From Candidatus Zambryskibacteria bacterium RIFOXYC1_FULL_39_10 (GTDB lineage: Bacteria > Patescibacteriota > Minisyncoccia > Phycocordibacterales > WO2-35-19), in assembly GCA_001824275.1 (NCBI GenBank), contig MHWW01000003.1, forward strand, positions 19,325-83,324: a DNA stretch of 64,000 nt, in the 5' to 3' direction. Both the position numbers and the translations under genes were made by a program. Positions within the stretch are counted from its first letter, which is position 1. Every line of letters begins with the position of its first letter. The notes beneath the pieces are model-generated. The model was not told the origin of the DNA, did not search any database, and was given only the letters and a program-made list of their open reading frames with translations. Below, piece after piece: positions 1 to 64,000 of the stretch.

Positions 1-1210
1 GTCTCCTCTTTTTTGTTTTATCCGAGATTTTCTTGACCACATGAAGCGGATAAAACTGATAATAATCTTTTTCATCAAACCAAGCGCAAACAAAATTGAA
101 TATTCGCAGTCCCGTGAGGCGTGACATAGCGAGTGCATACCATGTCAGCTGTTCAATTGGTTTTTCCTTACTAGCATTTGGTTTGTAATCAAGTAGATGT
201 ATTTGGCCGTTCCTGATTTGTACTATATCTATATGCCCGGTCAACAATTTCGGTAAATCAATCTCTTTACCACCTTTAAGCGTTATTTTTTTGTTATCGC
301 TTATTTTAAATTTTAATACATTTTCCATATGCTCCACATCTTCTCTCCTTATATACACCGGCACTTCGGTCGCGACTGTGCAAGAGTCGTTGGCAAGCAT
401 AAATCTTTGTAAATGTTCGTGACGCTCTTTGTTATCAGGAATTGATTGCAAGACGAACGCAGTCAAACGGTTGGCATAATTGAATTTTGAATTAACGATC
501 ATATCAGCCTTATCAAATTTACTGCGGATTTCTGACATTCTTTCACCATCTTGAAAATATTGATGGGGTGTTTCGCTAGAGACATTATCCAAATAACTTT
601 TGAGCGGTGATAAAACTCTATTTTTAAATTCATCCAACATCAAAATTGTTTTGGCTCGGTGGTAGCGGAAACGATAAAGCTGACGATGAGCCATAGTGGT
701 CACTTCAACGACATCTTTTGGGCCAAACATTTTAATCGCATAAGGCCGCAGTCTTTCATATCGGCAAAGTTCTTTGTATTCGTTTATCCAGTCTGATAGC
801 GTTGCTGGCTCCGGTGCTACGCCAAACTTTTGTTTTATAATTTTGCAAGTTTCTTCCAGTGTTAGCCCGAGATTATAATAACTCATTGATTCAATAATAA
901 TATGAAGTGGAAAATGTTTACCTTTTATATCCTGAGCTGTAAATGTCCTGCCACAACCAAAATTTCGGCAAAGATACAACTGCACTACCTGATTTTTATT
1001 TTTTCGGGTTCCTCTTTTAACAAAATTGGTTGACATACAATATGGACAAATTGAGGCATCACGAGCATTGCGAATTGTTTCTGTTTCTTCTCCTTTTTTA
1101 ACCTCACCCCCGTCCCCTCTCCTAGATGCAGGAGAGGGGGGAACAAAAATCCCCGTGATTTTGTCCCACATTTTTGTTATGCCGTTTTTTTGTGTTTTTT
1201 CGCTTGACAT
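1..1210 (-). CDS. Zn-ribbon + HTH protein with C-terminal PD-(D/E)xK-like nuclease motif; partial (3' end beyond window start); start uncertain (ATG at 1210, 1172 or 1036)
   Basis: A long open minus-strand frame runs off the window edge, which is why it is absent from the complete-ORF track. My translation contains a CPYC-x22-CRNFGC zinc ribbon resembling transposase-type Zn ribbons (IS1/IS1595-like), followed by an HTH-like segment. Further in is GHIDIV...IHLLDYK, which fits a PD...(D/E)xK core. The N-terminus MSSEKTQK is encoded by the 47-bp repeat shared with the next gene. Confidence 0.45.
   Translation of the reverse strand, partial: MSSEKTQKNGITKMWDKITGIFVPPSPASRRGDGGEVKKGEETETIRNARDASICPYCMSTNFVKRGTRKNKNQVVQLYLCRNFGCGRTFTAQDIKGKHFPLHIIIESMSYYNLGLTLEETCKIIKQKFGVAPEPATLSDWINEYKELCRYERLRPYAIKMFGPKDVVEVTTMAHRQLYRFRYHRAKTILMLDEFKNRVLSPLKSYLDNVSSETPHQYFQDGERMSEIRSKFDKADMIVNSKFNYANRLTAFVLQSIPDNKERHEHLQRFMLANDSCTVATEVPVYIRREDVEHMENVLKFKISDNKKITLKGGKEIDLPKLLTGHIDIVQIRNGQIHLLDYKPNASKEKPIEQLTWYALAMSRLTGLRIFNFVCAWFDEKDYYQFYPLHVVKKISDKTKKRR
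1104..1139. repeat. C-rich REP-like hairpin element (a): cacccccgt CCCCTCTCCT agatgc AGGAGAGGGG
   Basis: Perfect 10-bp inverted repeat preceded by a C5 tract. Same architecture as the elements at 2570-2606 and 24538-24573. Confidence 0.45.
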
Positions 1211-1231
1211 TGTGTTTTGATTTGCTATACT
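1184..1231 (+). repeat. 47-bp direct repeat, copy 1. Plus strand: TTGACA-16nt-TATACT sigma70-like promoter. Minus strand: encodes the MSSEKTQK N-terminal leader
   Basis: Identical to 1707-1753 (ttgtgttttttcgcttgacattgtgttttgatttgctatact). TTGACA is at 1204-1209 and TATACT at 1226-1231. Confidence 0.8.
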
Positions 1232-1292
1232 TAATTTATATTTGGGGTTACCCACGACTCCTGTCAGAAATGACAGGAGGTCTATTTTTTTC
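1204..1292 (+). promoter_or_regulatory. mini transcription unit 1: consensus promoter, then hairpin CCTGTCAgaaaTGACAGG, then T-run; antisense to the 3' end of the MazF-like gene
   Basis: -35 TTGACA and -10 TATACT with a 16-nt spacer. A 7-bp stem hairpin at 1261-1278 is followed by tctattttttt. Confidence 0.4.
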
Positions 1293-1757
1293 AGCAATAT
1301 TATGTAATTTAAAATACATATCTCTTATTATTTTTGAATCCTTCTCATCCAATTCTCCTATTTTTTCTTTGAATCTCCTATAGTCATAAACCCTTCCCTG
1401 AGATAAAACAACATTTTGATTAATCCCAATAAAAGTTATCGGAGCAAACCATGACCCAGTTTTTGGTTTAGTAGTAAGTGGTAATCCCAAAAAAGAATAT
1501 TTGTCATATTTTTTAAATACAAAAACCGGTCGAGTAAATTTTTGATCTTTACCATTTATTTCAACCCCAACATTTTCTCCAATATAAGACCACCATATTT
1601 CATTCTCTTTAAATAACGGCGGCAAAGATTCGTTGTTATGAATTTTCTCTTTCAAACCAATCCACGCCAAAAATCTTTTAATTATATTTTTTGGTTTTTG
1701 CATATTCTTTTGTGTTTTTTCGCTTGACATTGTGTTTTGATTTGCTATACTCATCAT
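1248..1757 (-). CDS. MazF/PemK-family toxin-like endoribonuclease with N-terminal extension (probable start at the in-frame ATG at 1730)
   Basis: Translation ENEIWW..GENVG.E..GK...RPVFVF...PLTTK......VVLSQGRVYDYRRF.EKIGELDEKD follows the Kid/PemK/MazF pattern (IWwv.lgp..G.E..k.RPvlV...v.PlTs.....q.R..D..Rl....g.l). The upstream GGAGGTG is 17 nt from ATGATG, so the SD and start choice are ambiguous. Confidence 0.6.
   Translation of the reverse strand: MMSIANQNTMSSEKTQKNMQKPKNIIKRFLAWIGLKEKIHNNESLPPLFKENEIWWSYIGENVGVEINGKDQKFTRPVFVFKKYDKYSFLGLPLTTKPKTGSWFAPITFIGINQNVVLSQGRVYDYRRFKEKIGELDEKDSKIIRDMYFKLHNIAEKNRPPVISDRSRG
1707..1753 (+). repeat. 47-bp direct repeat, copy 2 (same promoter-like motif; encodes the leader of the MazF-like gene)
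   Basis: Exact copy of 1184-1231. TTGACA is at 1724-1729 and TATACT at 1746-1751. Confidence 0.8.
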
Positions 1758-1810
1758 GTATCTTTAATGAATTACACCTCCTAAGGTTCTGTACTTAGGC
1801 GGTGTTTTTT
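1724..1810 (+). promoter_or_regulatory. mini transcription unit 2: same promoter, then hairpin CCTAAGgttctgtaCTTAGG, then T-run; antisense to the MazF-like 5' UTR/SD and the NYN 3' end
   Basis: Promoter at 1724-1751; hairpin at 1780-1799; cggtgttttttact follows. Confidence 0.4.
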
Positions 1811-2431
1811 ACTATTCACAGCCCCTCTTGACAAAGAATTTCTATCGTCTATAATGGATAGCACTGATATTCTCCCGGCCGCAAGGTCGGGAGTATTATT
1901 TTTCCTATTTAATTCGACAAATTCTCTTATCTTTTCAAGAATTAAATACTTTGTTTTCTTTAGTTCAAAAGCCAAATTACCCTTAAAACTAACGAAACGG
2001 ATATTTTTGTGCTGTTCTATAAAAACATATTTCCATAATTCAAAATAATCGCTATCTCCGCTGAAAACCATTACCTCATCCAAATTATTAAGACTTCTTA
2101 CAACATCTAAAGTTATTTCTATATCAACATTTCCTTTTTTCTGTCCATTTATATATTTAAGAGGCTTGGTTATCACTTTGGCAAATTTTTCTATAACATC
2201 AAGGTATTTCTTTGAATCGGCATAAGATGTATCGGTTTTTTCAGGTAAGGCGGCATAATAATTGAAAATCTTAACTTCAAAAATAGACCCAAAAAGTTTT
2301 TTCACTTTTTCTATGTCCAATTTCCAACCGGCTTTTTTAGACGCATAATATATATTGGCTCCATCAATAAATATTCCTATTTTCTTTTTTGCTCTATTGT
2401 TTTCCATTTTATTTTTGATGTCTCGTATCAC
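1781..2431 (-). CDS. NYN/LabA-like domain protein (PIN-like RNase fold)
   Basis: KKIGIFIDGANIYYA......VFSGDSDYFEL matches NYN (DUF88/LabA) signature residues. The ~50-aa C-terminal tail overlaps the plus-strand promoter/hairpin unit 3. Confidence 0.65.
   Translation of the reverse strand: MIRDIKNKMENNRAKKKIGIFIDGANIYYASKKAGWKLDIEKVKKLFGSIFEVKIFNYYAALPEKTDTSYADSKKYLDVIEKFAKVITKPLKYINGQKKGNVDIEITLDVVRSLNNLDEVMVFSGDSDYFELWKYVFIEQHKNIRFVSFKGNLAFELKKTKYLILEKIREFVELNRKNNTPDLAAGRISVLSIIDDRNSLSRGAVNSKKHRLSTEP
1828..1906 (+). promoter_or_regulatory. mini transcription unit 3: TTGACA-16nt-TATAAT, then hairpin CTCCCGGCCgcaagGGTCGGGAG, then T-run; antisense to the NYN gene 3' region
   Basis: TTGACA at 1828-1833 and TATAAT at 1850-1855. 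A 9-bp stem (one G-U pair) at 1872-1894 is followed by tattatttttcc. Confidence 0.4.
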
Positions 2432-2569
2432 GACTTGACCTACTCAAAATCTCACGCTTTTCGGATATTTTGGCACTTTCCGTGCTATTCGTGATATTTT
2501 ATTTGGCATTTTTGTTGACATTTGTCAAATAATTTTGCCCCAAAGGGTCATCCTCAAATTTCTTATTTC

Positions 2570-2606
2570 CTAACTCCCCCTGCCCCCTCTTAAATTAAGA
2601 GGGGGT
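2570..2606. repeat. C-rich REP-like hairpin element (b): ctccccctg CCCCCTCTTAA a TTAAGAGGGGG, overlapping the giant gene stop codon
   Basis: Perfect 11+1+11 palindrome at 2584-2606, preceded by a C-rich tract. Confidence 0.5.
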
Positions 2607-5600
2607 TTCAGATGTCCCAGTACCGATATTGACATCTGTTGAAACTGTTTCCGATGCCGAAATTATTTCTGCTGGCGGAGTTACAATTTCTACTACCGGT
2701 TCAGCTGGCGCAGAAATTATTTCTACAACTGGTGGAATTATTATTACACTTTCAGAAGTTGTGCTTGCTGTTATTATTTCTGGTGTTGAGCTCCCCACTG
2801 CCGACGTTGCCTCTCCGTTGAGTTCATTCCCCATTACCGAAATTGTTGTCGTTGTTGTCGTTGTTTCTGATGTCGAAGTGGCTTGCGTTGTAACCCCGGC
2901 AACTTCGGGAGCGGAACGAATCAATTCTTTAAACTGCTCTTTGGTCACACAGACATCATCTACACAAACTTCTCCTTCAATATGCAAACTGCCCACAAAC
3001 AATTTTGTAATCTTAGTGAACTCATCCCCTATTTCCACCCCGACACCCTTTAAATAGACCACAATTCGCCCTAGGAGCGTTTCTTTACCATCCACGGCAA
3101 TGGTAGTCGTAGCGGACACATCATTCTCCAAATCTGCCATTTTTGCATTCAAAATTTCAAATTTAATTTCGCTATTACTTAAAAATTCAGCGGTTGAAGA
3201 AGCATACATTTCCTGTACCGATTTCACTTCCGCGATTTGTTTTTGTTGCTCTTGAATGGCGTTTACTAAAATAGGTGTGAGCTTACCATAGTCCACATTT
3301 GATGGTCGACCCTGTGCATCAAAACTAACTATCTCTGGAATTATTTTTGCCACATCTTCCGCAATAAATCCGACCTGTGAAGTTTGGTTATTGGGCATAA
3401 AACTTTCTTGCCAGTTGTAGGAAACCGGCTGGAGCTGTGCAATTTCGACCAAACCATAATTTAATGGGTTAACATTTTTCTTGAAACGGAGCGATGAACC
3501 TCCGCATTGAGTAGTTGAAGTCGCCAAGTTTCCTGTGGTCGTATTTGCACAAACAAAGTAGCCAGTGGACTCGTTGACGAGTGCCGGAAACATCACAGAA
3601 CCATTTACGGCTAATTTTGCACCAGGACTCGTCGTCCCGATGCCGACGTTGCCACTTCCTAATAATGTCAACACTGACCTTTGCACCGTTTCGCCATAAT
3701 TAACACGAAAATCTATAGAGTTGTTTGCCACACCTGAAGCATGATTTGTATATATACTATGATAATAAGTATCTGGGAAAGATGTTCTCGATAATCGCAA
3801 TACTTCTGCAAACGTGGCGTCTGCCCCACCATTTTCAATCGTAGTTATACCTTTAACATGCAACTTACTCACCGGTCCCGTCGTCCCGATGCCGACGTTG
3901 CCTAGTAAATAATTATTTCCAGTCCCATCTGACTTTAGTAAACCGTCGATTTGCAAATTACCGGATAAATCAACATATCCTTTTTCTCCTCCTAAATTGA
4001 ATGTTATATAGCTATCGGCATATAATTTAAGTTTGTTTGCTTCAGTGCCAGCAATATACGTTCCCGCATCAGTTGTATAATCAGGGTAGAATATTCCTCC
4101 ACCCCTAATATTTCCCGCCACATCCAGTAATGCCCCCGGACTCGTCGTCCCGATGCCGACGTTGCCAGCACTTGTTATTCTCACCTTTTCCGTTGGGACA
4201 CCACTATTAGAAGTATTGAAGATTAAATCGCTGTAATTTCCTCCTCCAATACTTTGCAATGCTTGTATCGAAGCAACTTCCTGATTGGTTAATGTTGAAT
4301 ATGAATTTCTAAAGTGTATACCGCCAATCTCATAGCCGTTCCCTGCCGGAAAAGCACTGATTGTCAACTGAACCGGTGTTGAAGCCGCACTACTTGAAAG
4401 ATGCAATTTACTCTGCGGACTCGTCGTCCCGATGCCGACGTTGCCACTATCTGTTACTAACACATTTGCCGTGCTCCCCGCAGCATTTACAAAAGCCAGA
4501 CCAGTGCTTCCAAGAGTGGAATACCCGATATATCCCTTAGATGTTCCTGCGTTTTTAAACTGTATAAACGCAGAACTCGCAGCAGCTGTGTCTTCAACAA
4601 TAACAGGCGTATTAGCTGCACCAGAAATATGTAACAATGCCCCCGGACTCGTCGTCCCGATGCCGATATTACCGGCGCTTGCAATGAACATTCTATTATC
4701 AACTCCTCCAGAACGAAATCCGATAGCACCACCACTTTCATAGAATCCACCCGTATCAGCACCATTACCACCAAACACTCCGAAATTAGTTTTGAAACGA
4801 ATACCCCCATTCACATCCAACTTCGCTCCTGGACTGCTTGTCCCAATTCCCACATTCCCGGAATTTTGTTGGACGATGAATTGTGAAGTACCGACAGCGA
4901 AGCCACCGGTTGAGATGGTGGAGGTTGCTGTAGTTGAAGTCGCATTGAAATTACCAAATGTTGGAGTGGAGGTAGCAACAATGACACCTGATGCGTTAGT
5001 AGAAAGTAGTGAATTGATTGCAAGACCAGAGAAAGTGAGGGAACCACCTGTAGTGATGTTTCCATTGTAATCAATTGTGAATTTAGAAGTTGAAGCAACT
5101 TTGAGATCTAATAGATTACCAGTGAAGCCAGTGATTGCATCTGCTCCTATGAGTGTTCCGGTTGAACCTACCACTGATAGTTTTGCCCATGGGGATGTAG
5201 TGCCTATCCCGACGTTGCCGGTCTGTTTTACATACAACAAGCTATTACTCGACTCATTCTCAACATTAAAATAACCAGAGGCTCCTGAAATTGTAGATTT
5301 GACATATCTCGAGTCAGATTGCAATGCTCCAATTTCAAAAACTTGTTTCAAGGCATTCCCACTCATAACATCAAAAGTGAAGGCACTTTCCATACTGCCC
5401 GTATTGACATCATTGGCAACCCAACTCATTCTATTAGATTCTCTTACATCATTAGCGGAATCGAGGTAGAAAGAGACATATGCCTCATCACCAGCAGTTG
5501 GTGTGGCTCGTTCATTTCCCTGCAACACCACAACAAGATTACTCGCAGCATCAGTAGTCTTACTAATATCAAGCAAAGCTCTCGGACTCGTCGTCCCGAT

Positions 5601-8600
5601 GCCGACGTTGCCACCAAGAGTTGCGAAGTAGGCAGAACCTGTGGAGGTGATAGCAGTAGTAGAAGCATACCCAAGAGTTGTTAGACCTGATACTGACATT
5701 GTCCCTGTTGCCGTAATGTTCGCTGCTGTGAGATTGCCATTGAAAAATCCGCTACCTGCTACACTCAACAATGCGAAGGGAGAGGTGGTGCCTATGCCGA
5801 CGTTGCCACCGTTCATTATTCTCATTGCCTCTGTCCCAGCTGGTGAAAAAGCAAAGTGATTCGCAGAAGCAGCACTTGAAGCCCAAGTCCACACCGAGCC
5901 AGAATTACTGAATGTGACAGTTGAGACGCCTGTTCTTTCAACAGTAAAGGTTGGTGAGGCCGCTGCAATGTGCAAAATTGATGTCGGACTCGTCGTACCG
6001 ATGCCGACGTTGCCAGTTGCTGCGGCAATTGTTAATCTAGTAGCTCCTACTGGTGCTACGGTATTATCATAAAAAAGAAAATTGTTATTTACGTCATTAA
6101 GCCCAAACGACCAAGTCTGACCGGGTTTATTAACTGAAATTTGACTAAAGCCGGTGTCGGATGCTGTGCTTATTGCAATTTTGGAGTAAAGTGGCCCTGC
6201 TACTTGCAGTAATTCAATCGGCGTCGCCGTCCCAATACCAACTTTTCCTGTTGAGAAGTCATAAACAAACCCTGTACCTCCGATTGCAAATCCTCCAGCA
6301 ATAGTTGAAGTCGCTGCAGTTGAAGTAGCGTTGAAGTTACCAAATGTTGGAGTTGAAGTAGCAACGATGACACCTGATGCGTTAGTAGAAAGAAGAGAAT
6401 TGATTGCGGCACCGGAGAGAGTGAGAGAACCTCCTGTGGTGATTGCTCCAGTGTAATCAATAGTGAATTTAGAAGTTGAAGCGACTTTCAAATCCAAAAG
6501 ATTGCCTGTAAAACCGGTCAGAGCGTCCGTGCCTATGACTGTTCCCGTCGTACTCAAATGTTCCACTGAAAGTTTGGCGTATGGTGAAGTCGTCCCGATG
6601 CCGACGTTGCCGGAACTTAAAATTCTCATCTTTTCACTAAAGGTTCCTGCTAACGTAGTAATGAAAGTAAGGTCTGCACTAACTGCATTAGCTACGTGAG
6701 AAGTAATTGTTGTGCCAATTTGGGTCGCAGGTTTGATGGCACTATTAGCATCAAAAGTATTAAATCGCAAACCTAGCCCGGTATTATCTGTGGTATTTGT
6801 GTTCATTAAATCAAAAACTGGGAAGCTACCGAAAGCAGTCTGAGCACTATTTGTTTGGAACAATCCACCTAAAGTATATTGGCTTGTATCTACTACATTT
6901 AGTTTATAGCTGGGACTGGTCGTCCCGATGCCGACGTTGCCGGCAAAGTAGGAGTTGCCTGTGCCGAGGACACTTAAGTTTTGAGCAATAGTGGTTGAGG
7001 CGTTAATGGTTAAGGTTTGAAGGCTTGGTGTGGCATTAAACATTCCATAAAGTAAAGCTCCTGCTTTATCTCCGCTGGTGTTTTCGCGGTCTTGGTTGTC
7101 TATGTAAAAAGAATTGGAACCAAGTTCGTATGCACCCGCATACATTCCAAACATTACATTACTATTTCCAAATAGATTATATCCTGCTTTATATCCTACG
7201 ACTGTGTTGTATGAATATGGAGTAGACCCACCATAACCAACTTTTGAACCAATAAGAGTATTTTGTATAAAGACACCAGTACCACTAAAACCAGCACCCC
7301 TCCCAATCGCTGTGTTGTCAGAACCTGTGGTGTTCGCATAGAGAGAAGAATCTCCAATCGCTGTGTTGTCGTTTCCTGTGATGTTGGAGTAGAGAGAACC
7401 ATATCCAATCGCTATGTTGGAGTTTCCTGTGGTGTCGGAGTAGAGAGAAAAAGATCCATTCGCTGTGTTGTAGGCTCCTGTGGTGTTGGAGTAGAGAGAA
7501 TGAGATCCATTCGCTGTGTTGGAGTTTCCTGTGGTGTTGGAGAAGAGAGATTGATAGCCATTCGCTGTATTGTAGGAACCTTTCCAAGTAGCACCTACTT
7601 GACCCACACTACTTTGTCCTCCTCCACCAATAAAGAGATTATCACCCTCTGAATTAGCACCTTTGTAAGTAGAGAATAAAGCATTTGTACCATTAGTATT
7701 TATATTTATATTCCCCGCAACATCTAATTTCTGGCTGGGACTGGTCGTCCCGATGCCGACGTTGCCGGCAAAGTAGGAGTTGCCTGTGCCGAGGACACTT
7801 AAGTTTTGAGCAATGGTGGTTGAGGCGTTAATGGTTAAGGTTTGAAGGCTTGGTGTGGCATTAAACATTCCATAAAGTAAAGCTCCTGCTTTATCTCCGT
7901 TGGTGTTTTCGCGGTCTTGGTTGTCTATGTAAAAAGAATTGGAACCGAGTTCATACATTCCTGCACTAGTTCCAAGAGCGACATTGTTTGATCCAGTTTC
8001 GTTTAACATAAGAGATTGCGCACCAATTGCGACATTGCTATCACCCGTAGTATTTAACATGAGAGAAGCCACACCAAAAGCGCTATTGATACCGCCTGTA
8101 GTATTAGACATGAGAGATTTTTCACCATTTGCTGTATTAGAGAAACCTGTAGTGTTGTATTTAAGAGCTCGACTACCTATACCCGTGTTCCAATATCCCG
8201 CATCAACATTATCGGTTGGTTGACTAAAGCCGGCTTGTTTTCCAATATAAAGATTTCCAGCATTATAATTAGCATCATCCGGATCACTCGCAAAGATTCT
8301 CAACATCTCCGTACCCGCCGCATCTTTTATAAAAATGCCGGAATTAGCTGGGGTGTAGTTACCGGGTGAGCCGTTGGTAGTGATAGTTAAAGGTGAGGTA
8401 TTAGAATCTCGGTTATCTATAGTCAGTTTGGCTGAAGGCGTCGTCGTCCCGATGCCGACGTTGCCTGTCGCTCTCCAAACACTTGTACCATCAGTTGTCC
8501 AATTCCCCACACCCGCACCAGCAATCAAAGAACCGTTCCAATAAAGATCACTTGAAGTATTGTAGAGACGGGAATAAGTATCGGCAGGAGAAGACGATTC

Positions 8601-9845
8601 AATATACAAAGCCCCATCTAAAGTCAGAATATCTTGTCGAGTGGTGGTGCCAACGGCCAGCCATTCTGTGGCCGTAAGATCAGCAACTGTCGTTGAACCG
8701 GTGACAGTCAAATCACCAGTCGAAAATGAAAGGCCAATGGCAGTTTGAAAATCAGAAAGGTCATTACTTACATTTGATATGGAATTGCCAAAATTATTTA
8801 CGATCGTGTCATTCTGTCTGGTCACATAATATCTATTTACATTTGGCGCTAACGGATTGACTAGAAAATAATTTTTTAATTCTGCAATTTTAAAATCTAC
8901 ATATTCTCTGTCAGAATCCATCACTACAACTGTTCTAGCTTGCGATGGTGTTTTATTATTTTGATTTATAACTATTTCTTGATTATTTTCTTTGTTAACT
9001 AAAACTGATTCATCTTTCCTCAACCAAGGTTTAATTATTTTAAGAGCAACATTTTTTGTCCAATTAGTTACATCATTCCATCCATTAGCAGAAAAGATAG
9101 AAGCAAAATTATTTTCTCCTAAAGCTACTTTATTATTAATGTTACTAATACCAGATTCAAAAACAAGAGAAGTCTTAACTATTATTCTTTCTTTAAGAGA
9201 AGCTAGTTTTTTAATCTCGGAAAAATTAAAAGCAATGCTAAAAGTCAACAAAATTATGACAGAAATTGAAGCGGCTGAGATTGCAAACTTTTCGAAACCA
9301 GACTTCCTTTTTGATCTCTCAATTACTTCATCAATGTTGGCAGAAGCGTAATATCTAATTTTATCTATATCAAACTCCCTTTTAATAATTGGAAATAATT
9401 CCTTTTTATCGTTATAATATATAGGTTTTATTCCTCTTACATCTCGGATACTCGAGATACGAGGTTTAAGACCTTTTTTCTCTGAAAATATTACTTCATT
9501 TTTATCTATTCCAATTCCTAATTCAAGCTCAGATTTAGCTTTAGATTTTTTCAGTATCTTCGTCTCTTTTTCCTTATTTTTTAAATCTGGTTTTAATGTT
9601 TTTAAGATTGCAACTTCCCTTCTTGATTTACGAATTTTAAGAGTCTTCCTGTGGGTAAGTAAATTTTTATCCTTGTGATTCAAAATTTCACTCTCCAAAA
9701 CATACCAACTTCTACCAACCAAGCTTGCATGAATTTTTTTAGCTCTACAAAGTTGGCCAATGTAGTCACTAGCATAACCAGTAAGTTCAGCGGCACGACT
9801 TGCCGAGATGTATTTTTTACCCTTCAAATAGAGAGTCTTATTCAC
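2595..9845 (-). CDS. giant (2416 aa) tail-fibre-like surface protein. Domains: N-terminal excisionase-type HTH, single TM helix, Gly/Thr/Asn-rich beta-repeat region, C-terminal peptidase S74 intramolecular chaperone (tail-fibre autoprocessing) domain, Thr/Pro-rich tail
   Basis: N-terminus SASRAAELTGYASDYIGQLCRAKKI...GRSWYV is HTH_17-like. The TM helix is FAISAASISVIILLTFSIAFNF at ~aa 190-212. The decapeptide GNVGIGTTSP recurs more than 20 times. C-terminus SSLRFKKNVNPLNYGLVEIAQLQPVSYNWQ...VGFIAEDVAKIIPEIV...VDYGKLTPILVNAIQEQ matches the endosialidase-chaperone/tail-fibre C-terminal domain. Start-codon placement at the 5' end is uncertain. Confidence 0.8.
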   Translation of the reverse strand: MNKTLYLKGKKYISASRAAELTGYASDYIGQLCRAKKIHASLVGRSWYVLESEILNHKDKNLLTHRKTLKIRKSRREVAILKTLKPDLKNKEKETKILKKSKAKSELELGIGIDKNEVIFSEKKGLKPRISSIRDVRGIKPIYYNDKKELFPIIKREFDIDKIRYYASANIDEVIERSKRKSGFEKFAISAASISVIILLTFSIAFNFSEIKKLASLKERIIVKTSLVFESGISNINNKVALGENNFASIFSANGWNDVTNWTKNVALKIIKPWLRKDESVLVNKENNQEIVINQNNKTPSQARTVVVMDSDREYVDFKIAELKNYFLVNPLAPNVNRYYVTRQNDTIVNNFGNSISNVSNDLSDFQTAIGLSFSTGDLTVTGSTTVADLTATEWLAVGTTTRQDILTLDGALYIESSSPADTYSRLYNTSSDLYWNGSLIAGAGVGNWTTDGTSVWRATGNVGIGTTTPSAKLTIDNRDSNTSPLTITTNGSPGNYTPANSGIFIKDAAGTEMLRIFASDPDDANYNAGNLYIGKQAGFSQPTDNVDAGYWNTGIGSRALKYNTTGFSNTANGEKSLMSNTTGGINSAFGVASLMLNTTGDSNVAIGAQSLMLNETGSNNVALGTSAGMYELGSNSFYIDNQDRENTNGDKAGALLYGMFNATPSLQTLTINASTTIAQNLSVLGTGNSYFAGNVGIGTTSPSQKLDVAGNININTNGTNALFSTYKGANSEGDNLFIGGGGQSSVGQVGATWKGSYNTANGYQSLFSNTTGNSNTANGSHSLYSNTTGAYNTANGSFSLYSDTTGNSNIAIGYGSLYSNITGNDNTAIGDSSLYANTTGSDNTAIGRGAGFSGTGVFIQNTLIGSKVGYGGSTPYSYNTVVGYKAGYNLFGNSNVMFGMYAGAYELGSNSFYIDNQDRENTSGDKAGALLYGMFNATPSLQTLTINASTTIAQNLSVLGTGNSYFAGNVGIGTTSPSYKLNVVDTSQYTLGGLFQTNSAQTAFGSFPVFDLMNTNTTDNTGLGLRFNTFDANSAIKPATQIGTTITSHVANAVSADLTFITTLAGTFSEKMRILSSGNVGIGTTSPYAKLSVEHLSTTGTVIGTDALTGFTGNLLDLKVASTSKFTIDYTGAITTGGSLTLSGAAINSLLSTNASGVIVATSTPTFGNFNATSTAATSTIAGGFAIGGTGFVYDFSTGKVGIGTATPIELLQVAGPLYSKIAISTASDTGFSQISVNKPGQTWSFGLNDVNNNFLFYDNTVAPVGATRLTIAAATGNVGIGTTSPTSILHIAAASPTFTVERTGVSTVTFSNSGSVWTWASSAASANHFAFSPAGTEAMRIMNGGNVGIGTTSPFALLSVAGSGFFNGNLTAANITATGTMSVSGLTTLGYASTTAITSTGSAYFATLGGNVGIGTTSPRALLDISKTTDAASNLVVVLQGNERATPTAGDEAYVSFYLDSANDVRESNRMSWVANDVNTGSMESAFTFDVMSGNALKQVFEIGALQSDSRYVKSTISGASGYFNVENESSNSLLYVKQTGNVGIGTTSPWAKLSVVGSTGTLIGADAITGFTGNLLDLKVASTSKFTIDYNGNITTGGSLTFSGLAINSLLSTNASGVIVATSTPTFGNFNATSTTATSTISTGGFAVGTSQFIVQQNSGNVGIGTSSPGAKLDVNGGIRFKTNFGVFGGNGADTGGFYESGGAIGFRSGGVDNRMFIASAGNIGIGTTSPGALLHISGAANTPVIVEDTAAASSAFIQFKNAGTSKGYIGYSTLGSTGLAFVNAAGSTANVLVTDSGNVGIGTTSPQSKLHLSSSAASTPVQLTISAFPAGNGYEIGGIHFRNSYSTLTNQEVASIQALQSIGGGNYSDLIFNTSNSGVPTEKVRITSAGNVGIGTTSPGALLDVAGNIRGGGIFYPDYTTDAGTYIAGTEANKLKLYADSYITFNLGGEKGYVDLSGNLQIDGLLKSDGTGNNYLLGNVGIGTTGPVSKLHVKGITTIENGGADATFAEVLRLSRTSFPDTYYHSIYTNHASGVANNSIDFRVNYGETVQRSVLTLLGSGNVGIGTTSPGAKLAVNGSVMFPALVNESTGYFVCANTTTGNLATSTTQCGGSSLRFKKNVNPLNYGLVEIAQLQPVSYNWQESFMPNNQTSQVGFIAEDVAKIIPEIVSFDAQGRPSNVDYGKLTPILVNAIQEQQKQIAEVKSVQEMYASSTAEFLSNSEIKFEILNAKMADLENDVSATTTIAVDGKETLLGRIVVYLKGVGVEIGDEFTKITKLFVGSLHIEGEVCVDDVCVTKEQFKELIRSAPEVAGVTTQATSTSETTTTTTTISVMGNELNGEATSAVGSSTPEIITASTTSESVIIIPPVVEIISAPAEPVVEIVTPPAEIISASETVSTDVNIGTGTSETPS
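6911..7137. repeat. ~230-bp near-identical duplicate (copy A) within the giant gene
   Basis: About 98% identical to 7734-7960. Both encode ...YELGSNSFYIDNQDRENT.GDKAGALLYGMFNATPSLQTLTINASTTIAQNLSVLGTGNSYFAGNVGIGTTSPS. Confidence 0.8.
7303..7610. repeat. intragenic tandem repeat, 51-bp period x6 (17-aa units NTANGSxSLYSNTTGxx) inside the giant gene
   Basis: ccaatcgctgtgttg... recurs at 7303, 7354, 7405, 7456, 7507 and 7558. Confidence 0.8.
7734..7960. repeat. ~230-bp near-identical duplicate (copy B) within the giant gene
   Basis: See copy A at 6911-7137. A more diverged ~250-bp pair lies at ~4905-5160 and ~6290-6545. Confidence 0.8.
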
Positions 9846-9860
9846 AGGTATATTATACTA

Positions 9861-9878
9861 TCTCGGCTATCCGAGATG
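9861..9878. promoter_or_regulatory. inverted repeat ATCTCGG-ctat-CCGAGAT immediately upstream of the giant gene start; candidate operator
   Basis: 7-bp arms. A related palindrome atctcggatactcgagat sits at 9443-9460 inside the coding region. Confidence 0.3.
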
Positions 9879-9890
9879 AATAAAAAACCT

Positions 9891-9899
9891 GTGGATAAA
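9891..9899 (-). promoter_or_regulatory. perfect DnaA-box 9-mer (TTATCCACA on the minus strand)
   Basis: tgtggataa on the plus strand. Confidence 0.5.
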
Positions 9900-10097
9900 T
9901 CTCAAATTATTTTGTTATAAAAATTATTTAAAAATGTGAACATAATTGAATCCAATAAATAACCCAGAAGATCGCATAATCATCAGTGCTATGAAGGTTA
10001 AGTCCAGAAACCTCGGGTAACCTCAATAACTAGATTTATAACATCAACATGATATTATCTATATACATTATATCATCAATAATAATTTTAAAATCTA

Positions 10098-10106
10098 GTT
10101 ATCCAC
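10098..10106 (+). promoter_or_regulatory. perfect DnaA-box 9-mer TTATCCACA (context AGTTATCCACA)
   Basis: Exact match to the canonical consensus. Confidence 0.5.
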
Positions 10107-10196
10107 ATTATTAAAGTTACATAACTATTCATAATTATGTATACTTAAGTAGTAATGTTTATATATGTTTACTAATGTTAATAATTTAATTATACT

Positions 10197-10457
10197 ATGA
10201 ACAATAAAACTATCAGCTATATAACAATTAAAGACGCATCTGTTATATTAGGTGTATCCAAGATCACTCTTCGCAATTGGGACAAGTCCGGTAAGCTCAA
10301 AGCTCACCGACATCCCTTTAATAACTACCGAGTCTACAAACTTGAGGATATTGACAATGTCTTAAAAATGATTGAGAGTAACAATACTGTTATTTCTAAG
10401 AGGAAAAGTGAGATTCGTAGGTTGGCAGTCCGCCACCTCGAAGATGAGCGGGCTTAG
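10197..10457 (+). CDS. excisionase/MerR-type HTH_17 DNA-binding protein (86 aa)
   Basis: ITIKDASVILGVSKITLRNWDKSGKLKAHRHPFNNYRVYKLEDID fits the HTH_17 pattern. Confidence 0.65.
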   Translation: MNNKTISYITIKDASVILGVSKITLRNWDKSGKLKAHRHPFNNYRVYKLEDIDNVLKMIESNNTVISKRKSEIRRLAVRHLEDERA

Positions 10458-10894
10458 ATTAATATCTATATAGTATGATGTGAAAGCATTCTTTTGTTAA
10501 TTAATGAGCATTCATTTTATCAGATTCCACATTCTATTTTAGTTTCTATTTTATGATTTAGCACAATGTCTAGTGCCCCCCCAATTGTAGTGATTTTTTG
10601 ATTTATCAATAGACTTGGTCATCTCCATAATTTTTTATATTAATCTTTACTATCCCAATCTTTGCCCTTTACTGCAAATCAATACTGCACAATAAGACAC
10701 ACAATACCTTGAGCCGCCAACATTGTGACCTTCACAACAATTAAGTTTATTTATAATTTCATATTTCAGCATATTTTATTAATCAGTATTTTACTAAAAA
10801 TATGTCTCATGATCACCAAAAACATTCTAGAACCCACCTGCTCAATTTTAATATAATTCTTATATTACAACATGTTTTCACACAAAAAACTATA

Positions 10895-10934
10895 CTAAAC
10901 GCTCAGCGTCCAATATTAGACGCTGAGCGTTTAG
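10895..10934. repeat. perfect palindrome with 16-bp arms (CTAAACGCTCAGCGTC-caatatta-GACGCTGAGCGTTTAG), 55 bp upstream of the RAYT gene
   Basis: Perfect inverted repeat. Candidate transposase-recognised subterminal hairpin or REP, or an operator/terminator. Confidence 0.7.
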
Positions 10935-10937
10935 TAG

Positions 10938-10946
10938 TTATCCACA
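10938..10946 (+). promoter_or_regulatory. perfect DnaA-box 9-mer TTATCCACA (context AGTTATCCACA), abutting the 10895-10934 palindrome
   Basis: Exact match. Confidence 0.5.
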
Positions 10947-10989
10947 GTCCTCAAAACTCTCAATTCTCCACTAAGATATAATTAATATT

Positions 10990-11643
10990 ATGAGATACGA
11001 AAACTTTGCTGTACACGAACACTATCATGTCTTTGGTAGAGGCACTAACAAGGAAAAGATATTTATAGATGATCAAGATAAAGCGAGATTTGTTTTTCTT
11101 ATTACCCATTTTCAATCCCCTATTAAGGTCTACAATGTATCCTGGTATACAGACAGTTTTATTAAGAAAGGTTTTTTTGGTATTAAGGAGGGCAAGATTG
11201 ATGAAATACTTAAACATCGAAGCACCAAACTTGTCGCCTTTGCTTTAATGGAAAATCACTTTCATCTATTAATACAAAATCTTGAAGATGGAATACTCTC
11301 GGTTTATATGCACCGAGTTTTAACTGCTTATAGTAAATATTTTAACGCTAAATATAAAAAGAAGGGCCATGTTTTTGAAGGACCTTTCAAAGCCGTGCAC
11401 ACTAAAAATAATGACCAATTATTACACTTGGCTTCATATATCCACAAGAATCCAAGGGAGATTGAGGGTTGGGATTCTTCATACGACAAGTACCCCTATT
11501 CAAGCTATCAAGACTATATTGGTTTAAACAGGTGGGGAAACTTCCTTTCAACCGATATTATCTTAAAGCAATTTAAGGACCAAACTAAATATAAGGATTT
11601 TGTCTCAACTAGTACCGCAAAAGAAGGCTTAAATTACCTTTAG
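10990..11643 (+). CDS. REP-associated tyrosine transposase (RAYT; IS200/IS605-like Y1 HuH transposase)
   Basis: YHVFGRGTNKEKIF.DDQDK..F; HuH motif ENHFHLLIQ; ...GHVFEGPFKAV...; catalytic-Tyr region LLHLASYIHKNP. Together these match the RAYT/TnpA_REP pattern. The 3' end overlaps gatB convergently by 15 nt. Confidence 0.8.
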   Translation: MRYENFAVHEHYHVFGRGTNKEKIFIDDQDKARFVFLITHFQSPIKVYNVSWYTDSFIKKGFFGIKEGKIDEILKHRSTKLVAFALMENHFHLLIQNLEDGILSVYMHRVLTAYSKYFNAKYKKKGHVFEGPFKAVHTKNNDQLLHLASYIHKNPREIEGWDSSYDKYPYSSYQDYIGLNRWGNFLSTDIILKQFKDQTKYKDFVSTSTAKEGLNYL

Positions 11644-13056
11644 AAATAAGTCTTTTAGGACATTTGGGTTTGCCGAACCTTTGGTTTCTTTCATTCCTTG
11701 CCCGATTAAAAACTGGAGAGCTGAGAGCTTGCCATTTTTGTATTCTGCCACCGCCGCTTCGTTTTCTGACACTATTTTATTTACTATTTTTATTAGATCA
11801 TCTTCATTACTTTTCTGAAATAACCCTTCTCTTTCTGCAATTATTTTAGGCTCCTCGCCAGTTTCAAGCATTATTTTCAATACATCTTTGGCTCCTCGAG
11901 AAGATAGTTCCCCAGACACAATCATTTTAACCACAGTAGCAACTGACTCAGTTTTAACCATTGAGACATCAGGGTTTAGGCTTGCAATATCGCTCACAAT
12001 ATAATTTGAAAGCAGTTGTAGCTCACTCTTATCTAACAAAACCGCAGTCTCTTCAAACAAATCGCCAAGTCCAATATTTGTAATATAAAAATTAATATCA
12101 CTTTCTTTGATGCCATATTTGCTACCAAACCTTTCTCTCTTTTCTTTCGGTGTCTCCCTAAGCTCACTTCTTAATACATCTGCATCAAATTCAGGGACTT
12201 CACTTATTTTTAATTTGGGCAAATCAGGGTCTGGGAAATACCTGTAATCGTGAGAATCTTCTTTGGATCGCTGGGAAAATGTTACCTGTTTCTTGTCGTC
12301 CCAACCTCTGGTCTCTTGAGATATTTTGCCTCCCTCTTTTAGTATCTCCACCTGTCTAGTAATCTCAAATTCTATAGCTCTTTCTGCTGATCTAAATGAG
12401 TTTAAATTTTTAATCTCAACTTTAGTACCCAAGGTCAGACCTTTGGGGCCTTTTTCAAGGTCTGACCTTTGGACCGAAATATTAACCTCAAGCCTCATTT
12501 CTCCTTTCTCCATATTAGCTTCCGCTACGCCTAAGTATTGAAGTTGAAGTTGCAACTCTTCTCCAAATTTAACAACCTCAACAGACGAATGGATTACAGG
12601 TTCGGTCACCAATTCCATAAGTGGCACTCCTGCTCGGTTGAAATCAACAAGGCTATGGTCTCCTACCTCGTGAGAGGACCTTGCCGTATCCTCTTCAAGA
12701 TGGACCCGAGTAATGCTCACGCCCGACAGTTGTCCACCTGAGACTAGCGGATGCTTATACTGGCTTATCTGATAACCTTTTGGTATGTCAGGATAAAAGT
12801 AATTTTTTCGATCAAATTCGGTGAAATCAGCCAGTTTCGCCCCTATTGATAAACCGACTTTTAACACATTTCTTACCGCTTCTTTGTTGATTACTGGCAA
12901 GGTACCAGGGTGTCCTATACAAACCGGGCATACATTTATGTTTGGCCTTTTCTCGTCTGCATCATTTTTACATGAGCAAAACATCTTAGTTTTTGTCTTC
13001 AATTCCGCGTGAATTTCAAGACCTATGGTTGGTTTCCAATTTATATCTTTTGCCAT
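11629..13056 (-). CDS. gatB: aspartyl/glutamyl-tRNA(Asn/Gln) amidotransferase subunit B
   Basis: INWKPTIGLEIHAEL...CPVCIGHPGTLPV...RKNYFYPD is the characteristic GatB N-terminus; full length is 475 aa. Confidence 0.93.
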   Translation of the reverse strand: MAKDINWKPTIGLEIHAELKTKTKMFCSCKNDADEKRPNINVCPVCIGHPGTLPVINKEAVRNVLKVGLSIGAKLADFTEFDRKNYFYPDIPKGYQISQYKHPLVSGGQLSGVSITRVHLEEDTARSSHEVGDHSLVDFNRAGVPLMELVTEPVIHSSVEVVKFGEELQLQLQYLGVAEANMEKGEMRLEVNISVQRSDLEKGPKGLTLGTKVEIKNLNSFRSAERAIEFEITRQVEILKEGGKISQETRGWDDKKQVTFSQRSKEDSHDYRYFPDPDLPKLKISEVPEFDADVLRSELRETPKEKRERFGSKYGIKESDINFYITNIGLGDLFEETAVLLDKSELQLLSNYIVSDIASLNPDVSMVKTESVATVVKMIVSGELSSRGAKDVLKIMLETGEEPKIIAEREGLFQKSNEDDLIKIVNKIVSENEAAVAEYKNGKLSALQFLIGQGMKETKGSANPNVLKDLFLKVI

Positions 13057-13115
13057 ATTTATATAGAAAATATAAGCTAATTTATGAAATTATGCAAAGT
13101 ATTAAATGAAAATTA

Positions 13116-15071
13116 TTACACTTTTGGCTCTCCAAAAGATTTCATCTTTTTTTCATACTCAATAACTGTGCGTACAAACTCCGCATGACTCCAAGTGAGC
13201 GGGGTCGCCGAAATCTGTTCACCATTGTACGGATTGAGTTGCTCAGAAAGCATTCCTGATCTGGCAAATTTTGCTACCCATTCTATGTCTTTTGCCACCT
13301 CTTCCAAATCATTTACAGTATTAGCGATCGCAATTTTGTATTGAGCAAACCAGAGAGTAGTAATAAACCAAGGATTACCCGCAGAGTCCCCGCCCGCATG
13401 AGAATACTTATCCCCTTCATAACGCGCAATACCACCTATATTTATATTTTTGGTGAGTTTACTATTGAAAATTTTAAATGACTCTTTCATTCTTGGGTCA
13501 TCTGGCGCTAAAACTCCAAAACGAAAAGGCCCAAAAAAACTGCTAGCGTCTAGGCTTGTATCTTTATCTGAATTTTCTTCAATCAATTTACAAAAAGTTT
13601 TGTCTTTGTCATCCCACAAAAATGCCAATATCGCTTTCCGTAAAGATTCTGCTTCAGTATGAAATTTATCTGCATCCTCTTCCTTGCCTAAAGTCTTGGC
13701 AAAATTATATGCCGAGACAAGTCCCCCATAAACCACTGAAGAAGTGAAAGACGATACACCATATTTCTCCTCCCACAAGTCATAACTTGATAATGGCAGA
13801 CCGGTATGAATATCTTTATAATGAATTAAAAAGTCTGCCGCCTTTTTTACGAAACTGTTATAAATACTTTCTATAAATTCAAGATCTTTGGCCCTTACAT
13901 AGTGTTCCCATAGTCCAACTAGCAGTATTGCCGTCTCATCTTCTTGAATAGCCAATTGCCTCTTACCATCTTTTACCCATGGATGCCAAGAACTCCCGAG
14001 AGAATGGTCGGGCTGATATTTATGTAAAACAAAACCTTCTTCGGTCAACACATCATTTGCAAAGTTATAAAATCTTTTAGAAACATCATAAAACCCTGCC
14101 AAATCAAAAGTCCAAGCAATAAAACAAGCGTCCCTTGGCCAAATATACCCATACGTATCTCCACCATATTGAACATTACCAGAGTCTGCTGATGCCAAGA
14201 TACCGCCCCTATCATCAGAATGCGCCCTCATGACCAGAAGCGAATCATAGAAAAGATCTTTGACCTTACCCGATAAACCCGGAAACGAAATTGGAACCTG
14301 GTTAAGCCATGCCTGCCAAAAATCTTTGGTTGATTCCATCAGATGCTCTGGAGTCTTGTCAAAAATATATTGAAGCAATTGGCACACCCCTCGATAAGTC
14401 TCACCCACCGCCACCCAGTAATACAAAGTCACTGAGCCTCCGGCTGGCACCTCTCTATTCCAACTAATTACCGAGTCAACCACTCCATGTTCAATTGAAT
14501 TTTTGGACAAAACACCATCCTCTGCGTCTCTCCAAGTACCTTCTTTACCCTCAATGCCACAAAAACCAATGCTGTAATCATCAAAAGGTTTACTATCACA
14601 CATGCCGCCAACTAGAAAAACTCTTCTACCCTTATAATGAATTATAGATTCAATAGTGCTTGAAAAATATGCCGTGTCGGCGTGATTAGTATCGCCTATT
14701 TTAAATTGTTGGTCAAAAAATATTTTTAGATTGCGCGATTTTGAATCATTGTTCGTTAAGGTAATTTTCCTTAAAAAAATGTTATTTTCATTATAAACTG
14801 TGTCAACCATCTCCAGTGAAATTTTAGCCTTTTCGTTTCGGGCACTCGTGTGAGAGACCATAGAATTTTTTTCAAAACCCATTTCAATATTCCACTCTCC
14901 GTTGTCAATCCAATGCATTTTGTCATCAACAAAGACCCCTATTTTATGGACATGATTTGAACCTACGTGATTTTCTTGGCCAACATAGGGAAAATAAAAA
15001 TCTCTCACCTGCCCAAATTTATCTAGACAGACTAAAGTGTTGCCATTTCCCAAGACCATTGAGCGAGCCAT
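13116..15071 (-). CDS. glycoside hydrolase family 15 (glucoamylase/glucodextranase-like)
   Basis: N-terminus LGNGNTLVCLDKFGQVRDFYFPYVGQENH and a C-terminal (alpha/alpha)6 region are typical of bacterial/archaeal GH15. Confidence 0.75.
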   Translation of the reverse strand: MARSMVLGNGNTLVCLDKFGQVRDFYFPYVGQENHVGSNHVHKIGVFVDDKMHWIDNGEWNIEMGFEKNSMVSHTSARNEKAKISLEMVDTVYNENNIFLRKITLTNNDSKSRNLKIFFDQQFKIGDTNHADTAYFSSTIESIIHYKGRRVFLVGGMCDSKPFDDYSIGFCGIEGKEGTWRDAEDGVLSKNSIEHGVVDSVISWNREVPAGGSVTLYYWVAVGETYRGVCQLLQYIFDKTPEHLMESTKDFWQAWLNQVPISFPGLSGKVKDLFYDSLLVMRAHSDDRGGILASADSGNVQYGGDTYGYIWPRDACFIAWTFDLAGFYDVSKRFYNFANDVLTEEGFVLHKYQPDHSLGSSWHPWVKDGKRQLAIQEDETAILLVGLWEHYVRAKDLEFIESIYNSFVKKAADFLIHYKDIHTGLPLSSYDLWEEKYGVSSFTSSVVYGGLVSAYNFAKTLGKEEDADKFHTEAESLRKAILAFLWDDKDKTFCKLIEENSDKDTSLDASSFFGPFRFGVLAPDDPRMKESFKIFNSKLTKNINIGGIARYEGDKYSHAGGDSAGNPWFITTLWFAQYKIAIANTVNDLEEVAKDIEWVAKFARSGMLSEQLNPYNGEQISATPLTWSHAEFVRTVIEYEKKMKSFGEPKV

Positions 15072-15094
15072 ATAAATATTTTATCACAAATTAA

Positions 15095-16354
15095 TTACAC
15101 TTCACTAAATCGGAGTGGTTTAACACGATGCAAAGAAACACCGTGCTCTTGATTTTTCTTGGCTTCTTCCAAACGCAAACGCATATCATGCATTACATTC
15201 ATATAAGCGATGAAAGCTTCGTAAGGTGACTCGTATGGAGAAAAATATTTATGGACATCGCCATCATTCCACCACTTAGTACACATATAATAGAAGTGGT
15301 CTGAAGTCTGAAGTTTGCGCCAATCCTCAAGCAAAACCGGATCATCAATATGCACTATTTCACTGCCTAGTGCGTAAACCGTGTCTAGCGCTTCTCTTTG
15401 CAAATCGTTTGATATCCAAGCTGACAGATCTCTCTCGGTATCAGCCCAAGAGACATAATGAGGCACATCAAGTTCGCCCCGAGCATCGTAGCGATCAATT
15501 ATTTCAGACGGAGTCATGAAGTTGTTATCAGGATTTTTGAGTATTTCTTCTGGAAGATAACGCAGAAAATCAAAAATTCCAGTATCTTCCCATTGATGCT
15601 CTCCAAATGTCTCATAATCCATAAAAAGATTTATCGTATCAGCATTACCATTGTGAGATGCCACCCAATTGGCAAACTTTGGGGCAGTGAGTGGGAACTC
15701 CGCCCAATCTCGAGAACTAAAACGAAAGGCGATGTCGTCAGAAAGTCGATAATGCTTCAAAAGCAATTTAATGTTTTCGGTACCTACTGGTTTATAAACA
15801 AATGCTGGGCTTTTCCAACCCAAAATATGATCAGCTCCTTCAGCCAAAATACCTTTATAGCCCATTTTCTCAGCCATCTTAGCTATCTCATTTGAATAGA
15901 TGAGTTCGGTATTGCGAAAGACCGAAGGCGTAACTCCAAAAAGGTCCCGTAATTTTTTGCGATGCAGAATTACTTGGTTTATAAATTCTTCTTCAGAATA
16001 TATTGAGGCTAGAGAGTGATAATAAGTTTCTGAAAGCAATTCGATGTTGCCAGTATCAACCAAGGCTTTAAACGAATCTATCACTTCCGGAGCAAATTTC
16101 TCAAATTGTTCTAATGCTACACCAGAAATACTGAAACTTGCTTTAAAATCCGGATTATTTTTTATATTTTGAAGGAGAACTTGGTTGGCAGGCAAATAAC
16201 ATTTGCGAGCTACTTTTTCAACAATGGCTTTGTTGTCCAAACTAGTACCACTTTCATCGTTAAAATAAGAACTGTTTTGTCCAACATCAAAGACTCTGTA
16301 CTTTCGCACTCTCAAAGGCTGGTGGACTTGGAAATAAAAACATACTGAAGGCAT
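15095..16354 (-). CDS. glycoside hydrolase family 57 (alpha-amylase/alpha-glucanotransferase-like)
   Basis: N-terminus CFYFQVHQPLR is the hallmark of GH57. It overlaps the upstream GT ORF by 68 nt, so the start or frame is uncertain. Confidence 0.75.
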   Translation of the reverse strand: MPSVCFYFQVHQPLRVRKYRVFDVGQNSSYFNDESGTSLDNKAIVEKVARKCYLPANQVLLQNIKNNPDFKASFSISGVALEQFEKFAPEVIDSFKALVDTGNIELLSETYYHSLASIYSEEEFINQVILHRKKLRDLFGVTPSVFRNTELIYSNEIAKMAEKMGYKGILAEGADHILGWKSPAFVYKPVGTENIKLLLKHYRLSDDIAFRFSSRDWAEFPLTAPKFANWVASHNGNADTINLFMDYETFGEHQWEDTGIFDFLRYLPEEILKNPDNNFMTPSEIIDRYDARGELDVPHYVSWADTERDLSAWISNDLQREALDTVYALGSEIVHIDDPVLLEDWRKLQTSDHFYYMCTKWWNDGDVHKYFSPYESPYEAFIAYMNVMHDMRLRLEEAKKNQEHGVSLHRVKPLRFSEV

Positions 16355-17597
16355 TGTCTAAAGAATTATATAATGAAATTAAAGATTCTGCCGCCTTTTT
16401 CCAGTGGATAGTCTTCACTTCTTCTCTTCCGCTAACTGAAAGATGATTCCCCAACTTTTTGTGACGCAAAACCGAGATCACTTTGTCGGCCATATCATCG
16501 GTATCCCAAAAATGTGATTTAAGAGCCGCAGAAATAACTTCACTCACTCCAGATTCTTTGGAGACCAAGACTGGCACTTCTGATATCATAGCCTCCAGCG
16601 GTACCAAACCAAAGGGCTCCGAAACAGACGGCATAACGAAAATATCAGCGGCTTTATATACTTGATTTAACTCTTCTCCTCGGAGGAATCCACAGAAAAT
16701 AAATTTGGAAGAGAGGCCGCGATTTGCCACCATCCTAATCATTTCTCCTTCCATATCGCCACTACCAGAGACTACAAAAAATGTTTTCGGTGCGTGCGCA
16801 AGCACCTTTTCAGCCATTGCTACGAAATAGTCTGGCCCTTTTTGCATTGTGATTCGACCGACAAACAAAACTATCGCGTTACCGTATTTTTTTAAATTAT
16901 TTAAATTTCGTTCAACGAGAGAAAAATTATTTTTAAATTCAATTCCGTTGTGAACTACTTTAACTTTTTCTGGAGCAATACCGTATTTACTTACAACTTT
17001 CCGCTTAGTATGCTCAGAAACAGCTACAATTGCATCAGCCTCATTAAAACCTCTGAGTTCAATATTGAAAATATCTTTGTTAACATTATCGCCACTTCTA
17101 TCAAATTCGGTAGCATGAATATGCACCACGAGTGGTTTACCCGTAGCTTTTTTGGCTTCAATCCCTGCCGGGTAAGTGAGCCAGTCATGAGCGTGAATGA
17201 CGGAGTGTTTATTTTTTTTAGCAATTGCTCCAGCCTTAAGAGCGTAAGCCCTCACCCTCTCTATCAAATCTCCAGAGATGGCTTCGGGCAAACCGTTATC
17301 TTGAATTTTACAATTTTGCACATTAATCGAATGACTGTTATAGCCCGAAAATAGCCCCTTTATCTGGCTCTCAATCAATACATCAGTAGATTCATTAGCA
17401 AAAACAAATTTACACCATGGTGCCGAAACCGGAATTTTAAATGGCAAAACGAAAGTCAAATCAACCCCACTTGATGCCAGAGCTTTAGATAAACCTTCGC
17501 AAGCAACACCCAATCCCCCACTATTAAATGGAGGAAACTCCCATCCGAACATTAGAACACTTGGTGATTTTGCACTAGTCACTTTTTTATCCGTCAA
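16287..17597 (-). CDS. glycogen(alpha-glucan) synthase-like glycosyltransferase (GT4/GT5, GT-B fold)
   Basis: MFGWEFPPFNSGGLGVAC N-terminus and a C-terminal Glycos_transf_1-like region. It sits next to GH57 and GH15. Confidence 0.7.
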   Translation of the reverse strand: MTDKKVTSAKSPSVLMFGWEFPPFNSGGLGVACEGLSKALASSGVDLTFVLPFKIPVSAPWCKFVFANESTDVLIESQIKGLFSGYNSHSINVQNCKIQDNGLPEAISGDLIERVRAYALKAGAIAKKNKHSVIHAHDWLTYPAGIEAKKATGKPLVVHIHATEFDRSGDNVNKDIFNIELRGFNEADAIVAVSEHTKRKVVSKYGIAPEKVKVVHNGIEFKNNFSLVERNLNNLKKYGNAIVLFVGRITMQKGPDYFVAMAEKVLAHAPKTFFVVSGSGDMEGEMIRMVANRGLSSKFIFCGFLRGEELNQVYKAADIFVMPSVSEPFGLVPLEAMISEVPVLVSKESGVSEVISAALKSHFWDTDDMADKVISVLRHKKLGNHLSVSGREEVKTIHWKKAAESLISLYNSLDNAFSMFLFPSPPAFESAKVQSL

Positions 17598-18643
17598 CTT
17601 ACGGACTGATTTTTATTGGACATAACAAAAGGATAAATTTTCATAAGCGCGATAAACGCACTCACCACCACTGGCCCTACCAAAAAACCGATAAGCCCAA
17701 GCACCTCGACTCCTCCAAGTATTGAAAAAAGGACTACCAAAGGGTGCACCTTTATTTTGTCTTTCAAAAAAATAACTGACATGAAATTGTCTACCAAACC
17801 GACAGCCACGGCGGCCCAGACAAGAAGCCCAATGCCTGCCCCAATCTGGTTAGACAGGAAAAGATAAGCGATAGCGGGAACGGTCACCACCGATGTCCCC
17901 AAAATTGGCACCAAGGACGCTACACCACCGACGAAACCCCAAAGCACTGGCGAACCCACGCCAAAAATAACAAAACCAATACCTATGAAAACACCCTGTG
18001 CGATTGAAACCAAAATCCTGCCTTTGAGTACCGCATCTATTGAAGCCTTGAGAGTTTGGATGAAGTCCTCATCATATTTATCTGGCAAAGGGCTCCATAT
18101 TTTGAGGCCAGCTTTTATCTTGTCTCCATAAACAAACAAATAGTGGAGAGAAACGAGCATAAGTATAAAGTTTAAAATGCCTCCAAAAATAGCAGCAGAA
18201 ATAGAACCAAAATTGCCTATTATCCAATCTAAAATGCCTCGAGTGTACGATTCAAAATTAACCTCTGTGTCAATCACTCCCGGAGGAAGCACTGAGCTCA
18301 ATCTATTGAATAACGCATTGGCTTGAGAAATTAAATTTTGAGAATTACCTCCCAGAGCCATCGAATTATACAAATCCACCGCCTCTTTCAGTAGAAGGGT
18401 TGATATTACCGCAATAGGAATAATAACAAAAAACAAAATTATCGAAGTGGTGGTCAAAGCGGCCAAATTCTCTCTGTCACCAAACTTGCGCACCAACCTT
18501 TTGTATAAAGGATAAAAAGAGACCGCAAACACTCCCGCTATGAAAATCACTCCGAAATACGGTTTGAGTATAAAAAATAAAAGCACCAAAAGTAGAATGG
18601 TGAGTACCACGAAAAATGTCAGTTGTGTTGTTTTCTGAGACAT
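17594..18643 (-). CDS. AI-2E family transporter (PerM/UPF0118)
   Basis: 8-TM profile with a conserved AI-2E-like core. Confidence 0.65.
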   Translation of the reverse strand: MSQKTTQLTFFVVLTILLLVLLFFILKPYFGVIFIAGVFAVSFYPLYKRLVRKFGDRENLAALTTTSIILFFVIIPIAVISTLLLKEAVDLYNSMALGGNSQNLISQANALFNRLSSVLPPGVIDTEVNFESYTRGILDWIIGNFGSISAAIFGGILNFILMLVSLHYLFVYGDKIKAGLKIWSPLPDKYDEDFIQTLKASIDAVLKGRILVSIAQGVFIGIGFVIFGVGSPVLWGFVGGVASLVPILGTSVVTVPAIAYLFLSNQIGAGIGLLVWAAVAVGLVDNFMSVIFLKDKIKVHPLVVLFSILGGVEVLGLIGFLVGPVVVSAFIALMKIYPFVMSNKNQSVS

Positions 18644-18658
18644 AAAGACAGATAGGAT

Positions 18659-19306
18659 TTAATCCTTTAATCTGCTTCTATATTTTAACACAACAAACAC
18701 TGCTAAACCAAGAATAGTGGATAGTAAAATGACTTTTTCTATAGAATTTATAAGGTCAGCGTACTTTCCGTAAACATTTCCTACTTGCCACCCAATTGCA
18801 CCCAAAATAAGCCCTCTAAAAAATGTCCCAATCAGAGTAATGAAAAAGTATTTAACCAAACTCATTTCCATGATTCCACAAAAGGCTGAGATGGCGACCG
18901 AAGGGACGATTGGCAAAATTCTCGCAGAACCTATGAGTATTTCGTCTTTTTTTGTTCCGCTCAATTTATTTTGCAATTTTTCTATATCACTAGAGTAAAG
19001 GCCGATATACCTACCCCATTTTTCTATAGTGAATTTACCACCATAACGAGCAATAAAATAAATAAAATATGAACCAACTGTCACACCAAGGGCCGCGGGT
19101 ATTGCTACTTTGAAAATAAGAGCCAAAATGGCTTTAATTGAAACCGGTCCGGTGACAAAAATAAAACCAGACATTGTCATAATGAGAGCAGACGGAATAG
19201 GAGCAACCACTTCTTCCAAAACCGATGCTACGAAAACGCCGAGTGCCCCCCACGGCAAAATACTTACTTGCAAAAAATGTATTAATCCCTCAATCATACT
19301 TAACAA
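18659..19306 (-). CDS. DedA/VTT-domain membrane protein
   Basis: GVFVASVLEEVVAPIPSALIMTMSGF matches the DedA motif. Confidence 0.55.
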   Translation of the reverse strand: MLSMIEGLIHFLQVSILPWGALGVFVASVLEEVVAPIPSALIMTMSGFIFVTGPVSIKAILALIFKVAIPAALGVTVGSYFIYFIARYGGKFTIEKWGRYIGLYSSDIEKLQNKLSGTKKDEILIGSARILPIVPSVAISAFCGIMEMSLVKYFFITLIGTFFRGLILGAIGWQVGNVYGKYADLINSIEKVILLSTILGLAVFVVLKYRSRLKD

Positions 19307-19336
19307 GTCTAATCAAAATTATGCCAAAAAGAAAGC
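19305..19336. repeat. 32-bp element aagtctaatcaaaattatgCcaaaaagaaagc upstream of the DedA gene, copy 1
   Basis: 31/32 identical to 20673-20704. It contains a CATAAT -10-like hexamer on the minus strand. Confidence 0.6.
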
Positions 19337-19346
19337 GACGCTGAAC

Positions 19347-19862
19347 CTAATCAACGTCGCCCAGTTTTTCCACTATCCTTATTTCTGAAGGTTTAGCGAG
19401 ATGATTTTGATCCATGATGTACCAAACATCTCCTTCAATCTTCTCGCCACCCAAAACAAGAGGAAGCCAATCTATGTCTGACGCCATCATTTCTTCAAAT
19501 GGCAGCCCATTAATTGACCAAAAAGTTGGCTCTATCATTTCTGGATTTGGTTTAATTTCACCTGACCATTTCCAGAGTAGGAACATGTGTACCTCCACAT
19601 CAAACTTTCTACCATCTGCTTTTTGATTGTGGAAAGTGACCTTGCCAGAGTATTCCAAATCCTCTTTCTGTGCCGAAAGCCCTGATTCTTGGAGAAGCTC
19701 TCTTGTCGCCGCTTCCCGTATGGTTTCGCCCTCTTCTTGGCTTCCACCCCACCCATTCCATTTGCCAATCCCAATCTTTCGAGTTTTTTTGGCAAGCAAA
19801 ACCTTGCCCTCCTTTATAGGAAAGACCAGTGTTGCCACCATTTTTTTCCTTCTTAAGTCCAT
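19347..19862 (-). CDS. NUDIX hydrolase (MutT-like)
   Basis: Nudix box GKWNGWGGSQEEGETIREAATRELLQESGL. Confidence 0.8.
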   Translation of the reverse strand: MDLRRKKMVATLVFPIKEGKVLLAKKTRKIGIGKWNGWGGSQEEGETIREAATRELLQESGLSAQKEDLEYSGKVTFHNQKADGRKFDVEVHMFLLWKWSGEIKPNPEMIEPTFWSINGLPFEEMMASDIDWLPLVLGGEKIEGDVWYIMDQNHLAKPSEIRIVEKLGDVD

Positions 19863-19928
19863 AATTACTCTCCCGCTCTGATAATACCCCCACTCACCCC
19901 AAAAATAAAGCTCAATTTTATCTTAATA

Positions 19929-20267
19929 TTAAAGACTATTAATCACTCTCAAAGCAAAGGGGTTAAAATATGAAGATATTTGATTGCGGCTTATTGAATA
20001 TTCCATTTTTTCAAGAATAAGTTCATCAAAAAATTTTTGCAAAATATCCATCTCTGCGTTTGCACTTTCATTATTAAAACTTTTAATTTTATCAATTATT
20101 AAAGTTGCTCTTTTATAGGCGTTTTGCATTGTCTCTTTGTCCCCTTTTTCCTTCCAACTAAAAATTCTCTGGACTTCACTACCCAAATTTGCCATATAAA
20201 AACAAACTATTTTGAATTGTTCTTGTTCTTTTTTAGTTATTTTATTTTTTATTATTTTCCGTGGCAT
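19929..20267 (-). CDS. hypothetical protein
   Basis: ORF only; no recognisable motif. Confidence 0.35.
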   Translation of the reverse strand: MPRKIIKNKITKKEQEQFKIVCFYMANLGSEVQRIFSWKEKGDKETMQNAYKRATLIIDKIKSFNNESANAEMDILQKFFDELILEKMEYSISRNQISSYFNPFALRVINSL

Positions 20268-20292
20268 TTTCGTGCTTTTATTAAAATTTCAA

Positions 20293-20646
20293 TCATTTAT
20301 TTTCTGCATTTTTTTCTTTATCAAAAATCATTAATAGACTGGCCACCTGTCTGCGGTCATTTTCGGTCCCGCTGGTATATCTGTTTAATCCATCACTACC
20401 CAAATCTATATAGGGACTAAGATATGTTTTCAGTTTTTCTTCATTCTCTACTATGATTTCTCTTACTTCTTTATCATATTCAGCAGCCTTATCTAATTGG
20501 CCATCATGAACATAGGCAAAAGCATTTCTACGTGCAGTGGCACATCTAGAAACTATATCCTGTACTTCAGGATCTTCTAAAAAATTTGGGATTAATGGTT
20601 CTGGAACTTGTTCCGATTTGGGTTTATTAAAAAATTTTTCAAACAT
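20293..20646 (-). CDS. hypothetical protein
   Basis: ORF only; acidic, helical-looking. Confidence 0.35.
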   Translation of the reverse strand: MFEKFFNKPKSEQVPEPLIPNFLEDPEVQDIVSRCATARRNAFAYVHDGQLDKAAEYDKEVREIIVENEEKLKTYLSPYIDLGSDGLNRYTSGTENDRRQVASLLMIFDKEKNAENK

Positions 20647-20672
20647 AAATTTATTTAATTATTGTTATAAAT

Positions 20673-20704
20673 TAAGTCTAATCAAAATTATGTCAAAAAG
20701 AAAG
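20673..20704. repeat. 32-bp element, copy 2, upstream of hypothetical gene 20293-20646
   Basis: See 19305-19336. Confidence 0.6.
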
Positions 20705-20726
20705 CCCAAATTACACCACACCCCCA

Positions 20727-20749
20727 CGTGTCAAAGACCGTCTTTGACA
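20727..20749. promoter_or_regulatory. perfect 11+1+11 palindrome GTGTCAAAGAC-c-GTCTTTGACAC; candidate operator
   Basis: Read directly from the sequence. Confidence 0.4.
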
Positions 20750-20770
20750 CTTTACTTTTTCAAGATTTGT

Positions 20771-20950
20771 TTTATACAGATTTCCGCGGTCGCGGATTTT
20801 TGTATAATTGTTCACTGCCGCACCAAGGACAAAACCATTTCGTTTTTTGGACAAGAGCACCACTGACTGTCCACCACTTTTTACATTCCAAACAAGAAAA
20901 ATGATGCAATTTTTCCACTACTCTTTGAGTTTTATTATTCTTACTTCCCA
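20771..20950 (-). CDS. small (59 aa) CxxC...CxxC zinc-ribbon protein, below the ORF-track cutoff; possibly ribosomal protein L33-like
   Basis: MGSKNNKTQRVVEKLHHFSCLECKKWWTVSGALVQKTKWFCPWCGSEQLYKNPRPRKSV. The C.EC...K.K...CPWC pattern is reminiscent of Cys-containing L33 but lacks the conserved KNKRN block. Confidence 0.3.
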
Positions 20951-20969
20951 TGACACTTTTTGATAATTA

Positions 20970-21425
20970 TCAATACAGTTCTTTGAGTTCTAAAATATTA
21001 TTTATTGTAACTGACGGCATACCTGTTTCTGAATTTGGTAAGTCATTCTCAAACTCTCCATTCTTGAGCCAAACTGTCGTTGCGCCTTTAGAATTGCCCC
21101 ATTTTATACCGTACACAACTTGATTATCCACCACCACAACTTCTTCTGGTCTTACCTCAAAATCGACTAAAACTTTCTCGTACATTTGATCTTTTCCCTT
21201 ATCCCCCACAATAATTTGAGTGAAAAACTTTGCTATTTCACTGTTTTGTATTTTTACACTTCTTATTTGACTAGATTCACTTACAGCAAGTGACACCAAA
21301 ACTAATTTATAACGTTTTGATAAGTAAGAGAGAACCTCGTGGACATTTTTAAATATAATGTCAGTTTTTAAATCACAAAGTGTTCCTCCCCAATCAAAGA
21401 TAAAGAGTTTTATTTTATTTTCCAT
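20970..21425 (-). CDS. HAD-superfamily hydrolase (probable start MENKIKL; the ORF track extends to 21530)
   Basis: Motif I FIFDWGGTL and a motif IV-like VVVVDN. Confidence 0.6.
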   Translation of the reverse strand: MENKIKLFIFDWGGTLCDLKTDIIFKNVHEVLSYLSKRYKLVLVSLAVSESSQIRSVKIQNSEIAKFFTQIIVGDKGKDQMYEKVLVDFEVRPEEVVVVDNQVVYGIKWGNSKGATTVWLKNGEFENDLPNSETGMPSVTINNILELKELY

Positions 21426-23937
21426 GACAATTTTTATATTTAACAGGAGTTCCGTCTGACTTTTTAGCCCCACAAGGACATGGATCATTTCTGCCAATAT
21501 CCTTATGTTGAGAAGAAGTACTTGAAACATTTGCCGTATCAGTCACACTGGTTATTTTAAGCGCTTGGTTTTCTATTTCTTTTTGCGCCGAGAGATTTAC
21601 CGTTGATTCATCGACTTTAGTGATAGTGCCCAAAATAGAGTTTTCTATCGATTCCTCCATTTCTTTGAACAATTTCAGGCCCTCTTTTTTATATTCAACG
21701 AGTGGGTCTCTTTGACCATACGCTCTGAGATTCACAGAGCCTCGCAAATAATCCATCATTTCCAAATGATCAACCCAAAACATATCAAAAGTTTGTAAAC
21801 ATAATTCTCTGAATGCTTTGATGAAATTCTCTTCCCCCAAATCTGCTCTTTTTTTGGCCACCGCTTCCTGTATTTCCAGCAAAGCGTTTTCAAGTATTTT
21901 GGCTAAATAATTCAAAACCGCATCGGTGTCCCCAACCAAAACATTTCTTCTTCTTTCATAAAAAGTTTTTCTTTGGAAATTCAAAACATCATCATATTCA
22001 AGAATATGTTTACGAGCATCAAAATTTAAGCCTTCTATTTTTTCTTGAGCGTTTTCAAGTGAGCGGGTGATGAGTTTGTTTTGGATAGCCTCATCCTCAG
22101 GTATACCGAGCCGCCCCATCATATTTTTGACTGTGTCCGCCGCAAAAACTCTCATTATATGATCCTCCATCGAAACGAAAAATTGAGTCTCTCCAGAGTC
22201 TCCTTGCCTACCCGATCTGCCACGAAGCTGATTATCAATACGCCTTGCATCATGCCTTTCAGTACCTAAGACAAAAAGCCCGCCCACACTTTTAATTTTT
22301 TCATAAGCGTCCTTCTGGAAGGGTGCTCCCCCAAGCTTGATATCAACTCCGCGACCGGCCATGTTGGTCGCGACGGTGACCGCGCCCTCCCGGCCCGCTT
22401 GGGCCACTATTTCTCCTTCTCTCTCATGATTTTTGGCATTAAGCATTTCAAAAGAAACTCCTTCTCTTTTTAAATATTCAGAGAGTAGTTCATTTTTTTC
22501 AATCGAAATAGTACCAATGAGGACTGGTTGCCCCTTCTTTTGCAGTTCTTTAACTTTCCTCGCAATAGCCAAAAGTTTGCCGTTTTCAGTTTGGAAAATT
22601 AAGTCATCCCTATCTACGCGACCCGAGGGCTTGTTGGTAGGGATAGCAACAGTGTTGAGACCATAAACTTTATAAAACTCTTCACTAGATGTCGTAGCGG
22701 TACCTGTCATACCCGAAAGTTTGTCATACATTCTAAAATAATTTTGATATGTGATTGATGCGAAAGTCCGACTCTCTTTTTGAACTGAGACACCCTCTTT
22801 CGCTTCAATTGCCTGATGCAGGCCTTCTGACCACCTTCGGCCGGGCTGCATTCTGCCCGTGTAAGGGTCTACAATAATTATCTCATCTTCTTTAACCACA
22901 TAATCTTTATCTTTATGATAAAGCGCCTTGGCCTTTACCGCAGTTTCCAAATGGTGCACCATCTTTATTCCACCTTCAGTACTTCCAGTACCTCCGGCAC
23001 TTACAGTACCTCCGGCATAAATATTTTCTAGGCCTAAAATTTCCTCGGCCTTAGTAATACCTTCATCGTTTAAAAGAACCGAATGAAGTTTTTCATCAAT
23101 AGTATAGTGTTCATTTTCCTTGAGCTTTTGAGCCACGGTGGCAAATTTTTTGTATAAAATATCAGAGTCAGCCGCTGGCGCCGAAATTATAAGCGGAGTC
23201 CTCGCTTCATCGATAAGTATTGAGTCAATCTCGTCCACCACCGCAAAATGGTGTCTTTTTTGTCTGACACTTTCAAACTTATATTCCAAATTGTCTCGCA
23301 AATAATCAAAACCAAATTCGCTATTCGTTCCATAAGTGATATCGGCCTCATAAGCTTCTACCCGACTACAAGGTCTTAAAAATTCATTCAAGACTTTGAA
23401 AGATCCTTTTTCATCTCTCTCTTTGTCCTTATCAGAATGACTTGGGTCATATATAAAAGAGGAATCGTGTGCAATAACCGCCACAGTCAAACCGAGCGCT
23501 GAATAAACTTGACCCATCCAAACCGCATCTCTGCGAGAAAGATAGTCGTTGACTGTCACCACATGTACTCCTTTGTCCATCAAAGCATTCAAATATACGG
23601 GCAATGTCGCTACCAAAGTTTTTCCTTCTCCGGTTCGCATTTCGGCGATACCACCTTGATGCATCACGATGCCCCCCAAAAGTTGCACATCAAAATGCCG
23701 TTCACTCAAAGTTCTTTTAGCCACTTCCCTCACTGTTGCAAAAGCTTCTGGCAAAATATCGTCCAGTTTTTCCCCTTTTTTTATTCTTTCTTTAAATTCT
23801 AAAGTTTTATTTTTAAGAGCCTCGTCGGAAAGACTCGAAATAACTTCTTCAAAACTATTAACTTTGCCAACCAAAGGCATTATATCCTTAATATAACGAC
23901 TACTTTGATCTCCAAATATTTTGTTCAAAAATGACAT
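21415..23937 (-). CDS. secA: preprotein translocase ATPase SecA
   Basis: 840 aa with DEAD-motor motifs, and a C-terminal Zn-binding tail DPCPCGAKKSDGTPVKYKNCHGK. Confidence 0.95.
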   Translation of the reverse strand: MSFLNKIFGDQSSRYIKDIMPLVGKVNSFEEVISSLSDEALKNKTLEFKERIKKGEKLDDILPEAFATVREVAKRTLSERHFDVQLLGGIVMHQGGIAEMRTGEGKTLVATLPVYLNALMDKGVHVVTVNDYLSRRDAVWMGQVYSALGLTVAVIAHDSSFIYDPSHSDKDKERDEKGSFKVLNEFLRPCSRVEAYEADITYGTNSEFGFDYLRDNLEYKFESVRQKRHHFAVVDEIDSILIDEARTPLIISAPAADSDILYKKFATVAQKLKENEHYTIDEKLHSVLLNDEGITKAEEILGLENIYAGGTVSAGGTGSTEGGIKMVHHLETAVKAKALYHKDKDYVVKEDEIIIVDPYTGRMQPGRRWSEGLHQAIEAKEGVSVQKESRTFASITYQNYFRMYDKLSGMTGTATTSSEEFYKVYGLNTVAIPTNKPSGRVDRDDLIFQTENGKLLAIARKVKELQKKGQPVLIGTISIEKNELLSEYLKREGVSFEMLNAKNHEREGEIVAQAGREGAVTVATNMAGRGVDIKLGGAPFQKDAYEKIKSVGGLFVLGTERHDARRIDNQLRGRSGRQGDSGETQFFVSMEDHIMRVFAADTVKNMMGRLGIPEDEAIQNKLITRSLENAQEKIEGLNFDARKHILEYDDVLNFQRKTFYERRRNVLVGDTDAVLNYLAKILENALLEIQEAVAKKRADLGEENFIKAFRELCLQTFDMFWVDHLEMMDYLRGSVNLRAYGQRDPLVEYKKEGLKLFKEMEESIENSILGTITKVDESTVNLSAQKEIENQALKITSVTDTANVSSTSSQHKDIGRNDPCPCGAKKSDGTPVKYKNCHGK

Positions 23938-24251
23938 AACGGGCTTATACTAACATATTTTTCGACTTTTTTCTAAACAAAAATCCCGCTTGAGAGCGGA
24001 ATCTTTGTTAAGTGGGAAAAGTGCGATTAAGCTCTTTTCTTCTTTGTAGCAACTTTCTTCTTTGCTACTTTTTTCTTCTTTGCTGGCATTTTATTTTATT
24101 CCTTTCCTTTGTTAAAACTAGGGATTGGAATGAGATTATTTTTAAGCGCGCTTGTTCCGATGAAAATTTTTTTAAAATTTTTTCGGAGCGATCGACCTGT
24201 ATTAATTATCGCTCTAAAAAATATTTAAGTAAATATTTTTTTCATCAAATG

Positions 24252-24260
24252 TGTGGATAA
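24252..24260 (-). promoter_or_regulatory. perfect DnaA-box 9-mer (minus-strand context AGTTATCCACA) in the secA-upstream intergenic region
   Basis: tgtggataa on the plus strand. AT-rich ~30-bp direct repeats follow at 24281-24400. Confidence 0.5.
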
Positions 24261-24401
24261 CTGAAAAAACTTTTTTTGAAAAGTTTTTTAATTTTTAATT
24301 TACAATTTTTAATTTTTAATAAATGTCTAAATTTTAAATTAGGAAATTGAAACATTGAAAATTATTTGAAAATTTTAAATTAGAAATTGAAAATTAAAAA
24401 A

Positions 24402-24425
24402 TTCCGACATGTCGGAATTTTTTAT
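24402..24425. terminator. bidirectional rho-independent terminator: A-run, TTCCGACATGTCGGAA, T6
   Basis: A palindromic GC-containing stem flanked by A- and T-runs, downstream of the minus-strand gene 24709-26928. Confidence 0.55.
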
Positions 24426-24433
24426 GCGTTGTC

Positions 24434-24496
24434 GCGCGACCGGCGGAAGCTATCTCCAAAACAAATGTCTATGTGAGTGCGAACCGCCGGTCACGC
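24434..24496. other. GC-rich long hairpin (13-bp stem GCGCGACCGGCGG / CCGCCGGTCACGC with one mismatch, 37-nt loop) in AT-rich intergenic DNA; candidate structured RNA or regulatory element
   Basis: Its composition contrasts sharply with the flanks. It has no tRNA-like cloverleaf. Confidence 0.3.
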
Positions 24497-24537
24497 CGCA
24501 ACACATATTAATAATATATCATTTCGATAATTTTATC

Positions 24538-24573
24538 TAACCTCCCCTTTCCCCTCCTTACATTAAGGAGGGG
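24538..24573. repeat. C-rich REP-like hairpin element (c): aacctcccctttc CCCCTCCTTA cat TAAGGAGGGG
   Basis: Perfect 10-bp inverted repeat with a 3-nt loop in an intergenic region. Confidence 0.5.
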
Positions 24574-24708
24574 TAGGAAAAACATCAACGAAAATGCCAC
24601 CAGGGGGGTGGCGCTTTCGCAGACATTCATTTGTGCTGAAAATTGCTTTTCTGCACTCACATTACAAGTATAGCATACTTGACATATTTATGCAAGTGTA
24701 CCTGTGGA

Positions 24709-26928
24709 TTACGGATTTCTCCCCGCCTTTATCTCATTTATATAGTATTCCCCCTTCTCCTTGAAGGTAGGGTCAAGCCGAATGATTTCCTCCAAGCTCT
24801 GGATTGCCTCCTGCCTCCTACCCGCCTGCAAATAGGCGGCCGTCAGGGTGATCTGGTGCTGCAAGTTTGTCGGATCAAGCTCAATCCTCTTTTTCGCAAT
24901 GCTAATTATGTCGTCATATCTTTGGACAGCGAGCAAGATTGTGATATACCTGTCATCAAAAATTATTTTTGATTCTGGTATACCTTGCATAATTTCACTA
25001 GAGAGACTCACGTTGCCCGAAGCAAGCAGAGTCAAACCGTACACAAACTTTGCTTCTTCATACGAAGGCTCAAGCTCATAAGCAATTTTTGCCGCATCTA
25101 CCGCCTCAACCATTTTATTATCCATAAGGAAGTTACTGACGAGTTCAAAATATATTGACTGTTTTTTGGGAGAAAGCTTTTCCGCTTCTTTAAATTGCTC
25201 AATCGCTTTACCATACCAACCAAATCTGGAAAGGAAGGTGCCATAAAATATTCGATACCGAGCATCGTTAGGGACCCTCACAATATGTCTATTAAAAGCT
25301 TTATCAACCTCTTCATACAATTTCTGTTTTAATTCGACGGGAGCATTTTGGTTGCCGGCGACAGTGATAGCGGTTTGTGAAATATGCTCCAAGCTTTCTG
25401 CGAAACCCAGGCTTGAACCAGAAAAAGGTTTAGCATAATTCTCAATCGTGCCGACTTTACCTTGATTGTTTAAGACGAGGACTGCCATCAAACTTTTGTT
25501 TTGTTGCCAAGGCGAATAAATAATGAAATAAACAACTCCTGCCATAATTATCACTACCAAAGCTTCGATGATTGGTTTTGATTTTTCGTTTTCTAGCATC
25601 ACTCTCGTCTTGCTTGAAATCTTATCCCAGAGTCCAAATGAAGTCTCTGACGCGACTGAATGAATGTAAGCAAGCACGGTAAAAAATAAAATGTAGCTAC
25701 TAGTCTGGTCAAAAACAAAAAAATTGTTAAATAGGTAGGCAGATATTAGCCCAAGAATAATCGCCCTTTCTCTCTTTTCCAAATGCTCAGATTTAAATAT
25801 ATAGTATAAAAGCGATGCGATGATGAGCAGGTAGGAAATGAGTCCCAGAGCTCCGCCAGCAACTAGCCAGTCAAGGTAAGTGTTGTGCGCTCGGTCAAAC
25901 CATGGCTCTTGAGTATACATTCGAGGGTCGTAGTATTTGTTGAAAACAAAATTAAATCCTTCTTGACCCCAGCCCAAAATCGGTTTTTCAATGAAGCCTT
26001 TTACTGCCATCGGCCAGACGAAATATCGGCCCTGAGTTTTTATTTCAGAGAATGAGATTGTGGCAAATCGTCTGAGTACCGGACTCGTATTCACATAAGA
26101 AGTGTCTTTGACTGACCAAAATATTCCAGCCAAAATTATAAGCACAGCAATCCCAATACCAGCAATTTTTCTTATTTTCTTCACCTCTTGGGCCTCCGAC
26201 TGGGCGAGTTCGCCTTTTTCGGTTTTCAACGCCAAATAGATGAAAGTGACCAAAATGCCTCCCAAAAGCCCCAAAACTGCCCCTCTGGTTGCGGTATTGT
26301 AAAGAACTATGATATTCATCAATGTGACCAATACGAGTACCCCTCTCTGCCACAACACCTTATATCTCATCACAAGTAGCCCCGCAAAAAAGATGTGGAA
26401 GACCATATAAATACCCAAATATCCTGCATTACCAAGCGTACCATCTACTCGCACCCCTCCTTGATTGATCGTCACCTTGCCAGCAATTTGAAAAAAGGAA
26501 TAAATCGCCATCATAGCTGACGCTCCGACGCTAGTAGCAAATAACCTGTCCCAAATTCCTCGGGTTTTCAAAACTGAACCCAAAACCAAAAAGTAAGCGC
26601 CGAGGTGAAGGAGAGTGACGTACCCTTCCATTCTTTCAAAATTACTCCAAAATGCTTTGAGTGGGTTTTGAGCGAAAATATCAGCGACTCCCATAACTAC
26701 CAAAAAAGTTATTATCGCTCCCAAAATCCAAGAAAACTTGGGCCGGTAGTTAGGGTCCCTAACTGCTAGTATTAAATAGCAGGCCAATATAATTTCCACA
26801 ATGAGCCTAAATATAAAAGCCTTGCCTGTGATAAAAGGGAAAAAAAGCGATGAAGCCACAATAAAAGGCACGAACGGCACGGCAAAAAGCCCAGCTAAAA
26901 TAACGTAACGCAATTGATTGTTTGACAT
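24709..26928 (-). CDS. O-antigen ligase/polymerase-like (Wzy_C) membrane protein with C-terminal TPR repeats
   Basis: Multi-TM N-terminal region with RAHNTYLDWLVAGGALGL (Wzy_C/WaaL motif). The C-terminal ~250 aa are TPR-like. Confidence 0.65.
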   Translation of the reverse strand: MSNNQLRYVILAGLFAVPFVPFIVASSLFFPFITGKAFIFRLIVEIILACYLILAVRDPNYRPKFSWILGAIITFLVVMGVADIFAQNPLKAFWSNFERMEGYVTLLHLGAYFLVLGSVLKTRGIWDRLFATSVGASAMMAIYSFFQIAGKVTINQGGVRVDGTLGNAGYLGIYMVFHIFFAGLLVMRYKVLWQRGVLVLVTLMNIIVLYNTATRGAVLGLLGGILVTFIYLALKTEKGELAQSEAQEVKKIRKIAGIGIAVLIILAGIFWSVKDTSYVNTSPVLRRFATISFSEIKTQGRYFVWPMAVKGFIEKPILGWGQEGFNFVFNKYYDPRMYTQEPWFDRAHNTYLDWLVAGGALGLISYLLIIASLLYYIFKSEHLEKRERAIILGLISAYLFNNFFVFDQTSSYILFFTVLAYIHSVASETSFGLWDKISSKTRVMLENEKSKPIIEALVVIIMAGVVYFIIYSPWQQNKSLMAVLVLNNQGKVGTIENYAKPFSGSSLGFAESLEHISQTAITVAGNQNAPVELKQKLYEEVDKAFNRHIVRVPNDARYRIFYGTFLSRFGWYGKAIEQFKEAEKLSPKKQSIYFELVSNFLMDNKMVEAVDAAKIAYELEPSYEEAKFVYGLTLLASGNVSLSSEIMQGIPESKIIFDDRYITILLAVQRYDDIISIAKKRIELDPTNLQHQITLTAAYLQAGRRQEAIQSLEEIIRLDPTFKEKGEYYINEIKAGRNP

Positions 26929-26993
26929 ATACTATATATTACTAAACCTGTGCAAAATATCAAAGTCCTTTAAAAAAAGGTTTTTTTCTGTTA

Positions 26994-27779
26994 TTGTTTT
27001 GGTGTCTAAAAAATAAAATGAAAAATATCAGGATAATACCCAGATTAGATATAAAAGGGCCTAATGTGGTAAAACCAGTCCAAACAGAAGCCTTGAGAGT
27101 GGTTGGTGATCCAAAAAAGTTAGCCTTACATTATTACGAAGGTGGAGCTGATGAACTTATTTATTTAGATATTGTTGCTAGTCTGTATGGGCGCAACATA
27201 GATTTTGATTTATTGAAATCAGTCACTGAAAATATTTTTATTCCTATAACCGTTGGAGGAGGTATTAGAAGTATTCATGACATAAATAATGTTCTGCGCT
27301 CAGGAGCAGACAAAATTGCCATTAATACATACGCAGTAAGACATCCAGAATTCTTGAGTGAGGCTGTTCGTGAATTTGGTTCTCAGTGTATAGTTTTATA
27401 TGTCGAAGCAAAAAAACAACCAAATGGAGACTACGAAGCTTACACCGACGGTGGCCGTGAAAGAAGCGGATTTGAAGTAGTCAATTGGATAAAAAGAGCT
27501 ATCGATTTGGGTATTGGTGAAATATTGCTCACATCAGTCGATCAAGATGGCACAAGACGAGGCTTTGATATTGAATTATTAAAAAAAGTTTTAGCCTTCT
27601 CCCCTATTCCAGTGATTGCTCACGGCGGAGCTGGCAAACCGGAAACTTTAAAAGAAGCGGTGCTTGATGCAAAAGTTGACGCTTTAGGTATTTCTTCTAT
27701 TTTCCATTACAATGAATTCCCAATAAAAGAAATGAAGAAATATTTGTATAAAAATAAAATCAATATAAGAAATGTATGA
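26994..27779 (+). CDS. HisF-like cyclase subunit (WbuZ-type; imidazole glycerol phosphate synthase family) for amidino-sugar synthesis
   Basis: IIPRLDIKG...GGADELIYLDI...ITVGGGIRS is the HisA/HisF TIM-barrel pattern. It is not in a his operon; it sits next to HisH-like and WbpG-like genes. Confidence 0.8.
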   Translation: MFWCLKNKMKNIRIIPRLDIKGPNVVKPVQTEALRVVGDPKKLALHYYEGGADELIYLDIVASLYGRNIDFDLLKSVTENIFIPITVGGGIRSIHDINNVLRSGADKIAINTYAVRHPEFLSEAVREFGSQCIVLYVEAKKQPNGDYEAYTDGGRERSGFEVVNWIKRAIDLGIGEILLTSVDQDGTRRGFDIELLKKVLAFSPIPVIAHGGAGKPETLKEAVLDAKVDALGISSIFHYNEFPIKEMKKYLYKNKINIRNV

Positions 27780-28432
27780 AAAATGATTTGAAAATAGCAA
27801 TCGTAGATTATGGTGTTGGCAACTTATATAGTTTAATCAAAGCTTTTGAATTTTGGGGTGTACAAGCAATCGTGAGTGAAGATCCAAAAGTTTTAAAAGA
27901 AGCGAGCGCTATTGTTTTACCCGGAGTGGGCTCTTTCGAAGCTGGAATGAGGGGTTTGGAAATAAGAGAATTGGTTGAAACAATTCAGGAAATTGCCAAG
28001 AGTGGCAAACCAATACTCGGTATATGTTTAGGTGCTCAATTAATGCTTTCTCTAGGACATGAATTTGGTATTTTTAAAGGATTAGACATTATCAGAGGAA
28101 AGGTTGTACGATTTCCAAATTTAGATAATAATGAAAAAGTTCCTCACATTGGTTGGAATACAATTTCCCCACCCAAGAATATAGACTGGAAAGATACGAT
28201 CCTGGATTCATCTGACCCTAAAAACAGTTTCTACTTTGTTCATTCCTATATATTAGAACCAGAATCAAAGGAAAATATTTTTGCCTTAACGGAGTACGGC
28301 GGATACACTTTTTGTTCAATAGTTAAAAAAGGAAATATTTATGGTTGTCAGTTCCATCCTGAAAAAAGTGGCGAAGTAGGATTAAAATTAATTAATAATT
28401 TTATAAATTTAATAAAATATGGAAAAAATTGA
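27776..28432 (+). CDS. HisH-like glutamine amidotransferase subunit (WbuY-type)
   Basis: IAIVDYGVGNLYSL...GVGSF...GICLGAQLM...H.GWN is class-I GATase. Confidence 0.8.
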   Translation: MKNDLKIAIVDYGVGNLYSLIKAFEFWGVQAIVSEDPKVLKEASAIVLPGVGSFEAGMRGLEIRELVETIQEIAKSGKPILGICLGAQLMLSLGHEFGIFKGLDIIRGKVVRFPNLDNNEKVPHIGWNTISPPKNIDWKDTILDSSDPKNSFYFVHSYILEPESKENIFALTEYGGYTFCSIVKKGNIYGCQFHPEKSGEVGLKLINNFINLIKYGKN

Positions 28433-29678
28433 AACAAAATATGGTTTACCTTCTGAGGTAAAATTTTGTAAAAAGTGTGTGATCTCAAATCAGCGACCAA
28501 ATTCTGCAATTGAATTTACTCATACCAAGGATTCCTTAAAAAAAACCATATTTTTTGACGAGCATGATGTGTGCGACGCATGTAATTTCGCAAAAATAAA
28601 AACTCAAATCGACTGGAAAGAAAGAGAAAAAGAATTAATTGAACTTTGCAACCGTCATAGAAAAGATAATGGAGAATACGACTGCCTCGTTCCAGGTTCC
28701 GGAGGAAAAGATAGTTTTTACGCAGCTCACATTCTTAAATATAAATACAATATGCATCCACTAACTGTTACTTGGGCACCGCATATTTACACAGATTGGG
28801 GATGGAGAAACTTTGAATCGTGGATTCATGCTGGATTTGATAATTATCTTTGTACCCCAAATGGAAAAGTTCACCGCTTATTGACCCGCCTGGCGGTTGA
28901 AAATATTTTTCACCCTTTTCAAGCATTTATGTTAGGACAAAAATCGTTGGCCCCCAAAATGGCCATTCTTTTCAACATTCCTCTAGTCTTTTTTGGAGAA
29001 AACGAGGTTGAATACGGCAACCCAGTTGCAGATGCTACATCACCAAAAAGAGATCAAAAATATTTTAGTGCCACCGATATTTCCAAGATTCATCTTGGTG
29101 GAGTATCGGCTACAGATTTAATAAAAGATTATGGATTAACAAATAACGATCTCCAACCATACCTTCCGGCAGATCCTTCTAAAATAGAGAAGCTTGGAAT
29201 GGAAGTTCATTATTTAGGTTACTATTTAAAATGGCACCCACAAAGTTGTTACTATTACACAACCGAGCATAGTAATTTTGAAGCGTCTCCTGAAAGAACT
29301 CCTGGCACATACAGTAAATACAATAGTATTGATGACAAAATTGACGATCTTCATTACTATACGACGTTTATAAAATTTGGAATTGGCCGAGCCACCTATG
29401 ATGCTGCTCAAGAAATCCGATCAGGAGATATTACTAGAGAGGAAGGAGTGTCTTTGGTAAAAAGATTTGACGGAGAGTACCCTGAAAGATTTGAGGAAGA
29501 ACTTTTTCGTTATCTCACTATAACAAAAAAGGAATTTCCCGATGCTTATAAAATGTTTTCACATCCAAAAATGGACCACGAATATTTTGCTCATTTAGCT
29601 GATAAATTTCGTTCTCCTCATCTCTGGGAAAAATTACCAAATAGTGAGTGGAGATTAAGACATACAGTTTGGGAATAA
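28419..29678 (+). CDS. N-acetyl sugar amidotransferase (WbpG/WbuX/PseA family, PP-loop ATPase)
   Basis: PP-loop SGGKDS plus an N-terminal Cys cluster. Confidence 0.75.
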   Translation: MEKIETKYGLPSEVKFCKKCVISNQRPNSAIEFTHTKDSLKKTIFFDEHDVCDACNFAKIKTQIDWKEREKELIELCNRHRKDNGEYDCLVPGSGGKDSFYAAHILKYKYNMHPLTVTWAPHIYTDWGWRNFESWIHAGFDNYLCTPNGKVHRLLTRLAVENIFHPFQAFMLGQKSLAPKMAILFNIPLVFFGENEVEYGNPVADATSPKRDQKYFSATDISKIHLGGVSATDLIKDYGLTNNDLQPYLPADPSKIEKLGMEVHYLGYYLKWHPQSCYYYTTEHSNFEASPERTPGTYSKYNSIDDKIDDLHYYTTFIKFGIGRATYDAAQEIRSGDITREEGVSLVKRFDGEYPERFEEELFRYLTITKKEFPDAYKMFSHPKMDHEYFAHLADKFRSPHLWEKLPNSEWRLRHTVWE

Positions 29679-29693
29679 TATAATATACTAAAC

Positions 29694-30428
29694 ATGAAAA
29701 ATTTTTTAGGATTAATTCTTGCGCGAGGGGGATCTAAGAGAATTCCAAGAAAAAACATAAAGGAATTTTTAGATAAACCATTGATAGCCTGGTCTATCGA
29801 AGCTGGACTTAAGAGTGGAATATTTGATCGTATAGTTCTTTCTACAGACGACGAAGAAATCGCTTCTGTAGGTAAAAATTGGGGTGCAGAAGTTCCTTTT
29901 ATGAGACCTTCAAAATTGGCTAGTGACACCGCTACCTCTGACGATGCCATAAGGCACGCAATTCAGTGGCTTCGTAATAAAGAAAAATATAATCCTGAAT
30001 GGGTATTTTTATTTGAACCCACTGCTCCTGCAAAACAACCTTTTCATTTTTGTGATGTTGCAAAAATTATACAAGGAAACAATAATTTTGATTCAGTCGT
30101 AGGTATTTCAGAATTTCCAGATCAATACACCCATGTTATGCAAATTAAATTAGATAATAATAATTTTATTTCTAGAGCGTGGGATAATGAACTTTTAAAA
30201 AATATGCCAAAAAGTTCAAGAGAGATACCTAAATCATATCTACTAAACCCACAAGTATACGCTTTTAAAGCTGAAAATCTTTTCAAGGGTAATGGTAGTA
30301 TGTGGGGCGACAGCACATATGGTTATTTAATGGACAACAAATATAATATCGACATTGATACACCGGATGATTGGAAAGTGGCAGAAGCCAAAATGAAAAA
30401 AATATTGGATGACCTAAATAAAGAATAA
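29694..30428 (+). CDS. acylneuraminate (CMP-nonulosonic acid) cytidylyltransferase, copy 1
   Basis: LILARGGSKRIPRKNI...KPLI is the CMP-NeuAc/CMP-Kdo synthetase N-terminus. Confidence 0.8.
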   Translation: MKNFLGLILARGGSKRIPRKNIKEFLDKPLIAWSIEAGLKSGIFDRIVLSTDDEEIASVGKNWGAEVPFMRPSKLASDTATSDDAIRHAIQWLRNKEKYNPEWVFLFEPTAPAKQPFHFCDVAKIIQGNNNFDSVVGISEFPDQYTHVMQIKLDNNNFISRAWDNELLKNMPKSSREIPKSYLLNPQVYAFKAENLFKGNGSMWGDSTYGYLMDNKYNIDIDTPDDWKVAEAKMKKILDDLNKE

Positions 30429-30435
30429 AAAGAAA

Positions 30436-30461
30436 GGGCATCGAGTATACTCTCGACGCCC
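30436..30461. terminator. hairpin GGGCATCGAG-tatact-CTCGACGCCC between convergent genes (A-run upstream)
   Basis: 9/10-bp stem. Confidence 0.35.
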
Positions 30462-30476
30462 CAGAAAAACTCAACG

Positions 30477-31532
30477 TTAAACTAGACTCTCTATCGCTTT
30501 GAGGGCGATGGCCGGATCGAATGGCTTCAATTTAGCCAGACTGATCTCATCCGCTGACCGGATAAAAGGACCCAAGTCGCACGGTTCTTTCAAGGATTGC
30601 GCGCAGCCCAGCTTCACAATCGGAACCTCAGTTAATCCTCCAGACTGAAACAGCAATTGTTTCCCAATTTCTGTCTCCAAAGAAATGGCGGCTCTTCGAG
30701 CGTACGCTGCTGTGTTCAGCATCAAACTGAACCCAGAAATGGTCGCATCACAGAGGACAGCCAGAGCATCTCCCAACTTGCAATCAACTGAAACAATGTG
30801 CTCGCCAAATTGACTAAGCATACCGTTCCAGTAGTCTGCCCACTTCAAGCCTGGCTCCTTATCGCTCTTAGCGATTGTTGGGTGAGGTCGTGAGATCAGA
30901 CACCAATCTTCGGTAAGTTTCAGGCACTCGATGAGCAACTGAAGCTCAACCGTCATCTCTTGTGGATTGCCTCCGGCAAAGACGATGACCCTGCCAAATT
31001 GAGAACGAAGTTCTTCAACCCTTCTCTCAACTTCATCAGGAATGCTCATTTTTTCAATCACTGTTGGGTTGCCAGCAATTATGACGCGCATGTTGGGATA
31101 TGACATCTCTGCCAATTCCCTGGCATATTCGTCAAGTGTGACGACAACATCAGGCCTTGCCTTGTACAACTGACAACAGCCCCAGTAATCCTCCATGAGA
31201 ACCAGAGGTATTCCGAGAGTATTCGCGGCTTCCCCAAAAATAGATTCTAGACTATCCGGCACACTTCTGGTTGCCACCACCACATCCGGTCTAAACTTCA
31301 CCAAGACCGAATGAGCCTCCACGGAAAAACTTATTTCCTTTTGGTTTTCCGGCCCTTTAAAGACAAGCTTTGCTTTTGAATCGTAGTTGAAAAACCCCGC
31401 TTCTTGGAACCGATCAGCGGCAAGTCCTTCAACGACAATTAGGATTTCGTGACCCCTATCTAGGGCCAATTTTGCAGTAGGAACGGACATTTTAGCCCCA
31501 CCGTTGTCTCGAGAAACAAACAATATTTTCAA
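30477..31532 (-). CDS. GT-B/Rossmann-like protein of unknown function (possibly a PseG-type UDP-sugar hydrolase or glycosyltransferase); ~50% GC
   Basis: N-terminus MKILFVSRDNGGAKMSVPTAKLALDRGHEILIV and C-terminal region RVIVFAGGNP suggest a two-Rossmann GT-B fold. GC is markedly above the flanks. Confidence 0.4.
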   Translation of the reverse strand: MKILFVSRDNGGAKMSVPTAKLALDRGHEILIVVEGLAADRFQEAGFFNYDSKAKLVFKGPENQKEISFSVEAHSVLVKFRPDVVVATRSVPDSLESIFGEAANTLGIPLVLMEDYWGCCQLYKARPDVVVTLDEYARELAEMSYPNMRVIIAGNPTVIEKMSIPDEVERRVEELRSQFGRVIVFAGGNPQEMTVELQLLIECLKLTEDWCLISRPHPTIAKSDKEPGLKWADYWNGMLSQFGEHIVSVDCKLGDALAVLCDATISGFSLMLNTAAYARRAAISLETEIGKQLLFQSGGLTEVPIVKLGCAQSLKEPCDLGPFIRSADEISLAKLKPFDPAIALKAIESLV

Positions 31533-31648
31533 AATACACCTCTACTTTAAAGTATAGCGTATTTTTTATAATTTGTCAATCAGAAGTTGACCTTTTACTC
31601 TTTTATTGATAATATTTATGCGGACATAAAGTTCAAAAAAGGAGAAAT

Positions 31649-32602
31649 ATGAGATCTATCTACCGCATGGAAGCTGGTCATGTGATTGTCACTAACGCAT
31701 GCAATCTAGAGTGCTCCAACTGCACCCAGATGGTTGGCCACTACAAGAAACCCTACTTCATGGACACAGAGACAGTTCGTCGGGCGATTCTGTCACTCGT
31801 AACCCCATACACGACGATTAGCCAGGAATTCCCTGAGGGATTCCCTGGAGTCATCGGCATTTTTGGTGGCGAGCCGACCGTCCATCCCCAGTTTGCCGAA
31901 ATCTGCAAGCTGGTTCAGGAACTGATCCCTAACCGTCGCAAGAGAGGGCTCTGGACGGATGGATATCGTCTTGAACGATATCGGTCTATCATAGACGATA
32001 CATGGGATCCGGATCTCGTCCTCCTCAACCGACACGAAGACGAAACGGGGCGACATCAACCGCTCCTGATCGCTTCCGACGAGGTAGTGGATGACAAAGT
32101 TCTCATGTGGAAGTTAATTCACAATTGCTGGATCCAGGAACGATGGTCCTTCGGATGCACTCCCAAAGGCGGATTCTTTTGTGAACATGCGGCCGCTATG
32201 GACATGCTCTTTGATGGACCAGGTGGTTATCCACTTGAACCAGGCTGGTGGGCAAAAGAAGCCAACCAATTCCTAGATCAAGTCGAGCGATCATGCACCC
32301 GTTGTAGTGCCGCGATTCCGATGCCTGCAGTAAGAGCTTCGGAACAATTCGACATCGTCTCTGCCGGCAACTTAGAATTGCTACGAAAAGCCGGGTCTCC
32401 GAGAGTTCGAGATGGCAAAGTGGTTGTATTCAACCAAAAGATCTCTCGAGAAGAAATAGAGAAGATGCTCCGAACCGGCTGGTCACCGTGGAGACACGAC
32501 CCCCAAACCAACCTTCTGGACAAAGATGAGGATTTTAACACCTACAACCCCCCTCTCTTTGAAAAGGTCGGGGATTTGGTTCAGATCACTTTGACTGAGT
32601 AA
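31649..32602 (+). CDS. radical SAM domain protein (CxxxCxxC), unknown function; ~50% GC
   Basis: ACNLECSNC is the canonical radical SAM cluster motif. Confidence 0.7.
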   Translation: MRSIYRMEAGHVIVTNACNLECSNCTQMVGHYKKPYFMDTETVRRAILSLVTPYTTISQEFPEGFPGVIGIFGGEPTVHPQFAEICKLVQELIPNRRKRGLWTDGYRLERYRSIIDDTWDPDLVLLNRHEDETGRHQPLLIASDEVVDDKVLMWKLIHNCWIQERWSFGCTPKGGFFCEHAAAMDMLFDGPGGYPLEPGWWAKEANQFLDQVERSCTRCSAAIPMPAVRASEQFDIVSAGNLELLRKAGSPRVRDGKVVVFNQKISREEIEKMLRTGWSPWRHDPQTNLLDKDEDFNTYNPPLFEKVGDLVQITLTE

Positions 32603-32613
32603 ATGTCTTTAAC

Positions 32614-32656
32614 GGCTCGTGTTTCATTCTTTGGAGCACGAGCCTCGCTTTTTTAA
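32614..32656 (+). terminator. rho-independent terminator: GGCTCGTG...CACGAGCC then tcgctttttt
   Basis: 8-bp GC stem with a T-run, directly after the radical SAM gene. Confidence 0.6.
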
Positions 32657-32682
32657 AAATAAGAATTTGTTAGTATAGAGAG

Positions 32683-33546
32683 ATGAATCATTTAATTAGC
32701 GGTTTTAATGCCTTGCGATACGCGCTTACCGAACCATTCTTGCTTCAATTAGAGCGCTTTAAACATGAAAAAGAATATAGTGACAAAGACCAACAACCAC
32801 TTATAAGTATTTGCTTACCAACATATAATAGATCCAAACTTTTGATTGAACGCTCTGTGCCTAGTGTTTTAAATCAAACTTATAAAAATTTTGAATTAAT
32901 CATTATTGGTGATCATTGCACCGATGACACTGAAAAAAATATATCAAAAATAACCGACAAAAGAATTCGTTTTTATAATATTCCAAAAAGAAGTTATCGT
33001 TATCCGCCAACAACTGAAAATCATTGGTTTGCTGGGCCCGTAATAGCAAACAATGAAGCTTTAAAAATGGTCAAAGGAGAATGGATTACTCGAATAGATG
33101 ATGACGATATTTGGACCCCTGATCATCTGGAAGTACTTTTGGAATTTGCCGAAAAAGGAGATTACGAATTTATTTCAGCTCAATATATTGAAGAACGACA
33201 CGGTCAAAGACGAGTTGTAGACGGTGAGATGGCTGATGGACCCTATTTTAATCCAAAAAATCATGCCAAGATAAATATCGGTCCAAAACTCGGAGGAGTT
33301 CAAACATGGTTTTATCGATCCTACCTAAAATTTTTTAAATACAATATAAACTGCTGGCGAAAAAGTTGGAATAGAGTTAATGATATAGATTTAGAATACA
33401 GAATTTATAAAGCCGGTACCAGAATTGGTTTTTTAAATAAAGTAGTCGGTTATATTTTGCCTCGTCCAGGAGAAGAGACTGTTGGACTAGAAGCATACAA
33501 ATCAACTTCAAAAGAAAAACTAGAACATTTTGAATTTAAAAAGTAG
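32683..33546 (+). CDS. glycosyltransferase family 2
   Basis: ISICLPTYNRS..L...............IIGDHCTDDT and DDDD.W show the GT2 DxD pattern. Confidence 0.8.
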   Translation: MNHLISGFNALRYALTEPFLLQLERFKHEKEYSDKDQQPLISICLPTYNRSKLLIERSVPSVLNQTYKNFELIIIGDHCTDDTEKNISKITDKRIRFYNIPKRSYRYPPTTENHWFAGPVIANNEALKMVKGEWITRIDDDDIWTPDHLEVLLEFAEKGDYEFISAQYIEERHGQRRVVDGEMADGPYFNPKNHAKINIGPKLGGVQTWFYRSYLKFFKYNINCWRKSWNRVNDIDLEYRIYKAGTRIGFLNKVVGYILPRPGEETVGLEAYKSTSKEKLEHFEFKK

Positions 33547-34579
33547 TAGATTCAAATATTTTATTTTCTCTTAAAAAAGAAGTAATTTGTTTTCTAGACA
33601 TCACCCTTTTATCCGAAGAATAGGAATTTGGATTTATTTTTTTGGCTTGAACCATAAGTGGATTCTTTCTGTCTCCATAACGAGGCTCCATTGATGGCAA
33701 AATAACGAGCATGTCTTCAAACTCCACTACTCGTCCGCTTTCTTCTTCAGCTAAAAGTTTTTCGTGCATTTTTTCCCCAGCTCTTTTATCCATTTTTAGA
33801 ATTTGAATTTTATTTTTACCACCGCTTATCAGGAGATGCTCATCAATAATACATTGAGCTAAATCTTTTATATTTACAGACTTCATTTTTAAAACAAAAA
33901 CTTCCCCTCCTTGCATTTTTTCGGTAGCTTTAAATATAAGTTCAACAGCCTTCCCCATCGGCATCAGAAATCTAGTCATTTTTGAAGAAGTAACACTTAG
34001 GGGCAGATTTGCCTTTAATTGTTTAATAAAATGAGGAATTACTGACCCATTAGACATTGTCACATTACCAAATCTAACACATGAAAAAATAGTTGGTGAA
34101 TCACCCTTATAATAATTTGCCGCAGTAGTTATTTTTTCCCCCAAAAGTTTTGAGGCCCCCAATGTGCCAATTGGATGAACTGCTTTATCGGTACTTATGA
34201 AAATAAATTTCTTTATATCATTATGTAAAGCTGCGTCAATAACATTTTGAGTACCAATAACATTAGTTTTAATGGCTTCAAGCGGATTATATTCACAAAG
34301 ATGAACGTGTTTATATGCTGCTGCATGATAAACAATATCTACCCCATTCATCGCCCTCAAAATACGGTCTTTATCAGTAACATCGCCCAATAGAAACCTA
34401 ATTCTTTTTGATTCCTCTTCAGATAACAATCCCTGAAGCTTATGGAGCGAAAATTCATGATTGTCTAAAATTCTTACAGCTTTAGGTTCAAATTTCAAAA
34501 TTTCCCGCACTAAAGCACTGCCAATAGAACCGGCGCCACCGGTAACTAAAATAATTTTGTTTTTAAATTCGTTTATCAT
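33536..34579 (-). CDS. UDP-GlcNAc 4,6-dehydratase (PseB/LegB/CapD family SDR)
   Basis: TGGAGSIGS...YHAAAYKHV...NVIGT.NV..AA......KF..ISTDKAV.P....G.SK. Confidence 0.8.
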   Translation of the reverse strand: MINEFKNKIILVTGGAGSIGSALVREILKFEPKAVRILDNHEFSLHKLQGLLSEEESKRIRFLLGDVTDKDRILRAMNGVDIVYHAAAYKHVHLCEYNPLEAIKTNVIGTQNVIDAALHNDIKKFIFISTDKAVHPIGTLGASKLLGEKITTAANYYKGDSPTIFSCVRFGNVTMSNGSVIPHFIKQLKANLPLSVTSSKMTRFLMPMGKAVELIFKATEKMQGGEVFVLKMKSVNIKDLAQCIIDEHLLISGGKNKIQILKMDKRAGEKMHEKLLAEEESGRVVEFEDMLVILPSMEPRYGDRKNPLMVQAKKINPNSYSSDKRVMSRKQITSFLRENKIFESTTF

Positions 34580-35690
34580 GTTTTTTAATCACTTCAATAA
34601 CTTTTTTTGCTATTTCCATTATGTCGCCCTCTTTAAGGCCAATATATAGAGGCAGAGCAATGGCCGAATCACTTACGGATTCAGAAACTGGAAAATCACC
34701 CCGCTTATACTTAAATATTTTCTTATAAAAGTCAAACAGATGTATTGATGGTAAATAAGGTTTAGTCGCCACTTCAATCTTATATAAATCTTTTATAACC
34801 TCATCCCTTTTTATCTTTTTATTCTTTATAAGCAAAACGTACACAAACCAGGTATGAATGTTGTCTTCGCTCACTTGTGGAATTTGCACCAAATCAGAAT
34901 ATTTACCAAAATATTTATTATAAGTAATACATATTTTTTGTCTTTCTTTTATCATAAAGTCCAACTTTTCAAGTTGGGCAATACCAAGTGCCGCACTCAT
35001 CTCGTCCATCCGATAATTGTATCCCAAATACTTATGATCGAGCCATTGCATATTTGGCGAGCGTCCTTGATTTTTTAAACTGCAGCAAATTTCATAAATT
35101 TTTTTATTGTTTGTTACTATCATTCCCCCTTCTCCTGTTGTCATTTGTTTGTTTGGATAAAAGGCAAAAACAGCTGATTCCCCAAAAGTACCGACGTTTT
35201 TACTATCATATTTAGCCATTATTGATTCGCAAGCATCTTCAATAATTTTTAATTTATACTTTTTGGCAATCTTTAAAACTGAGTCCATGTCTGTCGCTTG
35301 GCCAAAAATATGAACTACTAATATGGCTTTTGTCTTTTTAGTTATTTTCTTTTCTATTTTTGTAACATCAATGTTATAGGTTGTTGGATCTATATCAACA
35401 AAAACTGGTTTGGCTCCCACATATAAGACTGCATTAGACGATGCAATAAATGAAAACGGAGAAGTAATGACTTCGTCACCTTCTTTGATTCCAGCAGCAA
35501 TCATAGCCAAGTGAAGTCCTGCCGTACCGCTAGAAACTGAGCAGGCATATTTGGTGCCTATTTTTTGAGCAAACTTTTCCTCAAATTCCTTGTGTTTTGG
35601 GCCCAAACTTAAATTGCCAGAGTCTAAAACCTCCAAAACTAGTTGTTTTTCTCTCTTATTTATATATGGTTTGGCTATTGGATATTTCAT
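34563..35690 (-). CDS. DegT/DnrJ/EryC1-family PLP aminotransferase (PseC/LegC-like)
   Basis: Fold-type I aminotransferase pattern with a conserved Lys region. Confidence 0.8.
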   Translation of the reverse strand: MKYPIAKPYINKREKQLVLEVLDSGNLSLGPKHKEFEEKFAQKIGTKYACSVSSGTAGLHLAMIAAGIKEGDEVITSPFSFIASSNAVLYVGAKPVFVDIDPTTYNIDVTKIEKKITKKTKAILVVHIFGQATDMDSVLKIAKKYKLKIIEDACESIMAKYDSKNVGTFGESAVFAFYPNKQMTTGEGGMIVTNNKKIYEICCSLKNQGRSPNMQWLDHKYLGYNYRMDEMSAALGIAQLEKLDFMIKERQKICITYNKYFGKYSDLVQIPQVSEDNIHTWFVYVLLIKNKKIKRDEVIKDLYKIEVATKPYLPSIHLFDFYKKIFKYKRGDFPVSESVSDSAIALPLYIGLKEGDIMEIAKKVIEVIKKHDKRI

Positions 35691-35750
35691 AAAAATGTGG
35701 CCTCAGAATAGCAGATTCTGAGGCCATTTGCACGCCTTGTGCATCTCTCA

Positions 35751-36368
35751 TTATTTCTTCCTGGCAACCTTTGCTGGATTGCCGTAAACCGTAATATTGT
35801 CCTCCACCGGCCCAACAACAGCACTTGCCATACCTATTATGGCCCCTTCTCCAATTTTGACATGGTCACGAATTGCGCTGTTTAAGCCGATAAATGTCCC
35901 ATCACCCACTATCACCCCACCACCGGTCACAACTCTGGGAGCTAGATGACAAAAATCCCCTATTTGATTGTCATGCTCAACGGTACAGCCGTTGTTGATA
36001 AACGTACCATTACCGATCGTACTTCTCACATTCACGTAAGAAAGCGCTCCGATCATCACATTATTTCCAAGGATCAAATCTGACTCAACAAAGGCAGAGG
36101 GGTGAATCGCATTAACAAACCTGGCTCCAGCCTCCTTAAGTTTCAAAAACACGTCACGACGAGCGCCATTACCACCGATCGCCACAAAAAAATAATCACC
36201 AGCTTCTTGAAATTTATGGAAATCAGAGACCTTGCCAAGTATCTCTGGGCCCACTTTTACATCATCAAGAAAACCGATAAACTTGTTTTCAAAATTTTGG
36301 TGATCAAAAATGTTTCTGATCACATATCCATTCTCTCCCGCACCAACGATAATTATATTTTTTGTCAT
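35751..36368 (-). CDS. hexapeptide-repeat sugar N-acetyltransferase (NeuD/PglD/PseH family)
   Basis: Left-handed beta-helix hexapeptide repeats after an N-terminal Rossmann-like segment. Confidence 0.8.
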   Translation of the reverse strand: MTKNIIIVGAGENGYVIRNIFDHQNFENKFIGFLDDVKVGPEILGKVSDFHKFQEAGDYFFVAIGGNGARRDVFLKLKEAGARFVNAIHPSAFVESDLILGNNVMIGALSYVNVRSTIGNGTFINNGCTVEHDNQIGDFCHLAPRVVTGGGVIVGDGTFIGLNSAIRDHVKIGEGAIIGMASAVVGPVEDNITVYGNPAKVARKK

Positions 36369-36412
36369 GTTTTTCCTCTTCTCGCCTCAGAATATCCTAT
36401 TTTTATAAATAA

Positions 36413-37576
36413 TCAATAACATATCTGCTTATTTAATATCTTGGGGGAAAGTTCTATTTTTTCTAAAATTTTAGCGATTTTTATTCCTGTCCTTCCATCA
36501 CCCCAAGGATTTTTAATTTTTTTAAGTTTATTTAAATATTTTTTATCATTTAAAGATTTGTGAATAGCTTTATATATTTTATTTCTATCATAATCCGCAT
36601 CCAAAACATTGTGACCTCTCTCTCGGCCAATTTGGCGATTACCAACATTAACTACCGGAGTTTTAAACGAGGATGATTCAATCAGTGCCGCGCTTGAATT
36701 ACCCACCCAGACCGATGCCTCTCTTTCAAGAGCCAAAAACTTTTTGTATTCCAAACTTGGGAAAATTTTAAATAAAGGATTATTTTTTTCTTTTTGTATC
36801 TCGTCAATAATTCTTCTGCCTCCAGCATCAGCATGCGGATAAATAAAAACTGCTGGCATATCAAACTTTTTAACCGCTTCTATTGTTTCTTTCATTTGAT
36901 TACCTGCATTCATTACCTCGTCACTTACTGGATGTTGCAACACTAGAATAAATTTATCTTTTATATTCATTCCCAAATCTGATAGGAGCTCACCTCTGGT
37001 TGGCAATTTTTCATTTAGTATCGTGTCCAAAGCCGGCGCTCCCACTATGTTTATTCGCCAACTATCCTCACCCATCCTTTTTATTCTTGAAGCAGCATCT
37101 TTAGTAGCCGGAAAATGGATGTTTGAGATTTTAGTAATTGCGTGACGTGACACTTCATCTACCGTGCCTGTTTTTTCGCCTCCATGAATATGAGCAATGG
37201 GAATACCTAAATATAGGCAGGCAACCGCAGTCAAAAGCATCTCTGATCTATCCCCCAATACAAGCACTAAATCTGGTTTCTCTTCTTTTAACTTAATCGT
37301 AATTTTTTTAAAGAAATTTGCATTGAACTCAGCTACTCCAGTTTTTTCATCACTTTTAGAACTTGTCTTGATTGTGTGAACTTCTGGAAAATGTTTTTTT
37401 ATATCATTTATGGTTTTACCAAACTGAAACATCAAATGCTCTCCTGCTGCACACAATATTAAATCTAAAGACTTGCTTGCTTTTATTGCTCTTAATACCG
37501 GTAGCATTAAACCAAAATCAGCCCTCGTCCCAGAAACATAAAAAATTTTTTTATTTTTTTGTCTAGATGAAATCAT
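36413..37576 (-). CDS. UDP-N-acetylglucosamine 2-epimerase (hydrolysing), NeuC/LegG-like
   Basis: VSGTRADFGLM...LGDRSEML...HIHGGE.TG..DE..RHAITK.S.IHF. Confidence 0.8.
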   Translation of the reverse strand: MISSRQKNKKIFYVSGTRADFGLMLPVLRAIKASKSLDLILCAAGEHLMFQFGKTINDIKKHFPEVHTIKTSSKSDEKTGVAEFNANFFKKITIKLKEEKPDLVLVLGDRSEMLLTAVACLYLGIPIAHIHGGEKTGTVDEVSRHAITKISNIHFPATKDAASRIKRMGEDSWRINIVGAPALDTILNEKLPTRGELLSDLGMNIKDKFILVLQHPVSDEVMNAGNQMKETIEAVKKFDMPAVFIYPHADAGGRRIIDEIQKEKNNPLFKIFPSLEYKKFLALEREASVWVGNSSAALIESSSFKTPVVNVGNRQIGRERGHNVLDADYDRNKIYKAIHKSLNDKKYLNKLKKIKNPWGDGRTGIKIAKILEKIELSPKILNKQICY

Positions 37577-38627
37577 TTTTTTTAATTAAATTATCGGCCT
37601 TTATAGCCATCTTTGAAATCTTACCTAAAATTTTAAAATAATATTTGGGAGGCAAACCAGTGCCGGGACGTTTGATGTTAATATTTTCTTTAGTAAACTT
37701 TTCACCCTTTTTGATACCACGGATTGCAACTAAACTTTTTCTAACTATATTTATATTTTTTATTTCTCCTTTAGTTGGCTTTTTTTCTTTAGAACCCAAA
37801 ATTATTTCTGCTTGACGAATTTCATCTACCATTTTTTTGAAAACTTCCGGATTAGCCGATGCTTTATGATCTGGGCCTTTCATTTTATTGTCCAGAGTAA
37901 AATGTTTTTCAATTATTTGAGCCCCTAGTGCCACCGCCATGACCGGCACTTGAGTACCAATTGTGTGATCAGAATATCCGATCATCACATCCAAATCCTT
38001 CATCATTGTCTGCATGGCCCTTAAATTGACCTTTTCAGCTGCACATGGGTAATTAGTAGTGCAATGAAGCACTATTATTTTATTGTTTCCGACAGATTTT
38101 ATTATATTTATTGCTTTTCTAATCTCATCTATCGTAGCCATTCCTGTCCCAAGAATCATAGGTTTTTTAAATTTAGCGGCATATTTTAATAGTGGTAAGT
38201 TGGTCAAGTCTCCAGAGCCAAATTTAAATGCTGGCACTCCAATTTTTTGAAGCAAATCAACTGATTCAAAACCACCATGAGGAGTAGAAAGAAAAATTAT
38301 ATTTTTCTCCTTGCATCGTTTAATTATTTTAGGATACCAATCCTCTTTAAACTCCAGTTTTTTAAGCATCTCAATTTGACTTTCTTTTTTACCAACATTT
38401 CCTTTTTGATAATCAGCCATTCTGACATTTTTAGTTACTACTTGATTTGCTTTAAATGTCTGAAATTTTATCGCATCTGCTCCAACCTCCTTTGCCTTAT
38501 CAACCAATTTTAAAGCTAAATCAAGAGAGCCATTATGATTGACACCCGCCTCAGCAATAATAAATGTTGAGTGTCCTTCCCCCACACTTTTGTTTCCTAT
38601 TGCTATTTTTAATAATCTTTTATTCAT
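37563..38627 (-). CDS. nonulosonic acid synthase (NeuB/LegI/PseI family) with C-terminal SAF domain
   Basis: FIIAEAGVNHNGSLDLA..L...K..GADA.KFQT and DHT.G pattern. Confidence 0.88.
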   Translation of the reverse strand: MNKRLLKIAIGNKSVGEGHSTFIIAEAGVNHNGSLDLALKLVDKAKEVGADAIKFQTFKANQVVTKNVRMADYQKGNVGKKESQIEMLKKLEFKEDWYPKIIKRCKEKNIIFLSTPHGGFESVDLLQKIGVPAFKFGSGDLTNLPLLKYAAKFKKPMILGTGMATIDEIRKAINIIKSVGNNKIIVLHCTTNYPCAAEKVNLRAMQTMMKDLDVMIGYSDHTIGTQVPVMAVALGAQIIEKHFTLDNKMKGPDHKASANPEVFKKMVDEIRQAEIILGSKEKKPTKGEIKNINIVRKSLVAIRGIKKGEKFTKENINIKRPGTGLPPKYYFKILGKISKMAIKADNLIKKNDFI

Positions 38628-39670
38628 TTTAATAAAACAAATTTTTTTGTTTTTGCGCTTTCTTCTAGTGCAAAAAGAACTTTAAGATGCTTAAGACTTT
38701 CTTTAAAAGAAAAGGGATACTTTGATTTCTTTTGAATCGCATTCAAAAAATGCCCTATCTCTTCTTCATACATATCTTCAGTGGTTATATAGTTCTTTTC
38801 GCTTTTTCCTTTTTTTAAATCTATTACTCGCCAATTGTGGCCAGAATTATTGTCTATCTTTTTTTGTTTAAATATTTTTATCTTATTTTCTTGCCATTCC
38901 CATTCCAAAACTCCTTCTGATCCAATAACTCTCAAAGTTCTGAAAGGTTTTTTTGAAATTAAATCAATAACTATATTGCCAGATATTTTGTTTTTGAACC
39001 CAAGCATTGCTGAATATCTGTCATCAGCCTTCATATCCAAGTCAGAAAGTTTCTCGGAAAATCCAGCAATTTTTGATACATCTCCTAGACCCAAAGCAAA
39101 ATCAAGCCAGACCAACTCAAAACCAAACATTTCTCGACAAGCTCCAGTATTTTTCTTGGCAAAATATACATCTCTAAAATCCTCCCAAGGATGCCAGCTT
39201 GGCAAGTACTGACCGAGGTGGTATTGGAATGATAGAATTTTACCTATTGCTTTTTTATCTAGTATTTTTTTAATTTCTTTAACTGCGGGGTGAAATCTTA
39301 ATGTGCACGAAGGCGCGGCCACTAAATTTTCATCTTTCAAATTTAGAATCCTATCATACCCCTTATCCGTCACCGGATGTTCCACAAAAAAATGTTTTCT
39401 GTTTTTAATAGCGTTAAGGAAATAAATATAATGCTTGTCAGCTGGGGTTGATATAATATAGGCATTCGGATTCGCCTTGAGTGCTGTGTTAAAACTTTTA
39501 AAGGTTACGATGCCATGTTTTGTTTCCGATTCCTTTCGTCTATCTTCTCTTGGGTCAAACCCAAATATTTTTTCTGCCTTAATACCATGGTAAAGAAGAT
39601 TCCTTATTCTCCTTTTACCCATTGACCCCAAACCTATTACCAAAAATTTAAAATCTTTTAAGTCTTTCAT
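38624..39670 (-). CDS. Gfo/Idh/MocA-family NAD(P)-dependent oxidoreductase
   Basis: FLVIGLGSMGKRR N-terminal Rossmann. Confidence 0.6.
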   Translation of the reverse strand: MKDLKDFKFLVIGLGSMGKRRIRNLLYHGIKAEKIFGFDPREDRRKESETKHGIVTFKSFNTALKANPNAYIISTPADKHYIYFLNAIKNRKHFFVEHPVTDKGYDRILNLKDENLVAAPSCTLRFHPAVKEIKKILDKKAIGKILSFQYHLGQYLPSWHPWEDFRDVYFAKKNTGACREMFGFELVWLDFALGLGDVSKIAGFSEKLSDLDMKADDRYSAMLGFKNKISGNIVIDLISKKPFRTLRVIGSEGVLEWEWQENKIKIFKQKKIDNNSGHNWRVIDLKKGKSEKNYITTEDMYEEEIGHFLNAIQKKSKYPFSFKESLKHLKVLFALEESAKTKKFVLLK

Positions 39671-40370
39671 CTATTTTATCTTTATGTTTATGTAAAAATT
39701 CTGCCAGCACCCAATCTTCCGGATGATCTAAATCGACCGATCGCCATTTAGGGGTGATGACTCCGACGGTATGTTCATCAACAAATTTTTTAGTCTGAAG
39801 AAATACATTTGTTTTAATCATATATACCATGCATCCATTTAATATATAACCTTTCTGCATTTCTGTGGTATTGGTTGTTTTGTCAGTTTCTTTGTTCACC
39901 AAAATTAACTGGCTATTTTTATTGAGCTGATAAAATCGAGGATGTGTTTCGGTAATTGTGCATACAGATTTTATTTTTGGTTTTGATATTAGTTCATAAC
40001 AAGCGTTTATATCTTCTAACTCTCGCAAAGGAGAAGTGGTTTGTAAAAGAGTTATAATGTGGGGCTGATACTTATGTTCTTCCTTTAATTTTCTTAATAA
40101 AAATTCTATAACATCCCCTATTTTTGCCTGACTTGTTGCTAAATGCTCTGGTCTTAAAAAAGGAACTTCCGCGCCATATCTAATCGCCACTTTTGCAATT
40201 TCTAGACTATCAGTATCAACTATAATTTTATCAAAAATCCCACTTTGGATAGCTTGAATTATGGGGTAGTAAATTAATGGTTTTCCATTAAATATCTTTA
40301 TGTTTTTATTAGGAATTCTTTGAGATCCTCCTCTTGCAGGGATAATGGCTAAAGACTTTTTCATAGCCAA
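39648..40370 (-). CDS. acylneuraminate (CMP-nonulosonic acid) cytidylyltransferase, copy 2
   Basis: LAIIPARGGSQRIPNKNI...KPLI. Confidence 0.82.
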   Translation of the reverse strand: MAMKKSLAIIPARGGSQRIPNKNIKIFNGKPLIYYPIIQAIQSGIFDKIIVDTDSLEIAKVAIRYGAEVPFLRPEHLATSQAKIGDVIEFLLRKLKEEHKYQPHIITLLQTTSPLRELEDINACYELISKPKIKSVCTITETHPRFYQLNKNSQLILVNKETDKTTNTTEMQKGYILNGCMVYMIKTNVFLQTKKFVDEHTVGVITPKWRSVDLDHPEDWVLAEFLHKHKDKIDERLKRF

Positions 40371-40405
40371 TTTCTAACATAAAATATAGATTTTTGCAAT
40401 GAATT

Positions 40406-41218
40406 TTAGGAAGAATAATTATACGGAATCCAACCATCTTTAGTTTTTTGAATAGACCAAATAGAGTGCCTCATACCTACTTTGTTATTCCACACATCTT
40501 TAACGGCTAGAGTTACACCAGCATGATATGTTCTACCTTCTTTATCTGTTACGAAGTCTTTTTCTCTGTTTTCTTTAGCCAAATTTTCATCAATTTGGTC
40601 TGAGAAGTAATCTAGATCATCTCCGCACATTATTCCCCCTATTTCCAAAATATTAAAATAATTTATAAAATCTTTTTTAGCTTGAGTATATTTGTGGTCT
40701 CCATCTATATAAATGAAATCAAATTGAGTATCTTTTTCTTTCTCAGCGAATTCATCACTAGTCATTTGTATAGGAATTATGTAATTCTCTACCCCTGAAT
40801 ATTTTACATTGTGTTTAAATAAATTAAATATGGCGGATGCACTTACTTTTCCTTTAGTTATCTTTATATTCTCATCAGTACCTCGCCAAACATCAATACA
40901 ATAAAGCATTCCACCTTTACCAGATTTTTTTATAGTTTCAGCTATTGTTACAGCCGAACACCCTGCCCAAGAACCAATCTCTAAACATTTAATATTTTCT
41001 TTTAAATTCTGAACCTGTTTTACTAATCTTCTCAATATCTCTCTCTCTTTCTTGCTTTGTATATTTGCTCCATATTTTTTACCAAAATATGGTTTTTTTA
41101 GGACCAGGCATATAAAATAATGTATGTTTGTAAATATTATTTCTATCTTAAAATGCCTAATCTTATTTAAGATAAAATATAATGGTTTTATTTTTTTTAT
41201 TATATTTTTCATATTCAC
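40406..41218 (-). CDS. class I SAM-dependent methyltransferase (Methyltransf_24-like)
   Basis: LEIGSWAGCSA...IDGDH. Confidence 0.65.
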   Translation of the reverse strand: MNMKNIIKKIKPLYFILNKIRHFKIEIIFTNIHYFICLVLKKPYFGKKYGANIQSKKEREILRRLVKQVQNLKENIKCLEIGSWAGCSAVTIAETIKKSGKGGMLYCIDVWRGTDENIKITKGKVSASAIFNLFKHNVKYSGVENYIIPIQMTSDEFAEKEKDTQFDFIYIDGDHKYTQAKKDFINYFNILEIGGIMCGDDLDYFSDQIDENLAKENREKDFVTDKEGRTYHAGVTLAVKDVWNNKVGMRHSIWSIQKTKDGWIPYNYSS

Positions 41219-41233
41219 CCACTATCTTACAAA

Positions 41234-42739
41234 TCAAAAATGATTTTTTAGATATTTAACAAGATTGTCAGCAATTATTTTAATATCAGGATTTTGTTTG
41301 ATTTTTTCAACATCATGTTCAAAAATTAGTTTAGTAATATCAATCTTAAAAGAATCTTCAAAAAGCGCAGACACAAAATCAACAAGTTCGGTATCATCGG
41401 GATTGTGATTTTCCAAAGCATTTTTTACTATCCCTGGGAGATTTTCTGGAGTTCTACACTTATTTACCATAGGCATTATATTGTAGGTAACCGAACCGAA
41501 CGTAATAACTGGTTTTTTGAAAAACAGAGATTCAAAACCAACGGTACCGGTAATAGTCACAACCAGTTTAGCGTTTTTAATAAGCTCCATCGAATCAACT
41601 TTTGTATCGATAAGTTTTATGTTTGGAAACTTTCTTATTTCTTTATAAAACTTAGAACTACGATAGCCTGGCATTTGCGGGTGGTCTTTGACATAGAGCT
41701 TCATAGTGAGAGGCAAAGATTGGGCGATCATTTTGGCCACCCATACTTGGTCTGCAAAATATGGCGCCTGCATTAGTAGGGTCGCTTCCGGTTCGGAAGT
41801 CAGAGCAAAAAAAGTGTAATCTTCCTTATAATCAGGGGCATCAAATTTGGGTATTCTGTGAGAATTAAACCAGAACAATAAATTATGTTTTACAAAGTCT
41901 AAAGGAGAATAACCGTAAACCTTCGGGAAAGAATTGTCGAAAGAATCAAGGCATTTTCTAACCAAATTTTTGGAAAACAAAATAAACTTCTTCATTCCAC
42001 TTTGTTTGGACTTATTCCAGACATCGGATAGTACATAATCTGGTTTAGTTGGTTTGTTTCTGAATTTTTCAATAAATTCTATAGCCTCTTTCTTTTTTGA
42101 ACTTATATGTCTGCCAGAGCGAATATCTTCAAATATCTTTTCGACATTGCTAAAAATCCCAAACAGATTGTCTGAAAAACCTGAAAGGTCTGAAAACCTT
42201 GATATACTCAAGACCAATGTTGGAATTCCTTTCTTTTTGGCCATATGATAAAGAATATTTACCCCCATAGCTCCAGCATCACAAAGAAATATAAAATCAG
42301 GCTTCTCCTCATCAAGCATTTTTTCTATTTCTCTTATCCTGATCTGAAATTGCTGTTTTATCTGATAATGGTTTAAAATCGGATTAAAATCGTTATAAAA
42401 CTGCCTCGGCCAATTAACTGATGTCTGTCTATCACTTGTAAATTCCTGCCACCAATAGGGATGGCCATATTCTTTTTCTTTTTGATTTAAATATTCTTCA
42501 TCTACCACCTCATTTTTAGCTTCTATAAATAAAAATTCATCTATTAGAAGATGCTCATAGTTTATATCTTTTTGAGTTTTGTTTATTTCATATGCTCCTT
42601 TACCATACCCATAAGCACACCATTCATCCACCCCATAGCGTTCTTTTAAATCAAGCGCTAATGCATGTTGCCACCTTACATAAGAACGATTTAAAAATAT
42701 GCAACCTTTAAGCTTTTTTTTATCTTTTGAATTTGTCAT
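41234..42739 (-). CDS. capsule-polysaccharide-biosynthesis (KpsS/KpsC Capsule_synth-like) domain protein; putative glycosyl/nonulosonate transferase
   Basis: C-terminal KDHPQ...KLVVTITGTVGFESLFFKKPVITFG resembles the Capsule_synth family. Weak call. Confidence 0.4.
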   Translation of the reverse strand: MTNSKDKKKLKGCIFLNRSYVRWQHALALDLKERYGVDEWCAYGYGKGAYEINKTQKDINYEHLLIDEFLFIEAKNEVVDEEYLNQKEKEYGHPYWWQEFTSDRQTSVNWPRQFYNDFNPILNHYQIKQQFQIRIREIEKMLDEEKPDFIFLCDAGAMGVNILYHMAKKKGIPTLVLSISRFSDLSGFSDNLFGIFSNVEKIFEDIRSGRHISSKKKEAIEFIEKFRNKPTKPDYVLSDVWNKSKQSGMKKFILFSKNLVRKCLDSFDNSFPKVYGYSPLDFVKHNLLFWFNSHRIPKFDAPDYKEDYTFFALTSEPEATLLMQAPYFADQVWVAKMIAQSLPLTMKLYVKDHPQMPGYRSSKFYKEIRKFPNIKLIDTKVDSMELIKNAKLVVTITGTVGFESLFFKKPVITFGSVTYNIMPMVNKCRTPENLPGIVKNALENHNPDDTELVDFVSALFEDSFKIDITKLIFEHDVEKIKQNPDIKIIADNLVKYLKNHF

Positions 42740-43650
42740 TAATTATTTCTTCTTAAGTTTACAAACGTTCTATAAAAATATGGTCCTAAAAGTGAAAAAC
42801 AAAGATTCACATAACTTCTCCAATTCAGAGGATTAACTAAGATTGATTTTAGAAAAAATTTTATACCTTTTTTCTTTGCACCAGCAATATAACATATGCG
42901 CCCCATTGCAAGCAAACGATTACTAAATTGTTTTGGATGAATTTTATATAAATCAAAATGCTTTAATAAACCATATTCATAATCACGAATTTTTATGTCG
43001 TTTTTGGTCTTACTCGTCATAGTTAATGGATGACGATAAAAATTATAAAGAGGCTCATAAATAAAACTGAAGCTAAAATTTTTGGAAATTCTAACCCACA
43101 TATCCCAATCATCACCAAATCTAAAATTTTCATCAAAAAAACCAACATAAAAAAATACTTCTTTTTTAACCATTACTCCGCTGGAACAAAATATATAATT
43201 CCTTTCTAAGAGAGCCAAAATATGATTAGAGACATTAGGTATTTTGTATTCTTTTCTGGAACCATCAATTTCAGAAACAATCATCGCCTCTGAGACGACC
43301 AAACCCAAATTTTTATTGTCTGTTTTTTCAAAAACGGACATCTGCTTTTCAAGTTTTTTCGGGGCCCACTCATCGTCATGGTCAAGAAAGGCAATATATT
43401 CTCCCATAGCATTTAAAATACCAACATTTTTGGGTTTTGCCGGCGCTCCGGAGTTATTTTGGAAAAAATATTTTATTCTGGAATCTTTCTTTTGAAAAGA
43501 TAGGACCACTTCCTTAGTTTTATCTGTTGAGCCATCATCGACAATAATTAACTCCCAATCCTTAAACGTCTGGTTACAAACACTTAAAATCGTTCTTTCT
43601 ATAAGGTTGCCACAATTATAGGCAGGAATAATAACTGAAACTTTTGGCAT
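42739..43650 (-). CDS. glycosyltransferase family 2
   Basis: VSVIIPAYN....L...............IIVDDGSTD...DHDD. Confidence 0.85.
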   Translation of the reverse strand: MPKVSVIIPAYNCGNLIERTILSVCNQTFKDWELIIVDDGSTDKTKEVVLSFQKKDSRIKYFFQNNSGAPAKPKNVGILNAMGEYIAFLDHDDEWAPKKLEKQMSVFEKTDNKNLGLVVSEAMIVSEIDGSRKEYKIPNVSNHILALLERNYIFCSSGVMVKKEVFFYVGFFDENFRFGDDWDMWVRISKNFSFSFIYEPLYNFYRHPLTMTSKTKNDIKIRDYEYGLLKHFDLYKIHPKQFSNRLLAMGRICYIAGAKKKGIKFFLKSILVNPLNWRSYVNLCFSLLGPYFYRTFVNLRRNN

Positions 43651-43654
43651 AATT

Positions 43655-44629
43655 TTATTTTCTAGCGATCATATACAAGCCTTGACCTTTTTTACCTAAA
43701 ATAAATAAAATAGTAGCAATTGGTAAAAGAATAAGATGTAGTATTTTATCTTTAAGCGAGCCCAGTTTGGCTACAGTATCCTTATATTCTGTTTTTTTGT
43801 TCTGATTAAACTTTTCTTTATCTTTATTTGTAAAATATTTTCTTACAAATACACCTAACCCAACTCTAAATTTAGGAATCAAATAATTTACAGGTATCTC
43901 TTCTTTTATTTTTATTGACTTAAAATTTTCCATTTGAACAATATTTTTTAAAGACTTTTTTGTCCAACGACTCAAATGATGATAAGGAAAATCCCAAAAT
44001 TCATCTCTTGGACCAATTCTCGAGTTGTTTGGAGTGCTGAGACAAATAAATCCGCCTGACTTCAAGGCACCATAAATAGCCTTCAAAAAATCGCGCGGTT
44101 TATCGACATGTTCAATTATTTCAAAACCAGTGATAACGTCGAATTCCCCTTTGTGTCTATTTAAAAAATCAACCACATCATCTTCATAAGTTTCTTTTAG
44201 CCCAAAGCTTTGAGCAACTTTAATTTGTTCACCATCAAAATCAACACCATTGACATCATAACCAAATTTTTGAGCTTCAATTAAAAAACCACCAGTTCCA
44301 CAGCCCACATCTAATAATTTTAGTCCCTTGGGATTTTGATGGGGTGGGTTTCTAAAAAAATGTTTTGTTATACCTCTATTTTCAGCTAGCCAAAAAAAAT
44401 ACTCCTTATCAGGAAAATCTCGATGCATTAAATTTTGCTGACAATTTTTGTACCATTCTGATCCAGGATTTTTAAATGGATACCAAAACTTAACCAAACA
44501 TAATGGGCATTCAAACAAAGAAAATTCTTCATTTTCCAAATTATATTTTTCAAGATACTTGAATTTTTGATCTTTATATATCTTACCAAGACACACTGGG
44601 CATTGGTTTAAATTAGAGATATTACTCAT
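43655..44629 (-). CDS. class I SAM-dependent methyltransferase with N-terminal CxxC..CxxC zinc ribbon
   Basis: LLDVGCGTGGFLIEAQKFGYDVNGVDFD. Confidence 0.75.
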   Translation of the reverse strand: MSNISNLNQCPVCLGKIYKDQKFKYLEKYNLENEEFSLFECPLCLVKFWYPFKNPGSEWYKNCQQNLMHRDFPDKEYFFWLAENRGITKHFFRNPPHQNPKGLKLLDVGCGTGGFLIEAQKFGYDVNGVDFDGEQIKVAQSFGLKETYEDDVVDFLNRHKGEFDVITGFEIIEHVDKPRDFLKAIYGALKSGGFICLSTPNNSRIGPRDEFWDFPYHHLSRWTKKSLKNIVQMENFKSIKIKEEIPVNYLIPKFRVGLGVFVRKYFTNKDKEKFNQNKKTEYKDTVAKLGSLKDKILHLILLPIATILFILGKKGQGLYMIARK

Positions 44630-44632
44630 AAT

Positions 44633-45919
44633 ATGTTATACAATATACTAAATTATCTTTTTTACAACATGTTTAAAAAATTAAAATACAAGCTAGAATT
44701 AATCCTGCTCAAAATAGGAGATTTTCTAAAAACTGACATCAGATACATAGCCAAACAGGGTTCCTGGTTGGCCGGAGGTTCTATAATAAACAATGTGCTT
44801 AGTTTAGTGTTAATAGTCGTTTTTGCTAACCTTCTCCCCGTTTCCACTTACGGGACATATAAATACATACTTTCCATTTACAGTATATTTGCTCTTTTTG
44901 GACTCACTGGCGCTGGTCCAGCCATTATAAAAACTGTGGCCGAAGGTAATGAAAATATTTTTAAACCTGCCTTAAAAGTGCAAATGAAATGGGGTCTTTT
45001 GGGCTCTCTTTGCCTTATTTTTACATCGCTCTATTATTTTGCCCAGGATAATTATGTTTTTGGCTATGGTTTTATTATTGCCACTGTTGCTCTACCATTT
45101 TTTGAGTCACTCAACACATACCAACAAATTCTAGCTGGTAAAAAGAGGTTTGATTTGCAAACAAAATATTATTCTGCTACTCGTACGGTATCGGCAGTAA
45201 GTTTAATAATTGTTTTGTTTTTTTCAAAAAATGTTTTAGTTGTTTTAGCTGCTTACTTTTTGCCATATATTCTTGCAAATATTATATTTGGAGCCTTGGC
45301 TCTTAAAAAAATAGAGCTCAATGATAAGTTTGATCCCAAATCAATTACTTACATAAAACATTTGAGCTTAATTAATGCTATATCTTATGGAGTTAGTTAT
45401 TTGAATGGAATAATTATCTTCCATTTTCTCGGCCCTATCCAACTTGCTATTTACAGCATTGCTTTGGCTCCATCAGCCCAACTGCAATCATTTTTTGGTA
45501 TTATTCCCGAACTTTCTTTACCTAAATATACAGAAACTCCAATAGAAGAAATCAAGGCAACCATATTCAAAAAAATTAGAAAAGCTATGGTAGTTTGCAC
45601 TTTGATTATGCTGGTGCTTATTGTCATAGTGCCTTTCTTTTTTAGGTGGTTTTTGCCAAAATATATTGATGCTATAATCTATGCCCAACTTCTTGCCATA
45701 CCTCTTGTTTGGTATCCTATTGCCCTTCTTTCCAGAGTCTTGCAAGCCAAAGGGGCTACTAGATTTATTTATGAAAGTTGTATCATTGGCTCAATCATCC
45801 AATTATTCGTCATGTTTACATCAATCTATTTCTTCGGGCTTATGGGCGCTGTTATGGGAACTATAATTTATTCTATAATCTCATTCCCTATCCTCTACTA
45901 TTATTTCCAAAAACTTTAA
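44633..45919 (+). CDS. oligosaccharide flippase (Wzx/MOP superfamily); start probably at 44663
   Basis: About 12 TM segments with a polysaccharide-biosynthesis-protein-like profile. Confidence 0.7.
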   Translation: MLYNILNYLFYNMFKKLKYKLELILLKIGDFLKTDIRYIAKQGSWLAGGSIINNVLSLVLIVVFANLLPVSTYGTYKYILSIYSIFALFGLTGAGPAIIKTVAEGNENIFKPALKVQMKWGLLGSLCLIFTSLYYFAQDNYVFGYGFIIATVALPFFESLNTYQQILAGKKRFDLQTKYYSATRTVSAVSLIIVLFFSKNVLVVLAAYFLPYILANIIFGALALKKIELNDKFDPKSITYIKHLSLINAISYGVSYLNGIIIFHFLGPIQLAIYSIALAPSAQLQSFFGIIPELSLPKYTETPIEEIKATIFKKIRKAMVVCTLIMLVLIVIVPFFFRWFLPKYIDAIIYAQLLAIPLVWYPIALLSRVLQAKGATRFIYESCIIGSIIQLFVMFTSIYFFGLMGAVMGTIIYSIISFPILYYYFQKL

Positions 45920-45920
45920 T

Positions 45921-47747
45921 TTAACTTTTCCAATACTTACTCACCACTTTATAATTTGTGATAAGTGAAAAAACAAATCTAGGGTATTTATCAAGCAAAA
46001 GCTGAGCTTTATCTTTTTTAACTAAGTCACAAATATTAGAATCCTTAAGGCCCAGTTCTTCAGAATATTTTTGGTGATACGTAATGGCTTCGTCTAAATC
46101 AGAAAGGACTTTTTCCTTTGCATATTTTCTTATATCTATACCAAAGCCAGATTTTTTTCTATATATCAATTCTTTAGGCAAATATTTCTTCATACTTTCT
46201 TTCATTATTTTCTTACTCAAGGCGCTAGTCGAAAATCTAATGTCTGGAGAAACAGAATTGCAGGTATTGAAAAACTCTTTATCTAAAAATGGCACTCTAG
46301 ACTCAATCCCATAAGCCATACTAGACATATCACCTTTGTACATCAGGTTGTATGGCAAATACATAAATAAATCAAAAAATAGATTAGGTTGAATTAAATT
46401 TTTATATGGGTGATTTTCATAATAATTTTGCATATATAAAAGTGTCTCTTTTTGCTTTATGGGTAAATCAGCAACTCTTGCAGTATACAAATATTCATTT
46501 CCTAGAGTTTCAAAAGAACTAAGAAAATTTCTAGCCCTTGATAAAACGGGGTTAGCAAATTTCATATAGTTTTCAGATTTTAAGGAAAATAATGATTCGG
46601 GGAAAAAACTTTCAAACTTCATTTGATCAAACCCGGCAAAATTTTTGTGTCTTTGATATCCTCCAAAAAGCTCATCTCCTCCTTCGCCCGAGAGTACTAC
46701 TTTTGATCTATTTTTTATGGTTGAAAAAATTAGTGATGTAGGAATAAAAGAAACATCGCCAGTTGGCTGGTCGATTATGTCCCACAACAAATCATATTGA
46801 TTTCTAAAATTTTCTATTGATATTTTTTCTTCAACAAATGGCAAATTTAGATGTCGAGCTACTTTTTTTGCATAACCTTTGTCCCCGCTTCCCTCGATAG
46901 AGACACTGAAGCAGGTGGGATTTTGTCCTGCCTCTTTAGATAAGGCTGCCAAAAATGAAGAGTCATTACCGCCCGACAGTAACAAGCCAACTGGCACATC
47001 AGAGATATAATGCTTTTCCACACTTTCTAAAAGACTTTTGTTAATTAATTGAGATGCTTCATTTTCATCTGTGATTAGAGTGCGGTTATTTTCATTTTTT
47101 ATTTTAGCAAAAGATCTTTTTATTTCTCCACTCCTCAGGTTAAAATTGATAATTTCACCTGGCAAAACTTTTTTAATTTCTTTAAACGAAGTCAGGTCCC
47201 CCGGAAAATAACCAAAATTATAATAAAGAAAATATGCAGAGGTATTTGGAGTTAATTTATTTAATTGTGGTAGGAGTGCCTTGACTTCGGAGGCAAAAAC
47301 AATTTCCTTACCTGAAATAGCATAATAGAGCGGCTTTATGCCAAATTGATCTCTGGATAGTGTTAGCTCTCCTTTCTTAACATCATATAAAACTGTCGCC
47401 CACATGCCTCTTAATTTTGAAAATATTTCAGATCCATACTCTTCAAAACCCTTTAATAAAACTTCAGTATCACTATTGCTTTTGAAGCTATAACCAAGAT
47501 TCACCAAATCTTTTTTTATATCTTTAAAATTATATATTTCACCATTAAATATTATGGACAGATTACTTGAATCATTAAACATCGGCTGATGACCATTTTC
47601 CGATAAATCTATTATTGAAAGTCTGGCTTGGTATAGAGAAATATTTACATCTCTAAATTTACCATCGTCATCGGGACCGCGATGTTTTATAGCGTCGGCT
47701 GATGAAGAAAAATCTTTTTTAAGTGTTGTGCCAAATATGCCACACAT
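45921..47747 (-). CDS. asnB: asparagine synthase (glutamine-hydrolysing)-family amidotransferase
   Basis: N-terminal MCGIFG nucleophile and PP-loop SGGNDSS. Confidence 0.88.
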   Translation of the reverse strand: MCGIFGTTLKKDFSSSADAIKHRGPDDDGKFRDVNISLYQARLSIIDLSENGHQPMFNDSSNLSIIFNGEIYNFKDIKKDLVNLGYSFKSNSDTEVLLKGFEEYGSEIFSKLRGMWATVLYDVKKGELTLSRDQFGIKPLYYAISGKEIVFASEVKALLPQLNKLTPNTSAYFLYYNFGYFPGDLTSFKEIKKVLPGEIINFNLRSGEIKRSFAKIKNENNRTLITDENEASQLINKSLLESVEKHYISDVPVGLLLSGGNDSSFLAALSKEAGQNPTCFSVSIEGSGDKGYAKKVARHLNLPFVEEKISIENFRNQYDLLWDIIDQPTGDVSFIPTSLIFSTIKNRSKVVLSGEGGDELFGGYQRHKNFAGFDQMKFESFFPESLFSLKSENYMKFANPVLSRARNFLSSFETLGNEYLYTARVADLPIKQKETLLYMQNYYENHPYKNLIQPNLFFDLFMYLPYNLMYKGDMSSMAYGIESRVPFLDKEFFNTCNSVSPDIRFSTSALSKKIMKESMKKYLPKELIYRKKSGFGIDIRKYAKEKVLSDLDEAITYHQKYSEELGLKDSNICDLVKKDKAQLLLDKYPRFVFSLITNYKVVSKYWKS

Positions 47748-47748
47748 A

Positions 47749-48540
47749 TTATTTTTTTATAAATAAAAACTGATTACATCCGATATAATTGGTAGTTTTT
47801 ATATTTTGTAATTCAAAACTTCTTTGTTTATAAAAATCAAAAATCTCTCTGACAGAGGCATACTCATAAGGGTAACCCCCAAGCCAATCAACCAGATCAG
47901 TGCTCCATGCCATTCCTCTTTTTGTCTTATAGGAGGACATAACATTAAAAGGATTTTTAAGGTGTAATAATAAAATCACAAAATTATAACTTATATACAT
48001 ATACTCCATAATTTTTTTAACAATAAATGGGGACTTGTTATAAAAATGTTTAATTTGCCACCACATTCTAGAACCCAATTTCCCTTCAACATTATTATAA
48101 ATAGCCACAAAAATAACGCCCCCCTTTTTTATATTTTTTGAAATATTTTCCAGTGCTTGCCACATATTCCCTGTGTGATGCGCCACACCCCAACAATAGA
48201 CAATATCAAATTGGCCTAGGCCAGAAATAAAACTTGAATCAAGCAAAGAACCTTGGTGTACTTGCCAATTTTCTTTATATGGAGAATTGGCCTTAAGTCG
48301 CTCAGCGCATTCTACCGCCACTTTGTCATAATCCACACTCATCACTACTTTAGCTCCAAGCTCTAATGCTGCCAGCGAATGAAGCCCGCTTCCTGAGCCA
48401 AAATCAACAAAGGTTTTATCTGCCAGTGTATCTACCTTCAAAAAATCAGCCAATTTGAGCTTACTAGCCTCTAACACCTCATTAGAAAAATGATTATTTA
48501 GGAAGCTTTGCCAATTTTTGCCAAATTCAAATCTGTTCAT
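47749..48540 (-). CDS. class I SAM-dependent methyltransferase
   Basis: FVDFGSGSGLHSLAALELGA.VVMSVDYD. Confidence 0.72.
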   Translation of the reverse strand: MNRFEFGKNWQSFLNNHFSNEVLEASKLKLADFLKVDTLADKTFVDFGSGSGLHSLAALELGAKVVMSVDYDKVAVECAERLKANSPYKENWQVHQGSLLDSSFISGLGQFDIVYCWGVAHHTGNMWQALENISKNIKKGGVIFVAIYNNVEGKLGSRMWWQIKHFYNKSPFIVKKIMEYMYISYNFVILLLHLKNPFNVMSSYKTKRGMAWSTDLVDWLGGYPYEYASVREIFDFYKQRSFELQNIKTTNYIGCNQFLFIKK

Positions 48541-49571
48541 ATTTCTAATTCAAGCATGTTTAACAGTTTTTTTAAATGCATATCAAATGAAAATCTATCC
48601 TTTACTCTCTCTTTTGCTCCCTTTCCCATCTGAATTATTTTTTGGGGATTATTTAAAAGACTAGTTAACGCTTCGCCAAATGATTTTTTGTCCCCCGGAG
48701 CAATTACAATACCCGAGAGTCCATTTTCTATAATTTCTGGCACTGCCCCAACCGAAAAACATATAGGGGCTAAGCCAAATGACATTGCCTCAAGAAGCAC
48801 ATTTGGACACCCTTCTTTTTTAGAAGTGAGAACAAAAATATCAGAATTTGTATAATGATTTTTTAATAAACCTTTATCCATCGCCCCCAAACATTTTATT
48901 TTATCTTCCATTTCAGATTCCTTTATTTTTGCCGAAATTTTATCAAAAAGAATACCATTCCCTATAATTTCCAGAACAAAATTTTTATTTTTTACATAAT
49001 CTTTAAATATAGTTATTAAATCTTCAAAACCTTTCTTGGGAGTAAAACTACCTACTGCTATAATTTTAATAGGATTATTTGGCTCTTTTTTGTTATCAGT
49101 ATTTTCTTGTATTTCAACGCCATTATATAAAACTACCATTTTACTTTTGTGAAATGGGTCATATGAAGCATAAGAATTTTTAACCGCCCCAGCAACCATT
49201 ACCAATTTGTAAACCAAAAAATTTAAAACGACATCAGCAATTTTAAATTTAAGTGGTTTATCAAAGGTTTCATTTGCTTCTCGGCAAAATAATTTGAAAG
49301 GAGTAAAAATTCTAGCAATTTTAGCTACAAAATTTGCATCATCAAGAGTTGAATAAACATGAGTAATTTTGTCTTTTTTTATTTTTTTTATTAAATTAAA
49401 ATAACCTTTGGTATCATAGAGGTTTTTAAAATTACTTGGATAGAGAGTGTATATTTCACATATGTAACCCAAATTTGAAAGTTCCTCTGCTTCCTTTATA
49501 AAAACACCTTCAGCACCTCCCCTAGACAGCTTATTTATAACAAATAGTATTTTTGTATTATTTTTATTCAT
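48537..49571 (-). CDS. glycosyltransferase family 4
   Basis: ILFVINKLSRGGAEGV plus a C-terminal Glycos_transf_1 E...E pattern. Confidence 0.78.
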   Translation of the reverse strand: MNKNNTKILFVINKLSRGGAEGVFIKEAEELSNLGYICEIYTLYPSNFKNLYDTKGYFNLIKKIKKDKITHVYSTLDDANFVAKIARIFTPFKLFCREANETFDKPLKFKIADVVLNFLVYKLVMVAGAVKNSYASYDPFHKSKMVVLYNGVEIQENTDNKKEPNNPIKIIAVGSFTPKKGFEDLITIFKDYVKNKNFVLEIIGNGILFDKISAKIKESEMEDKIKCLGAMDKGLLKNHYTNSDIFVLTSKKEGCPNVLLEAMSFGLAPICFSVGAVPEIIENGLSGIVIAPGDKKSFGEALTSLLNNPQKIIQMGKGAKERVKDRFSFDMHLKKLLNMLELEI

Positions 49572-49572
49572 A

Positions 49573-50181
49573 TTATTTAATGCAAAAAACCCTATATGAA
49601 CTCGTCTGATTACTATTTTGTTTTTTAAACAAAATGTCTAACAAATCAAAAAATTTGGTTTTTTTTGAAAATAATGGAAACAAATTCATGACAGTAGAAA
49701 TTGCCCCTTTAACACTTTTGATCTCAATTTCTTTAAAATCCCTGCACATATACTCCCAGGCGTCTTTGGTAAATCTATAAAAATCTTTGTAATAGCCATT
49801 CATCGGGTGATAATAAAAAATAAAAGGAGCATCAAAGTAAGCGTACCCACCCGGTTTTAGAACTCTATAAATTTCTTTCACCGCCTTCTGGGGTTCTTCA
49901 ACGTGCTCTAAAACATTCATGCAAATAACGGCGTCCACACTATTATCTTCAAACGGGAGGTCGTGAACATCACCGACTATATCTGGATTATAATCTGAGA
50001 CCTTATCCAGAATCACATATTTAACTTTTGGTAGATATTGGTCAATAAAATAATGCTGTTTGTTTCTATTGTTTTTAGACGGGTCTATTCTGAGTCCACC
50101 CCCAATATCCAATATATAATATTTTTCTTTAAATATTTTTTCTATTTTCAATTTGAAGAAAGAGTCCCAGGGTTTTATCAT
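49573..50181 (-). CDS. class I SAM-dependent methyltransferase
   Basis: ILDIGGG...DAVICMNVLEHVEEP...LKPGG. Confidence 0.72.
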   Translation of the reverse strand: MIKPWDSFFKLKIEKIFKEKYYILDIGGGLRIDPSKNNRNKQHYFIDQYLPKVKYVILDKVSDYNPDIVGDVHDLPFEDNSVDAVICMNVLEHVEEPQKAVKEIYRVLKPGGYAYFDAPFIFYYHPMNGYYKDFYRFTKDAWEYMCRDFKEIEIKSVKGAISTVMNLFPLFSKKTKFFDLLDILFKKQNSNQTSSYRVFCIK

Positions 50182-51518
50182 TTTTTACGATTTAAAATAT
50201 TAAAAAAAGCATTTGAAAACAAAATCAAAACAAATGGCAAGCCTTGAATAGCGTATCTAGCATTAGCGGCTGGGCCTGCCAAAATCATAAGATAAATGGG
50301 TATGAATATAAAGGCCCAAGTCATTTTCCTTTTTCTCTCTTTCCAAACCGTCCCCATTGCCACAACATAGACAATGAGCCAAAACATTCTTTCAGTAATT
50401 TTCCACCAAACAGAAGTCACACTTTCAAAAAACAATCTCCACTCACGAGAAACCAGGTAACTTATAGCGCCTGTCTTTTTAAACTGATTTTCGATATGCA
50501 TGGCCTCCTTGTAAGTAATTATTGTGTCCTGAATTGAAGAAGAAAAAATAAAAGGTAACGAAGAAGAAATATGATATTTAAAGTAAGTAAATGGATGCTC
50601 TAAAATAATTTTTTGAGCTACACTAGAAACTTGTTTAGAATAACGCAAATCACTCCACTGCCCTCTTTTTAGCCCGATTTTATTTTCCAGGTTTGTTCTC
50701 TCTTCAGCAAGAGTAGTATGATTTTGATTAGACAAAAAAAGTGGTGCAGCGTAATCAGCAAGATTAATTGCTTTGAAAGATGTGAAATCAGCTACTCCTA
50801 TGGATTTATAATTTCTATAGACCCAGGGTGAGACTGCCATTAAGACAACGAAAATCATAATAGTTAAGGATTTTATTTTTTCTTTTACAGACAACTTCGA
50901 AGCCAAAAAAGGCACAGCAAATATTGGTAATGCAAATACCCCCATTGGTCTCACATATATAGCTAATGCAAAAATTATTGAAATAAAAATTATTCTTTTG
51001 ATATTGTAGTGACCAGAAATAGCAAGATAAAAACCAAGTAAAAATAGAAATAGAAACAAAATATCAGTCAAAATAATAAGTGATAAAGTCAAGACAAGAG
51101 GATTCAAAATAAATATAGCCCCAGCTATTTCGCCTACCTTATGTGAATGAAATAGCGCTCCCAGCCTTCTGATTATTATCACGGAGCCAAACGCCAAAAA
51201 TATTTGAATTAATGAGATCAAAAAATAAGATCTCCCAACTGTTTTTAGTGTAGCTACAAAAAATGGATAGCCGGGTGCTCGCAAAGTATTGATTTCACCA
51301 TTACTAGAAAAAGTGTAATTTTGTATTATTGAATCGGCCAAACCTTTGTACTCCTCGCTGTCCTGTGGCACCACGGGCAAAACCGGCTCTAGATTGGTCA
51401 CCTTTTGAATATTGGCAAGATGGATAGTAAAGACCCAAACTATAATATAGATAATAAAAATAGAAAAAAATATAACCTTAAACCATTTAGAAAAACTGTT
51501 TATTTCTTTAATTATCAT
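50178..51518 (-). CDS. polytopic membrane protein, GT-C-fold glycosyltransferase-like (ArnT/PMT_2 family)
   Basis: More than 10 TM helices with a periplasmic loop pattern. Confidence 0.5.
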   Translation of the reverse strand: MIIKEINSFSKWFKVIFFSIFIIYIIVWVFTIHLANIQKVTNLEPVLPVVPQDSEEYKGLADSIIQNYTFSSNGEINTLRAPGYPFFVATLKTVGRSYFLISLIQIFLAFGSVIIIRRLGALFHSHKVGEIAGAIFILNPLVLTLSLIILTDILFLFLFLLGFYLAISGHYNIKRIIFISIIFALAIYVRPMGVFALPIFAVPFLASKLSVKEKIKSLTIMIFVVLMAVSPWVYRNYKSIGVADFTSFKAINLADYAAPLFLSNQNHTTLAEERTNLENKIGLKRGQWSDLRYSKQVSSVAQKIILEHPFTYFKYHISSSLPFIFSSSIQDTIITYKEAMHIENQFKKTGAISYLVSREWRLFFESVTSVWWKITERMFWLIVYVVAMGTVWKERKRKMTWAFIFIPIYLMILAGPAANARYAIQGLPFVLILFSNAFFNILNRKK

Positions 51519-51533
51519 TACATTAAATATAGA

Positions 51534-52298
51534 CTATTTCTTTTCCAAAACAACCATCATTCTGGTAGCAAAAATAAGTGGTAATAAATCCAAAACTTTT
51601 TCTATTTTTTTAATAATTGGCAATACCTCGATTGAATAAAAAGAAGGCTTACTAAAACCGCCTGACAAAACATATGAAAGTGCTGACATTTTTTTTATTT
51701 CTAAGATATTCCAATCTTTAAATCTTTCAATCTTTAAATCTTTAAATACTCTCGTCGCATTGCCTTGAGCCGCGTAGTATTGTTCATCAGGATTTTCACC
51801 ATTTTTATAAAACCAATTTATTTTTTTAAACAAACTCACTGGTTCGTGATGAAAAATCCCGTAAATAATTAAACCCAGGAGTGAGATGTACGGTTCAAAA
51901 ATAATCACTCGTCCATCTTTTGCAAGCACCCTATTAAATTCTTTCAAAGCTGAACCAGGAAAAGCTAAGTGATGAAAAACATCAAACAAAACTAAATTTG
52001 AAACAGAGTTATTTTGAAACGAAAGATTATAGGCACTCTCAACTTGGTCAATCCAAGGATTAGGGAAAATATCGGTCGCGATACACTTTGGGTATACACT
52101 TTTGAAATTACCGATTCCAGAACCAAGTTCCACCACTTCCCCTTTTAAATCACTCCTGACCCATTTTAAGATCAAGTCGTAAAATCCTCTATAGATTTCC
52201 CTTAAAAGCGGCTTCTTATTCCAAGCTTCCAAATTCTTCTGAATCTCTAGATTATGCTGGTCTATATTAATTCCTGTCATAGGTTTATGGCTTAACAT
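51534..52298 (-). CDS. class I SAM-dependent methyltransferase
   Basis: VVELGSGIGNF...LKEFNRVLAKDGRVIIFEP. Confidence 0.7.
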   Translation of the reverse strand: MLSHKPMTGINIDQHNLEIQKNLEAWNKKPLLREIYRGFYDLILKWVRSDLKGEVVELGSGIGNFKSVYPKCIATDIFPNPWIDQVESAYNLSFQNNSVSNLVLFDVFHHLAFPGSALKEFNRVLAKDGRVIIFEPYISLLGLIIYGIFHHEPVSLFKKINWFYKNGENPDEQYYAAQGNATRVFKDLKIERFKDWNILEIKKMSALSYVLSGGFSKPSFYSIEVLPIIKKIEKVLDLLPLIFATRMMVVLEKK

Positions 52299-52312
52299 AA
52301 AAACATTTTAGA

Positions 52313-53023
52313 TCAACTTGTTTGTTTTACTCGTCCACACACAATGATACTTGTTCCAAAGGGAAAAGTGATTGAAGGAATGCAGGAAGTTTCAAGAGAC
52401 ATGTACCACATAAGTATTTTATTTAGAATCTCCGGTAACCGCAAAGCTGAACCGCCACTTTTTCCTGTCAGTCTAACAAGGGCGGCTGGAAAAAATAGCA
52501 GGCAGTTCCAGTAACTTGCGTAATCTATCTCCAAACCACACCCATCGAAGAGTTCCTTAATTTGCCTTTTGTTGTAACGGCGAAAATGTTGATGTTCTAC
52601 ATCATGAACGCCCCATAAAAACTGAAATGCCGGTACCGTTGCCACTACCAATCCTCCGGGCGCAAGCGTAGACACTATCATCGAAAGGAATTTCTTATCG
52701 TCTTCAATATGTTCAAGAACATCAAATGCCCCAACTACGGAAAATCGACCCTTCATGTTTGCCAATATTTCCTCTGTGTAGACAACCTCGGAATAACCCC
52801 GAGCCTCACAGACTTTTCCTATTTCTCGATTTGGTTCGTATGCGACAATTCTAGTTGCTTTATTAAAAACTTCTTTCATTCCGCCGTAACCTGCGCCCAC
52901 ATCGCAAGCTTCACCATTTTCCTTTGAAAATTTTATTAGTACACGTTTCGCGGCGTTTTTGCGGCCCCAGTACCACCAGGACTTTTCTGCATCTAAAAGT
53001 AACTCAAAAGCTTTATTGATCAT
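52313..53023 (-). CDS. class I SAM-dependent methyltransferase
   Basis: CDVGAGYGG...FDVLEHIEDD...LAPGG. Confidence 0.7.
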   Translation of the reverse strand: MINKAFELLLDAEKSWWYWGRKNAAKRVLIKFSKENGEACDVGAGYGGMKEVFNKATRIVAYEPNREIGKVCEARGYSEVVYTEEILANMKGRFSVVGAFDVLEHIEDDKKFLSMIVSTLAPGGLVVATVPAFQFLWGVHDVEHQHFRRYNKRQIKELFDGCGLEIDYASYWNCLLFFPAALVRLTGKSGGSALRLPEILNKILMWYMSLETSCIPSITFPFGTSIIVCGRVKQTS

Positions 53024-53724
53024 ATTTTTAATGCTTGTCGAATTCGCATCATTGCAATAAGAGCTTGAAGACCATCACGAACAACACGAAGCTTACTTGC
53101 TCGGTGCACGTAGTAAAATTCTTCCCATTCAATTGGCAATTCTTCAACCACCAGACGAGCTGATGTTGCTTGAGCGATTAGTTCAAGATCAAGAAACCAA
53201 GTTGTTTCCTTGCAGGCTATAAGTACCTCTTTACCTTTTATATTCATACACTTCAAACCACACTGGGCGTCCTTAACTCGAATGGGTAAGATTATGCGAG
53301 CAACAAAGTTGAATAATTTAGATGAGACCGTCCTTAAGTAGCTACGTTTGACTTTTGTTTCGTCAAGAAACCTCGAACCAATAACAATATCTTTTCCTGT
53401 CGATAGGTGGTCAACGAACACGGCAATATTTTTTGGAGAAACAGAAAGATCGGCATCAATAAAACAAAAAAAATCAGCTAACGAATACTCTGCCGCTCTC
53501 CGAATTGCAATTCCTTTACCTTTTTCTGAAATAGAAAGAAGGATTGTATTTTTTAATCCGGCGGTAATTACCTTTTGCCTCGTATCATCAGTAGAGCCAT
53601 TGTCAGCAACAATAATACGCCACTCTATATCTGGCCTCTTCTTTACCTCTTCTTGAATCGTTCGAATAGTATTGATAATAATCGAGGATTCATTCAAAAC
53701 CGGAATACATATGTCACATTTCAT
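53020..53724 (-). CDS. glycosyltransferase family 2 (polyprenyl-phosphate sugar transferase-like)
   Basis: ICIPVLNES....................IIVADNGSTDDT and IDADL. Confidence 0.8.
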   Translation of the reverse strand: MKCDICIPVLNESSIIINTIRTIQEEVKKRPDIEWRIIVADNGSTDDTRQKVITAGLKNTILLSISEKGKGIAIRRAAEYSLADFFCFIDADLSVSPKNIAVFVDHLSTGKDIVIGSRFLDETKVKRSYLRTVSSKLFNFVARIILPIRVKDAQCGLKCMNIKGKEVLIACKETTWFLDLELIAQATSARLVVEELPIEWEEFYYVHRASKLRVVRDGLQALIAMMRIRQALKI

Positions 53725-53785
53725 AAAGTTTTTTTAAAGTTTTGTGGTGTAAAATTATGTGATATTATACTAAGGAAAGTCTACC

Positions 53786-55471
53786 ATGATTTCTAAAAAA
53801 ACAGGAGTTATTCTTTTCTTAATAATATTGATTTTATTTGTAGGTACACGCGTTGCCGGTCTTCATATTTCCTATCAACAAGACGAATCAAAGTTGCCTT
53901 ATTTCGCCGATAAAACACAACATCTTCCTGGTGGCATTCCACATCCACCGCTAATGGAACTTCTTTTTAATAATGCCGGCACCGTGCTTGGGGCAGATAA
54001 TTACCGAATTATACCTTTTACTCTTGGTTTCATCAATATCTTTTTGCTTTTTTATCTAGCTAAAATAATGTTTAACACCCGCACCGCTCTATGGGCAATA
54101 TTTTTGTTTACAGTTGTTTATTTTTCCCTTATTTCATCACTTATGCTTGGTGTGGACGGAGAGTTTATGCCATTATTTTTTCTTATTGCAGGGATTGCGT
54201 ATTACAAGCTTCGATTAAAAAACTTTGCTTTAAAAGAAACTTGGCCGTATCTTATTATTTTTATTTTTGGAATAGTTGGAGGAGTGTTGACTAAAGTGAG
54301 CGCGGTTCTACCTATTGGCGCCTTTGCATTAGATTTCGGGATAGAAAAAAATATATTTAAAGATATAAGAAAAACAATGAAATACCTGTTGTTTGGATTG
54401 ATTACTTTGATTGTACTCGGTGGTATACTTTATCTGTCTAAATTTGTCTTTACTTTTTTCGATATAGATAAAGCCCTTACTTATTGGAAACATTTTTCTA
54501 ATTCATCAAGTTTTCTAGATCGTGGTTGGCTTCAGACATTTATACAGTTTTGGAAATGTATATTATACGCTTCACCACTTCTTATTCTCACACCGTTTTT
54601 TATAAACAAAGAAATATGGGAGAAGACTAAACCTCTTTTTTTCTTTTTGGGTATCGGTGTTATTTTTTATCTTTTCGTTTTCGACTTCTCTCTTGGGGCA
54701 ATTGATATGTACTTGCAATTCTCTGTTGTACCACTTTGTATTATATCTGCTGCAGTGTTTGCCAAACACATCGGAAACAAAGGTGACGAAAGTGACAAAC
54801 AAAAAAACAAAATAACATTCCAAATAATCGGGGCTATACTAATTTTCTTTTTGCAATTTCTGCCTCATATAGTTCCGCCTCTTTATCCGAAGATTTTGTG
54901 GTTATCTAGAGTGATTTCTCTTAAATGGAACTTTCTGTTCCCTTTCACTGGTGGCTCTGGACCTGTACCTTTTTATGTTTCTTTCCTTTTTATAGCAATG
55001 TCTTGGATGATTTGTGTATTATTTGTCCTCTACTCTTTAAAGAGACCCGCTGTTAAAAAAATTGCAATAATATCCATTTTGATTTTTGGTCTAACCTACA
55101 ATGTCATTTTCATGGAAGAATACTTGTTTGGACGTATAAACGGTAGCACCCAGACACTCATAGACAACGCTGTTGTTCACATTAAATCAAACAATAAAAT
55201 TAAAGAAGTTTTGGTCTATAACGACAACGGTGGATTCGAAATACGGCAGACTGAGAAATATAAGAGAAGGATATACGCTGTCCCAGCTTACGAGAAATAT
55301 TACAAAGAAATATTTGAGGGTTTTAGGGGCAATATTCTTTTTATAGACATCCCAAAACTCTCTGAGGATAGCTTTTATAAAAAATTCTTTGACACTTGCA
55401 CTGTTGTATATGATGAATCAAGTGGAAAAATATTATCTAAAATCTACGATTGCTCTATAAAGAAACTATAG
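53786..55471 (+). CDS. polytopic membrane protein, GT-C-fold glycosyltransferase-like
   Basis: About 13 TM helices; the only large plus-strand gene in this part of the locus. Confidence 0.5.
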   Translation: MISKKTGVILFLIILILFVGTRVAGLHISYQQDESKLPYFADKTQHLPGGIPHPPLMELLFNNAGTVLGADNYRIIPFTLGFINIFLLFYLAKIMFNTRTALWAIFLFTVVYFSLISSLMLGVDGEFMPLFFLIAGIAYYKLRLKNFALKETWPYLIIFIFGIVGGVLTKVSAVLPIGAFALDFGIEKNIFKDIRKTMKYLLFGLITLIVLGGILYLSKFVFTFFDIDKALTYWKHFSNSSSFLDRGWLQTFIQFWKCILYASPLLILTPFFINKEIWEKTKPLFFFLGIGVIFYLFVFDFSLGAIDMYLQFSVVPLCIISAAVFAKHIGNKGDESDKQKNKITFQIIGAILIFFLQFLPHIVPPLYPKILWLSRVISLKWNFLFPFTGGSGPVPFYVSFLFIAMSWMICVLFVLYSLKRPAVKKIAIISILIFGLTYNVIFMEEYLFGRINGSTQTLIDNAVVHIKSNNKIKEVLVYNDNGGFEIRQTEKYKRRIYAVPAYEKYYKEIFEGFRGNILFIDIPKLSEDSFYKKFFDTCTVVYDESSGKILSKIYDCSIKKL

Positions 55472-56716
55472 TAACTTAATTTTGCGGGCGGCAAAAATAG
55501 TCATTTGCAGGAGTAGCCAGCCGTGTCTAAAACGGCTGATATTGGTAGTGCCATAAGTTCTCTCTTGATAATGAATCGGTAAATCAATAATTTTAAGATT
55601 GAGTTTGGCGGCACCAAAAAGCAAATCGAAATCGCCAAACGGATCAAAGTCACCAAAAAACTTTCGATTAGCTTTGACATCTTCATAATCCTTTTTCCAA
55701 ATTACTTTGGTGCCACAAAGGGTGTCTTTGAGTCTCTGATCCAAAATAGCACTGAACGCAAGACTGAAAAACTTATTGCCCAAAATATTGAGAACTCGCA
55801 TAGACTCTTTTTGAAGTGGATAAATTAAACGACAGCCGTTTATAAACTCTCCCTTATTTTGGACGATGGCATCATAAAATTTCTTCATTTCTGGTGCAGG
55901 CACTGTCATATCAGCATCATAAATGGTTAGTATATCCCCTGTTGCCATTTCAAACCCCTTTCTTACTGCATCACCCTTTCCTTTGTCTTCTTGTTTTCCA
56001 TATAATATTTTTTTAGTATTTTTATATTTTTCTGCAACCCGCACTATTTCATCGTAAGTATTATCAGTAGAATTCCCCTCAATAAATATTATTTCAGTAA
56101 ACGAGCCGAGATCTGGCAAATCTTTGGCAATCTTCTCTATCGTACCCGCTTCGTTTCTAGCCGGTACTACTATAGAAATAGACGGCAAACTTTTTTCATC
56201 AGAATAAGTTTTTGTTATATGCTTTCTTAAAACTACATAATGGAAAAGTCCCATTCTAGAGAAAGGAAAAATATTGGCGATATATTTGTTGAGGAATGAG
56301 GATACAACAGGAATGTAAATCGGCATTATCATTTTCGTACCAAACTTAATTACTTCCAAGTTGGCTAGGTGAGCAAAATTTTTGATATCGTTTATTGAAA
56401 GCCAATTTTGCTCTATTTTTAATGTAGATCTTAATCTAAATATTGAAGCCAATCGCAGCACCGGCTCCCACAATGAACTATATTGAGTAATCACTATTCG
56501 TCCATCATCATTTAAATACTTTTGTATCTCGGTAAAATATTTTTGAATATCATAAACATAACCAAGAGCATCAGAAACTACCAGGTAGTCATAATCACCC
56601 TTGGACTCTTCTTTTATTTCAAATTTGAGAGTTAAGGTCTTTTTATTACTTGGAACAAGAAAATTTAAGAAAGAATCTAAGTAATTATGGTAATAGTTTG
56701 CAAACAATTTGTTCAT
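55466..56716 (-). CDS. bifunctional methyltransferase-like / glycosyltransferase family 2 protein
   Basis: The C-terminal half SISIVVPARNE......IIFIEGNSTDNT...YDADM is GT2. The N-terminal half is MTase-like. Confidence 0.7.
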   Translation of the reverse strand: MNKLFANYYHNYLDSFLNFLVPSNKKTLTLKFEIKEESKGDYDYLVVSDALGYVYDIQKYFTEIQKYLNDDGRIVITQYSSLWEPVLRLASIFRLRSTLKIEQNWLSINDIKNFAHLANLEVIKFGTKMIMPIYIPVVSSFLNKYIANIFPFSRMGLFHYVVLRKHITKTYSDEKSLPSISIVVPARNEAGTIEKIAKDLPDLGSFTEIIFIEGNSTDNTYDEIVRVAEKYKNTKKILYGKQEDKGKGDAVRKGFEMATGDILTIYDADMTVPAPEMKKFYDAIVQNKGEFINGCRLIYPLQKESMRVLNILGNKFFSLAFSAILDQRLKDTLCGTKVIWKKDYEDVKANRKFFGDFDPFGDFDLLFGAAKLNLKIIDLPIHYQERTYGTTNISRFRHGWLLLQMTIFAARKIKLL

Positions 56717-57746
56717 ATAGTTTATCAGTTAAGGCCTTCAGGCTATGATTGTTTATAACATAATCTGTGAGTTTTTGACAGACTTCCTTTTTTAATACAG
56801 GAGGGGCGTTAAGCCAAAAATCTATCCTGCTAGCGACATCTTCCGGGTTAGGTTCTGCAATCATTCCCTCATCAATCTCCCCCGACAAAGACTTATTAGT
56901 GACGACAAGCAAACAACCACAAGCGGCTGCTTCTAAAATTGTTTTATCAAAACTGCCAGACGGAGTGAGGTTTACATAAATATTGTGCTCCCTATAAATT
57001 TTAGGAGTTTCGTAATTTGGTACACTTTTATAAAAATTAATTTTATTTTTTAAATTTAATTTCTCTACTTTATTTTTAAGAGATTCAAAATAATCTCCCG
57101 TATCTGGCGTTGGATTCCCATAAAAATCACAGACAAAATCAATTCCCTTTTTATCTAAAATATTTAAAGCCTCAACCAGCAAATCTGGTTTTTTAATCGT
57201 ATCCATCCTCCCCAAAAACAATATTTTATTCCTTATTTCGGATTTCGGATTTCGGATTTCGGATTTAAACACATTTGTGTTTATACCAACTGGCATCAAT
57301 ATAGTCTTCTTATATTTTGCCACAAAAGCAAATTTTGAAGTGCAAAAAACTTTATCTGCAAACCAGACTGCTATTCTGGTAAAAGTATTGCCAAATTGGT
57401 GATTTCGCCAAAAATATATTTTTTTTCTAAGAATTTTCCAAATAAATCCACCTAATAAAATGTATTCCTGATTCATGTGCACAAAAACAGAATCATATTC
57501 TTTGTGTAATCCTAAAATCAAATTTAGAAAATTTTTAACATATTTTATTTTGCTCTTACCAGACTCCTTACCTAAAGAATATACCTTCACATTGCTCGGC
57601 AGATTATATTCACCCTTTTCAAGGCAAATAACTGTTACTTTTTCAAACTTTTTAGAAAATTCTTCAATCCATCGATGGAAAAAACCAAGTATTGGGTCAT
57701 TTTTGTTCACTTTTTGAGTCAATATTAGTAAATTCATGACGGTCAA
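56685..57746 (-). CDS. glycosyltransferase family 4, containing an in-frame heptanucleotide repeat
   Basis: GT4 C-terminal pattern. The (GATTTCG)n tract at 57234-57266 encodes NPKSEIRNPKSEIRN. Confidence 0.75.
   Translation of the reverse strand: MTVMNLLILTQKVNKNDPILGFFHRWIEEFSKKFEKVTVICLEKGEYNLPSNVKVYSLGKESGKSKIKYVKNFLNLILGLHKEYDSVFVHMNQEYILLGGFIWKILRKKIYFWRNHQFGNTFTRIAVWFADKVFCTSKFAFVAKYKKTILMPVGINTNVFKSEIRNPKSEIRNKILFLGRMDTIKKPDLLVEALNILDKKGIDFVCDFYGNPTPDTGDYFESLKNKVEKLNLKNKINFYKSVPNYETPKIYREHNIYVNLTPSGSFDKTILEAAACGCLLVVTNKSLSGEIDEGMIAEPNPEDVASRIDFWLNAPPVLKKEVCQKLTDYVINNHSLKALTDKLYEQIVCKLLP
57234..57266. repeat. heptanucleotide tandem repeat (TATTTCG)(GATTTCG)x3 GATTT inside a GT4 gene
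   Basis: 7-bp unit, about 4.7 copies. A change of one unit shifts the frame. Confidence 0.85.
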
Positions 57747-57748
57747 GA

Positions 57749-58402
57749 TTATTCTTTCTTATTTTTAGAAATCCAAAATAAATCGAAAGCAAACAAAGAT
57801 GGAAAAATTTTTGATAATTTTCTGTATCGACCCAATCCAATTATTTTCACATCATTAAATTGTTTCTTTAGTATATCGTTAAGCTCACCATAACTGAATT
57901 GATTTATATGGGTTGGATCTGATAACGGAGTCCATTTTTTTGATCCGAATAAATATCTAATTCTGTTTTTCAAACTAAAAGCATTAGGTACCGAACCAAT
58001 AAAAATACCCTCGCTATTCATATGTCTTAATATAGATTTTAATATTTTTTCTGGATAATATAAATGTTCCAACACTTCACCCGCCACTACCACATCAAAT
58101 TTTTTGTCCCCCAGCTCATTCCAGTCACCATTCAAATCCATATGGATTGTTTTAATACCAAAATTCATTTCCGCTTCATGTAAAGCTTTTATATCTATAT
58201 CCACCCCAAGAATATCATTGTCATCTATAAAATGCTTCGTTAATGTGCCATCTCTACATCCTATATCAATAATCTTTTTACCTTTACCTATATATTTTTT
58301 TAACAAATCACCTCTCTCTTTCTCTAAAATACTAAAATTTTGCGGTCTATTATTTAGATGATGATCTTGATAAATTTTTTGAATTGAGTTTTTCATGTTC
58401 AT
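57749..58402 (-). CDS. class I SAM-dependent methyltransferase
   Basis: IIDIGCRDGTLT...VVVAGEVLEHLYYP. Confidence 0.72.
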   Translation of the reverse strand: MNMKNSIQKIYQDHHLNNRPQNFSILEKERGDLLKKYIGKGKKIIDIGCRDGTLTKHFIDDNDILGVDIDIKALHEAEMNFGIKTIHMDLNGDWNELGDKKFDVVVAGEVLEHLYYPEKILKSILRHMNSEGIFIGSVPNAFSLKNRIRYLFGSKKWTPLSDPTHINQFSYGELNDILKKQFNDVKIIGLGRYRKLSKIFPSLFAFDLFWISKNKKE

Positions 58403-58442
58403 GATATAAATATACCATCAAAAGATAATCTAGAAATACATT

Positions 58443-59993
58443 TTATTTCTCATTAAAGATAAAAAACTTATACAAGACAAAATTTTGAATCATTACAAAA
58501 AAGCCGGCAATGAGTTGAGCTAGAATATACCAGATTCCCAATATTTCCACACATAATGATATAAATATTGTATTAGTTATTACTCCTAAAACAGCCGCTA
58601 TAAAAAATCTAGAAAACTGATGGTGTATTTTATCTGTATTTTTATCCTCAAATACAACAAATTTTTGTAAAACAAAACTTACTATCAAAGAAATCAGAAA
58701 AGCGATAACTGAAGAGTATAAATACCAAATACCTAAAGTATCTGTAAAAATATATAGAGAAATAATATTTATAGCTGCAGATGTAATACCACATATAAAA
58801 TACCTGATAAGCATAATGGAATTAAAAACAGTTTTATTAAATTCAAAAACTCTAGATATAAAATTTCTCTTTTTATAATTATCTGCAGTTCTTATTACAG
58901 AGTCAGTATATTTTTTATAATAATCATCTAGCAAAGCTAAGTGTTTTTGCGCTTCCATTTTTGCCATCTCTCCCATTTTTTGGGCCAAGTTTTTATCCTG
59001 ATAAATTTTTAAAATATTATGGTTAAAAGATTCTGAGTCCTTAGCATCACAAACAAAAGCTGAATCTTTATTAAATACATCTCCAGCTATCCCAGTATCA
59101 GACAAAATCAGGGGTAATCCAAAATAAGCCGCTTCAACCGTAGAGACGCCGTAACCTTCGTAAAGTGATGCCGACACAAAAGCATCTGCCATTTTGTAAT
59201 ATGGCTTCAAATCATTCTCCCAACCTGTAAAATAAATTTGTTCCAAAATGCCCATATTTTGAGCCATTTTTTGAATATTAATTTTCTCTGATCCGTCCCC
59301 TACCAAACAAAGTCCAATATTTTTATTATCTAAATTTTTTATTGCCCTCAAAACTGTTTCAATATTCTTCTCTTTCTCTAAACGACAGACCATAATCAAA
59401 GTAAACGGAAAAGGCTTTTTAAAAGGTCTCCCCTTTGGCCCCTCATTTCCTAAGGGGAGACCTTGGGAAATTTCCATTTTTATAGGCAACACATCAATAT
59501 TTTTAGAAAATGCACCTATTGAATTTTTGATTCTTTCTGACACTACCCTCACCCTATCAGAATATTTCAAGGTAAATTCTGACATCATAAACCTAATTTT
59601 ATTTAGGAGTGACGATTCTCTAAAATATTTGTGTGCTAAATCAGTATGAATCTGAATATGGAGTGGCAAACCGTAAAACAATTTTACTAATGTTCCCACC
59701 ATACCGATCTCAAAAGGGTCTTGGCATGAAATTACATAGTTATTTGGTGAATTTTTGAATAATTTTCTAATGATCCTAAAATAATCAAAAAAATAAAATA
59801 TTCTTATATTAGATCTACTTGGATATAAAAATATGTTATCTGAAAGTTTTTGCTCTTGAAATTTTGAGTCATTTGGGGTAAAGACGATTATATGGATTTC
59901 TTCAAAATATTTACCGTATTCTATTTGCCTTTGCCTGACTGCAGAGTCTAACTCAAATATTTTTTGACCCATTCCTAAAGATATTAATTTCAT
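58443..59993 (-). CDS. GT4 glycosyltransferase fused to a C-terminal GtrA-like membrane domain
   Basis: The N-terminal ~380 aa are GT4-like. The C-terminal ~130 aa have 4 TM helices with a GtrA-like pattern. Confidence 0.65.
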   Translation of the reverse strand: MKLISLGMGQKIFELDSAVRQRQIEYGKYFEEIHIIVFTPNDSKFQEQKLSDNIFLYPSRSNIRIFYFFDYFRIIRKLFKNSPNNYVISCQDPFEIGMVGTLVKLFYGLPLHIQIHTDLAHKYFRESSLLNKIRFMMSEFTLKYSDRVRVVSERIKNSIGAFSKNIDVLPIKMEISQGLPLGNEGPKGRPFKKPFPFTLIMVCRLEKEKNIETVLRAIKNLDNKNIGLCLVGDGSEKINIQKMAQNMGILEQIYFTGWENDLKPYYKMADAFVSASLYEGYGVSTVEAAYFGLPLILSDTGIAGDVFNKDSAFVCDAKDSESFNHNILKIYQDKNLAQKMGEMAKMEAQKHLALLDDYYKKYTDSVIRTADNYKKRNFISRVFEFNKTVFNSIMLIRYFICGITSAAINIISLYIFTDTLGIWYLYSSVIAFLISLIVSFVLQKFVVFEDKNTDKIHHQFSRFFIAAVLGVITNTIFISLCVEILGIWYILAQLIAGFFVMIQNFVLYKFFIFNEK

Positions 59994-60994
59994 ATTTTTT
60001 TATATACTTCAATAAATTCCTCCGCTATTTGATCCCAAGTATGCACAAAGTTAAAGTTTTTTACTTTCTCTTTTGCTTTTTTATAACCATCTTCTGTTAA
60101 AAGATAAGAAATAGCTTCTTCTATTTCTTTTTCATTTAATGGATCAACAAAGGTCCCAGCCTCTCTTATCCTCTCATATATACCCACTTCCTTGGTACAT
60201 ATAAAGGGCCTGTTGAGCTTTATGGCGTCCAGTATCATATTTGGGCTTATATCACCAAGAGAAACCAAAATAACCGCATAAGCACCCTTCATCTTGTCTA
60301 TAAACTCCTGGTATGGCAGATTTTGAGTAAAAAGAGAAACCTCGCTGTTTTCTTTTTCTATTTTTTTAAAAACCTTTTCCAATACATCAAAATTTTTCCA
60401 TGTTAGATTTCTAGCAGAAGCTATAAATATTTTTGATCTAAAGTTTTCGTCAGATTCTTTGGGTCCATAATAATTTTCTACAATGCAAGTATTTTCCTCT
60501 TTCAGTCCATACTCTTTTACAAAGATATCTTTTTGCCACTTGGTTGAAAAGATAATGCGTCGAGTATTTTTAAGCGTCCATTTAGTAACTATGAAGATGA
60601 TTTTCTCTTTAAAAGTAAGCTTCCTTTTCTCTGTATTATAAAAATTTCTAAACAAAACTTTTTTATTGTGTCTCTCACAATATTGTTCCCAAAGAAAATC
60701 ACCTCCGGTTCTTATAATATTTTTTTTAAAAAATAGTCTGGATGCAAGGGCTGTCGGAAATCCTACTCCATATGTATCTAGCGCAAATACCATATCCGCT
60801 CTTAAAATAGAGGGTATTATTTTTAAAAAAAAGAAAATGTGTCTTATTCCTGTCGGAATTTTATTCTCTATAGTAAATGTTTTTACTGAAACGGAATGAC
60901 CTAGTTTTTCAAAAGCTTCCTTCAGATTTTTAGCGTATTGGGCTGGGCCCCCTATTTTGGGCGGATATATTCCTGTAGTGATAAGAATTTTCAT
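59990..60994 (-). CDS. glycosyltransferase family 4
   Basis: MKILITTGIYPPKIGGPAQY N-terminus. Confidence 0.72.
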   Translation of the reverse strand: MKILITTGIYPPKIGGPAQYAKNLKEAFEKLGHSVSVKTFTIENKIPTGIRHIFFFLKIIPSILRADMVFALDTYGVGFPTALASRLFFKKNIIRTGGDFLWEQYCERHNKKVLFRNFYNTEKRKLTFKEKIIFIVTKWTLKNTRRIIFSTKWQKDIFVKEYGLKEENTCIVENYYGPKESDENFRSKIFIASARNLTWKNFDVLEKVFKKIEKENSEVSLFTQNLPYQEFIDKMKGAYAVILVSLGDISPNMILDAIKLNRPFICTKEVGIYERIREAGTFVDPLNEKEIEEAISYLLTEDGYKKAKEKVKNFNFVHTWDQIAEEFIEVYKKI

Positions 60995-62193
60995 TTTATG
61001 TTAAATACCGCACTCATCTGCTTAGCTATTAAATCCCAATCGTATTTTTCTTTCACCATCTTATATGCATTTTCTATTATTTGATTTTTGTTTGGATCAG
61101 AAATTACTTTTTGAACTGTACTCACAATACTTTCTGGATTTTCGGGTTCACAAAAATAACCAGTTGCTATGGCATCAATCCCACTACACATAAGCTTCGC
61201 GGGACTAAAGAGAAAGTCAGTAATTCCGCCAACGGGGGTAGCAATGACTGGCAACTTAGCCGCCATCGCTTCTATAAAGGAAACTCCGAAGCCTTCAGAG
61301 AGTGAGGCTCTGATAAAAATATCACAAGCCTTCAAATATTTTGGAAGACTCTGGTGCGAAACCAAGCCCATAAAAATTACTCTGTCTGAAACCTTTAAGC
61401 TTTTAGCTTTAAGCTTTAAGCTTTCTTCTAAATAACCCTCTCCCAAAATTAAAAACTTAATATTCTCTGAAAGTTTTGTTAAAGCGTGAATCACATCCCC
61501 TACCCCATTTTTCTTTACCAACCTTGATGATGTGACCAAAACAATATCACCTTCTTTTAATTCTAATTCCTGTCTTATTTTTTTCCTTTCTTCTATTTCG
61601 GATTTCGAATTTCGGATTTCGAATTTATTGATGTCTACTCCGTTTGGAATTAGTTCAATCGGAACGTCCACGCCATTCTTTCGCATTCTTTCAATCAAAT
61701 AATTGCTTATTGCAGTTCCAAAATCTGCTTTTTGGAAAACAAGTAAGTGTAAGGGTTTAATTAGCCAGCGGTATAAAAAATTTACACCCAAAACATACCG
61801 CTTAAGATGCTCTTCTTCATCACCTTCTTGCATTGTCAAAATCAATTTAGGTTTTGATTCCTTAATTTTAAATTTAGCCGCCGCAATACTGGCTTGACTG
61901 GCCATCATAGACCAAACGACATCATATTTTTTTTCTTTATAGAGTTTAGCCGCTTTTCTGTGGCCAAAAAGTGCCAACCAAAGTTTATCTAAAGTTTTAA
62001 AACCAAAACCAACTCTGTAAACATTTATATTCCCGATTTTTTCAATACTAGGTAATTTCCGGTCCAGTTTGGCTGTAATCAAATCAAATTGAGTATCAAC
62101 AATTCTGTCAGTAATTTCTTTGACAGCCACCTCTGCCCCACCCACAAACGGGCAATAAGCAGTCGAAAATATGAGTATTTTTTGAGGATTCAT
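60991..62193 (-). CDS. glycosyltransferase family 4, containing an in-frame heptanucleotide repeat
   Basis: ILIFSTAYCPFVGGAEVAV N-terminus and a C-terminal GT4 pattern. The (RATTTCG)n tract at 61594-61626 encodes NSKSEIEE. Confidence 0.78.
   Translation of the reverse strand: MNPQKILIFSTAYCPFVGGAEVAVKEITDRIVDTQFDLITAKLDRKLPSIEKIGNINVYRVGFGFKTLDKLWLALFGHRKAAKLYKEKKYDVVWSMMASQASIAAAKFKIKESKPKLILTMQEGDEEEHLKRYVLGVNFLYRWLIKPLHLLVFQKADFGTAISNYLIERMRKNGVDVPIELIPNGVDINKFEIRNSKSEIEERKKIRQELELKEGDIVLVTSSRLVKKNGVGDVIHALTKLSENIKFLILGEGYLEESLKLKAKSLKVSDRVIFMGLVSHQSLPKYLKACDIFIRASLSEGFGVSFIEAMAAKLPVIATPVGGITDFLFSPAKLMCSGIDAIATGYFCEPENPESIVSTVQKVISDPNKNQIIENAYKMVKEKYDWDLIAKQMSAVFNIK
61594..61626. repeat. 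heptanucleotide tandem repeat TATTTCG GATTTCG AATTTCG GATTTCG AATTT inside a GT4 gene
   Basis: Same unit family as 57234-57266. Confidence 0.85.
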
Positions 62194-62222
62194 TAACTAA
62201 ATTATACCAGAAATCCTTATTT

Positions 62223-64000
62223 TTAGCCATTTAAAATTTTTCTGAGAGTATCTTCCGCAACCTCCTTTGGTTTACCGGCTTGCCCCGCCATAGCATTTTG
62301 CGAAGGCTGGGAGACTTTAATTAAATCAGGTTTCTTTTCTTCCCTTGCTACTCCCTGCTCGCTACTGACTACTTTCTGACTTTTAGCTTTCTCTATCGCC
62401 TCTTTCAGAGCATTCACTTTCTCAGGTGTCGCTTCTTTATTTTTATTTTTCTCCCCATGATTTAATTCATGCAGTGATACAACTTCTTTTTTAGGTTCCC
62501 CGCCCGCAACGCTCTCGCTTGCGAGGCGGGCGGGTATTTTTATTTCTTCCCCTTTTTTTCCAATTTCTAAACTCTTATTTCTAATCTCTTTTCCATTTAC
62601 TGCCTCCGCTATCGCTCCTGCTAAAATAGAATTTTTTTGTACCTGCTCTACCTGAGGTTTTGGTTGCTCATATTTTGGACGAGGTTCTTCAAACTTTTTT
62701 TCTACCGGTTTTGATTCGTATTTTGTTTCTCTTCTGGGTTCTTCCTTGTTCATTGGGATTTTGACATAATCTGGTTTTTTTTCTTCCCTTACTACTTGCT
62801 GCTTACTACTTACTACTGGTCTCTGCTCCGGCGCATGCCACTCCTCTATTGCCTTCTCTACATCAACCTTTGTCTGAGAATAAGTTTTGCGAGATAAATT
62901 TAGTGCCTCATCTCTAAACGAAGCCTCGGGTTTTGGGAATGGAGCTAAGGTGGTAGCTGAAAATGGTTGCGAGGCTACCCCATCTATCATTAGTTTTAAA
63001 TAAATTTGAACGAAACCAAGATTTACGATATCTTCAGCGGTGAAAACGGGAGCAAACTCCTTTTCCAAGACCTCAGCATCATAAGAACCGACTCTAAAAG
63101 TGACCATGGTCCCCACGTTACCAAAGACAGCCGCCCTCACTTCTTCAGCCATTTGTTCAATATATTGGTGAGTAATATTTAGACTAAGTTTATATTTCCT
63201 TGCTTCAGAGAGAATATCGGCAAAACTTTTGTTGGCAAAAGACTGAAACTCGTCCACATAAAGATAAAAGTTGGGCAACTTCTTAAGCTTAGTTGGATCA
63301 ACATCAGCGCGAGACATGGCGGCTAAATATATTTTGGTGACAAGCATCGCCCCCAAAAGGTTCGCGTTGTTTTCACCCACCAGCCCTTTTGAAAGGTTTA
63401 CTATCAAAATTTTCTTTTCATCCATTATCTTCCTCACATCAAAAGAAGATTTGGATTGCCCAACAATGTTTCGGATAAGCGGATTAGACACAAATTGACC
63501 GACTTTGTTTTGAATGGCTGGAGTAGCTTCAGCAGCATATTTGTCAGTATATTTGGCAAACTCATCAACCCAAAATGACTTGGTGGTTGGGTCTTTGACA
63601 TTATCAACCACTTTTTTTCGATATTCTTTATCAATAAGCATGCGGTTTATACCTAGCATTGTCGCTCCTGGATACTCCAAAAGAGCTGCCAAAGTATTTT
63701 GCAAAATGTAGGCCATACGAGCTGACCATTGATCCTCCCATATTTTTTCAAAGGCACTCATAAGACCTGAGACCACGAGGTGCCTCCTATCCGGACCGAC
63801 ATCTTCCATCACATTAAAAGAAATAGGAAATTCAGTATCAAAAGGAGCAAAATAAATAACATCTTTGATACGATGTTCTGGAATATAATCAAGCAAAAGG
63901 TCTGCGGTTTTGCCGTGCGGATCTAAGAAGGCCATCCCTTCGCCGTTTTGAATATCTTGAATAGCCATATTCTCAAGCATAGTAGATTTACCCATACCGG
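62223..64000 (-). CDS. TraD/VirD4-like type IV coupling protein family P-loop ATPase (partial; N-terminus beyond window end) with a Lys/Glu/Pro-rich C-terminal tail
   Basis: Walker A GKST, then DPHG, then YLYVDEFQSFA...ARKYKLSLNITHQYIEQ, which matches the T4CP TraG-D_C-like pattern. Confidence 0.6.
   Translation of the reverse strand, partial: GMGKSTMLENMAIQDIQNGEGMAFLDPHGKTADLLLDYIPEHRIKDVIYFAPFDTEFPISFNVMEDVGPDRRHLVVSGLMSAFEKIWEDQWSARMAYILQNTLAALLEYPGATMLGINRMLIDKEYRKKVVDNVKDPTTKSFWVDEFAKYTDKYAAEATPAIQNKVGQFVSNPLIRNIVGQSKSSFDVRKIMDEKKILIVNLSKGLVGENNANLLGAMLVTKIYLAAMSRADVDPTKLKKLPNFYLYVDEFQSFANKSFADILSEARKYKLSLNITHQYIEQMAEEVRAAVFGNVGTMVTFRVGSYDAEVLEKEFAPVFTAEDIVNLGFVQIYLKLMIDGVASQPFSATTLAPFPKPEASFRDEALNLSRKTYSQTKVDVEKAIEEWHAPEQRPVVSSKQQVVREEKKPDYVKIPMNKEEPRRETKYESKPVEKKFEEPRPKYEQPKPQVEQVQKNSILAGAIAEAVNGKEIRNKSLEIGKKGEEIKIPARLASESVAGGEPKKEVVSLHELNHGEKNKNKEATPEKVNALKEAIEKAKSQKVVSSEQGVAREEKKPDLIKVSQPSQNAMAGQAGKPKEVAEDTLRKILNG

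Follow-up and report, generated by a model that had tools for sequence, protein, structure and literature searches.

What restrains a predicted endoribonuclease toxin that has no protein antitoxin beside it? MazF toxins are, to our knowledge, the textbook case of type II systems, always accompanied by a protein antitoxin, and we know of almost nothing on regulation or small RNAs in CPR genomes. The window, that is, the whole stretch of 64,000 nucleotides (64 kb) analyzed here, places a solitary MazF/PemK-like gene and an NYN/LabA-like nuclease gene side by side on the minus strand, with promoter–hairpin–T-run units pointing at them from the plus strand (Table 1). A first-pass annotation had read this as a cluster of three nuclease genes, each with its own antisense unit, under a small-RNA control resembling types I and III. 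That reading is only partly supported: RNA units do lie at the toxin-like genes, but not as a single cluster. Each module is a gene-plus-sRNA pair in its own right and turns up in unrelated contexts, no unit belongs to the third gene, and units 2 and 3 both lie in the 3′ region of the NYN gene.

Table 1. Predicted features of the locus, in window coordinates.
Feature	Position	Strand	Details
Zn-ribbon/HTH gene with PD-(D/E)xK-like motif (g1)	2..1171	minus	3′ end cut by window edge
47-nt direct repeat, copy 1	1185..1231	plus	holds unit 1 promoter
Unit 1 promoter, TTGACA-16-TATACT	1204-1231	plus	11/12; TG before −10; −35 at 1204-1209, −10 at 1226-1231
sRNA 1, MazF-associated family member	about 1238-1292	plus	~48 nt, two hairpins
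MazF/PemK-like putative toxin gene, solitary	1248..1703	minus	151 aa from ATG 1703
47-nt direct repeat, copy 2	1705..1751	plus	holds unit 2 promoter
Unit 2 promoter, TTGACA-16-TATACT	1724-1751	plus	11/12; TG before −10
Unit 2 predicted RNA	1758..1810	plus	hairpin about 1774-1804, then U6
NYN/LabA-like nuclease gene	1781..2407	minus	PF01936, 208 aa
Unit 3 promoter, TTGACA-16-TATAAT	1828-1855	plus	12/12; within C-terminal tail of NYN ORF
sRNA 3, NYN-associated, convergent	about 1862-1906	plus	~40 nt

The claim of three nucleases is firm for two of the genes. The NYN protein matches PF01936 at E = 1.4e-19 (71.5 bits; cut-off 24.2) and the NYN entry of PADLOC at 4e-9, and residues D15, D95, E97, D118, and D120 are invariant in an alignment of 23 NYN sequences; as judged from sequence, its membership of the NYN/LabA nucleases is firm. 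The MazF-like call is weak from the single sequence, which scores 19.7 bits against PF02452 (cut-off 23.1), and becomes firm through homologues and the structural model. Most homologues carry PF02452, and the family profile matches B. subtilis EndoA/MazF (E about 2e-3), with the invariant R58-P59, in the query stretch ‘ftrPvlil’, aligned to EndoA ‘VRPVLVI’. An AlphaFold model (pLDDT 81) matches MazF structures (E = 5e-7, TM about 0.7) and shows an extra N-terminal helix in this clade. We assign the gene to the PemK/MazF family (PF02452) and predict RNase activity for its product. The third gene, g1, carries the motif GHIDIV...LLDYK in translation and many of its homologues carry PF12705, but the window protein itself scores 20 bits against that model, below the cut-off of 22. 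It reaches 28.4 bits against the NCBIfam IS1/IS1595 Zn-ribbon (cut-off 28) and is Cas4-like in PADLOC (3e-4). The g1 product is 447 aa long in locus L001, and there are 1704 homologues at 62-90% identity across CPR. We describe g1 as an unrelated putative nuclease gene from a very large and highly conserved CPR family, a neighbour outside the sRNA modules.

The ends of the two nuclease genes are intertwined with the plus-strand units. The MazF-like ORF is open up to 1757, and its true start is likely to be 1703: homologues start near MQKPK, and what the long ORF translates in its first 18 codons is the promoter repeat. A GGAGGTG previously taken for a Shine-Dalgarno sequence is none, being 17 nt from the ATG at 1757 and about 70 nt from the likely start. 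At the other end, sRNA 1 overlaps the last ~13 codons, and translating its complement yields the C-terminal tail NRPPVISDRSRG; the complement of sRNA 3 likewise encodes the tail of the window NYN protein, NTPDLAAGRISV.... Tail-bearing and tail-less forms of NYN homologues appear in the alignment, and in tail-less MazF-like homologues, the sRNA complements only the presumed 3′ UTR. As to a protein partner, the window holds no adjacent, co-oriented ORF of MazE/PemI, AbrB, or RHH type, and none is conserved near the MazF-like gene across 81 loci, where the upstream ORFs are heterogeneous and the commonest neighbour family occurs in 11; the suspicion that these nuclease genes go without a protein antitoxin is thereby borne out. 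In related MazF-like loci, the best sense promoter upstream of the putative toxin gene is at background level, and no U-run follows the hairpins on the toxin strand, which lacks a terminator of its own there.

The plus strand is very different. Only four sites in the window, both strands included, score at least 11/12 as promoters, and three of them are those of units 1–3; the observation of three near-consensus promoter sequences, each with a hairpin and T-run, is confirmed. The fourth, at 31579-31551 on the minus strand, lies just upstream of an ORF at 30477..31532. Units 1–3 have the makings of sigma-70 promoters and intrinsic terminators, and their transcription is predicted from the consensus matches. 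The hairpin and T-run of unit 1 lie at 1258-1279; those of unit 2, at 1780-1799, form a weaker terminator than those of units 1 and 3. Each predicted RNA folds more stably than its own complement, with z-scores of −4.4 for sRNA 1 (−22.3 kcal/mol), −5.7 for unit 2, and −4.5 for sRNA 3. Promoters 1 and 2 had been counted as independent sites, but each belongs to one copy of a 47-nt direct repeat; the copies lie 520 nt apart and form the only direct repeat found. Comparison with related loci shows unit 2 to be strain-specific, consisting of a copied unit 1 promoter region and a hairpin, and it has no match to the sRNA-family covariance model in the window search. The copying of the unit 1 promoter region to its place beside this hairpin was local and recent, and we treat unit 2 as a candidate element. 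Conservation of the antisense promoters in relatives, on which the first-pass annotation had staked its reading, is seen for unit 1 and, to a lesser degree, for unit 3, both of which keep promoter, hairpin, and position in related loci; unit 2 lacks it.

sRNA 1 has AUAUU as its 5′ lead. Hairpin 1 (1243-1254) and hairpin 2 (1256-1282, core 1258-1279; GAAA loop) follow, joined by a CG linker, and a U-run comes last. A pattern search finds the conserved sRNA, antisense and abutting the stop codon in 84 of 91 copies of the MazF-like gene. A covariance model matches about 80 loci at E < 1e-3, in a survey that covered sRNAs at loci retrieved by toxin similarity. In the window, the model matches once in 64 kb, at 1238-1287 (47.6 bits, E = 2e-15). 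The loci span many CPR lineages and classes, together with Saprospiraceae and Hyphomicrobium MAGs. The orientation is always convergent, and the 5′ end of the sRNA lies 40-57 nt past the toxin stop, or inside the CDS, for an RNA of ~48 nt. Across the family, base pairing holds in 99.3% of cells, and compensatory changes are seen in 11 of 12 pairs, among them the hairpin 1 pairs UA 55 / CG 28 and GC 55 / CG 28. The alignment behind these counts had been fitted to the model; an independent, earlier MAFFT alignment already displayed the covariation in hairpin 1. Covariation scores 0.522, against 0.173 for shuffled data and at most 0.058 with partners slid. Stem 2 contains 29 G·U pairs on the sRNA strand against 3 A·C mismatches, GNRA loops are found on that strand in 47 of 72 family members, and in 55 of 72 the RNA is more stable than its complement. 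In these alignments, the strand bias in G·U pairs and GNRA loops shows that selection acts on the sRNA strand.

Could the hairpins instead work as DNA? They might be recombination sites at cassette ends, attC-like or belonging to a mobile cassette, with the promoter hexamers incidental. Locus L004 has arrays of modules with repeated intergenic sequence, integrase or transposase genes lie near modules in L004 and L095, and the promoter region is homogenized within a genome, as seen in the 47-nt repeat of the window and in an identical 28-nt promoter in four of five L004 units. The modules, however, have no integron integrase or conserved recombinase beside them, and the U-run follows each hairpin on the sRNA strand only. 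In 59 of 79 distinct loci the promoters reach at least 10/12, compared with 0.5% of control positions, with a TG-extended −10 in 49 of the 79 and the −10 ending 5-6 nt ahead of the conserved 5′ A; hexamers, spacing, TG extension, and this distance are kept while the spacer sequence varies from locus to locus. We regard a DNA-level element as extremely improbable.

Promoters so placed could also act by transcription itself, the convergent promoter and terminator forming a roadblock or insulator that lowers toxin transcription through polymerase collision or keeps read-through out of neighbouring genes, and the RNA being a by-product. Near-consensus promoters that face a gene whose strand has no terminator would suit such a role, as would the back-to-back position of the unit 1 and unit 2 promoters relative to the next gene's start, 21-33 nt off (for unit 2, 21 nt from the MazF-like start codon, from which it diverges). 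Yet a roadblock has no need of a family-specific RNA, and it leaves hairpin 1, the covariation, the conserved unpaired bases, the G·U bias, and the GNRA loops unexplained; we find it improbable.

The unpaired positions deserve particular attention. The UU ahead of stem 1 is kept at 99-100%, the UU of the loop at 88-91%, and the C and G after stem 1 at 97% and 92%, respectively. These positions and hairpin 1 are conserved across lineages in which protein identity ranges from 43 to 100%. Judged by such conservation, unit 1 is a member of a sequence- and structure-conserved sRNA family and is more than an antisense hairpin. The family is previously undescribed and has strong covariation support. 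Apart from tRNAs, no Rfam 15 model, those of RF02913 (pemK), the ToxI type, and the DUF3800 motifs included, reaches its gathering score in the window or in 17 related loci; neither units 1–3 nor the sRNAs of those loci are matched by any of the models, and at E ≤ 10, only chance-level matches appear.

This conservation bears directly on a simpler explanation, namely that the sRNA is a pure type I-like antisense RNA, pairing with the 3′ end of the toxin mRNA and causing RNase III decay or a translation block, with no recognition of RNA by protein. The invariably convergent orientation speaks for it, as does the sRNA 3′ end that abuts or overlaps the toxin stop codon; moreover, since the hairpins lack a U-run on the toxin strand, a read-through mRNA must hold the full complement. 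On the other hand, a cis-antisense RNA is complementary by construction and requires no conserved sequence, whereas here unpaired positions and hairpin 1 are conserved, and the type I toxins known so far are for the most part small membrane peptides. No cognate-specific pairing of the sRNA to the translation-initiation region of the toxin was found, which has no bearing on pairing at the 3′ end. We hold antisense action as the whole explanation to be rather unlikely.

The case is less clear for the NYN gene. sRNA 3 is simpler, with one GC hairpin (1872-1893; GCAA loop) between a short lead and a U-run. The unit 3 promoter is conserved in L087 and L089, and the 3′ end of the gene shows this layout in eight homologous NYN loci (L087, L089-L095), each with a convergent promoter followed by one hairpin and a U-run. 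The NYN-associated sRNAs consist of the hairpin and a short, variable lead, as a pure antisense RNA might. Because little sequence is conserved beyond the hairpin, direct recognition by the protein is less plausible for this module.

The anatomy, conservation, covariation, strand of selection, and absence of a protein partner described above are matters of observation, and from them the MazF-linked sRNA is most likely the RNA antitoxin of the MazF-like toxin. More broadly, we propose, with a probability of about 0.55, that the locus contains two self-contained toxin–sRNA modules whose sRNAs act as RNA antitoxins. Module A would comprise the MazF/PemK-fold endoribonuclease gene and the convergent sRNA 1 gene, and module B the NYN nuclease gene and convergent sRNA 3. 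As each sRNA gene has a near-consensus promoter and its own terminator, the sRNA would outnumber a toxin mRNA that is only weakly transcribed. In module A, it would bind directly to the dimer of the MazF-like protein, either inhibiting it or posing as a substrate, in a type III-like manner; we propose this because conservation of the hairpin 1 shape and of the unpaired nucleotides goes far past what antisense pairing demands. The sRNA gene runs up to or into the toxin gene's 3′ end, where the toxin strand carries no terminator, so the sRNA should also be perfectly complementary to that end of the toxin mRNA; duplex-triggered decay or convergent transcriptional interference, as a type I-like layer, probably adds control. 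The strictly convergent, abutting placement fits antisense or transcriptional interference, and a pure protein-binding antitoxin would not need it.

The RNA might also serve the protein in some way other than neutralization, as a cofactor, guide, sensor, or dedicated substrate, in a ribonucleoprotein for defence or RNA processing. The tight one-to-one coupling to the gene and the conserved RNA architecture are compatible with this, and in L004, DUF3800, LPD3, and NYN genes also have such units after them. Weinberg et al. (2017; PMC5737381) described terminator-ended RNA motifs, each coupled in the genome to a single protein family, whose function is not known; the association seen here is analogous to those of DUF3800, drum, and skipping-rope type. 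RF02913, DUF3800-I to -XI, drum, and skipping-rope likewise are small structured RNAs linked to one protein family, and often terminator-ended. Against such a role, a MazF fold whose invariant Arg-Pro falls on the EndoA ‘RP’ stretch speaks for a toxin RNase, presence on small plasmids is in keeping with an addiction module, and a weak toxin promoter with a strong RNA promoter is the classic toxin–antitoxin expression ratio. We do not expect a role outside toxin–antitoxin control to prove correct.

How would the proposed toxin–sRNA modules relate to the known types? The type III systems ToxIN, CptIN, and TenpIN also pair an endoribonuclease toxin with a small structured RNA and no protein antitoxin, with RNA excess, as expected here, and ToxN shares the Kid/MazF-like fold. 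Their RNA, however, is a tandem repeat array that lies on the toxin's strand, upstream of its gene, and is processed by the toxin, whereas no such array is present at the window modules. The sRNA here is single-copy, has its own promoter and terminator, and converges on the toxin 3′ end, and the putative toxin is a PF02452 PemK/MazF member, not ToxN, CptN, or TenpN. Among type I systems, txpA/RatA and bsrG/SR4 of B. subtilis and par RNA I/RNA II of E. faecalis pAD1 have a convergent RNA over the toxin 3′ end, with a strong RNA promoter and a weak toxin promoter. The layout here is alike, and sRNA 1 complements the toxin CDS from 1248 by construction. But those toxins are small hydrophobic peptides, usually under 60 aa, whereas the family here has an RNase-fold toxin of 130-150 aa, the window proteins being a soluble MazF-fold protein of 151 aa and an NYN protein of 208 aa; furthermore, the RNAs here are shorter (~40-50 nt), and the MazF-linked one is conserved beyond antisense needs. 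Type II MazEF and PemIK have the same toxin fold, including the Arg-Pro aligned to EndoA, but here no MazE/PemI-type gene is found upstream or conserved nearby, and the clade has its extra N-terminal helix.

It is tempting to go further. Convergent sRNAs of 40-50 nt may neutralize solitary MazF and NYN RNases, and possibly DUF3800 and LPD3 proteins, as a distinct toxin–antitoxin architecture, perhaps the main one of CPR, with the MazF-linked RNA as a toxin-binding structured pseudo-substrate, the first RNA antitoxin of the MazF family, and a type I/III hybrid. We offer this wider view tentatively and put its chances somewhat below even. A large MazF clade with a conserved private sRNA would add a new mode of MazF control; toxin–sRNA modules would account for many MazF and NYN genes that look like ‘orphans’ in CPR genomes; and the same logic may explain other protein-linked RNA motifs, e.g., the DUF3800 motifs.

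The hypothesis is testable in cultured bacteria or in E. coli through plasmid relatives. Distant homologues of the MazF-like protein, at 33-37% identity, are found on small plasmids of Helicobacter suis, Helicobacter sp., and Nitratiruptor. A homologue on a C. coli plasmid is without the RNA. The Helicobacter and Nitratiruptor copies have a convergent TGnTAnAAT promoter and an RNA of two to three hairpins that abuts the stop codon, and the two Helicobacter copies differ by compensatory changes in the stems.

The three promoters on the plus strand of the window lie where the first-pass annotation had placed them, with scores of 11, 11 and 12 out of 12, and a hairpin plus T-run lies downstream of each. 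Besides these three, a single site in the 64 kb scores at least 11/12, and it is located just upstream of a same-strand ORF. The predicted RNAs fold far better than shuffled sequences (z of -4.4 to -5.7), and also better than their own complements. We considered whether the hairpins might be ordinary terminators of the minus-strand genes, and rejected this because, on that strand, an A-run precedes them and no U-run follows. Searches of the window and related loci against Rfam 15, a release in which RF02913 (pemK) is present, found no family matching the RNAs. The observation made in the annotation stands, while its interpretation, a nuclease cluster under the control of small antisense RNAs, has been borne out only partly.

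Coordinates of the features in the window and in comparison loci
Feature	Sequence	Coordinates	Strand	Remark
g1, Zn-ribbon + PD-(D/E)xK-like	window	2-1171	-	truncated at window edge
MazF-like ORF	window	1248-1757	-	likely start 1703
NYN gene	window	1781-2407	-	alternative start 2431
Promoters of units 1, 2 and 3	window	1204-1231, 1724-1751, 1828-1855	+
47-nt repeat, two copies	window	1185-1231, 1705-1751
Match to R1	window	1238-1287	+	unit 1
Translated sRNA complement, MazF-like	window	1248-1290	-	alignment A1
Translated sRNA complement, NYN	window	1781-1905	-	alignment A5
2416-aa ORF	window	2595-9845	-
g1-type gene	L001	2470-3813
MazF-like paralogue	L001	3749-4230
LPD3 gene with convergent unit	L004	4794-5327
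DUF3800 gene with convergent unit	L004	6841-7582
Identical 28-nt promoters	L004	3677-3704, 4464-4491, 5300-5327, 7555-7582
sRNA placed by the model	L015	1313-1363

Positions 1-2431 are occupied by three minus-strand ORFs. The NYN assignment is firm (PF01936, E=1.4e-19), and the single-sequence matches of the other two proteins, to MazF and to PD-(D/E)xK, fall under their cut-offs. The MazF assignment is secured because the majority of the 175 homologues carry a precomputed PF02452, because the family profile matches B. subtilis EndoA and S. aureus MazF, with the RP stretch aligning with EndoA 'VRPVLVI', and because the top PDB matches of the AlphaFold model (pLDDT 81) are all MazF toxins, the best at E=5e-7 with a TMt of ~0.7. 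This model has an extra N-terminal helix, residues 4-22. Homologues begin near residue 6-14 of the 151-aa form, and the initial 18 codons of the long ORF are a translated 47-nt repeat. The 'GGAGGTG' previously read as the Shine-Dalgarno sequence of this gene is too distant from any plausible start codon; since its spacing is wrong and the N-termini of the homologues indicate a start at 1703, that reading is abandoned. A search of the phage collection gave no homologue, and PADLOC returned a generic NYN match only.

The family of g1, the Zn-ribbon gene with the PD-(D/E)xK-like motif, includes at least 1704 proteins with 62-90% identity over lineages of the Candidate Phyla Radiation (CPR), many of them with PF12705. 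Such conservation is unusually high across distant CPR lineages, and some members are fused to Hint/intein or GIY-YIG domains; the protein may be a core CPR enzyme or a mobile/homing element. A g1-type gene adjoins modules of a MazF-like gene and its sRNA also in L024, L045 and L066. On the far side of the NYN gene, a minus-strand ORF with many repeats of GNVGIGTTSP-type motifs and a Thr/Ser-rich C-terminal region probably encodes a giant surface or fibre protein.

How far does the unit behind the MazF-like gene extend beyond this genome? The same locus, continuing beyond the window edge, is found in a Rifle groundwater metagenome (L001). In L004, whose MazF homologue is 78% identical, an antisense TTGACA-16-TGnTATACT promoter and a hairpin lie behind the gene as in the window, and the promoter spacer is wholly different. 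For comparison, we took 80 loci with a MazF-like homologue of 43-73% identity from species-representative genomes, and the MAG labels include Saccharibacteria, Zambryski-, Taylor-, Nomura-, Adler-, Kaiser-, Vogel-, Buchanan-, Staskawicz- and Doudnabacteria, Gracili- and Peribacteria. Two labels are non-CPR, one Saprospiraceae MAG (L054) and one Hyphomicrobium MAG (L070); their modules are complete, with a CPR-style TTGACT-16-TATACT / TACGAT promoter, and could be due to horizontal transfer or a binning artefact. A mechanical scan for a promoter of at least 11/12, a hairpin and a T-run was positive at dozens of loci on the antisense strand directly behind the gene. With a simple pattern, an RNA was located behind 84 of 91 gene copies, one of which (L015) was a false match, the true copy there being placed by the covariance model.

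From 5′ to 3′, the RNA consists of A-Y-A-U-U, hairpin 1 of 4-5 bp, a C-G-R linker, a GC-rich hairpin 2 of 6-10 bp with a tetraloop, and a U-rich tail. The covariance model R1, built from 15 of these MazF-associated RNAs, recovers ~80 loci at E<1e-3, and its best 80 hits are all antisense and all at the toxin 3′ end. Its sole match in the window (47.6 bits, E=2e-15) falls on unit 1; neither unit 2 nor unit 3 is matched. By its sequence, unit 1 belongs to a conserved family of predicted sRNAs. L001 also shows what lies just outside the window on the left: its PD-(D/E)xK gene is immediately followed by a second MazF-like paralogue (56% identity), to which a separate convergent sRNA belongs. That sRNA is a variant in which three hairpins are present and hairpin 1 is a different one (GGC-AUUC-GCC); this variant is also present in L007, L031, L037, L040-L042 and L045. 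In L001 and in L072, paralogues residing together differ in the sequence of hairpin 1, a hint that the pairs may be insulated from one another.

Covariation of hairpin 1 is already visible in a plain MAFFT alignment (UA 47 / CG 22 and GC 47 / CG 24). When the alignment is fitted to the model, 99.3% of cells are paired, with double changes in 11 of 12 pairs, and the covariation score of 0.522, against 0.173 for shuffles and at most 0.058 for slid partners, is to be read with that fitting in mind. Stem 2 has 535 Watson-Crick pairs and, on the sRNA strand, 29 G.U pairs versus 3 A.C mismatches, the latter being G.U on the mRNA strand. GNRA loops occur in 47 of 72 RNAs, and in 55 of the 72 the RNA is more stable than its own complement. 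Unpaired positions are conserved as well: the UU before stem 1 (99-100%), the loop UU (88-91%), and the C (97%) and then G (92%) that follow stem 1.

Of 79 distinct loci, 59 have a promoter of at least 10/12 that stops 5-6 nt short of the conserved 5′ A; this score is reached by 0.5% of control positions. TG-extended promoters are present in 49 of the 79. The region upstream of the toxin has no promoter exceeding background. A strong RNA promoter together with a weak toxin promoter corresponds to the usual antitoxin-to-toxin ratio. When the ORFs lying up to 1.5 kb from the toxin were surveyed at 81 loci, no conserved protein antitoxin emerged: the gene upstream can be on either strand and anywhere from 40 to 1314 aa long, and all-against-all clustering gave no family in more than 11 of the 81 loci. 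The MazF-like gene and its sRNA are the sole conserved unit.

Where the MazF-like protein is tail-less (~130 aa), 40-57 nt separate the stop codon from the 5′ end of the sRNA downstream, so that the U-run abuts the stop. In the subclade of the window, the ORF stop has been lost and translation runs through the sRNA complement, giving the tail NRPPxISDxSRG and a new stop, TAA, complementary to the UUA in the loop of hairpin 1. NYN proteins also divide into tail-less and tail-bearing forms, the tail of the latter (NTPDLxxGRxSV...) being translated sRNA complement. The NYN ORF additionally spans the sRNA promoter, and the tails look conserved in subclades of both toxin families. Given the A-run before the hairpins and the lack of a U-run after them on the toxin strand, transcription of the toxin gene should continue through them, leaving the mRNA with a stretch perfectly complementary to the sRNA.

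We propose, from conservation, selection on the RNA, promoters, position and the missing protein partner, that the MazF-linked sRNA is a predicted RNA antitoxin. It might act in a type III-like mode, the sRNA binding the MazF-like dimer directly, as suggested by a family-specific conserved sequence and shape that cis-antisense pairing would not need. Alternatively, in a type I-like mode, it might pair with the mRNA 3′ end or act by convergent interference, and here it is the invariably convergent, abutting placement that speaks in favor. A model combining the two is the one we would rank first, with direct binding and 3′ pairing or interference as rival sub-mechanisms. Pairing with the translation-initiation region of the toxin was tried and rejected, cognate pairs giving -19.7 versus -19.5 kcal/mol for non-cognate ones (p=0.40).

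Unit 3 is kept in NYN homologues of 67% (L087) and 78% (L089) identity, with its hairpin and, in antisense, the promoter TTGACA-16-TATAAT; in these loci A-U replaces G.U and a GAAA loop replaces GCAA, and both replacements are favorable on the sRNA strand. At the 3′ end of more distant NYN homologues (40-50% identity; L090-L095), a convergent promoter is again combined with one GC hairpin and a U-run. Outside the hairpin, the NYN-associated RNA has little conserved sequence in a small sample of 8 loci, and R1 matches to the NYN sRNAs of other loci are weak and partial, via the terminator hairpin. Unit 2 has homologues solely in near-identical contigs of the same strain, and its promoter, 21 nt from the MazF-like start codon, is oriented divergently to it. 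Promoters 1 and 2 are copies of the single 47-nt repeat, and unit 2 has the appearance of a recently copied unit 1 promoter region set next to a hairpin between the two modules. More generally, the sRNA promoters are homogenised inside a genome and differ between genomes, as with this repeat and with the 28-nt promoter that is identical in 4 of 5 units of L004.

The 647 kb of DNA fetched for comparison contain 87 promoter-hairpin-T-run units, 64 of them facing an ORF 3′ end: 51 MazF-like, 4 NYN and 9 others, some of which are spurious ORFs. In L004, convergent units also stand behind DUF3800 and LPD3 genes. Unexplained protein-linked RNA motifs have been described (Weinberg et al. 2017, PMC5737381), and the L004 units may connect to those associated with DUF3800. 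The cassette-like genes of this locus (NYN, MazF, LPD3, NYN, DUF3800) are separated by repeats of an intergenic module of ~300 nt that contains the palindrome gtcattcccgcg...cgcgggaatgac, an array that prompted the idea of integron/attC-like cassettes; this idea has a low probability, however, as the window is devoid of the ~300-nt module, there is no conserved integrase, and the promoter and terminator features are strand-specific.

The proposed RNA antitoxin comes closest to type III systems, to type I systems with 3′-overlapping RNAs and to the Weinberg et al. motifs; for each of types I, II and III at least one defining feature is missing. In the literature searched, neither an RNA antitoxin of MazF nor a CPR sRNA of toxin-antitoxin type is described. 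Plasmids of cultured Campylobacterota encode N-extended MazF homologues, 33-37% identical, that are annotated without an antitoxin ('type II PemK/MazF'). In three of them, H. suis pSNTW101c_2 (L096), whose MazF-like protein is WP_006565308, Helicobacter sp. NHP21005 (L099) and Nitratiruptor (L097), an RNA of 2-3 hairpins abuts the stop and is preceded by a convergent promoter of the extended -10 type; R1 does not match these RNAs, and no such RNA lies behind the homologue of a C. coli plasmid. Compared with each other, the two Helicobacter copies show compensatory changes in their stems, and in Nitratiruptor an RHH-like 62-aa gene begins just past the sRNA promoter.

Follow-up and report, generated by a model that had tools for sequence, protein, structure and literature searches.

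A giant Patescibacteria protein combining a predicted winged helix-turn-helix, a single membrane anchor and a phage-tail-fibre-like ectodomain with an S74 chaperone domain

The stretch of DNA analysed here (the window) comprises 64,000 nucleotides of the genome of Candidatus Zambryskibacteria bacterium RIFOXYC1_FULL_39_10. As first annotated, it contains a 7.25-kb gene at 2595..9845 (-), stop codon included, which forms one uninterrupted ORF with a GTG start and encodes a protein of 2,416 aa. The same contig is deposited at NCBI as DAIMIE010000001.1 (GCA_036722915.1); its protein P0154 is identical to the giant protein, and the deposited annotation calls it 6 codons shorter, at 2,410 aa. The longer start, at 9845, is supported because an ATG or GTG codon and the residues M-[ND]-K-x-L are kept where this position falls in 16 close orthologous loci. 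The GC3 of the gene equals that of its neighbours, which include NYN, MazF-like, MerR-like, IS200-like, gatB, GH15, GH57, GT4 and secA genes; no phage structural gene cluster was found among them. The gatB gene (11629..13056 (-); Pfam GatB_N and GatB_Yqey), the syntenic anchor used below, is encoded on the same strand 1.8 kb upstream, separated from the giant gene by the MerR-like gene and an IS200-like insertion. No GC-skew switch or other origin signature was found in the window.

Residues 1-60 (9666..9845 (-)), predicted to be cytoplasmic, are modelled as an excisionase/MerR-like (HTH_17) winged helix-turn-helix (HTH), a fold that is strongly supported by prediction and by relatives. The AF2 model has a pLDDT of 93-98 and the topology b-b-a-a-b-b, its helices spanning aa 15-22 and 26-34 and its strands aa 40-43 and 46-50 (HTH plus beta-hairpin wing). 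The Foldseek top matches are all Xis, BldC, RacA, TraN, RdfS or MerR-type DNA-binding domains, the best PDB matches being Xis 4j2n, BldC 6ama, RacA 5i44, TraN and RdfS, with TM-scores of 0.67-0.71 on the target and rmsd of 1.7-1.9 A at an E-value of only about 0.1, the domain being small. The HTH_17-like N-terminus of the first-pass annotation thus stands as a fold, but not by its own Pfam score, which stays under the cut-off of 27 bits (17 bits for the whole protein, 24 bits for the isolated 71 aa); 47 of 49 relatives match HTH_17 at E<=0.1, the best at E=3.3e-8, so that profile support across the family is weak to moderate. In family alignments Y24, D27, Y28, G30, Q31, L32, C33 and R34 are invariant; whether G44, R45 and W47 are fully or only nearly invariant varies with the alignment. 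The resulting signature, Y-x-x-DY[IV]GQLCR...GR-x-W, is present in the giant protein with all invariant residues, and the predicted recognition-helix and wing residues Y28, Q31, R34, R45 and W47 are (near-)invariant across the family. Xis of mycobacteriophage Pukovnik, BldC, RdfS and the RacA N-domain share the predicted fold of aa 1-60; these proteins are soluble, whereas the family HTH has an invariant signature of its own and is tethered to the membrane by a TM helix, to which a 100-250-aa linker connects it.

A Lys/Arg-rich cytoplasmic linker follows (aa 61-183; 9297..9665 (-)). AF2 models a long helix at aa 51-97 and disorder at aa 101-137 in this region, and a motif Y-x-x-D-x-x-[EP]-L-x-P is conserved around aa 143-152. 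The TM helix placed at about 190 aa by the first reading is confirmed as a single hydrophobic peak at aa 184-210 (9216..9296 (-)), the sole Kyte-Doolittle peak above 1.9 in the 2,416-aa protein, and AF2 predicts a helix over aa 183-205. A positive-inside bias is found across the family (K+R 3.3 on the N-side vs 1.3 on the C-side; N>C in 61 of 76 proteins). Hydropathy and charge bias are the basis of the predicted type-II topology, i.e. a signal anchor with the N-terminus inside and the C-terminus outside. The juxtamembrane base region comprises aa 211-480 (8406..9215 (-)) and is the last section of the protein to be collinear with orthologs; in BLASTP, collinearity with orthologous loci stops at aa 350-524.

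The following tail-fibre-like shaft and tip (aa 481-2116; 3498..8405 (-)) are built from modules, 62-275 aa in length, that each bear the mark GN[VI]GIGTTSPxxKL. More than 20 repeats of GNVGIGTTSP had been counted at first; the motif does recur, but as 15 copies of G[NK][VI]GIGT, 10 of them exact GNVGIGTTSP, and not as a tandem array. The GN[VI]GIGT copies mark module boundaries, not tandem decapeptides, because they lie 62-275 aa apart. The only true tandem array in the gene is a 51-nt (17-aa) unit, NTANGxxSLYSNTTGxx, present in 4 copies inside the shaft (7303..7575 (-)). An 825-bp segmental duplication is located at 6895..7975 (-), its 256-nt ends being 93% identical, and a 91% identical variant of the protein (P0155) is without one duplication copy (the 275-aa block at aa 694-968); assembly may thus have influenced the exact repeat content. 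A composition count agrees with the Gly/Thr/Asn-rich ectodomain described earlier and adds Ser and Ala.

The shaft is matched by the PHROG tail fibre/tail spike families 9942, 18345 and 4636 (E=1e-46 to 2.5e-24), the tail spike match of phrog_4636 covering the tandem-repeat zone (aa 698-927). In tblastn, annotated phage distal tail fibres align with about 90% of a 560-aa probe at 24-33% identity. Foldseek and HMMER also gave matches to the Bdellovibrio MAT fibres 8onb, 8onf, 8ond and 8oml; the local structural matches have probability 1.0 and rmsd 1.9-2.5 A over only 48-49 columns of a monomer model, and the HMMER alignments to 8oml are motif-level. Taken together, homology of the approximately 2,200 extracellular residues to phage tail fibres and Bdellovibrio MAT fibres is strongly supported.

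A complete Peptidase_S74 intramolecular chaperone/self-cleaving domain near the C-terminal end (aa 2117-2245; 3111..3497 (-)), with a Ser2117/Lys2122 dyad, is strongly supported as well. Over aa 2117-2173 the Pfam profile PF13884 scores 45.4 bits (cut-off 22) at E=1e-11. The dyad (S-x-x-x-x-K) is invariant in a 75-sequence alignment, and the predicted cut lies before Ser2117 in GG|SSLRFKKNV. The tail-fibre S74 assignment made at first is therefore upheld by its Pfam score, although the motif, given as SDxRxKKNI, reads SSLRFKKNV, with Ser and Lys kept. The AF2 monomer model has a pLDDT mostly of 90-98 and shows a 60-residue helix after a small beta/alpha core. Its best Foldseek match is the MyRF ICA 7dc3 (E=2.4e-5); endoNF 3gw6 and phi29 gp12 3gud were also found. 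Profile and structure prediction at the two ends, which the first-pass annotation had proposed as checks, thus gave a winged HTH at the N-terminus and, at the C-terminus, an S74 domain above cut-off with a confident fold. Behind it lies a tail of aa 2246-2416 (2595..3110 (-)) with a small Cys-containing hairpin and helix (aa ~2287-2312), then a disordered Thr/Val/Glu/Pro-rich segment. The tail had been called Thr/Pro-rich; it is Thr-rich, but by composition count Thr, Val, Glu and Ile are the enriched residues. It is also present in P0034 (45% identity, 86% coverage).

The overall layout of HTH, TM anchor, fibre-like ectodomain and S74 domain thus stands as first described, the repeat count and the HTH_17 score being corrected. 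For this unusual anchor, the idea of a one-off fusion is not supported: a large Patescibacteria family has the HTH-TM module as its conserved core. This family, which is defined here by the HTH signature, one TM helix 100-300 aa further along the chain and a gene position downstream of gatB, includes the giant protein, which has the signature, the TM helix at aa 184-210 and gatB upstream. It has 6,033 cluster representatives, with 498 relatives in GTDB species genomes; the closest relatives are labelled Zambryskibacteria and Paceibacterota. Locus counts refer to 80 loci that were kept, nearly all with Patescibacteria-type labels; gatB is in the upstream flank in 72 of them, and the position of the family gene is fixed near gatB, obg and secA. 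The shortest ectodomains have about 20 aa and the longest more than 2,200 aa, the short forms consisting of HTH, linker and TM helix and nothing else. It is strongly supported that the family is specific to Patescibacteria and has a fixed place downstream of gatB, with HTH, linker and TM helix as the conserved core, and equally that the fibre or ectodomain is its variable part, mosaic and hypervariable. Among 120 giant homologs, HTH and TM helix were found in 34 and the S74 domain too in 21. A true start past the HTH, for example through a frameshift, had been named as what would overturn the first reading; a frameshifted or chimeric ORF is excluded because HTH, TM helix and S74 domain occur together in at least 21 independent giant homologs.

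The promoter region carries elements that are conserved with the gene. A TATAAT -10 box (9852..9857 (-)) is located 6 nt upstream of the GTG start, and the mRNA would probably be leaderless or nearly so; no canonical -35 was called at this promoter. Abutting the -10 box upstream is a candidate operator, the inverted repeat ATCTCGG-ATAG-CCGAGAT (9860..9877 (-)). The same layout, ATCTCGG-N4-CCGAGAT followed by TATAAT, occurs at 13 orthologous loci, and the candidate operator is kept among loci whose proteins share only 35-72% identity. Of the 80 loci, 43 have a CCGAGAT arm in the 70 nt that precede the family gene. These stretches add up to 0.75% of the sequence but contain 38% of all occurrences on the sense strand, and the enrichment is gene-specific. 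A half-site in sense orientation, ATCTCGG, lies within the CDS at codons Ile13-Ser14-Ala15 (9803..9809 (-)) and is conserved in its nucleotides: 67 of 80 loci use TCG as the Ser codon (9.8% background), and 52 of the 65 loci having Ile there use ATC (27.6% background). In the B-type paralog, recognition helix and palindrome both differ. A TTATCCACA box, identical to the DnaA-box consensus, is located 32 nt upstream of the -10 box (9890..9898 (-)).

The divergently transcribed neighbour (10197..10457 (+)) encodes an 86-aa MerR-type winged-HTH protein (Pfam MerR E=1.8e-9, above the cut-off), the closest PDB entry being 3qao, a MerR-like regulator. It had been described as a homologous standalone HTH_17 gene 350 bp upstream; a MerR/HTH_17 gene is present 351 bp from the giant-gene start, but on the opposite strand, and the homology was not borne out. 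No pairwise similarity between its HTH and the N-terminal HTH was detectable (BLASTP E=22); any relationship between the two is thus at superfamily level at best. In 46 of 80 loci an ortholog of this MerR-type gene (E=1e-18 to 1e-43) separates gatB from the family gene. The CCGAGAT motif is equally frequent with and without this neighbour (28/46 vs 19/34, p=0.82), whereas the full palindrome occurs only at loci with the divergent MerR-like gene (13/46 vs 0/34, p=4e-4), which fits the neighbour as the operator-binding protein.

The composite reading that we moderately favour is a type-II-anchored, S74-matured trimeric surface fibre, probably serving host contact, whose HTH may bind its own operator. 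Its parts differ in strength: the anchored S74 fibre is very probable, and the autoregulation step is put forward only tentatively. By what is established for the S74 proteins endosialidase, T5 pb1 and Bd3182, the gene product would be a homotrimeric surface fibre on the Patescibacteria cell, N-in/C-out, in which the S74 domain would drive trimer folding and then self-cleave before Ser2117. The post-S74 tail would depart together with the cleaved chaperone, and the mature fibre (aa 1-2116) would stay TM-anchored with its distal tip newly exposed.

The nearest known systems are the mosaic adhesive trimeric (MAT) fibres of Bdellovibrio bacteriovorus, with an S74 subgroup (e.g. Bd3182) (Caulton et al. 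2024, PMC10769870), for whose S74-type members autoproteolysis and surface display were shown by experiment (PMC10769870). Like the giant protein, they are chromosomally encoded, phage-tail-fibre-like proteins of the cell surface with an S74 chaperone/protease at the C-terminus, mosaic variable distal parts and V-G-x-G-x-x-x-P-x-x-K/L loop motifs recurring in the shaft, which is beta-helical in MAT fibres and would be so in the giant protein; the bacteria that carry them, too, live on other bacteria. The giant protein differs by its cytoplasmic winged HTH, basic linker and TM anchor, is about 2-3x longer and comes from a different phylum. Membership of MAT in the strict sense was rejected, the N-terminus being HTH-linker-TM and not a signal peptide with a beta-rich domain of ~130 aa. 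Phage fibres and tailspikes (K1F endosialidase 3gw6, phi29 gp12 3gud) share the S74 fold with the Ser-Lys dyad directly after the trimeric fibre. T5 pb1 (4uw8), another S74-chaperone phage fibre (PMC10769870), was not among the structural matches obtained here. Unlike phage fibres, the giant protein has a membrane anchor in place of a baseplate or tail attachment domain and about 170 extra residues past the chaperone, and lies outside any phage or prophage. The adhesin for host-cell attachment proposed at first remains the most reasonable reading, by homology to phage tail fibres and MAT fibres (PMC10769870); by analogy, the mature fibre would most likely serve this episymbiont-type bacterium in contacting its host or partner cell.

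The earlier suggestion that processing is coupled to a membrane-tethered regulator is not supported. The cut at Ser2117 is about 1,900 residues past the TM helix and on the other side of the membrane; S74 cleavage cannot free the HTH because it removes only the C-terminal chaperone, across the membrane from the HTH. S74 cleavage and HTH function are on opposite membrane sides and mechanistically uncoupled. To our knowledge, only one characterised protein unites a DNA-binding domain (DBD), an S74/ICA domain and a TM helix in a single chain: the eukaryotic membrane-bound transcription factor MyRF (myelin regulatory factor). Its order is DBD, S74, TM, and cleavage frees a trimeric DBD; in the order HTH, TM, fibre, S74 of the giant protein, cleavage would be extracellular and leave the HTH in place. 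MyRF-type release was rejected, as the TM helix at aa 184-210 separates the HTH (aa 1-60) from the S74 domain (aa 2117 onward), and the DNA-binding domains are unrelated (Ndt80-type in MyRF, excisionase/MerR-type here).

The part played by the HTH is where other explanations compete. Unlikely, though the best of these, is that the HTH no longer binds DNA and has become a protein-interaction or positioning module, as the HTH of RodZ binds MreB, while the 86-aa MerR-type protein binds the operator and regulates the fibre gene. The sub-threshold HTH_17 score, the conservation of an above-cut-off MerR-like divergent neighbour and the restriction of the full palindrome to its loci agree with this, as does the placement of the full inverted repeat between the -35 and -10 positions, the classic MerR-operator geometry. 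Against it, CCGAGAT and the ATC-TCG codon constraint remain in the 34 loci without a MerR-like gene, the (near-)invariance of Y28, Q31, R34, R45 and W47 is as expected of nucleic-acid contact, and the 86-aa protein is without the MerR dimerisation helix.

Improbable is a membrane-tethered one-component regulator (ToxR/CadC-like, or RIP-released), in which a fibre that engages a host cell, or clusters on it, would alter HTH activity and start a host-contact programme. The protein has the order of bitopic one-component regulators (DNA-binding domain, TM, extracellular domain), the S74 fold would bring three HTH domains together, and Patescibacteria cells are very small, so that a tethered domain could plausibly reach the nucleoid. 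RodZ, ToxR and CadC likewise combine a cytoplasmic DNA-binding-type domain, one TM helix and an extracytoplasmic domain, but their HTH is XRE-type (RodZ) or an OmpR-type winged helix (ToxR, CadC), they have no fibre or S74 domain, and no sequence relationship of the giant protein to these three was detected. Many family members, however, have an extracellular tail of only ~20 aa, unable to sense the outside; no further intergenic copy of the candidate operator was found in the 64-kb window; and we know of no precedent for a signal that travels down a fibre of 1,900 residues and on through a single TM helix.

Very improbable is that the HTH-TM core tethers the chromosome to the membrane (RacA-DivIVA-like), placing this region at the envelope, with the fibre as a secondary fusion on a fixed membrane site. 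RacA 5i44 is among the best structural matches (Foldseek probability 0.9), the chromosomal position near gatB, obg and secA is fixed, TTATCCACA boxes are clustered at the locus, and the short forms have only HTH, linker and TM helix; yet the sites form no array and lie only at the gene's own promoter, the window is without an origin signature, and linker length and charge vary across family members. An artefact or phage gene, i.e. a prophage tail fibre or an HTH-fibre chimera made by frameshift or misassembly, is effectively refuted: despite the phage homology of the shaft, the IS200-like transposase, excisionase-like HTH, NYN and MazF-like genes nearby and the variant assembly differing by one 275-aa block, the neighbours are gatB, glycoside hydrolases and secA with no phage structural genes, GC3 is like that of the neighbours, no relatives of the anchor were found in IMG/VR (2.9 million viral contigs), the NCBI record calls the same 2,410-aa product, and dozens of independent assemblies contain the same fusion, with 25-57% identity.

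In the favoured reading of an anchored, S74-matured surface fibre, the cytoplasmic HTH would bind DNA, as the conservation of the cis-elements suggests, its likeliest target being the CCGAGAT operator at the gene's own -10 box together with ATCTCGG at codons 13-15. If the HTH does bind its own operator, transcription of the gene would respond, by feedback, to how many anchors are inserted in the membrane.

The giant gene is an uninterrupted ORF of 2,416 codons on the minus strand (2595..9845) with a GTG start. In the deposited annotation of the same contig (DAIMIE010000001.1, 134 kb, in GCA_036722915.1) the product is six residues shorter (2,410 aa); the longer start is preferred because sixteen close orthologous loci retain both an initiation codon and the residues M-[ND]-K-x-L at the position matching 9845. 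The four parts named in the first-pass annotation (HTH, TM helix, repeats and S74 domain) were all found. Its count of more than 20 GNVGIGTTSP repeats was too high: G[NK][VI]GIGT occurs 15 times and the exact decapeptide 10 times. The motif copies are spaced 62-275 aa apart and therefore mark module boundaries rather than forming a tandem decapeptide. At the DNA level the gene contains a 51-nt tandem unit in four copies, an 825-bp duplication and a second pair of 253-nt repeats. A YadA-head identity for the 17-aa repeats found no Pfam support in the giant protein. Repeat number may vary by strain or assembly, since P0155, a 91% identical protein from a second public assembly, lacks exactly one 275-aa block (aa 694-968, window 6895-7975). 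This block is flanked by 256-nt repeats that are 93% identical, and the difference reflects either strain-level gain or loss of a module or a repeat collapse in one assembly.

Structures were predicted as monomers throughout. The AF2 model of the anchor, built on an alignment of 33 homologs, shows for aa 1-60 (pLDDT 93-98) a beta hairpin, a helix-turn-helix and a beta-hairpin wing, followed by a long helix. Every one of the best PDB matches of this segment is a small excisionase/MerR-like DNA-binding domain (Pukovnik Xis, BldC, RacA, TraN, RdfS and GlnR), with TM-scores on the target of 0.67-0.71, an rmsd of 1.7-1.9 A and E values of only about 0.1 because the domain is small. Neither a single-sequence nor a profile search of the PDB with the HTH returned anything useful. 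HTH_17 (aa 15-56) scores 17 bits on the whole protein, below the Pfam cut-off of 27, and is matched by 47 of 49 family N-termini scanned singly (best E=3e-8); beyond such weak HTH_17 matches, no Pfam or NCBIfam family covers the HTH-TM anchor. A single hydrophobic peak spans aa 184-210, with an AF2 helix at aa 183-205. In 76 family proteins the 15 residues beside the TM helix hold 3.3 Lys plus Arg on the N-side versus 1.3 on the C-side, the N-side being richer in 61 of them, a charge pattern that supports an N-in orientation of the anchor. In several relatives (P0162, P0256, P0275, P0279, P0281 and others) the TM helix is preceded by a tandem N-terminal HTH pair or by about 100 aa of additional sequence.

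The shaft, which spans the central 1,600 residues, has PHROG matches to tail-fibre and tail-spike families (E=1e-46 to 2.5e-24). It is 24-33% identical to proteins annotated as distal tail fibres in Thermus, Synechococcus, Pelagibacter and Roseobacter phages, with about 90% of a 560-aa probe aligned. With HMMER, the motif GNVGIGTTSPxAKL aligns to GNVGVGVGAPTAKM in Bd1334 (8oml), one of the Bdellovibrio mosaic adhesive trimeric (MAT) fibres; Caulton et al. (PMC10769870) report that such capping loops recur on MAT beta-helices and in MyRF, and that MAT fibres self-cleave at S74 and are displayed on the surface. Peptidase_S74 was identified above its Pfam cut-off at aa 2117-2173 (E=1e-11). Ser2117 and Lys2122, in the local sequence GG|SSLRFKKNV, are invariant in an alignment of 75 sequences, and the AF2 model has pLDDT values mostly of 90-98 from this dyad through a 60-residue helix. 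Its best PDB matches are the MyRF ICA domain (7dc3, E=2.4e-5), the intramolecular chaperones of endosialidase (3gw6) and phi29 gp12 (3gud) and, from Bdellovibrio, four structures of MAT fibres. The domain is therefore assigned to S74 by its profile, its catalytic residues and its fold alike; autoproteolysis itself is predicted. The approximately 170 residues after the chaperone comprise a small Cys-containing hairpin and helix and then a disordered tail rich in Thr, Val, Glu and Pro.

Relatives of the anchor were collected with the peptide DY[IV]GQLCR[AEG] from one genome per GTDB species, which gave 498 relatives, and 80 loci were kept, with deposited taxon labels that are almost all of Patescibacteria type. 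The relatives of the N-terminal region all come from Patescibacteria MAGs, and the closest among the fetched loci include Zambryskibacteria MAGs (59-72% identity). A single TM helix follows the HTH after 100-300 residues in 76 of the 80 loci, and the ectodomain can be as short as about 20 aa, in proteins that total 240-350 aa, or exceed 2,200 aa. Searched with a profile, 1.84 billion cluster representatives yielded 6,033 proteins at E<=1e-3, of which 1,632 reached E<=1e-30; the match lay nearly always at the extreme N-terminus. Of the best 120 full-length homologs of the giant protein, 34 begin with the HTH-TM module, 21 of these having S74 at the other end as well; the homologs without the module have ordinary signal peptides. 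Collinearity with the orthologs ends at aa 350-524, with only repeat-level patches beyond; the anchor and base are thus the conserved parts, and the shaft and tip form a mosaic. At the locus closest in N-terminal identity (72%; CAWJAC010000005.1, 5986-6453) the ORF ends after 155 aa, before the TM helix, and may reflect a pseudogene, a frameshift or a fault in the assembly. The searchable literature yielded no account of HTH-anchored S74 fibres, of the gatB-linked locus or of the operator in Patescibacteria.

The window has about 35% GC and the character of an ordinary bacterial chromosome, with gatB, secA, GH15, GH57, GT4, a Wzy-like ligase and hisF/hisH-like genes; no Rfam family matched anywhere in it. 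Genes for NYN, MazF-like and PD-(D/E)XK-like proteins lie downstream of the giant gene, and upstream, before gatB, lie the divergent 86-aa MerR-type gene (10197..10457, +) and an IS200-like Y1 transposase; none of these flanking genes is a phage structural gene. An artefact or a prophage gene is effectively excluded as the source of the giant protein, a frameshifted or chimeric ORF by the same fusion in many independent assemblies and in the deposited annotation, and a prophage tail fibre by the absence of flanking phage genes, a GC3 (0.338) equal to that of the neighbour genes and the lack of any anchor relative in 2.9 million viral contigs.

The upstream flank holds gatB at 72 of the 80 family loci. 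Of the 38 short-form loci analysed as a subset, 36 have gatB directly before the family gene, and obg and secA lie beyond it. An ortholog of the MerR-type neighbour (E=1e-18 to 1e-43) lies divergently between gatB and the family gene at 46 of the 80 loci, which makes the neighbour a conserved partner. The standalone HTH gene reported earlier thus stands as a syntenic partner; its homology to the N-terminal HTH was rejected, as the two have no pairwise similarity. At 22 loci of another subgroup, a short A-type gene precedes a long B-type paralog that begins with an HTH-TM module of its own.

The free-standing NYN-domain gene (1781-2431, minus strand) is separated by 163 bp from the end of the giant gene. 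A close relative of its NYN domain is nested in an intein, between the Intein_splicing/Hint halves, in the homologous giant fibre proteins P0157 (aa 628-948) and P0205 (aa 1145-1479; E=4e-38), at the position usually occupied by a homing endonuclease. This suggests a mobile NYN nuclease that targets fibre genes, free-standing or intein-borne. A 169-aa ORF (1248-1757, minus strand) matches a PHROG MazF-like growth inhibitor (E=1e-11) and overlaps an ORF of at least 441 aa (2-1324, minus strand) with a weak PD-(D/E)XK nuclease match; a weak PemK_toxin gene follows just past the latter in the deposited record, and a small toxin/defence islet may adjoin the fibre gene. The IS200-like gene (Y1_Tnp, 217 aa; 10990-11643, plus strand), between gatB and the MerR-like gene, overlaps the 3' end of gatB by 15 nt on the opposite strand. 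It is missing from most orthologous loci and therefore looks like a lineage-specific insertion.

The promoter of the giant gene consists, on the minus strand, of a TTATCCACA box (9898-9890), 12 nt, the inverted repeat ATCTCGG-ATAG-CCGAGAT (9877-9860), AG, a TATAAT -10 box (9857-9852), ATACCT and the GTG at 9845; no canonical -35 was called upstream of the gene. Orthologous loci share this layout even at a protein identity of only 35-72%. The fetched loci total 743 kb and contain 113 sense-strand copies of CCGAGAT, of which 43 fall within the 70 nt upstream of a family gene, a space that makes up 0.75% of the sequence; only one of the other copies is followed by a -10-like box. A general promoter element was rejected for this reason, the combination being almost confined to the family gene. 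TATAAT lies only 6-8 nt from the start codon in 16 loci, several with a GTG start, and about 17-24 nt upstream of ATG in two other subgroups; the short distance suggests that the giant-gene mRNA is leaderless. Within the coding sequence, the conserved Tyr-Ile-Ser (aa 12-14) uses ATC-TCG far above the expectation from codon usage (TCG for Ser in 67 of 80 loci against a background of 9.8%; ATC in 52 of the 65 loci with Ile there against 27.6%), which points to a second, nucleotide-constrained half-site, ATCTCGG, at 9809-9803 (minus strand). Alternative hairpins between this half-site and the upstream CCGAGAT, acting as an RNA switch, are unlikely, because the upstream arm precedes the -10 box and a leaderless mRNA would not include it; nor does covariation hold in locus L014 or in Kaiserbacteria-type loci. 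B-type paralogs have the recognition helix DYLARLAR where A-type proteins have DYIGQLCR, and a different palindrome, TTCGG-N-TATCCGAC, that abuts the ATG.

The perfect DnaA-box word TTATCCACA has four copies in the 64 kb, at 9890-9898 (minus), 10099-10107 (plus), 10938-10946 (plus) and 24252-24260 (minus). Three are at the giant-gene locus, upstream of the giant, MerR-like and IS200-like genes, a clustering on which a general promoter element was rejected; a replication origin was rejected because the window has no GC-skew switch. At the IS200-like gene the order is TTATCCACA, 26 nt, TATAAT, 7 nt and ATG. The fourth copy faces secA from a 770-bp region upstream of it (23938-24708) with no ORF above 82 aa and no Rfam match. 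In the 743 kb of orthologous loci the word occurs 89 times versus about 6.6 for shuffled words, mostly 50-70 nt upstream of ORF starts, B-type paralogs included; it may be a site for DnaA or for a factor specific to these loci. The degenerate form TTATCC[AC]CA is 13-fold over-represented in family loci, with 85 of 111 copies 25-140 nt before an ORF start.

In the proposed mechanism, the protein would insert N-in, C-out through its internal signal-anchor helix, and folding of three chains, starting at the C-terminal S74 chaperone, would produce a trimeric shaft of tail-fibre type. The chaperone would then cut itself before Ser2117, so that aa 2117-2416 leave, post-S74 tail included, and the mature fibre would stay tethered by its TM helices with a new tip exposed for contact with a partner cell. 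The homology behind the insertion, trimer-folding and self-cut steps is shown; the chemistry of the S74 steps is extrapolated from characterised S74 proteins. A MyRF-like release of the HTH by S74 cleavage was rejected on domain order. This is the decisive difference from MyRF: in the giant protein the TM helix lies between S74 and HTH, so cleavage cannot free the HTH.

The three cytoplasmic winged-HTH domains would bind DNA at the conserved operator of their own gene; this autoregulation of the giant gene by the anchor HTH is the favoured reading but is put forward tentatively, as possible rather than probable. The main rival holds that the operator is bound by the 86-aa MerR-type neighbour and that the anchor HTH has another role. 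The full palindrome occurs only where the MerR-like gene is present (13 of 46 loci versus 0 of 34, p=4e-4), and the CCGAGAT element is about as frequent in loci without that gene (19 of 34) as with it (28 of 46, p=0.82), these and the other motif statistics across loci being uncorrected for phylogeny. Readings in which the anchor HTH would signal contact or tether the nucleoid are less likely.

Phage S74 tail fibres and Bdellovibrio MAT fibres are homologous to the giant ectodomain and share its way of working. The giant protein is not a member of the MAT family because the defining N-terminal domain is replaced. The HTH-linker-TM proteins form an undescribed, Patescibacteria-wide family of about 6,000 cluster representatives that occupies a fixed slot downstream of gatB. 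On a broader and more doubtful reading, its members would be operator-autoregulating, membrane-tethered DNA-binding proteins that have repeatedly captured phage-tail-fibre ectodomains. If this is true, a single polypeptide in the giant forms would physically join a host-contact fibre of roughly 100 nm (extrapolated at about 0.7 A per residue from the Bd3182 model, PMC10769870) to the DNA and gene expression of the cell itself, a device for counting or for reporting contact that would be unprecedented among bacteria. A winged HTH with a gene-specific operator makes for a testable idea, that of a surface fibre regulating, or being counted by, its own promoter.

A conserved anchor combined with a hypervariable tail-fibre-like ectodomain is what one would expect from a host-range determinant; phage receptor-binding proteins and the MAT fibres of Bdellovibrio offer parallels. 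Patescibacteria account for much of bacterial diversity. To our knowledge, all cultivated members live attached to host cells, and how hosts are recognized and held outside Saccharibacteria is largely unknown. The locus is a concrete and widely conserved candidate for host recognition and attachment, easily located downstream of gatB. The HTH-TM module provides a search handle for surface proteins across thousands of uncultured genomes, and the family-level observation deserves follow-up.

Follow-up and report, generated by a model that had tools for sequence, protein, structure and literature searches.

A conserved palindrome beside a RAYT-like Y1 HuH gene of Patescibacteria: a probable reduced form of an enzyme and hairpin system

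In model bacteria, RAYT enzymes are surrounded by hundreds of REP copies, which makes their role in the host hard to study, and, to our knowledge, that role is still unknown for domesticated transposases of this type. The closest described relatives fall into a few groups. Y1 proteins with a YxxxNP tyrosine motif form TnpA_Y1 class 2, which is RAYT-like, and those with YxxxQ belong to IS200 (Quentin et al. 2018, PMC6006769). The RAYT/TnpAREP enzymes with their REP/REPIN repeats (REPtrons; E. coli YafM, 4ER8) combine the Y1 HuH fold and YxxxNP with vertical inheritance. Subclass 2.1, or TIRYT (PMC6006769; De Nocera et al. 2013, PMC3733652), is reported to be without REP-like hairpins (Quentin et al. 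2018, PMC6006769), and its genes are surrounded by long terminal inverted repeats, often with a GGGGWSAS motif (PMC3733652). In subclass 2.4 (Bertels group 4), the cognate repeat also sits inside the gene itself, with the reading frame kept and with further copies in the flanks; these insertions lie between HuH and tyrosine at variable positions and have GT[AG]G feet. Finally, the IS200/IS605 TnpA proteins (IS608, ISDra2) have the same catalytic fold and recognize subterminal hairpins on either side of their gene, and thus offer a mechanistic model, but they are mobile, multi-copy, about 130-150 aa long and often accompanied by tnpB. Our full-text searches brought up no paper that connects RAYT or REP with either Patescibacteria or the candidate phyla radiation; what they returned for RAYT in combination with Patescibacteria was microbiome work only (gut, rumen or soil), unrelated to transposases.

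The gene considered here lies in a 64-kb stretch of patescibacterial DNA, which in its whole length we call the window. The features that matter for its comparison with these systems are as follows.

10990..11643, plus strand: Y1 HuH gene (TnpA_Y1 class 2, RAYT/TIRYT-like), 217-aa product
10893..10936, no strand assigned: 44-bp palindrome, TACTAAACGCTCAGCGTCCAAT and ATTAGACGCTGAGCGTTTAGTA, an inverted doublet of two imperfect hairpin units
10938..10946, plus strand: DnaA-box-consensus 9-mer TTATCCACA, 1 nt 3' of the palindrome
10977..10982, plus strand: TATAAT, -10-like hexamer, 7 nt before the ATG
11158..11184, plus strand: codons 57-65 of the Y1 gene (FIKKGFFGI), decayed counterpart of a hairpin within the gene of distant homologs, the palindrome being gone

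The initial annotation had read the 217-aa frame as a RAYT-type tyrosine transposase with an HuH motif and a YxxNP region. The frame and the HuH residues are present (NHFHLL; H90 and H92, nt 11257-11265), but the spacing of the tyrosine motif is YxxxNP rather than YxxNP (YIHKNP; Y150, nt 11437-11439). HuH and YxxxNP are kept in 78 of the 80 homologous loci listed, where the family form of the tyrosine motif is YIH[KRL]NP. The two profile comparisons suggested in that annotation diverge: Pfam Y1_Tnp (PF01797) matches with 35.2 bits, above its cut-off of 23, whereas the NCBIfam RAYT equivalog NF047646 gives 37.5 bits, below its cut-off of 80. Sequence searches of solved structures were too weak to go further (with the family profile, 4er8 at E = 0.51 only; with the C-terminal 158 residues alone, no match), so that a fold search was needed. 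The AF2 model (pLDDT 92) has its best PDB match in 4er8, TnpAREP with a REP hairpin (E = 5e-5, TM 0.66), at a sequence identity of about 12%, and the next matches are the TnpA proteins of IS608, ISDra2 and IS200. Motifs and predicted fold thus place the protein among the class-2 Y1 HuH enzymes of RAYT type. The RAYT-type call is sustained by these traits and by the repeat-associated family to which the protein belongs, although the equivalog score and the lack of a GT[AG]G foot count against it.

The likeness to TIRYT is similarly partial. Shared traits are NH[YF]H, Y[IV]H.NP and the C-terminal 'SS' motif (YPWSSY), as well as a length of about 220-240 aa, and several homologs read YIHLNP or YVHLNP. 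The C-terminal DnaA_C/HTH-like domain of TIRYT (Bac_DnaA_C/HTH_23/HTH_28), on the other hand, was not detected; the window protein has no second Pfam domain at E ≤ 1, and 9 of 10 longer relatives searched for extra Pfam domains at E ≤ 0.01 have Y1_Tnp only. One relative, P0268, shows a Helicase_C match besides Y1_Tnp, and no HTH. Neither long terminal inverted repeats nor GGGGWSAS were found beside the window gene.

What does lie beside the gene is a palindrome. It had been described as perfect, with 16-bp arms; it is real, and the 16-nt arm named there stops 55 nt before the ATG, but the whole is larger, a 44-bp sequence with 18 perfect pairs or, read otherwise, with 22-nt arms and one central mismatch. 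Its two units (about 10895-10913 and 10916-10934; unit sequence AAACGCTSAGCGTYT) stand in a REPIN-like arrangement, with CTATAC directly 5' of the palindrome, and as ssDNA the sequence is predicted to fold with -22 kcal/mol (z = -12). The window holds no second copy of the palindrome; of its unit, no further copy turned up either there or in orthologous loci totaling about 111 kb (all fetched loci together: about 1.2 Mb). Viral contigs gave three matches to the unit, all of them one and the same coding-region sequence, in which the unit stands singly and a Y1 gene is absent; we therefore take them as chance matches. A scan of the whole window at Rfam gathering thresholds returned no known RNA. 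A replication origin or terminus at the palindrome was considered and rejected, as the GC skew runs monotonically through the window and does not switch.

The locus is fixed. Fifteen loci have the common order giant gene, MerR-HTH gene, Y1 gene, convergent gatB and GH15; in one of them (L004) the contig stops just upstream of Y1, and the palindrome was compared in the other 14. Within this group, Y1 identity is 51-83% (63-83% without L024), similar to that of gatB (63-79%), and other Y1 subgroups are syntenic among themselves. Among the 80 homologous loci listed, an assembly has at most two Y1 copies, which are divergent paralogs, and the window has one; in genomes with two, the paralogs are not identical but clearly unlike in their identity to the window protein (e.g. 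79% and 51%). We found no family member on viral contigs. The gene has thus probably been domesticated and inherited vertically, as comparison among these sequences suggests.

In the ortholog alignment, no block of the 530-nt intergenic region other than the palindrome is strongly conserved, and the identical consensus 44-mer is found in 9 of the 14 syntenic loci. In L014, where 10 positions have changed, the changes make up five compensated pairs. Unpaired positions number 0-3 in the remaining orthologs but six each in L013 and L024, the two loci whose proteins have lost the HuH and tyrosine residues while gatB and the MerR gene are intact. The proteins of L013 and L024 are 56% identical, and the two are possibly sister lineages, so this joint decay of palindrome and catalytic residues may count as a single event.

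The origin of the palindrome becomes clearer in homologs that are about 50% identical to the window protein. These have a related hairpin, TGTYNRACAC-YSR-GTGTYNRACA, at three sites: over the promoter, in frame within the gene and downstream of the stop codon. Scored at 9 or more of 10 stem pairs, a level that random zones reach in 8% of cases, the hairpin is present upstream in 51/63, within the gene in 39/65 and downstream in 49/62 cases among 65 non-syntenic loci. For the intragenic copy, anchored by codon position only, 86% of cells are paired, against 76% after shuffling (reached in 0/500) and 32-47% in slid controls. In distant homologs this copy reads TTT GTT AAA CAC TCG GTG TTT AAC ATT and encodes FVKHSVFNI; the corresponding codons of the window gene fall, in the AF2 model, where helix 50-60 ends and within loop 61-66. 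In being intragenic and in frame the copy resembles the insertions of subclass 2.4, but throughout the family it is fixed at codons 57-65, N-terminal to HuH, and co-varies with the flanking copies, and in the window it has decayed. The 5' foot of the hairpin is without GT[AG]G, the consensus of oriented copies showing only AT-rich flanks (aaTGT...ACAtt). The 3-nt loop (CGA or TCG) gives the three hairpins no consistent strand orientation within loci, which is unexpected for a strand-specific enzyme; recognition of a double-stranded dyad would also fit.

Copies of the generic hairpin are also dispersed. They occur on at least 120 metagenome contigs. Where 1.2 kb or more of sequence was available on each side (57 copies), 48 have no Y1 gene on the surrounding DNA that was examined. 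Dispersed hairpins lie outside long ORFs in 61% of cases, against 24% of random positions, the other 39% being inside; intergenic sites are convergent in 16 cases and divergent in 6. Extra copies in a genome share the arm type of that genome's Y1 gene. The window holds one hairpin of the generic type, whose arm type differs from the unit of its own palindrome:

20714..20750 (core 20729-20749), no strand assigned: TGTCAAAGA-ccg-TCTTTGACA, after CACCACACCCCCAC, intergenic, 22 nt past the stop of a 59-aa minus-strand gene

In this analysis we found the Y1 family only in sequences that are apparently of Patescibacteria. The tie of three-site and dispersed hairpins to the Y1 gene argues that gene and hairpin probably constitute a RAYT-like system of Patescibacteria, of which the window lineage would have a reduced version with one solitary palindrome. 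On sequence comparison, that palindrome consists of a diverged copy of the family-wide hairpin, doubled in inverted orientation, and is probably the cognate element of the Y1 protein. The wider family has copies upstream of, downstream of and inside the gene, whereas the window has the doublet upstream only, because the 3' end of the Y1 gene overlaps that of convergent gatB, by 15 nt. The system resembles REPtrons further in having one or two divergent enzyme copies per genome, palindromic repeats of its own that flank the gene, inverted doublets as in REPINs and, in the wider family, repeats that are dispersed, mostly outside genes and at convergent or co-directional gene ends. It differs in its hairpin, which is AT-rich, has a YSR loop of 3 nt and, instead of being species-specific, is conserved in many lineages, and in that the repeat is apparently solitary in the window lineage. 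It also departs from subclass 2.1, in that the patescibacterial family has REP-like hairpins.

The reading that we judge likely, from sequence, model and analogy together, is therefore that the Y1 frame encodes a domesticated, vertically inherited, RAYT/TIRYT-like ssDNA endonuclease/ligase, with the 44-bp palindrome as its cognate hairpin in the form of an inverted doublet. If the protein works like E. coli TnpAREP and IS608 TnpA, it would recognize the hairpin in single-stranded or extruded form, and nearby ssDNA would be cut and rejoined through an HuH-bound metal and Tyr150, as homology predicts. The ancestral state would be that of the homologs at about 50% identity, with promoter, in-frame and post-stop hairpins and REP-like dispersed copies. 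In the window lineage, the gene would have become wedged between the MerR-type gene and gatB and would have lost its intragenic and downstream hairpins, leaving one enzyme and one target site beside a leaderless-type promoter of its own.

That promoter has some features of interest. The -10-like hexamer is aligned in the orthologs, usually as TGnTAYAAT, and its distance of only 7 nt from the ATG suggests a leaderless mRNA or one with a very short leader; a consensus scan did not call a full -35/-10 promoter before the gene. In distant homologs the gap from -10 to ATG is also 6-8 nt, and the upstream hairpin adjoins or provides the -35 region of that -10 box. The window palindrome, however, lies 40 nt upstream of the -10 box and leaves the core promoter free, so that simple promoter occlusion is less obvious here than in distant homologs. 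The DnaA-type 9-mer next to the palindrome is found as a strict box in 12/14 and as a consensus box in 13/14 syntenic orthologs, and an identical 9-mer stands at the equal distance of 44 nt from the giant gene start. As it is about 12-fold enriched across these loci overall, it is probably a general promoter or regulator motif. The most likely present roles of the palindrome would be feedback control of the Y1 gene or nicking and rejoining at this single site.

Several alternatives to this cognate-doublet reading deserve consideration. The initial annotation had suggested that the enzyme is a RAYT whose cognate REPs are three C-rich hairpins (a C-tract with CCCCTC..GAGGGG), mobilized around the genome, and had placed these in the 5' part of the first gene, at the stop of the giant gene and in the intergenic region before secA. 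The hairpins and their settings are as described there:

1104..1139, plus strand: C-rich element copy 1, ACCTCACCCCCGT with CCCCTCTCCT..AGGAGAGGGG, in frame, within the N-terminal portion of the first gene on the minus strand
2570..2606, plus strand: C-rich element copy 2, encoding the final ETPS and the stop codon of the giant gene (2416 aa)
24538..24573, plus strand: C-rich element copy 3, intergenic, 136 nt after the Wzy/TPR stop and 614 nt before the secA start

The CCCCTC..GAGGGG cores (1114-1139, 2584-2604 and 24551-24573) number three, against 0.01 expected from shuffles, and the family consensus is ACCTCACCCC-N3-CCCCTCTCC...GGAGAGGGG. The elements are not unique to the window, and they are more frequent in its lineage: the 64-kb window has 3 and the syntenic-lineage loci (111 kb) have 5, whereas other genome loci (451 kb) have 1 and metagenome loci (660 kb) have 6. 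They are also polymorphic in presence, with an in-frame copy in the giant gene of L007 and L012 that is absent from the window, L005 and L009. Two further observations speak for the proposal. First, a C-tract precedes the window's generic hairpin at 20729 and is found beside 17/113 gene-associated Y1 hairpins (~15%), against a background of 5.4%. Second, on the other strand the tail GGGGGTGAGGT fits the GGGGWSAS of TIRYT inverted repeats (PMC3733652).

The link to the enzyme nevertheless seems unlikely, and as cognate REPs the C-rich hairpins are unsupported. RAYT and TIRYT genes have their own flanking repeats, and here the flank is occupied by the 44-bp palindrome, which has no sequence in common with the C-rich hairpins. 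Of the C-rich copies found in syntenic-lineage loci, not one lies beside the Y1 gene, the one exception being the non-syntenic L029, where such a hairpin adjoins the Y1-type hairpin upstream of the gene. The family is moreover found on contigs of other lineages (L040, L125 and L156) whose Y1 genes bear other hairpins, and enrichment in a single lineage is expected of any lineage-specific repeat. Dispersed Y1-type hairpins, for their part, show no C-tract enrichment (6.7% against 6.3%), and the C-tract was accordingly rejected as a general 'foot' of the Y1-type hairpin. The C-rich hairpins are instead, as their sequences and positions indicate, a real family of their own, made up of small mobile palindromes that enter genes without breaking the reading frame. 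In this they are like the Rickettsia palindromic elements and intragenic REPs (general knowledge and PMC3733652), short in-frame insertions that are tolerated in linkers, but their sequence is unrelated to that of the Rickettsia elements, the phylum is another, and they have no known mobilizing enzyme.

It is rather unlikely, too, that the palindrome has nothing to do with Y1 and serves as operator of the MerR-type regulator and/or as a minus-strand intrinsic terminator for gatB read-through. The MerR-family gene (10197-10457) is indeed the conserved upstream neighbor of the Y1 gene, and a terminator is predicted on the minus strand from the palindrome and the TAGTTTTTTG after it; the corresponding A-run, on the plus-strand 5' side, is kept in most orthologs, and the overlap of gatB with Y1 leaves gatB without room for a terminator of its own. 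But the hairpin unit is homologous to that of Y1 genes in dozens of loci without MerR gene and gatB, and the palindrome decays with the Y1 catalytic residues where both neighbors are intact. Moreover, a terminator requires structure only, yet the sequence itself is invariant in 9 of 14 orthologs, and the T-run begins 3-4 nt past the stem. A secondary role as terminator is possible: on the minus strand, the cognate palindrome may stop gatB read-through as well.

Less probable still is that a widespread regulator has the generic hairpin as its operator, with Y1 genes as mere members of the regulon. The hairpin is unusually alike across many lineages, holds -35-like hexamers (TTGACA, TTAACA) and overlaps the Y1 promoter. 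Its copies, however, favor convergent over divergent sites and fall in part inside long ORFs; each Y1 gene has three, one of them in frame in coding sequence and one after the stop; and the arms vary by compensated changes and match within a genome. Convergent bias, three copies per gene and compensated arms argue for a REP-like repeat and not an operator. Least probable of all is an active or recently active IS200/IS605-type insertion sequence with the palindrome as left-end hairpin, for although the fold and the HuH/Tyr chemistry are those of IS200/IS605 TnpA and a hairpin adjoins the gene, the single-copy locus has kept its place in 15 genomes despite divergence of the proteins, has no tnpB and, because Y1 overlaps gatB, no IS right end, and the protein has YxxxNP rather than the YxxxQ of IS200 (PMC6006769) and 217 aa rather than about 150.

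For the cognate-doublet reading, a further possibility, doubtful but worth stating, is that the RAYT-type enzyme of the window lineage, with one target left and no dispersed repeats to act on, serves its host at one chromosomal site, the palindrome being kept for its symmetry and lost together with the catalytic residues. If so, the host function could be, for example, a programmed single-strand nick-and-rejoin or hairpin-dependent control at the convergent Y1/gatB locus, and in the ancestral three-hairpin form the in-frame copy would allow the enzyme to sense the gene that encodes it, or to act on that gene.

In general, at least two families of small palindromic repeats are present in Patescibacteria, and members of one of them enter genes in frame. 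The analysis also places a Y1 family in the most streamlined bacterial genomes known, apparently in two states: a full state, with promoter, in-frame and post-gene hairpins and dispersed copies, and a minimal one, in which a fixed locus holds a single enzyme and a single, invariant palindrome. Comparison of the full with the minimal state points to selection on DNA symmetry within coding sequence, and the minimal state offers a simple system in which binding, cleavage and regulation could be tested.

The window is low in GC (36%), and its genes have their closest relatives in metagenome-assembled, Zambryskibacteria-like Patescibacteria. The initial annotation had described a Y1-type protein with HuH and tyrosine residues and had proposed a profile search. 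Both motifs are present, and the Pfam Y1_Tnp score of 35.2 bits exceeds the cut-off of 23.

10990-11643 (+): Y1 gene, 217 aa, with NHFHLL (H90, H92) and YIHKNP (Y150)

The Y1 fold and catalytic motifs are evident. Although judged by sequence alone the link to PDB entries is marginal, an AlphaFold model built from 56 homologs (pLDDT 92) has as its top fold match 4er8, the Escherichia coli TnpAREP with a bound REP hairpin (E = 5e-5, TM 0.66 by target), followed by the IS608, ISDra2, and IS200 transposases. The family comprises 506 clusters (50% identity) at E <= 1e-30. One 265-aa member of the representative library, P0268, matches Helicase_C (E = 4e-13) C-terminal to its Y1 core; this could be a fusion or an artefact of assembly or gene calling.

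The palindrome previously noted upstream of this gene is real but larger than first described, with 22-nt arms and one central mismatch.

10893-10936: 44-bp palindrome

It occurs once within the 64-kb window and, as single-stranded DNA, folds at -22 kcal/mol (z = -12). When the 530-nt intergenic region was aligned with those of 14 syntenic orthologs with upstream sequence, a conserved block emerged that consists of AAAATCTATAC, the palindrome, and G-TTATCCACA, followed by ~30 variable nt and then TGnTAYAAT 6-10 nt before the ATG. The consensus 44-mer is identical in nine orthologs, and the window deviates from it at one central position. A single pair change in locus L001 is compensated, and the ten differences in L014 make up five pairs, all of them compensated, so that no position is unpaired. 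Selection acts for dyad symmetry. Further, both the HuH histidines and the tyrosine are gone in two loci, L013 (NGFHLL, ALIHKDP) and L024 (GNFYLV, ALIHKKP), and each has six unpaired palindrome positions, versus 0-3 in all other orthologs. Because gatB and the MerR gene are both intact in these two loci, palindrome decay tracks the Y1 active site, with the caveat that L013 and L024 may be sister lineages. The palindrome probably belongs to the Y1 enzyme, and the two are tightly coupled in evolution.

A related hairpin, TGTYNRACAC-YSR-GTGTYNRACA (the generic hairpin), precedes nearly every Y1 homolog, 8-60 nt before the ATG. In homologs of ~50% identity it occurs thrice per locus: upstream, in the coding sequence ~176 nt from its start, and 30-60 nt past the stop. 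Scored blind, with 9 or more of the 10 stem pairs required, it was detected in the upstream zone of 51 of 63 loci, inside the gene in 39 of 65, and in the downstream zone of 49 of 62, versus 8% of random control zones. The three copies are alike within one locus and unlike between loci. The intragenic copy keeps the reading frame (TTT GTT AAA CAC TCG GTG TTT AAC ATT, FVKHSVFNI), and its DNA symmetry makes amino acids change in pairs, K with F, Q with L, and V/N against V/D. With this site extracted by codon position alone, pairing not being a selection criterion, 86.4% of cells were paired versus 75.8% in shuffled sets (0/500), and the covariation score was 0.372 versus 0.211 (0/500); slid controls were 32-47% paired, and both sides vary in 8 of the 10 pairs. 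In the model, the encoded peptide occupies the last part of helix 50-60 as well as loop 61-66. It comes after the helix behind the first strand (28-40) and before the next strand (79-86). The homologous site of the window (11158-11184, FIKKGFFGI) has lost its palindrome. Loop orientation, CGA versus TCG, is inconsistent among hairpin copies, which argues for either recognition of double-stranded symmetry or frequent loop inversion. At the intragenic site (loci L015-L080, codons ~57-65), CGA (Arg) and TCG (Ser) occur in roughly equal numbers and independently of the flanking copies, and this mix suggests recurrent inversion within coding sequence.

The generic hairpin also occurs as a dispersed repeat. 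When metagenome contigs were scanned for exact matches, at least 150 copies on at least 120 contigs were found. Among the matches listed, 28 lie at the three gene-associated positions, 48 of the 57 copies flanked by 1.2 kb or more on either side lack a Y1 gene in the retrieved sequence, and 61% fall outside ORFs of 120 aa or longer, compared with 24% of random positions. Intergenic sites in the same matches are more often convergent (16) than divergent (6), a REP pattern rather than an operator pattern. Adjacent doublets occur in loci L087, L108, L186, and L095, and multi-copy contigs hold a single arm type. In genome assemblies, extra copies near Y1 genes match the hairpins of that Y1 gene. 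In L095 (1588-3718), a ~1035-bp unit with an 89-aa gene is duplicated in tandem, with generic hairpins at either end of each unit; there are six copies within 2.1 kb, and the arrangement suggests a repeat-associated duplication.

The window palindrome consists of two units, CTAAACGC-TCA-GCGTCCAA and a near mirror image, both diverged copies of the generic hairpin. In the 200 loci retrieved (1.2 Mb altogether), this unit was found only at the upstream site of syntenic loci. Extra hairpin copies near other family members have a density of about 1 per 40 kb, so that zero extra window-type units in about 175 kb is suggestive, although not proof, of a solitary site. The window holds one further generic hairpin.

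20729-20749, between two minus-strand genes: generic hairpin, TGTCAAAGA-ccg-TCTTTGACA

Its arm type is unlike the unit of the window's own palindrome. The hairpin may stem from a second Y1 paralog located elsewhere in the genome, as both kinds occur in at least one Zambryskibacteria assembly (SZUA-15). An intergenic perfect hairpin at 35698-35726 (12-bp arms, TGGCCTCAGAAT agcag ATTCTGAGGCCA) is unrelated to either the generic or the C-rich repeat family.

The C-rich hairpins form a separate conserved family, ACCTCACCCC(C)-N3-CCCCTCTCC...GGAGAGGGG, and the three reported for the window are all there, against 0.01 expected.

1104-1139: C-rich copy 1, in the reading frame of the first gene, where it encodes VPPSPASRRGDGGEV
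2570-2606: C-rich copy 2, supplying the giant gene with ETPS and its stop codon
24538-24573: C-rich copy 3, in the intergenic region upstream of secA
2595-9845 (-): giant gene, 2416 aa, a conserved neighbor of the Y1 locus; HTH_17-like N terminus, one hydrophobic segment, dozens of GNVGIGTTSP-type repeats

The placements claimed for the three copies hold. Copies number 3 in 64 kb in the window, 5 in 111 kb of syntenic-lineage loci, 1 in 451 kb of other genome loci, and 6 in 660 kb of metagenome loci. An in-frame copy in a variable linker of the giant gene (NPPSPPYIKGGTG) is present in L007 (~1920-1941) and L012 (~1729-1750), in both on the minus strand, and is missing from the orthologous site of the window, L005, and L009; the element has therefore been gained or lost. 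The initial annotation proposed that these hairpins could be the cognate REPs of the Y1 enzyme, which is unproven and, in our judgment, unlikely. Weak links do exist: the C-rich elements share a 5' C-tract with the 20729 hairpin and with ~15% of gene-associated hairpins, their tail matches GGGGWSAS, a motif of the inverted repeats around TIRYT genes (PMC3733652), and ~60-110 nt upstream of the Y1 ATG in L029 a C-rich hairpin, CCCCCCCCTCTAAATTAAGAGGG, directly adjoins a Y1-type hairpin, the sole gene where both repeats were seen together. However, the C-rich elements have no sequence in common with the palindrome of the Y1 gene, and no syntenic-lineage locus has a copy beside that gene.

The Y1 gene is domesticated. 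The order giant surface-type gene, MerR-type HTH gene, Y1, convergent gatB, and GH15 gene recurs in fifteen genome loci, and the palindrome is visible in the 14 of them with enough upstream sequence (the L004 contig stops 45 nt short of Y1). The Y1 proteins of this group are 63-83% identical to that of the window, except for L024 (51%), and gatB identity is 63-79%; the Y1 gene thus evolves like its housekeeping neighbor. The 3' ends of Y1 and gatB overlap, leaving no space for the right end of an insertion sequence. Other Y1 subgroups are also syntenic, each within itself. In genomes with two hits, the paralogs are clearly unequal in identity to the window protein, and identical copies were not seen. 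A search of viral contigs found no Y1 relatives. Fixed synteny, the missing right-end space, and divergent paralogs make an insertion sequence very unlikely.

The 9-mer adjoining the palindrome, which has the DnaA-box sequence, recurs in the window.

9890-9898 (-), 10099-10107 (+), 10938-10946 (+), 24252-24260 (-): exact TTATCCACA
23938-24708: 770-nt intergenic region upstream of secA, with a TTATCCACA box and a C-rich element
24216-24241, 24264-24289, 24395-24424: perfect AT-rich palindromes upstream of secA

These four copies in 64 kb compare with about 0.5 expected by our own arithmetic, and two stand 43-44 nt before the start codons of Y1 and the giant gene. Because TTATCCACA is ~12-fold enriched in related Patescibacteria loci (an estimate from sampled windows), it may not signal an origin but act more generally, as a promoter or regulator element. 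At 23938-24708, GC skew flattens with no reversal.

By analogy with TnpAREP and IS608, the Y1 protein would bind the hairpin in single-stranded or extruded DNA and would cut and rejoin nearby single-stranded DNA via a 5'-phosphotyrosine intermediate. In the window (10977-10990) and most homologs, a -10 box (TATAAT or TGnTAYAAT) lies 6-8 nt from the ATG, so near as to imply probable leaderless mRNAs for the family. In distant homologs, the upstream hairpin ends 15-18 nt before TATAAT, its right arm serving as the -35 (TTGACA, TTGAAC, or TTAACA), or abuts the -10 box. If the hairpin is bound or extruded there, the promoter should be closed, and such closure would amount to autoregulation, the likeliest everyday role. 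The window doublet, adjoining the conserved TTATCCACA, ends 40 nt before the -10 box, so regulation would be less direct. Read on the minus strand, the palindrome and the T-run after it resemble a terminator, and ending gatB read-through may be an added role.

The Y1/hairpin system works like the RAYT/REP system (REPtron). It is not a RAYT in the strict sense, as the protein falls far short of the NCBI equivalog cut-off (37.5 versus 80 bits) and the GTAG foot is missing. The motifs NHFH, YIHxNP, and YPWSS resemble TnpA_Y1 subclass 2.1 (TIRYT), but that subclass has a C-terminal HTH, absent here, and is reported to be without hairpins (PMC6006769), which the present family has. In-frame REPs in tnpAREP are already known from subclass 2.4, between the HuH and Tyr motifs and with GT[AG]G feet, whereas here there is one fixed N-terminal site without GTAG. 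Our literature search found no paper linking RAYT or REP elements with Patescibacteria. The main value of the system is that the window's lineage presents a minimal pair, one enzyme and one palindrome.
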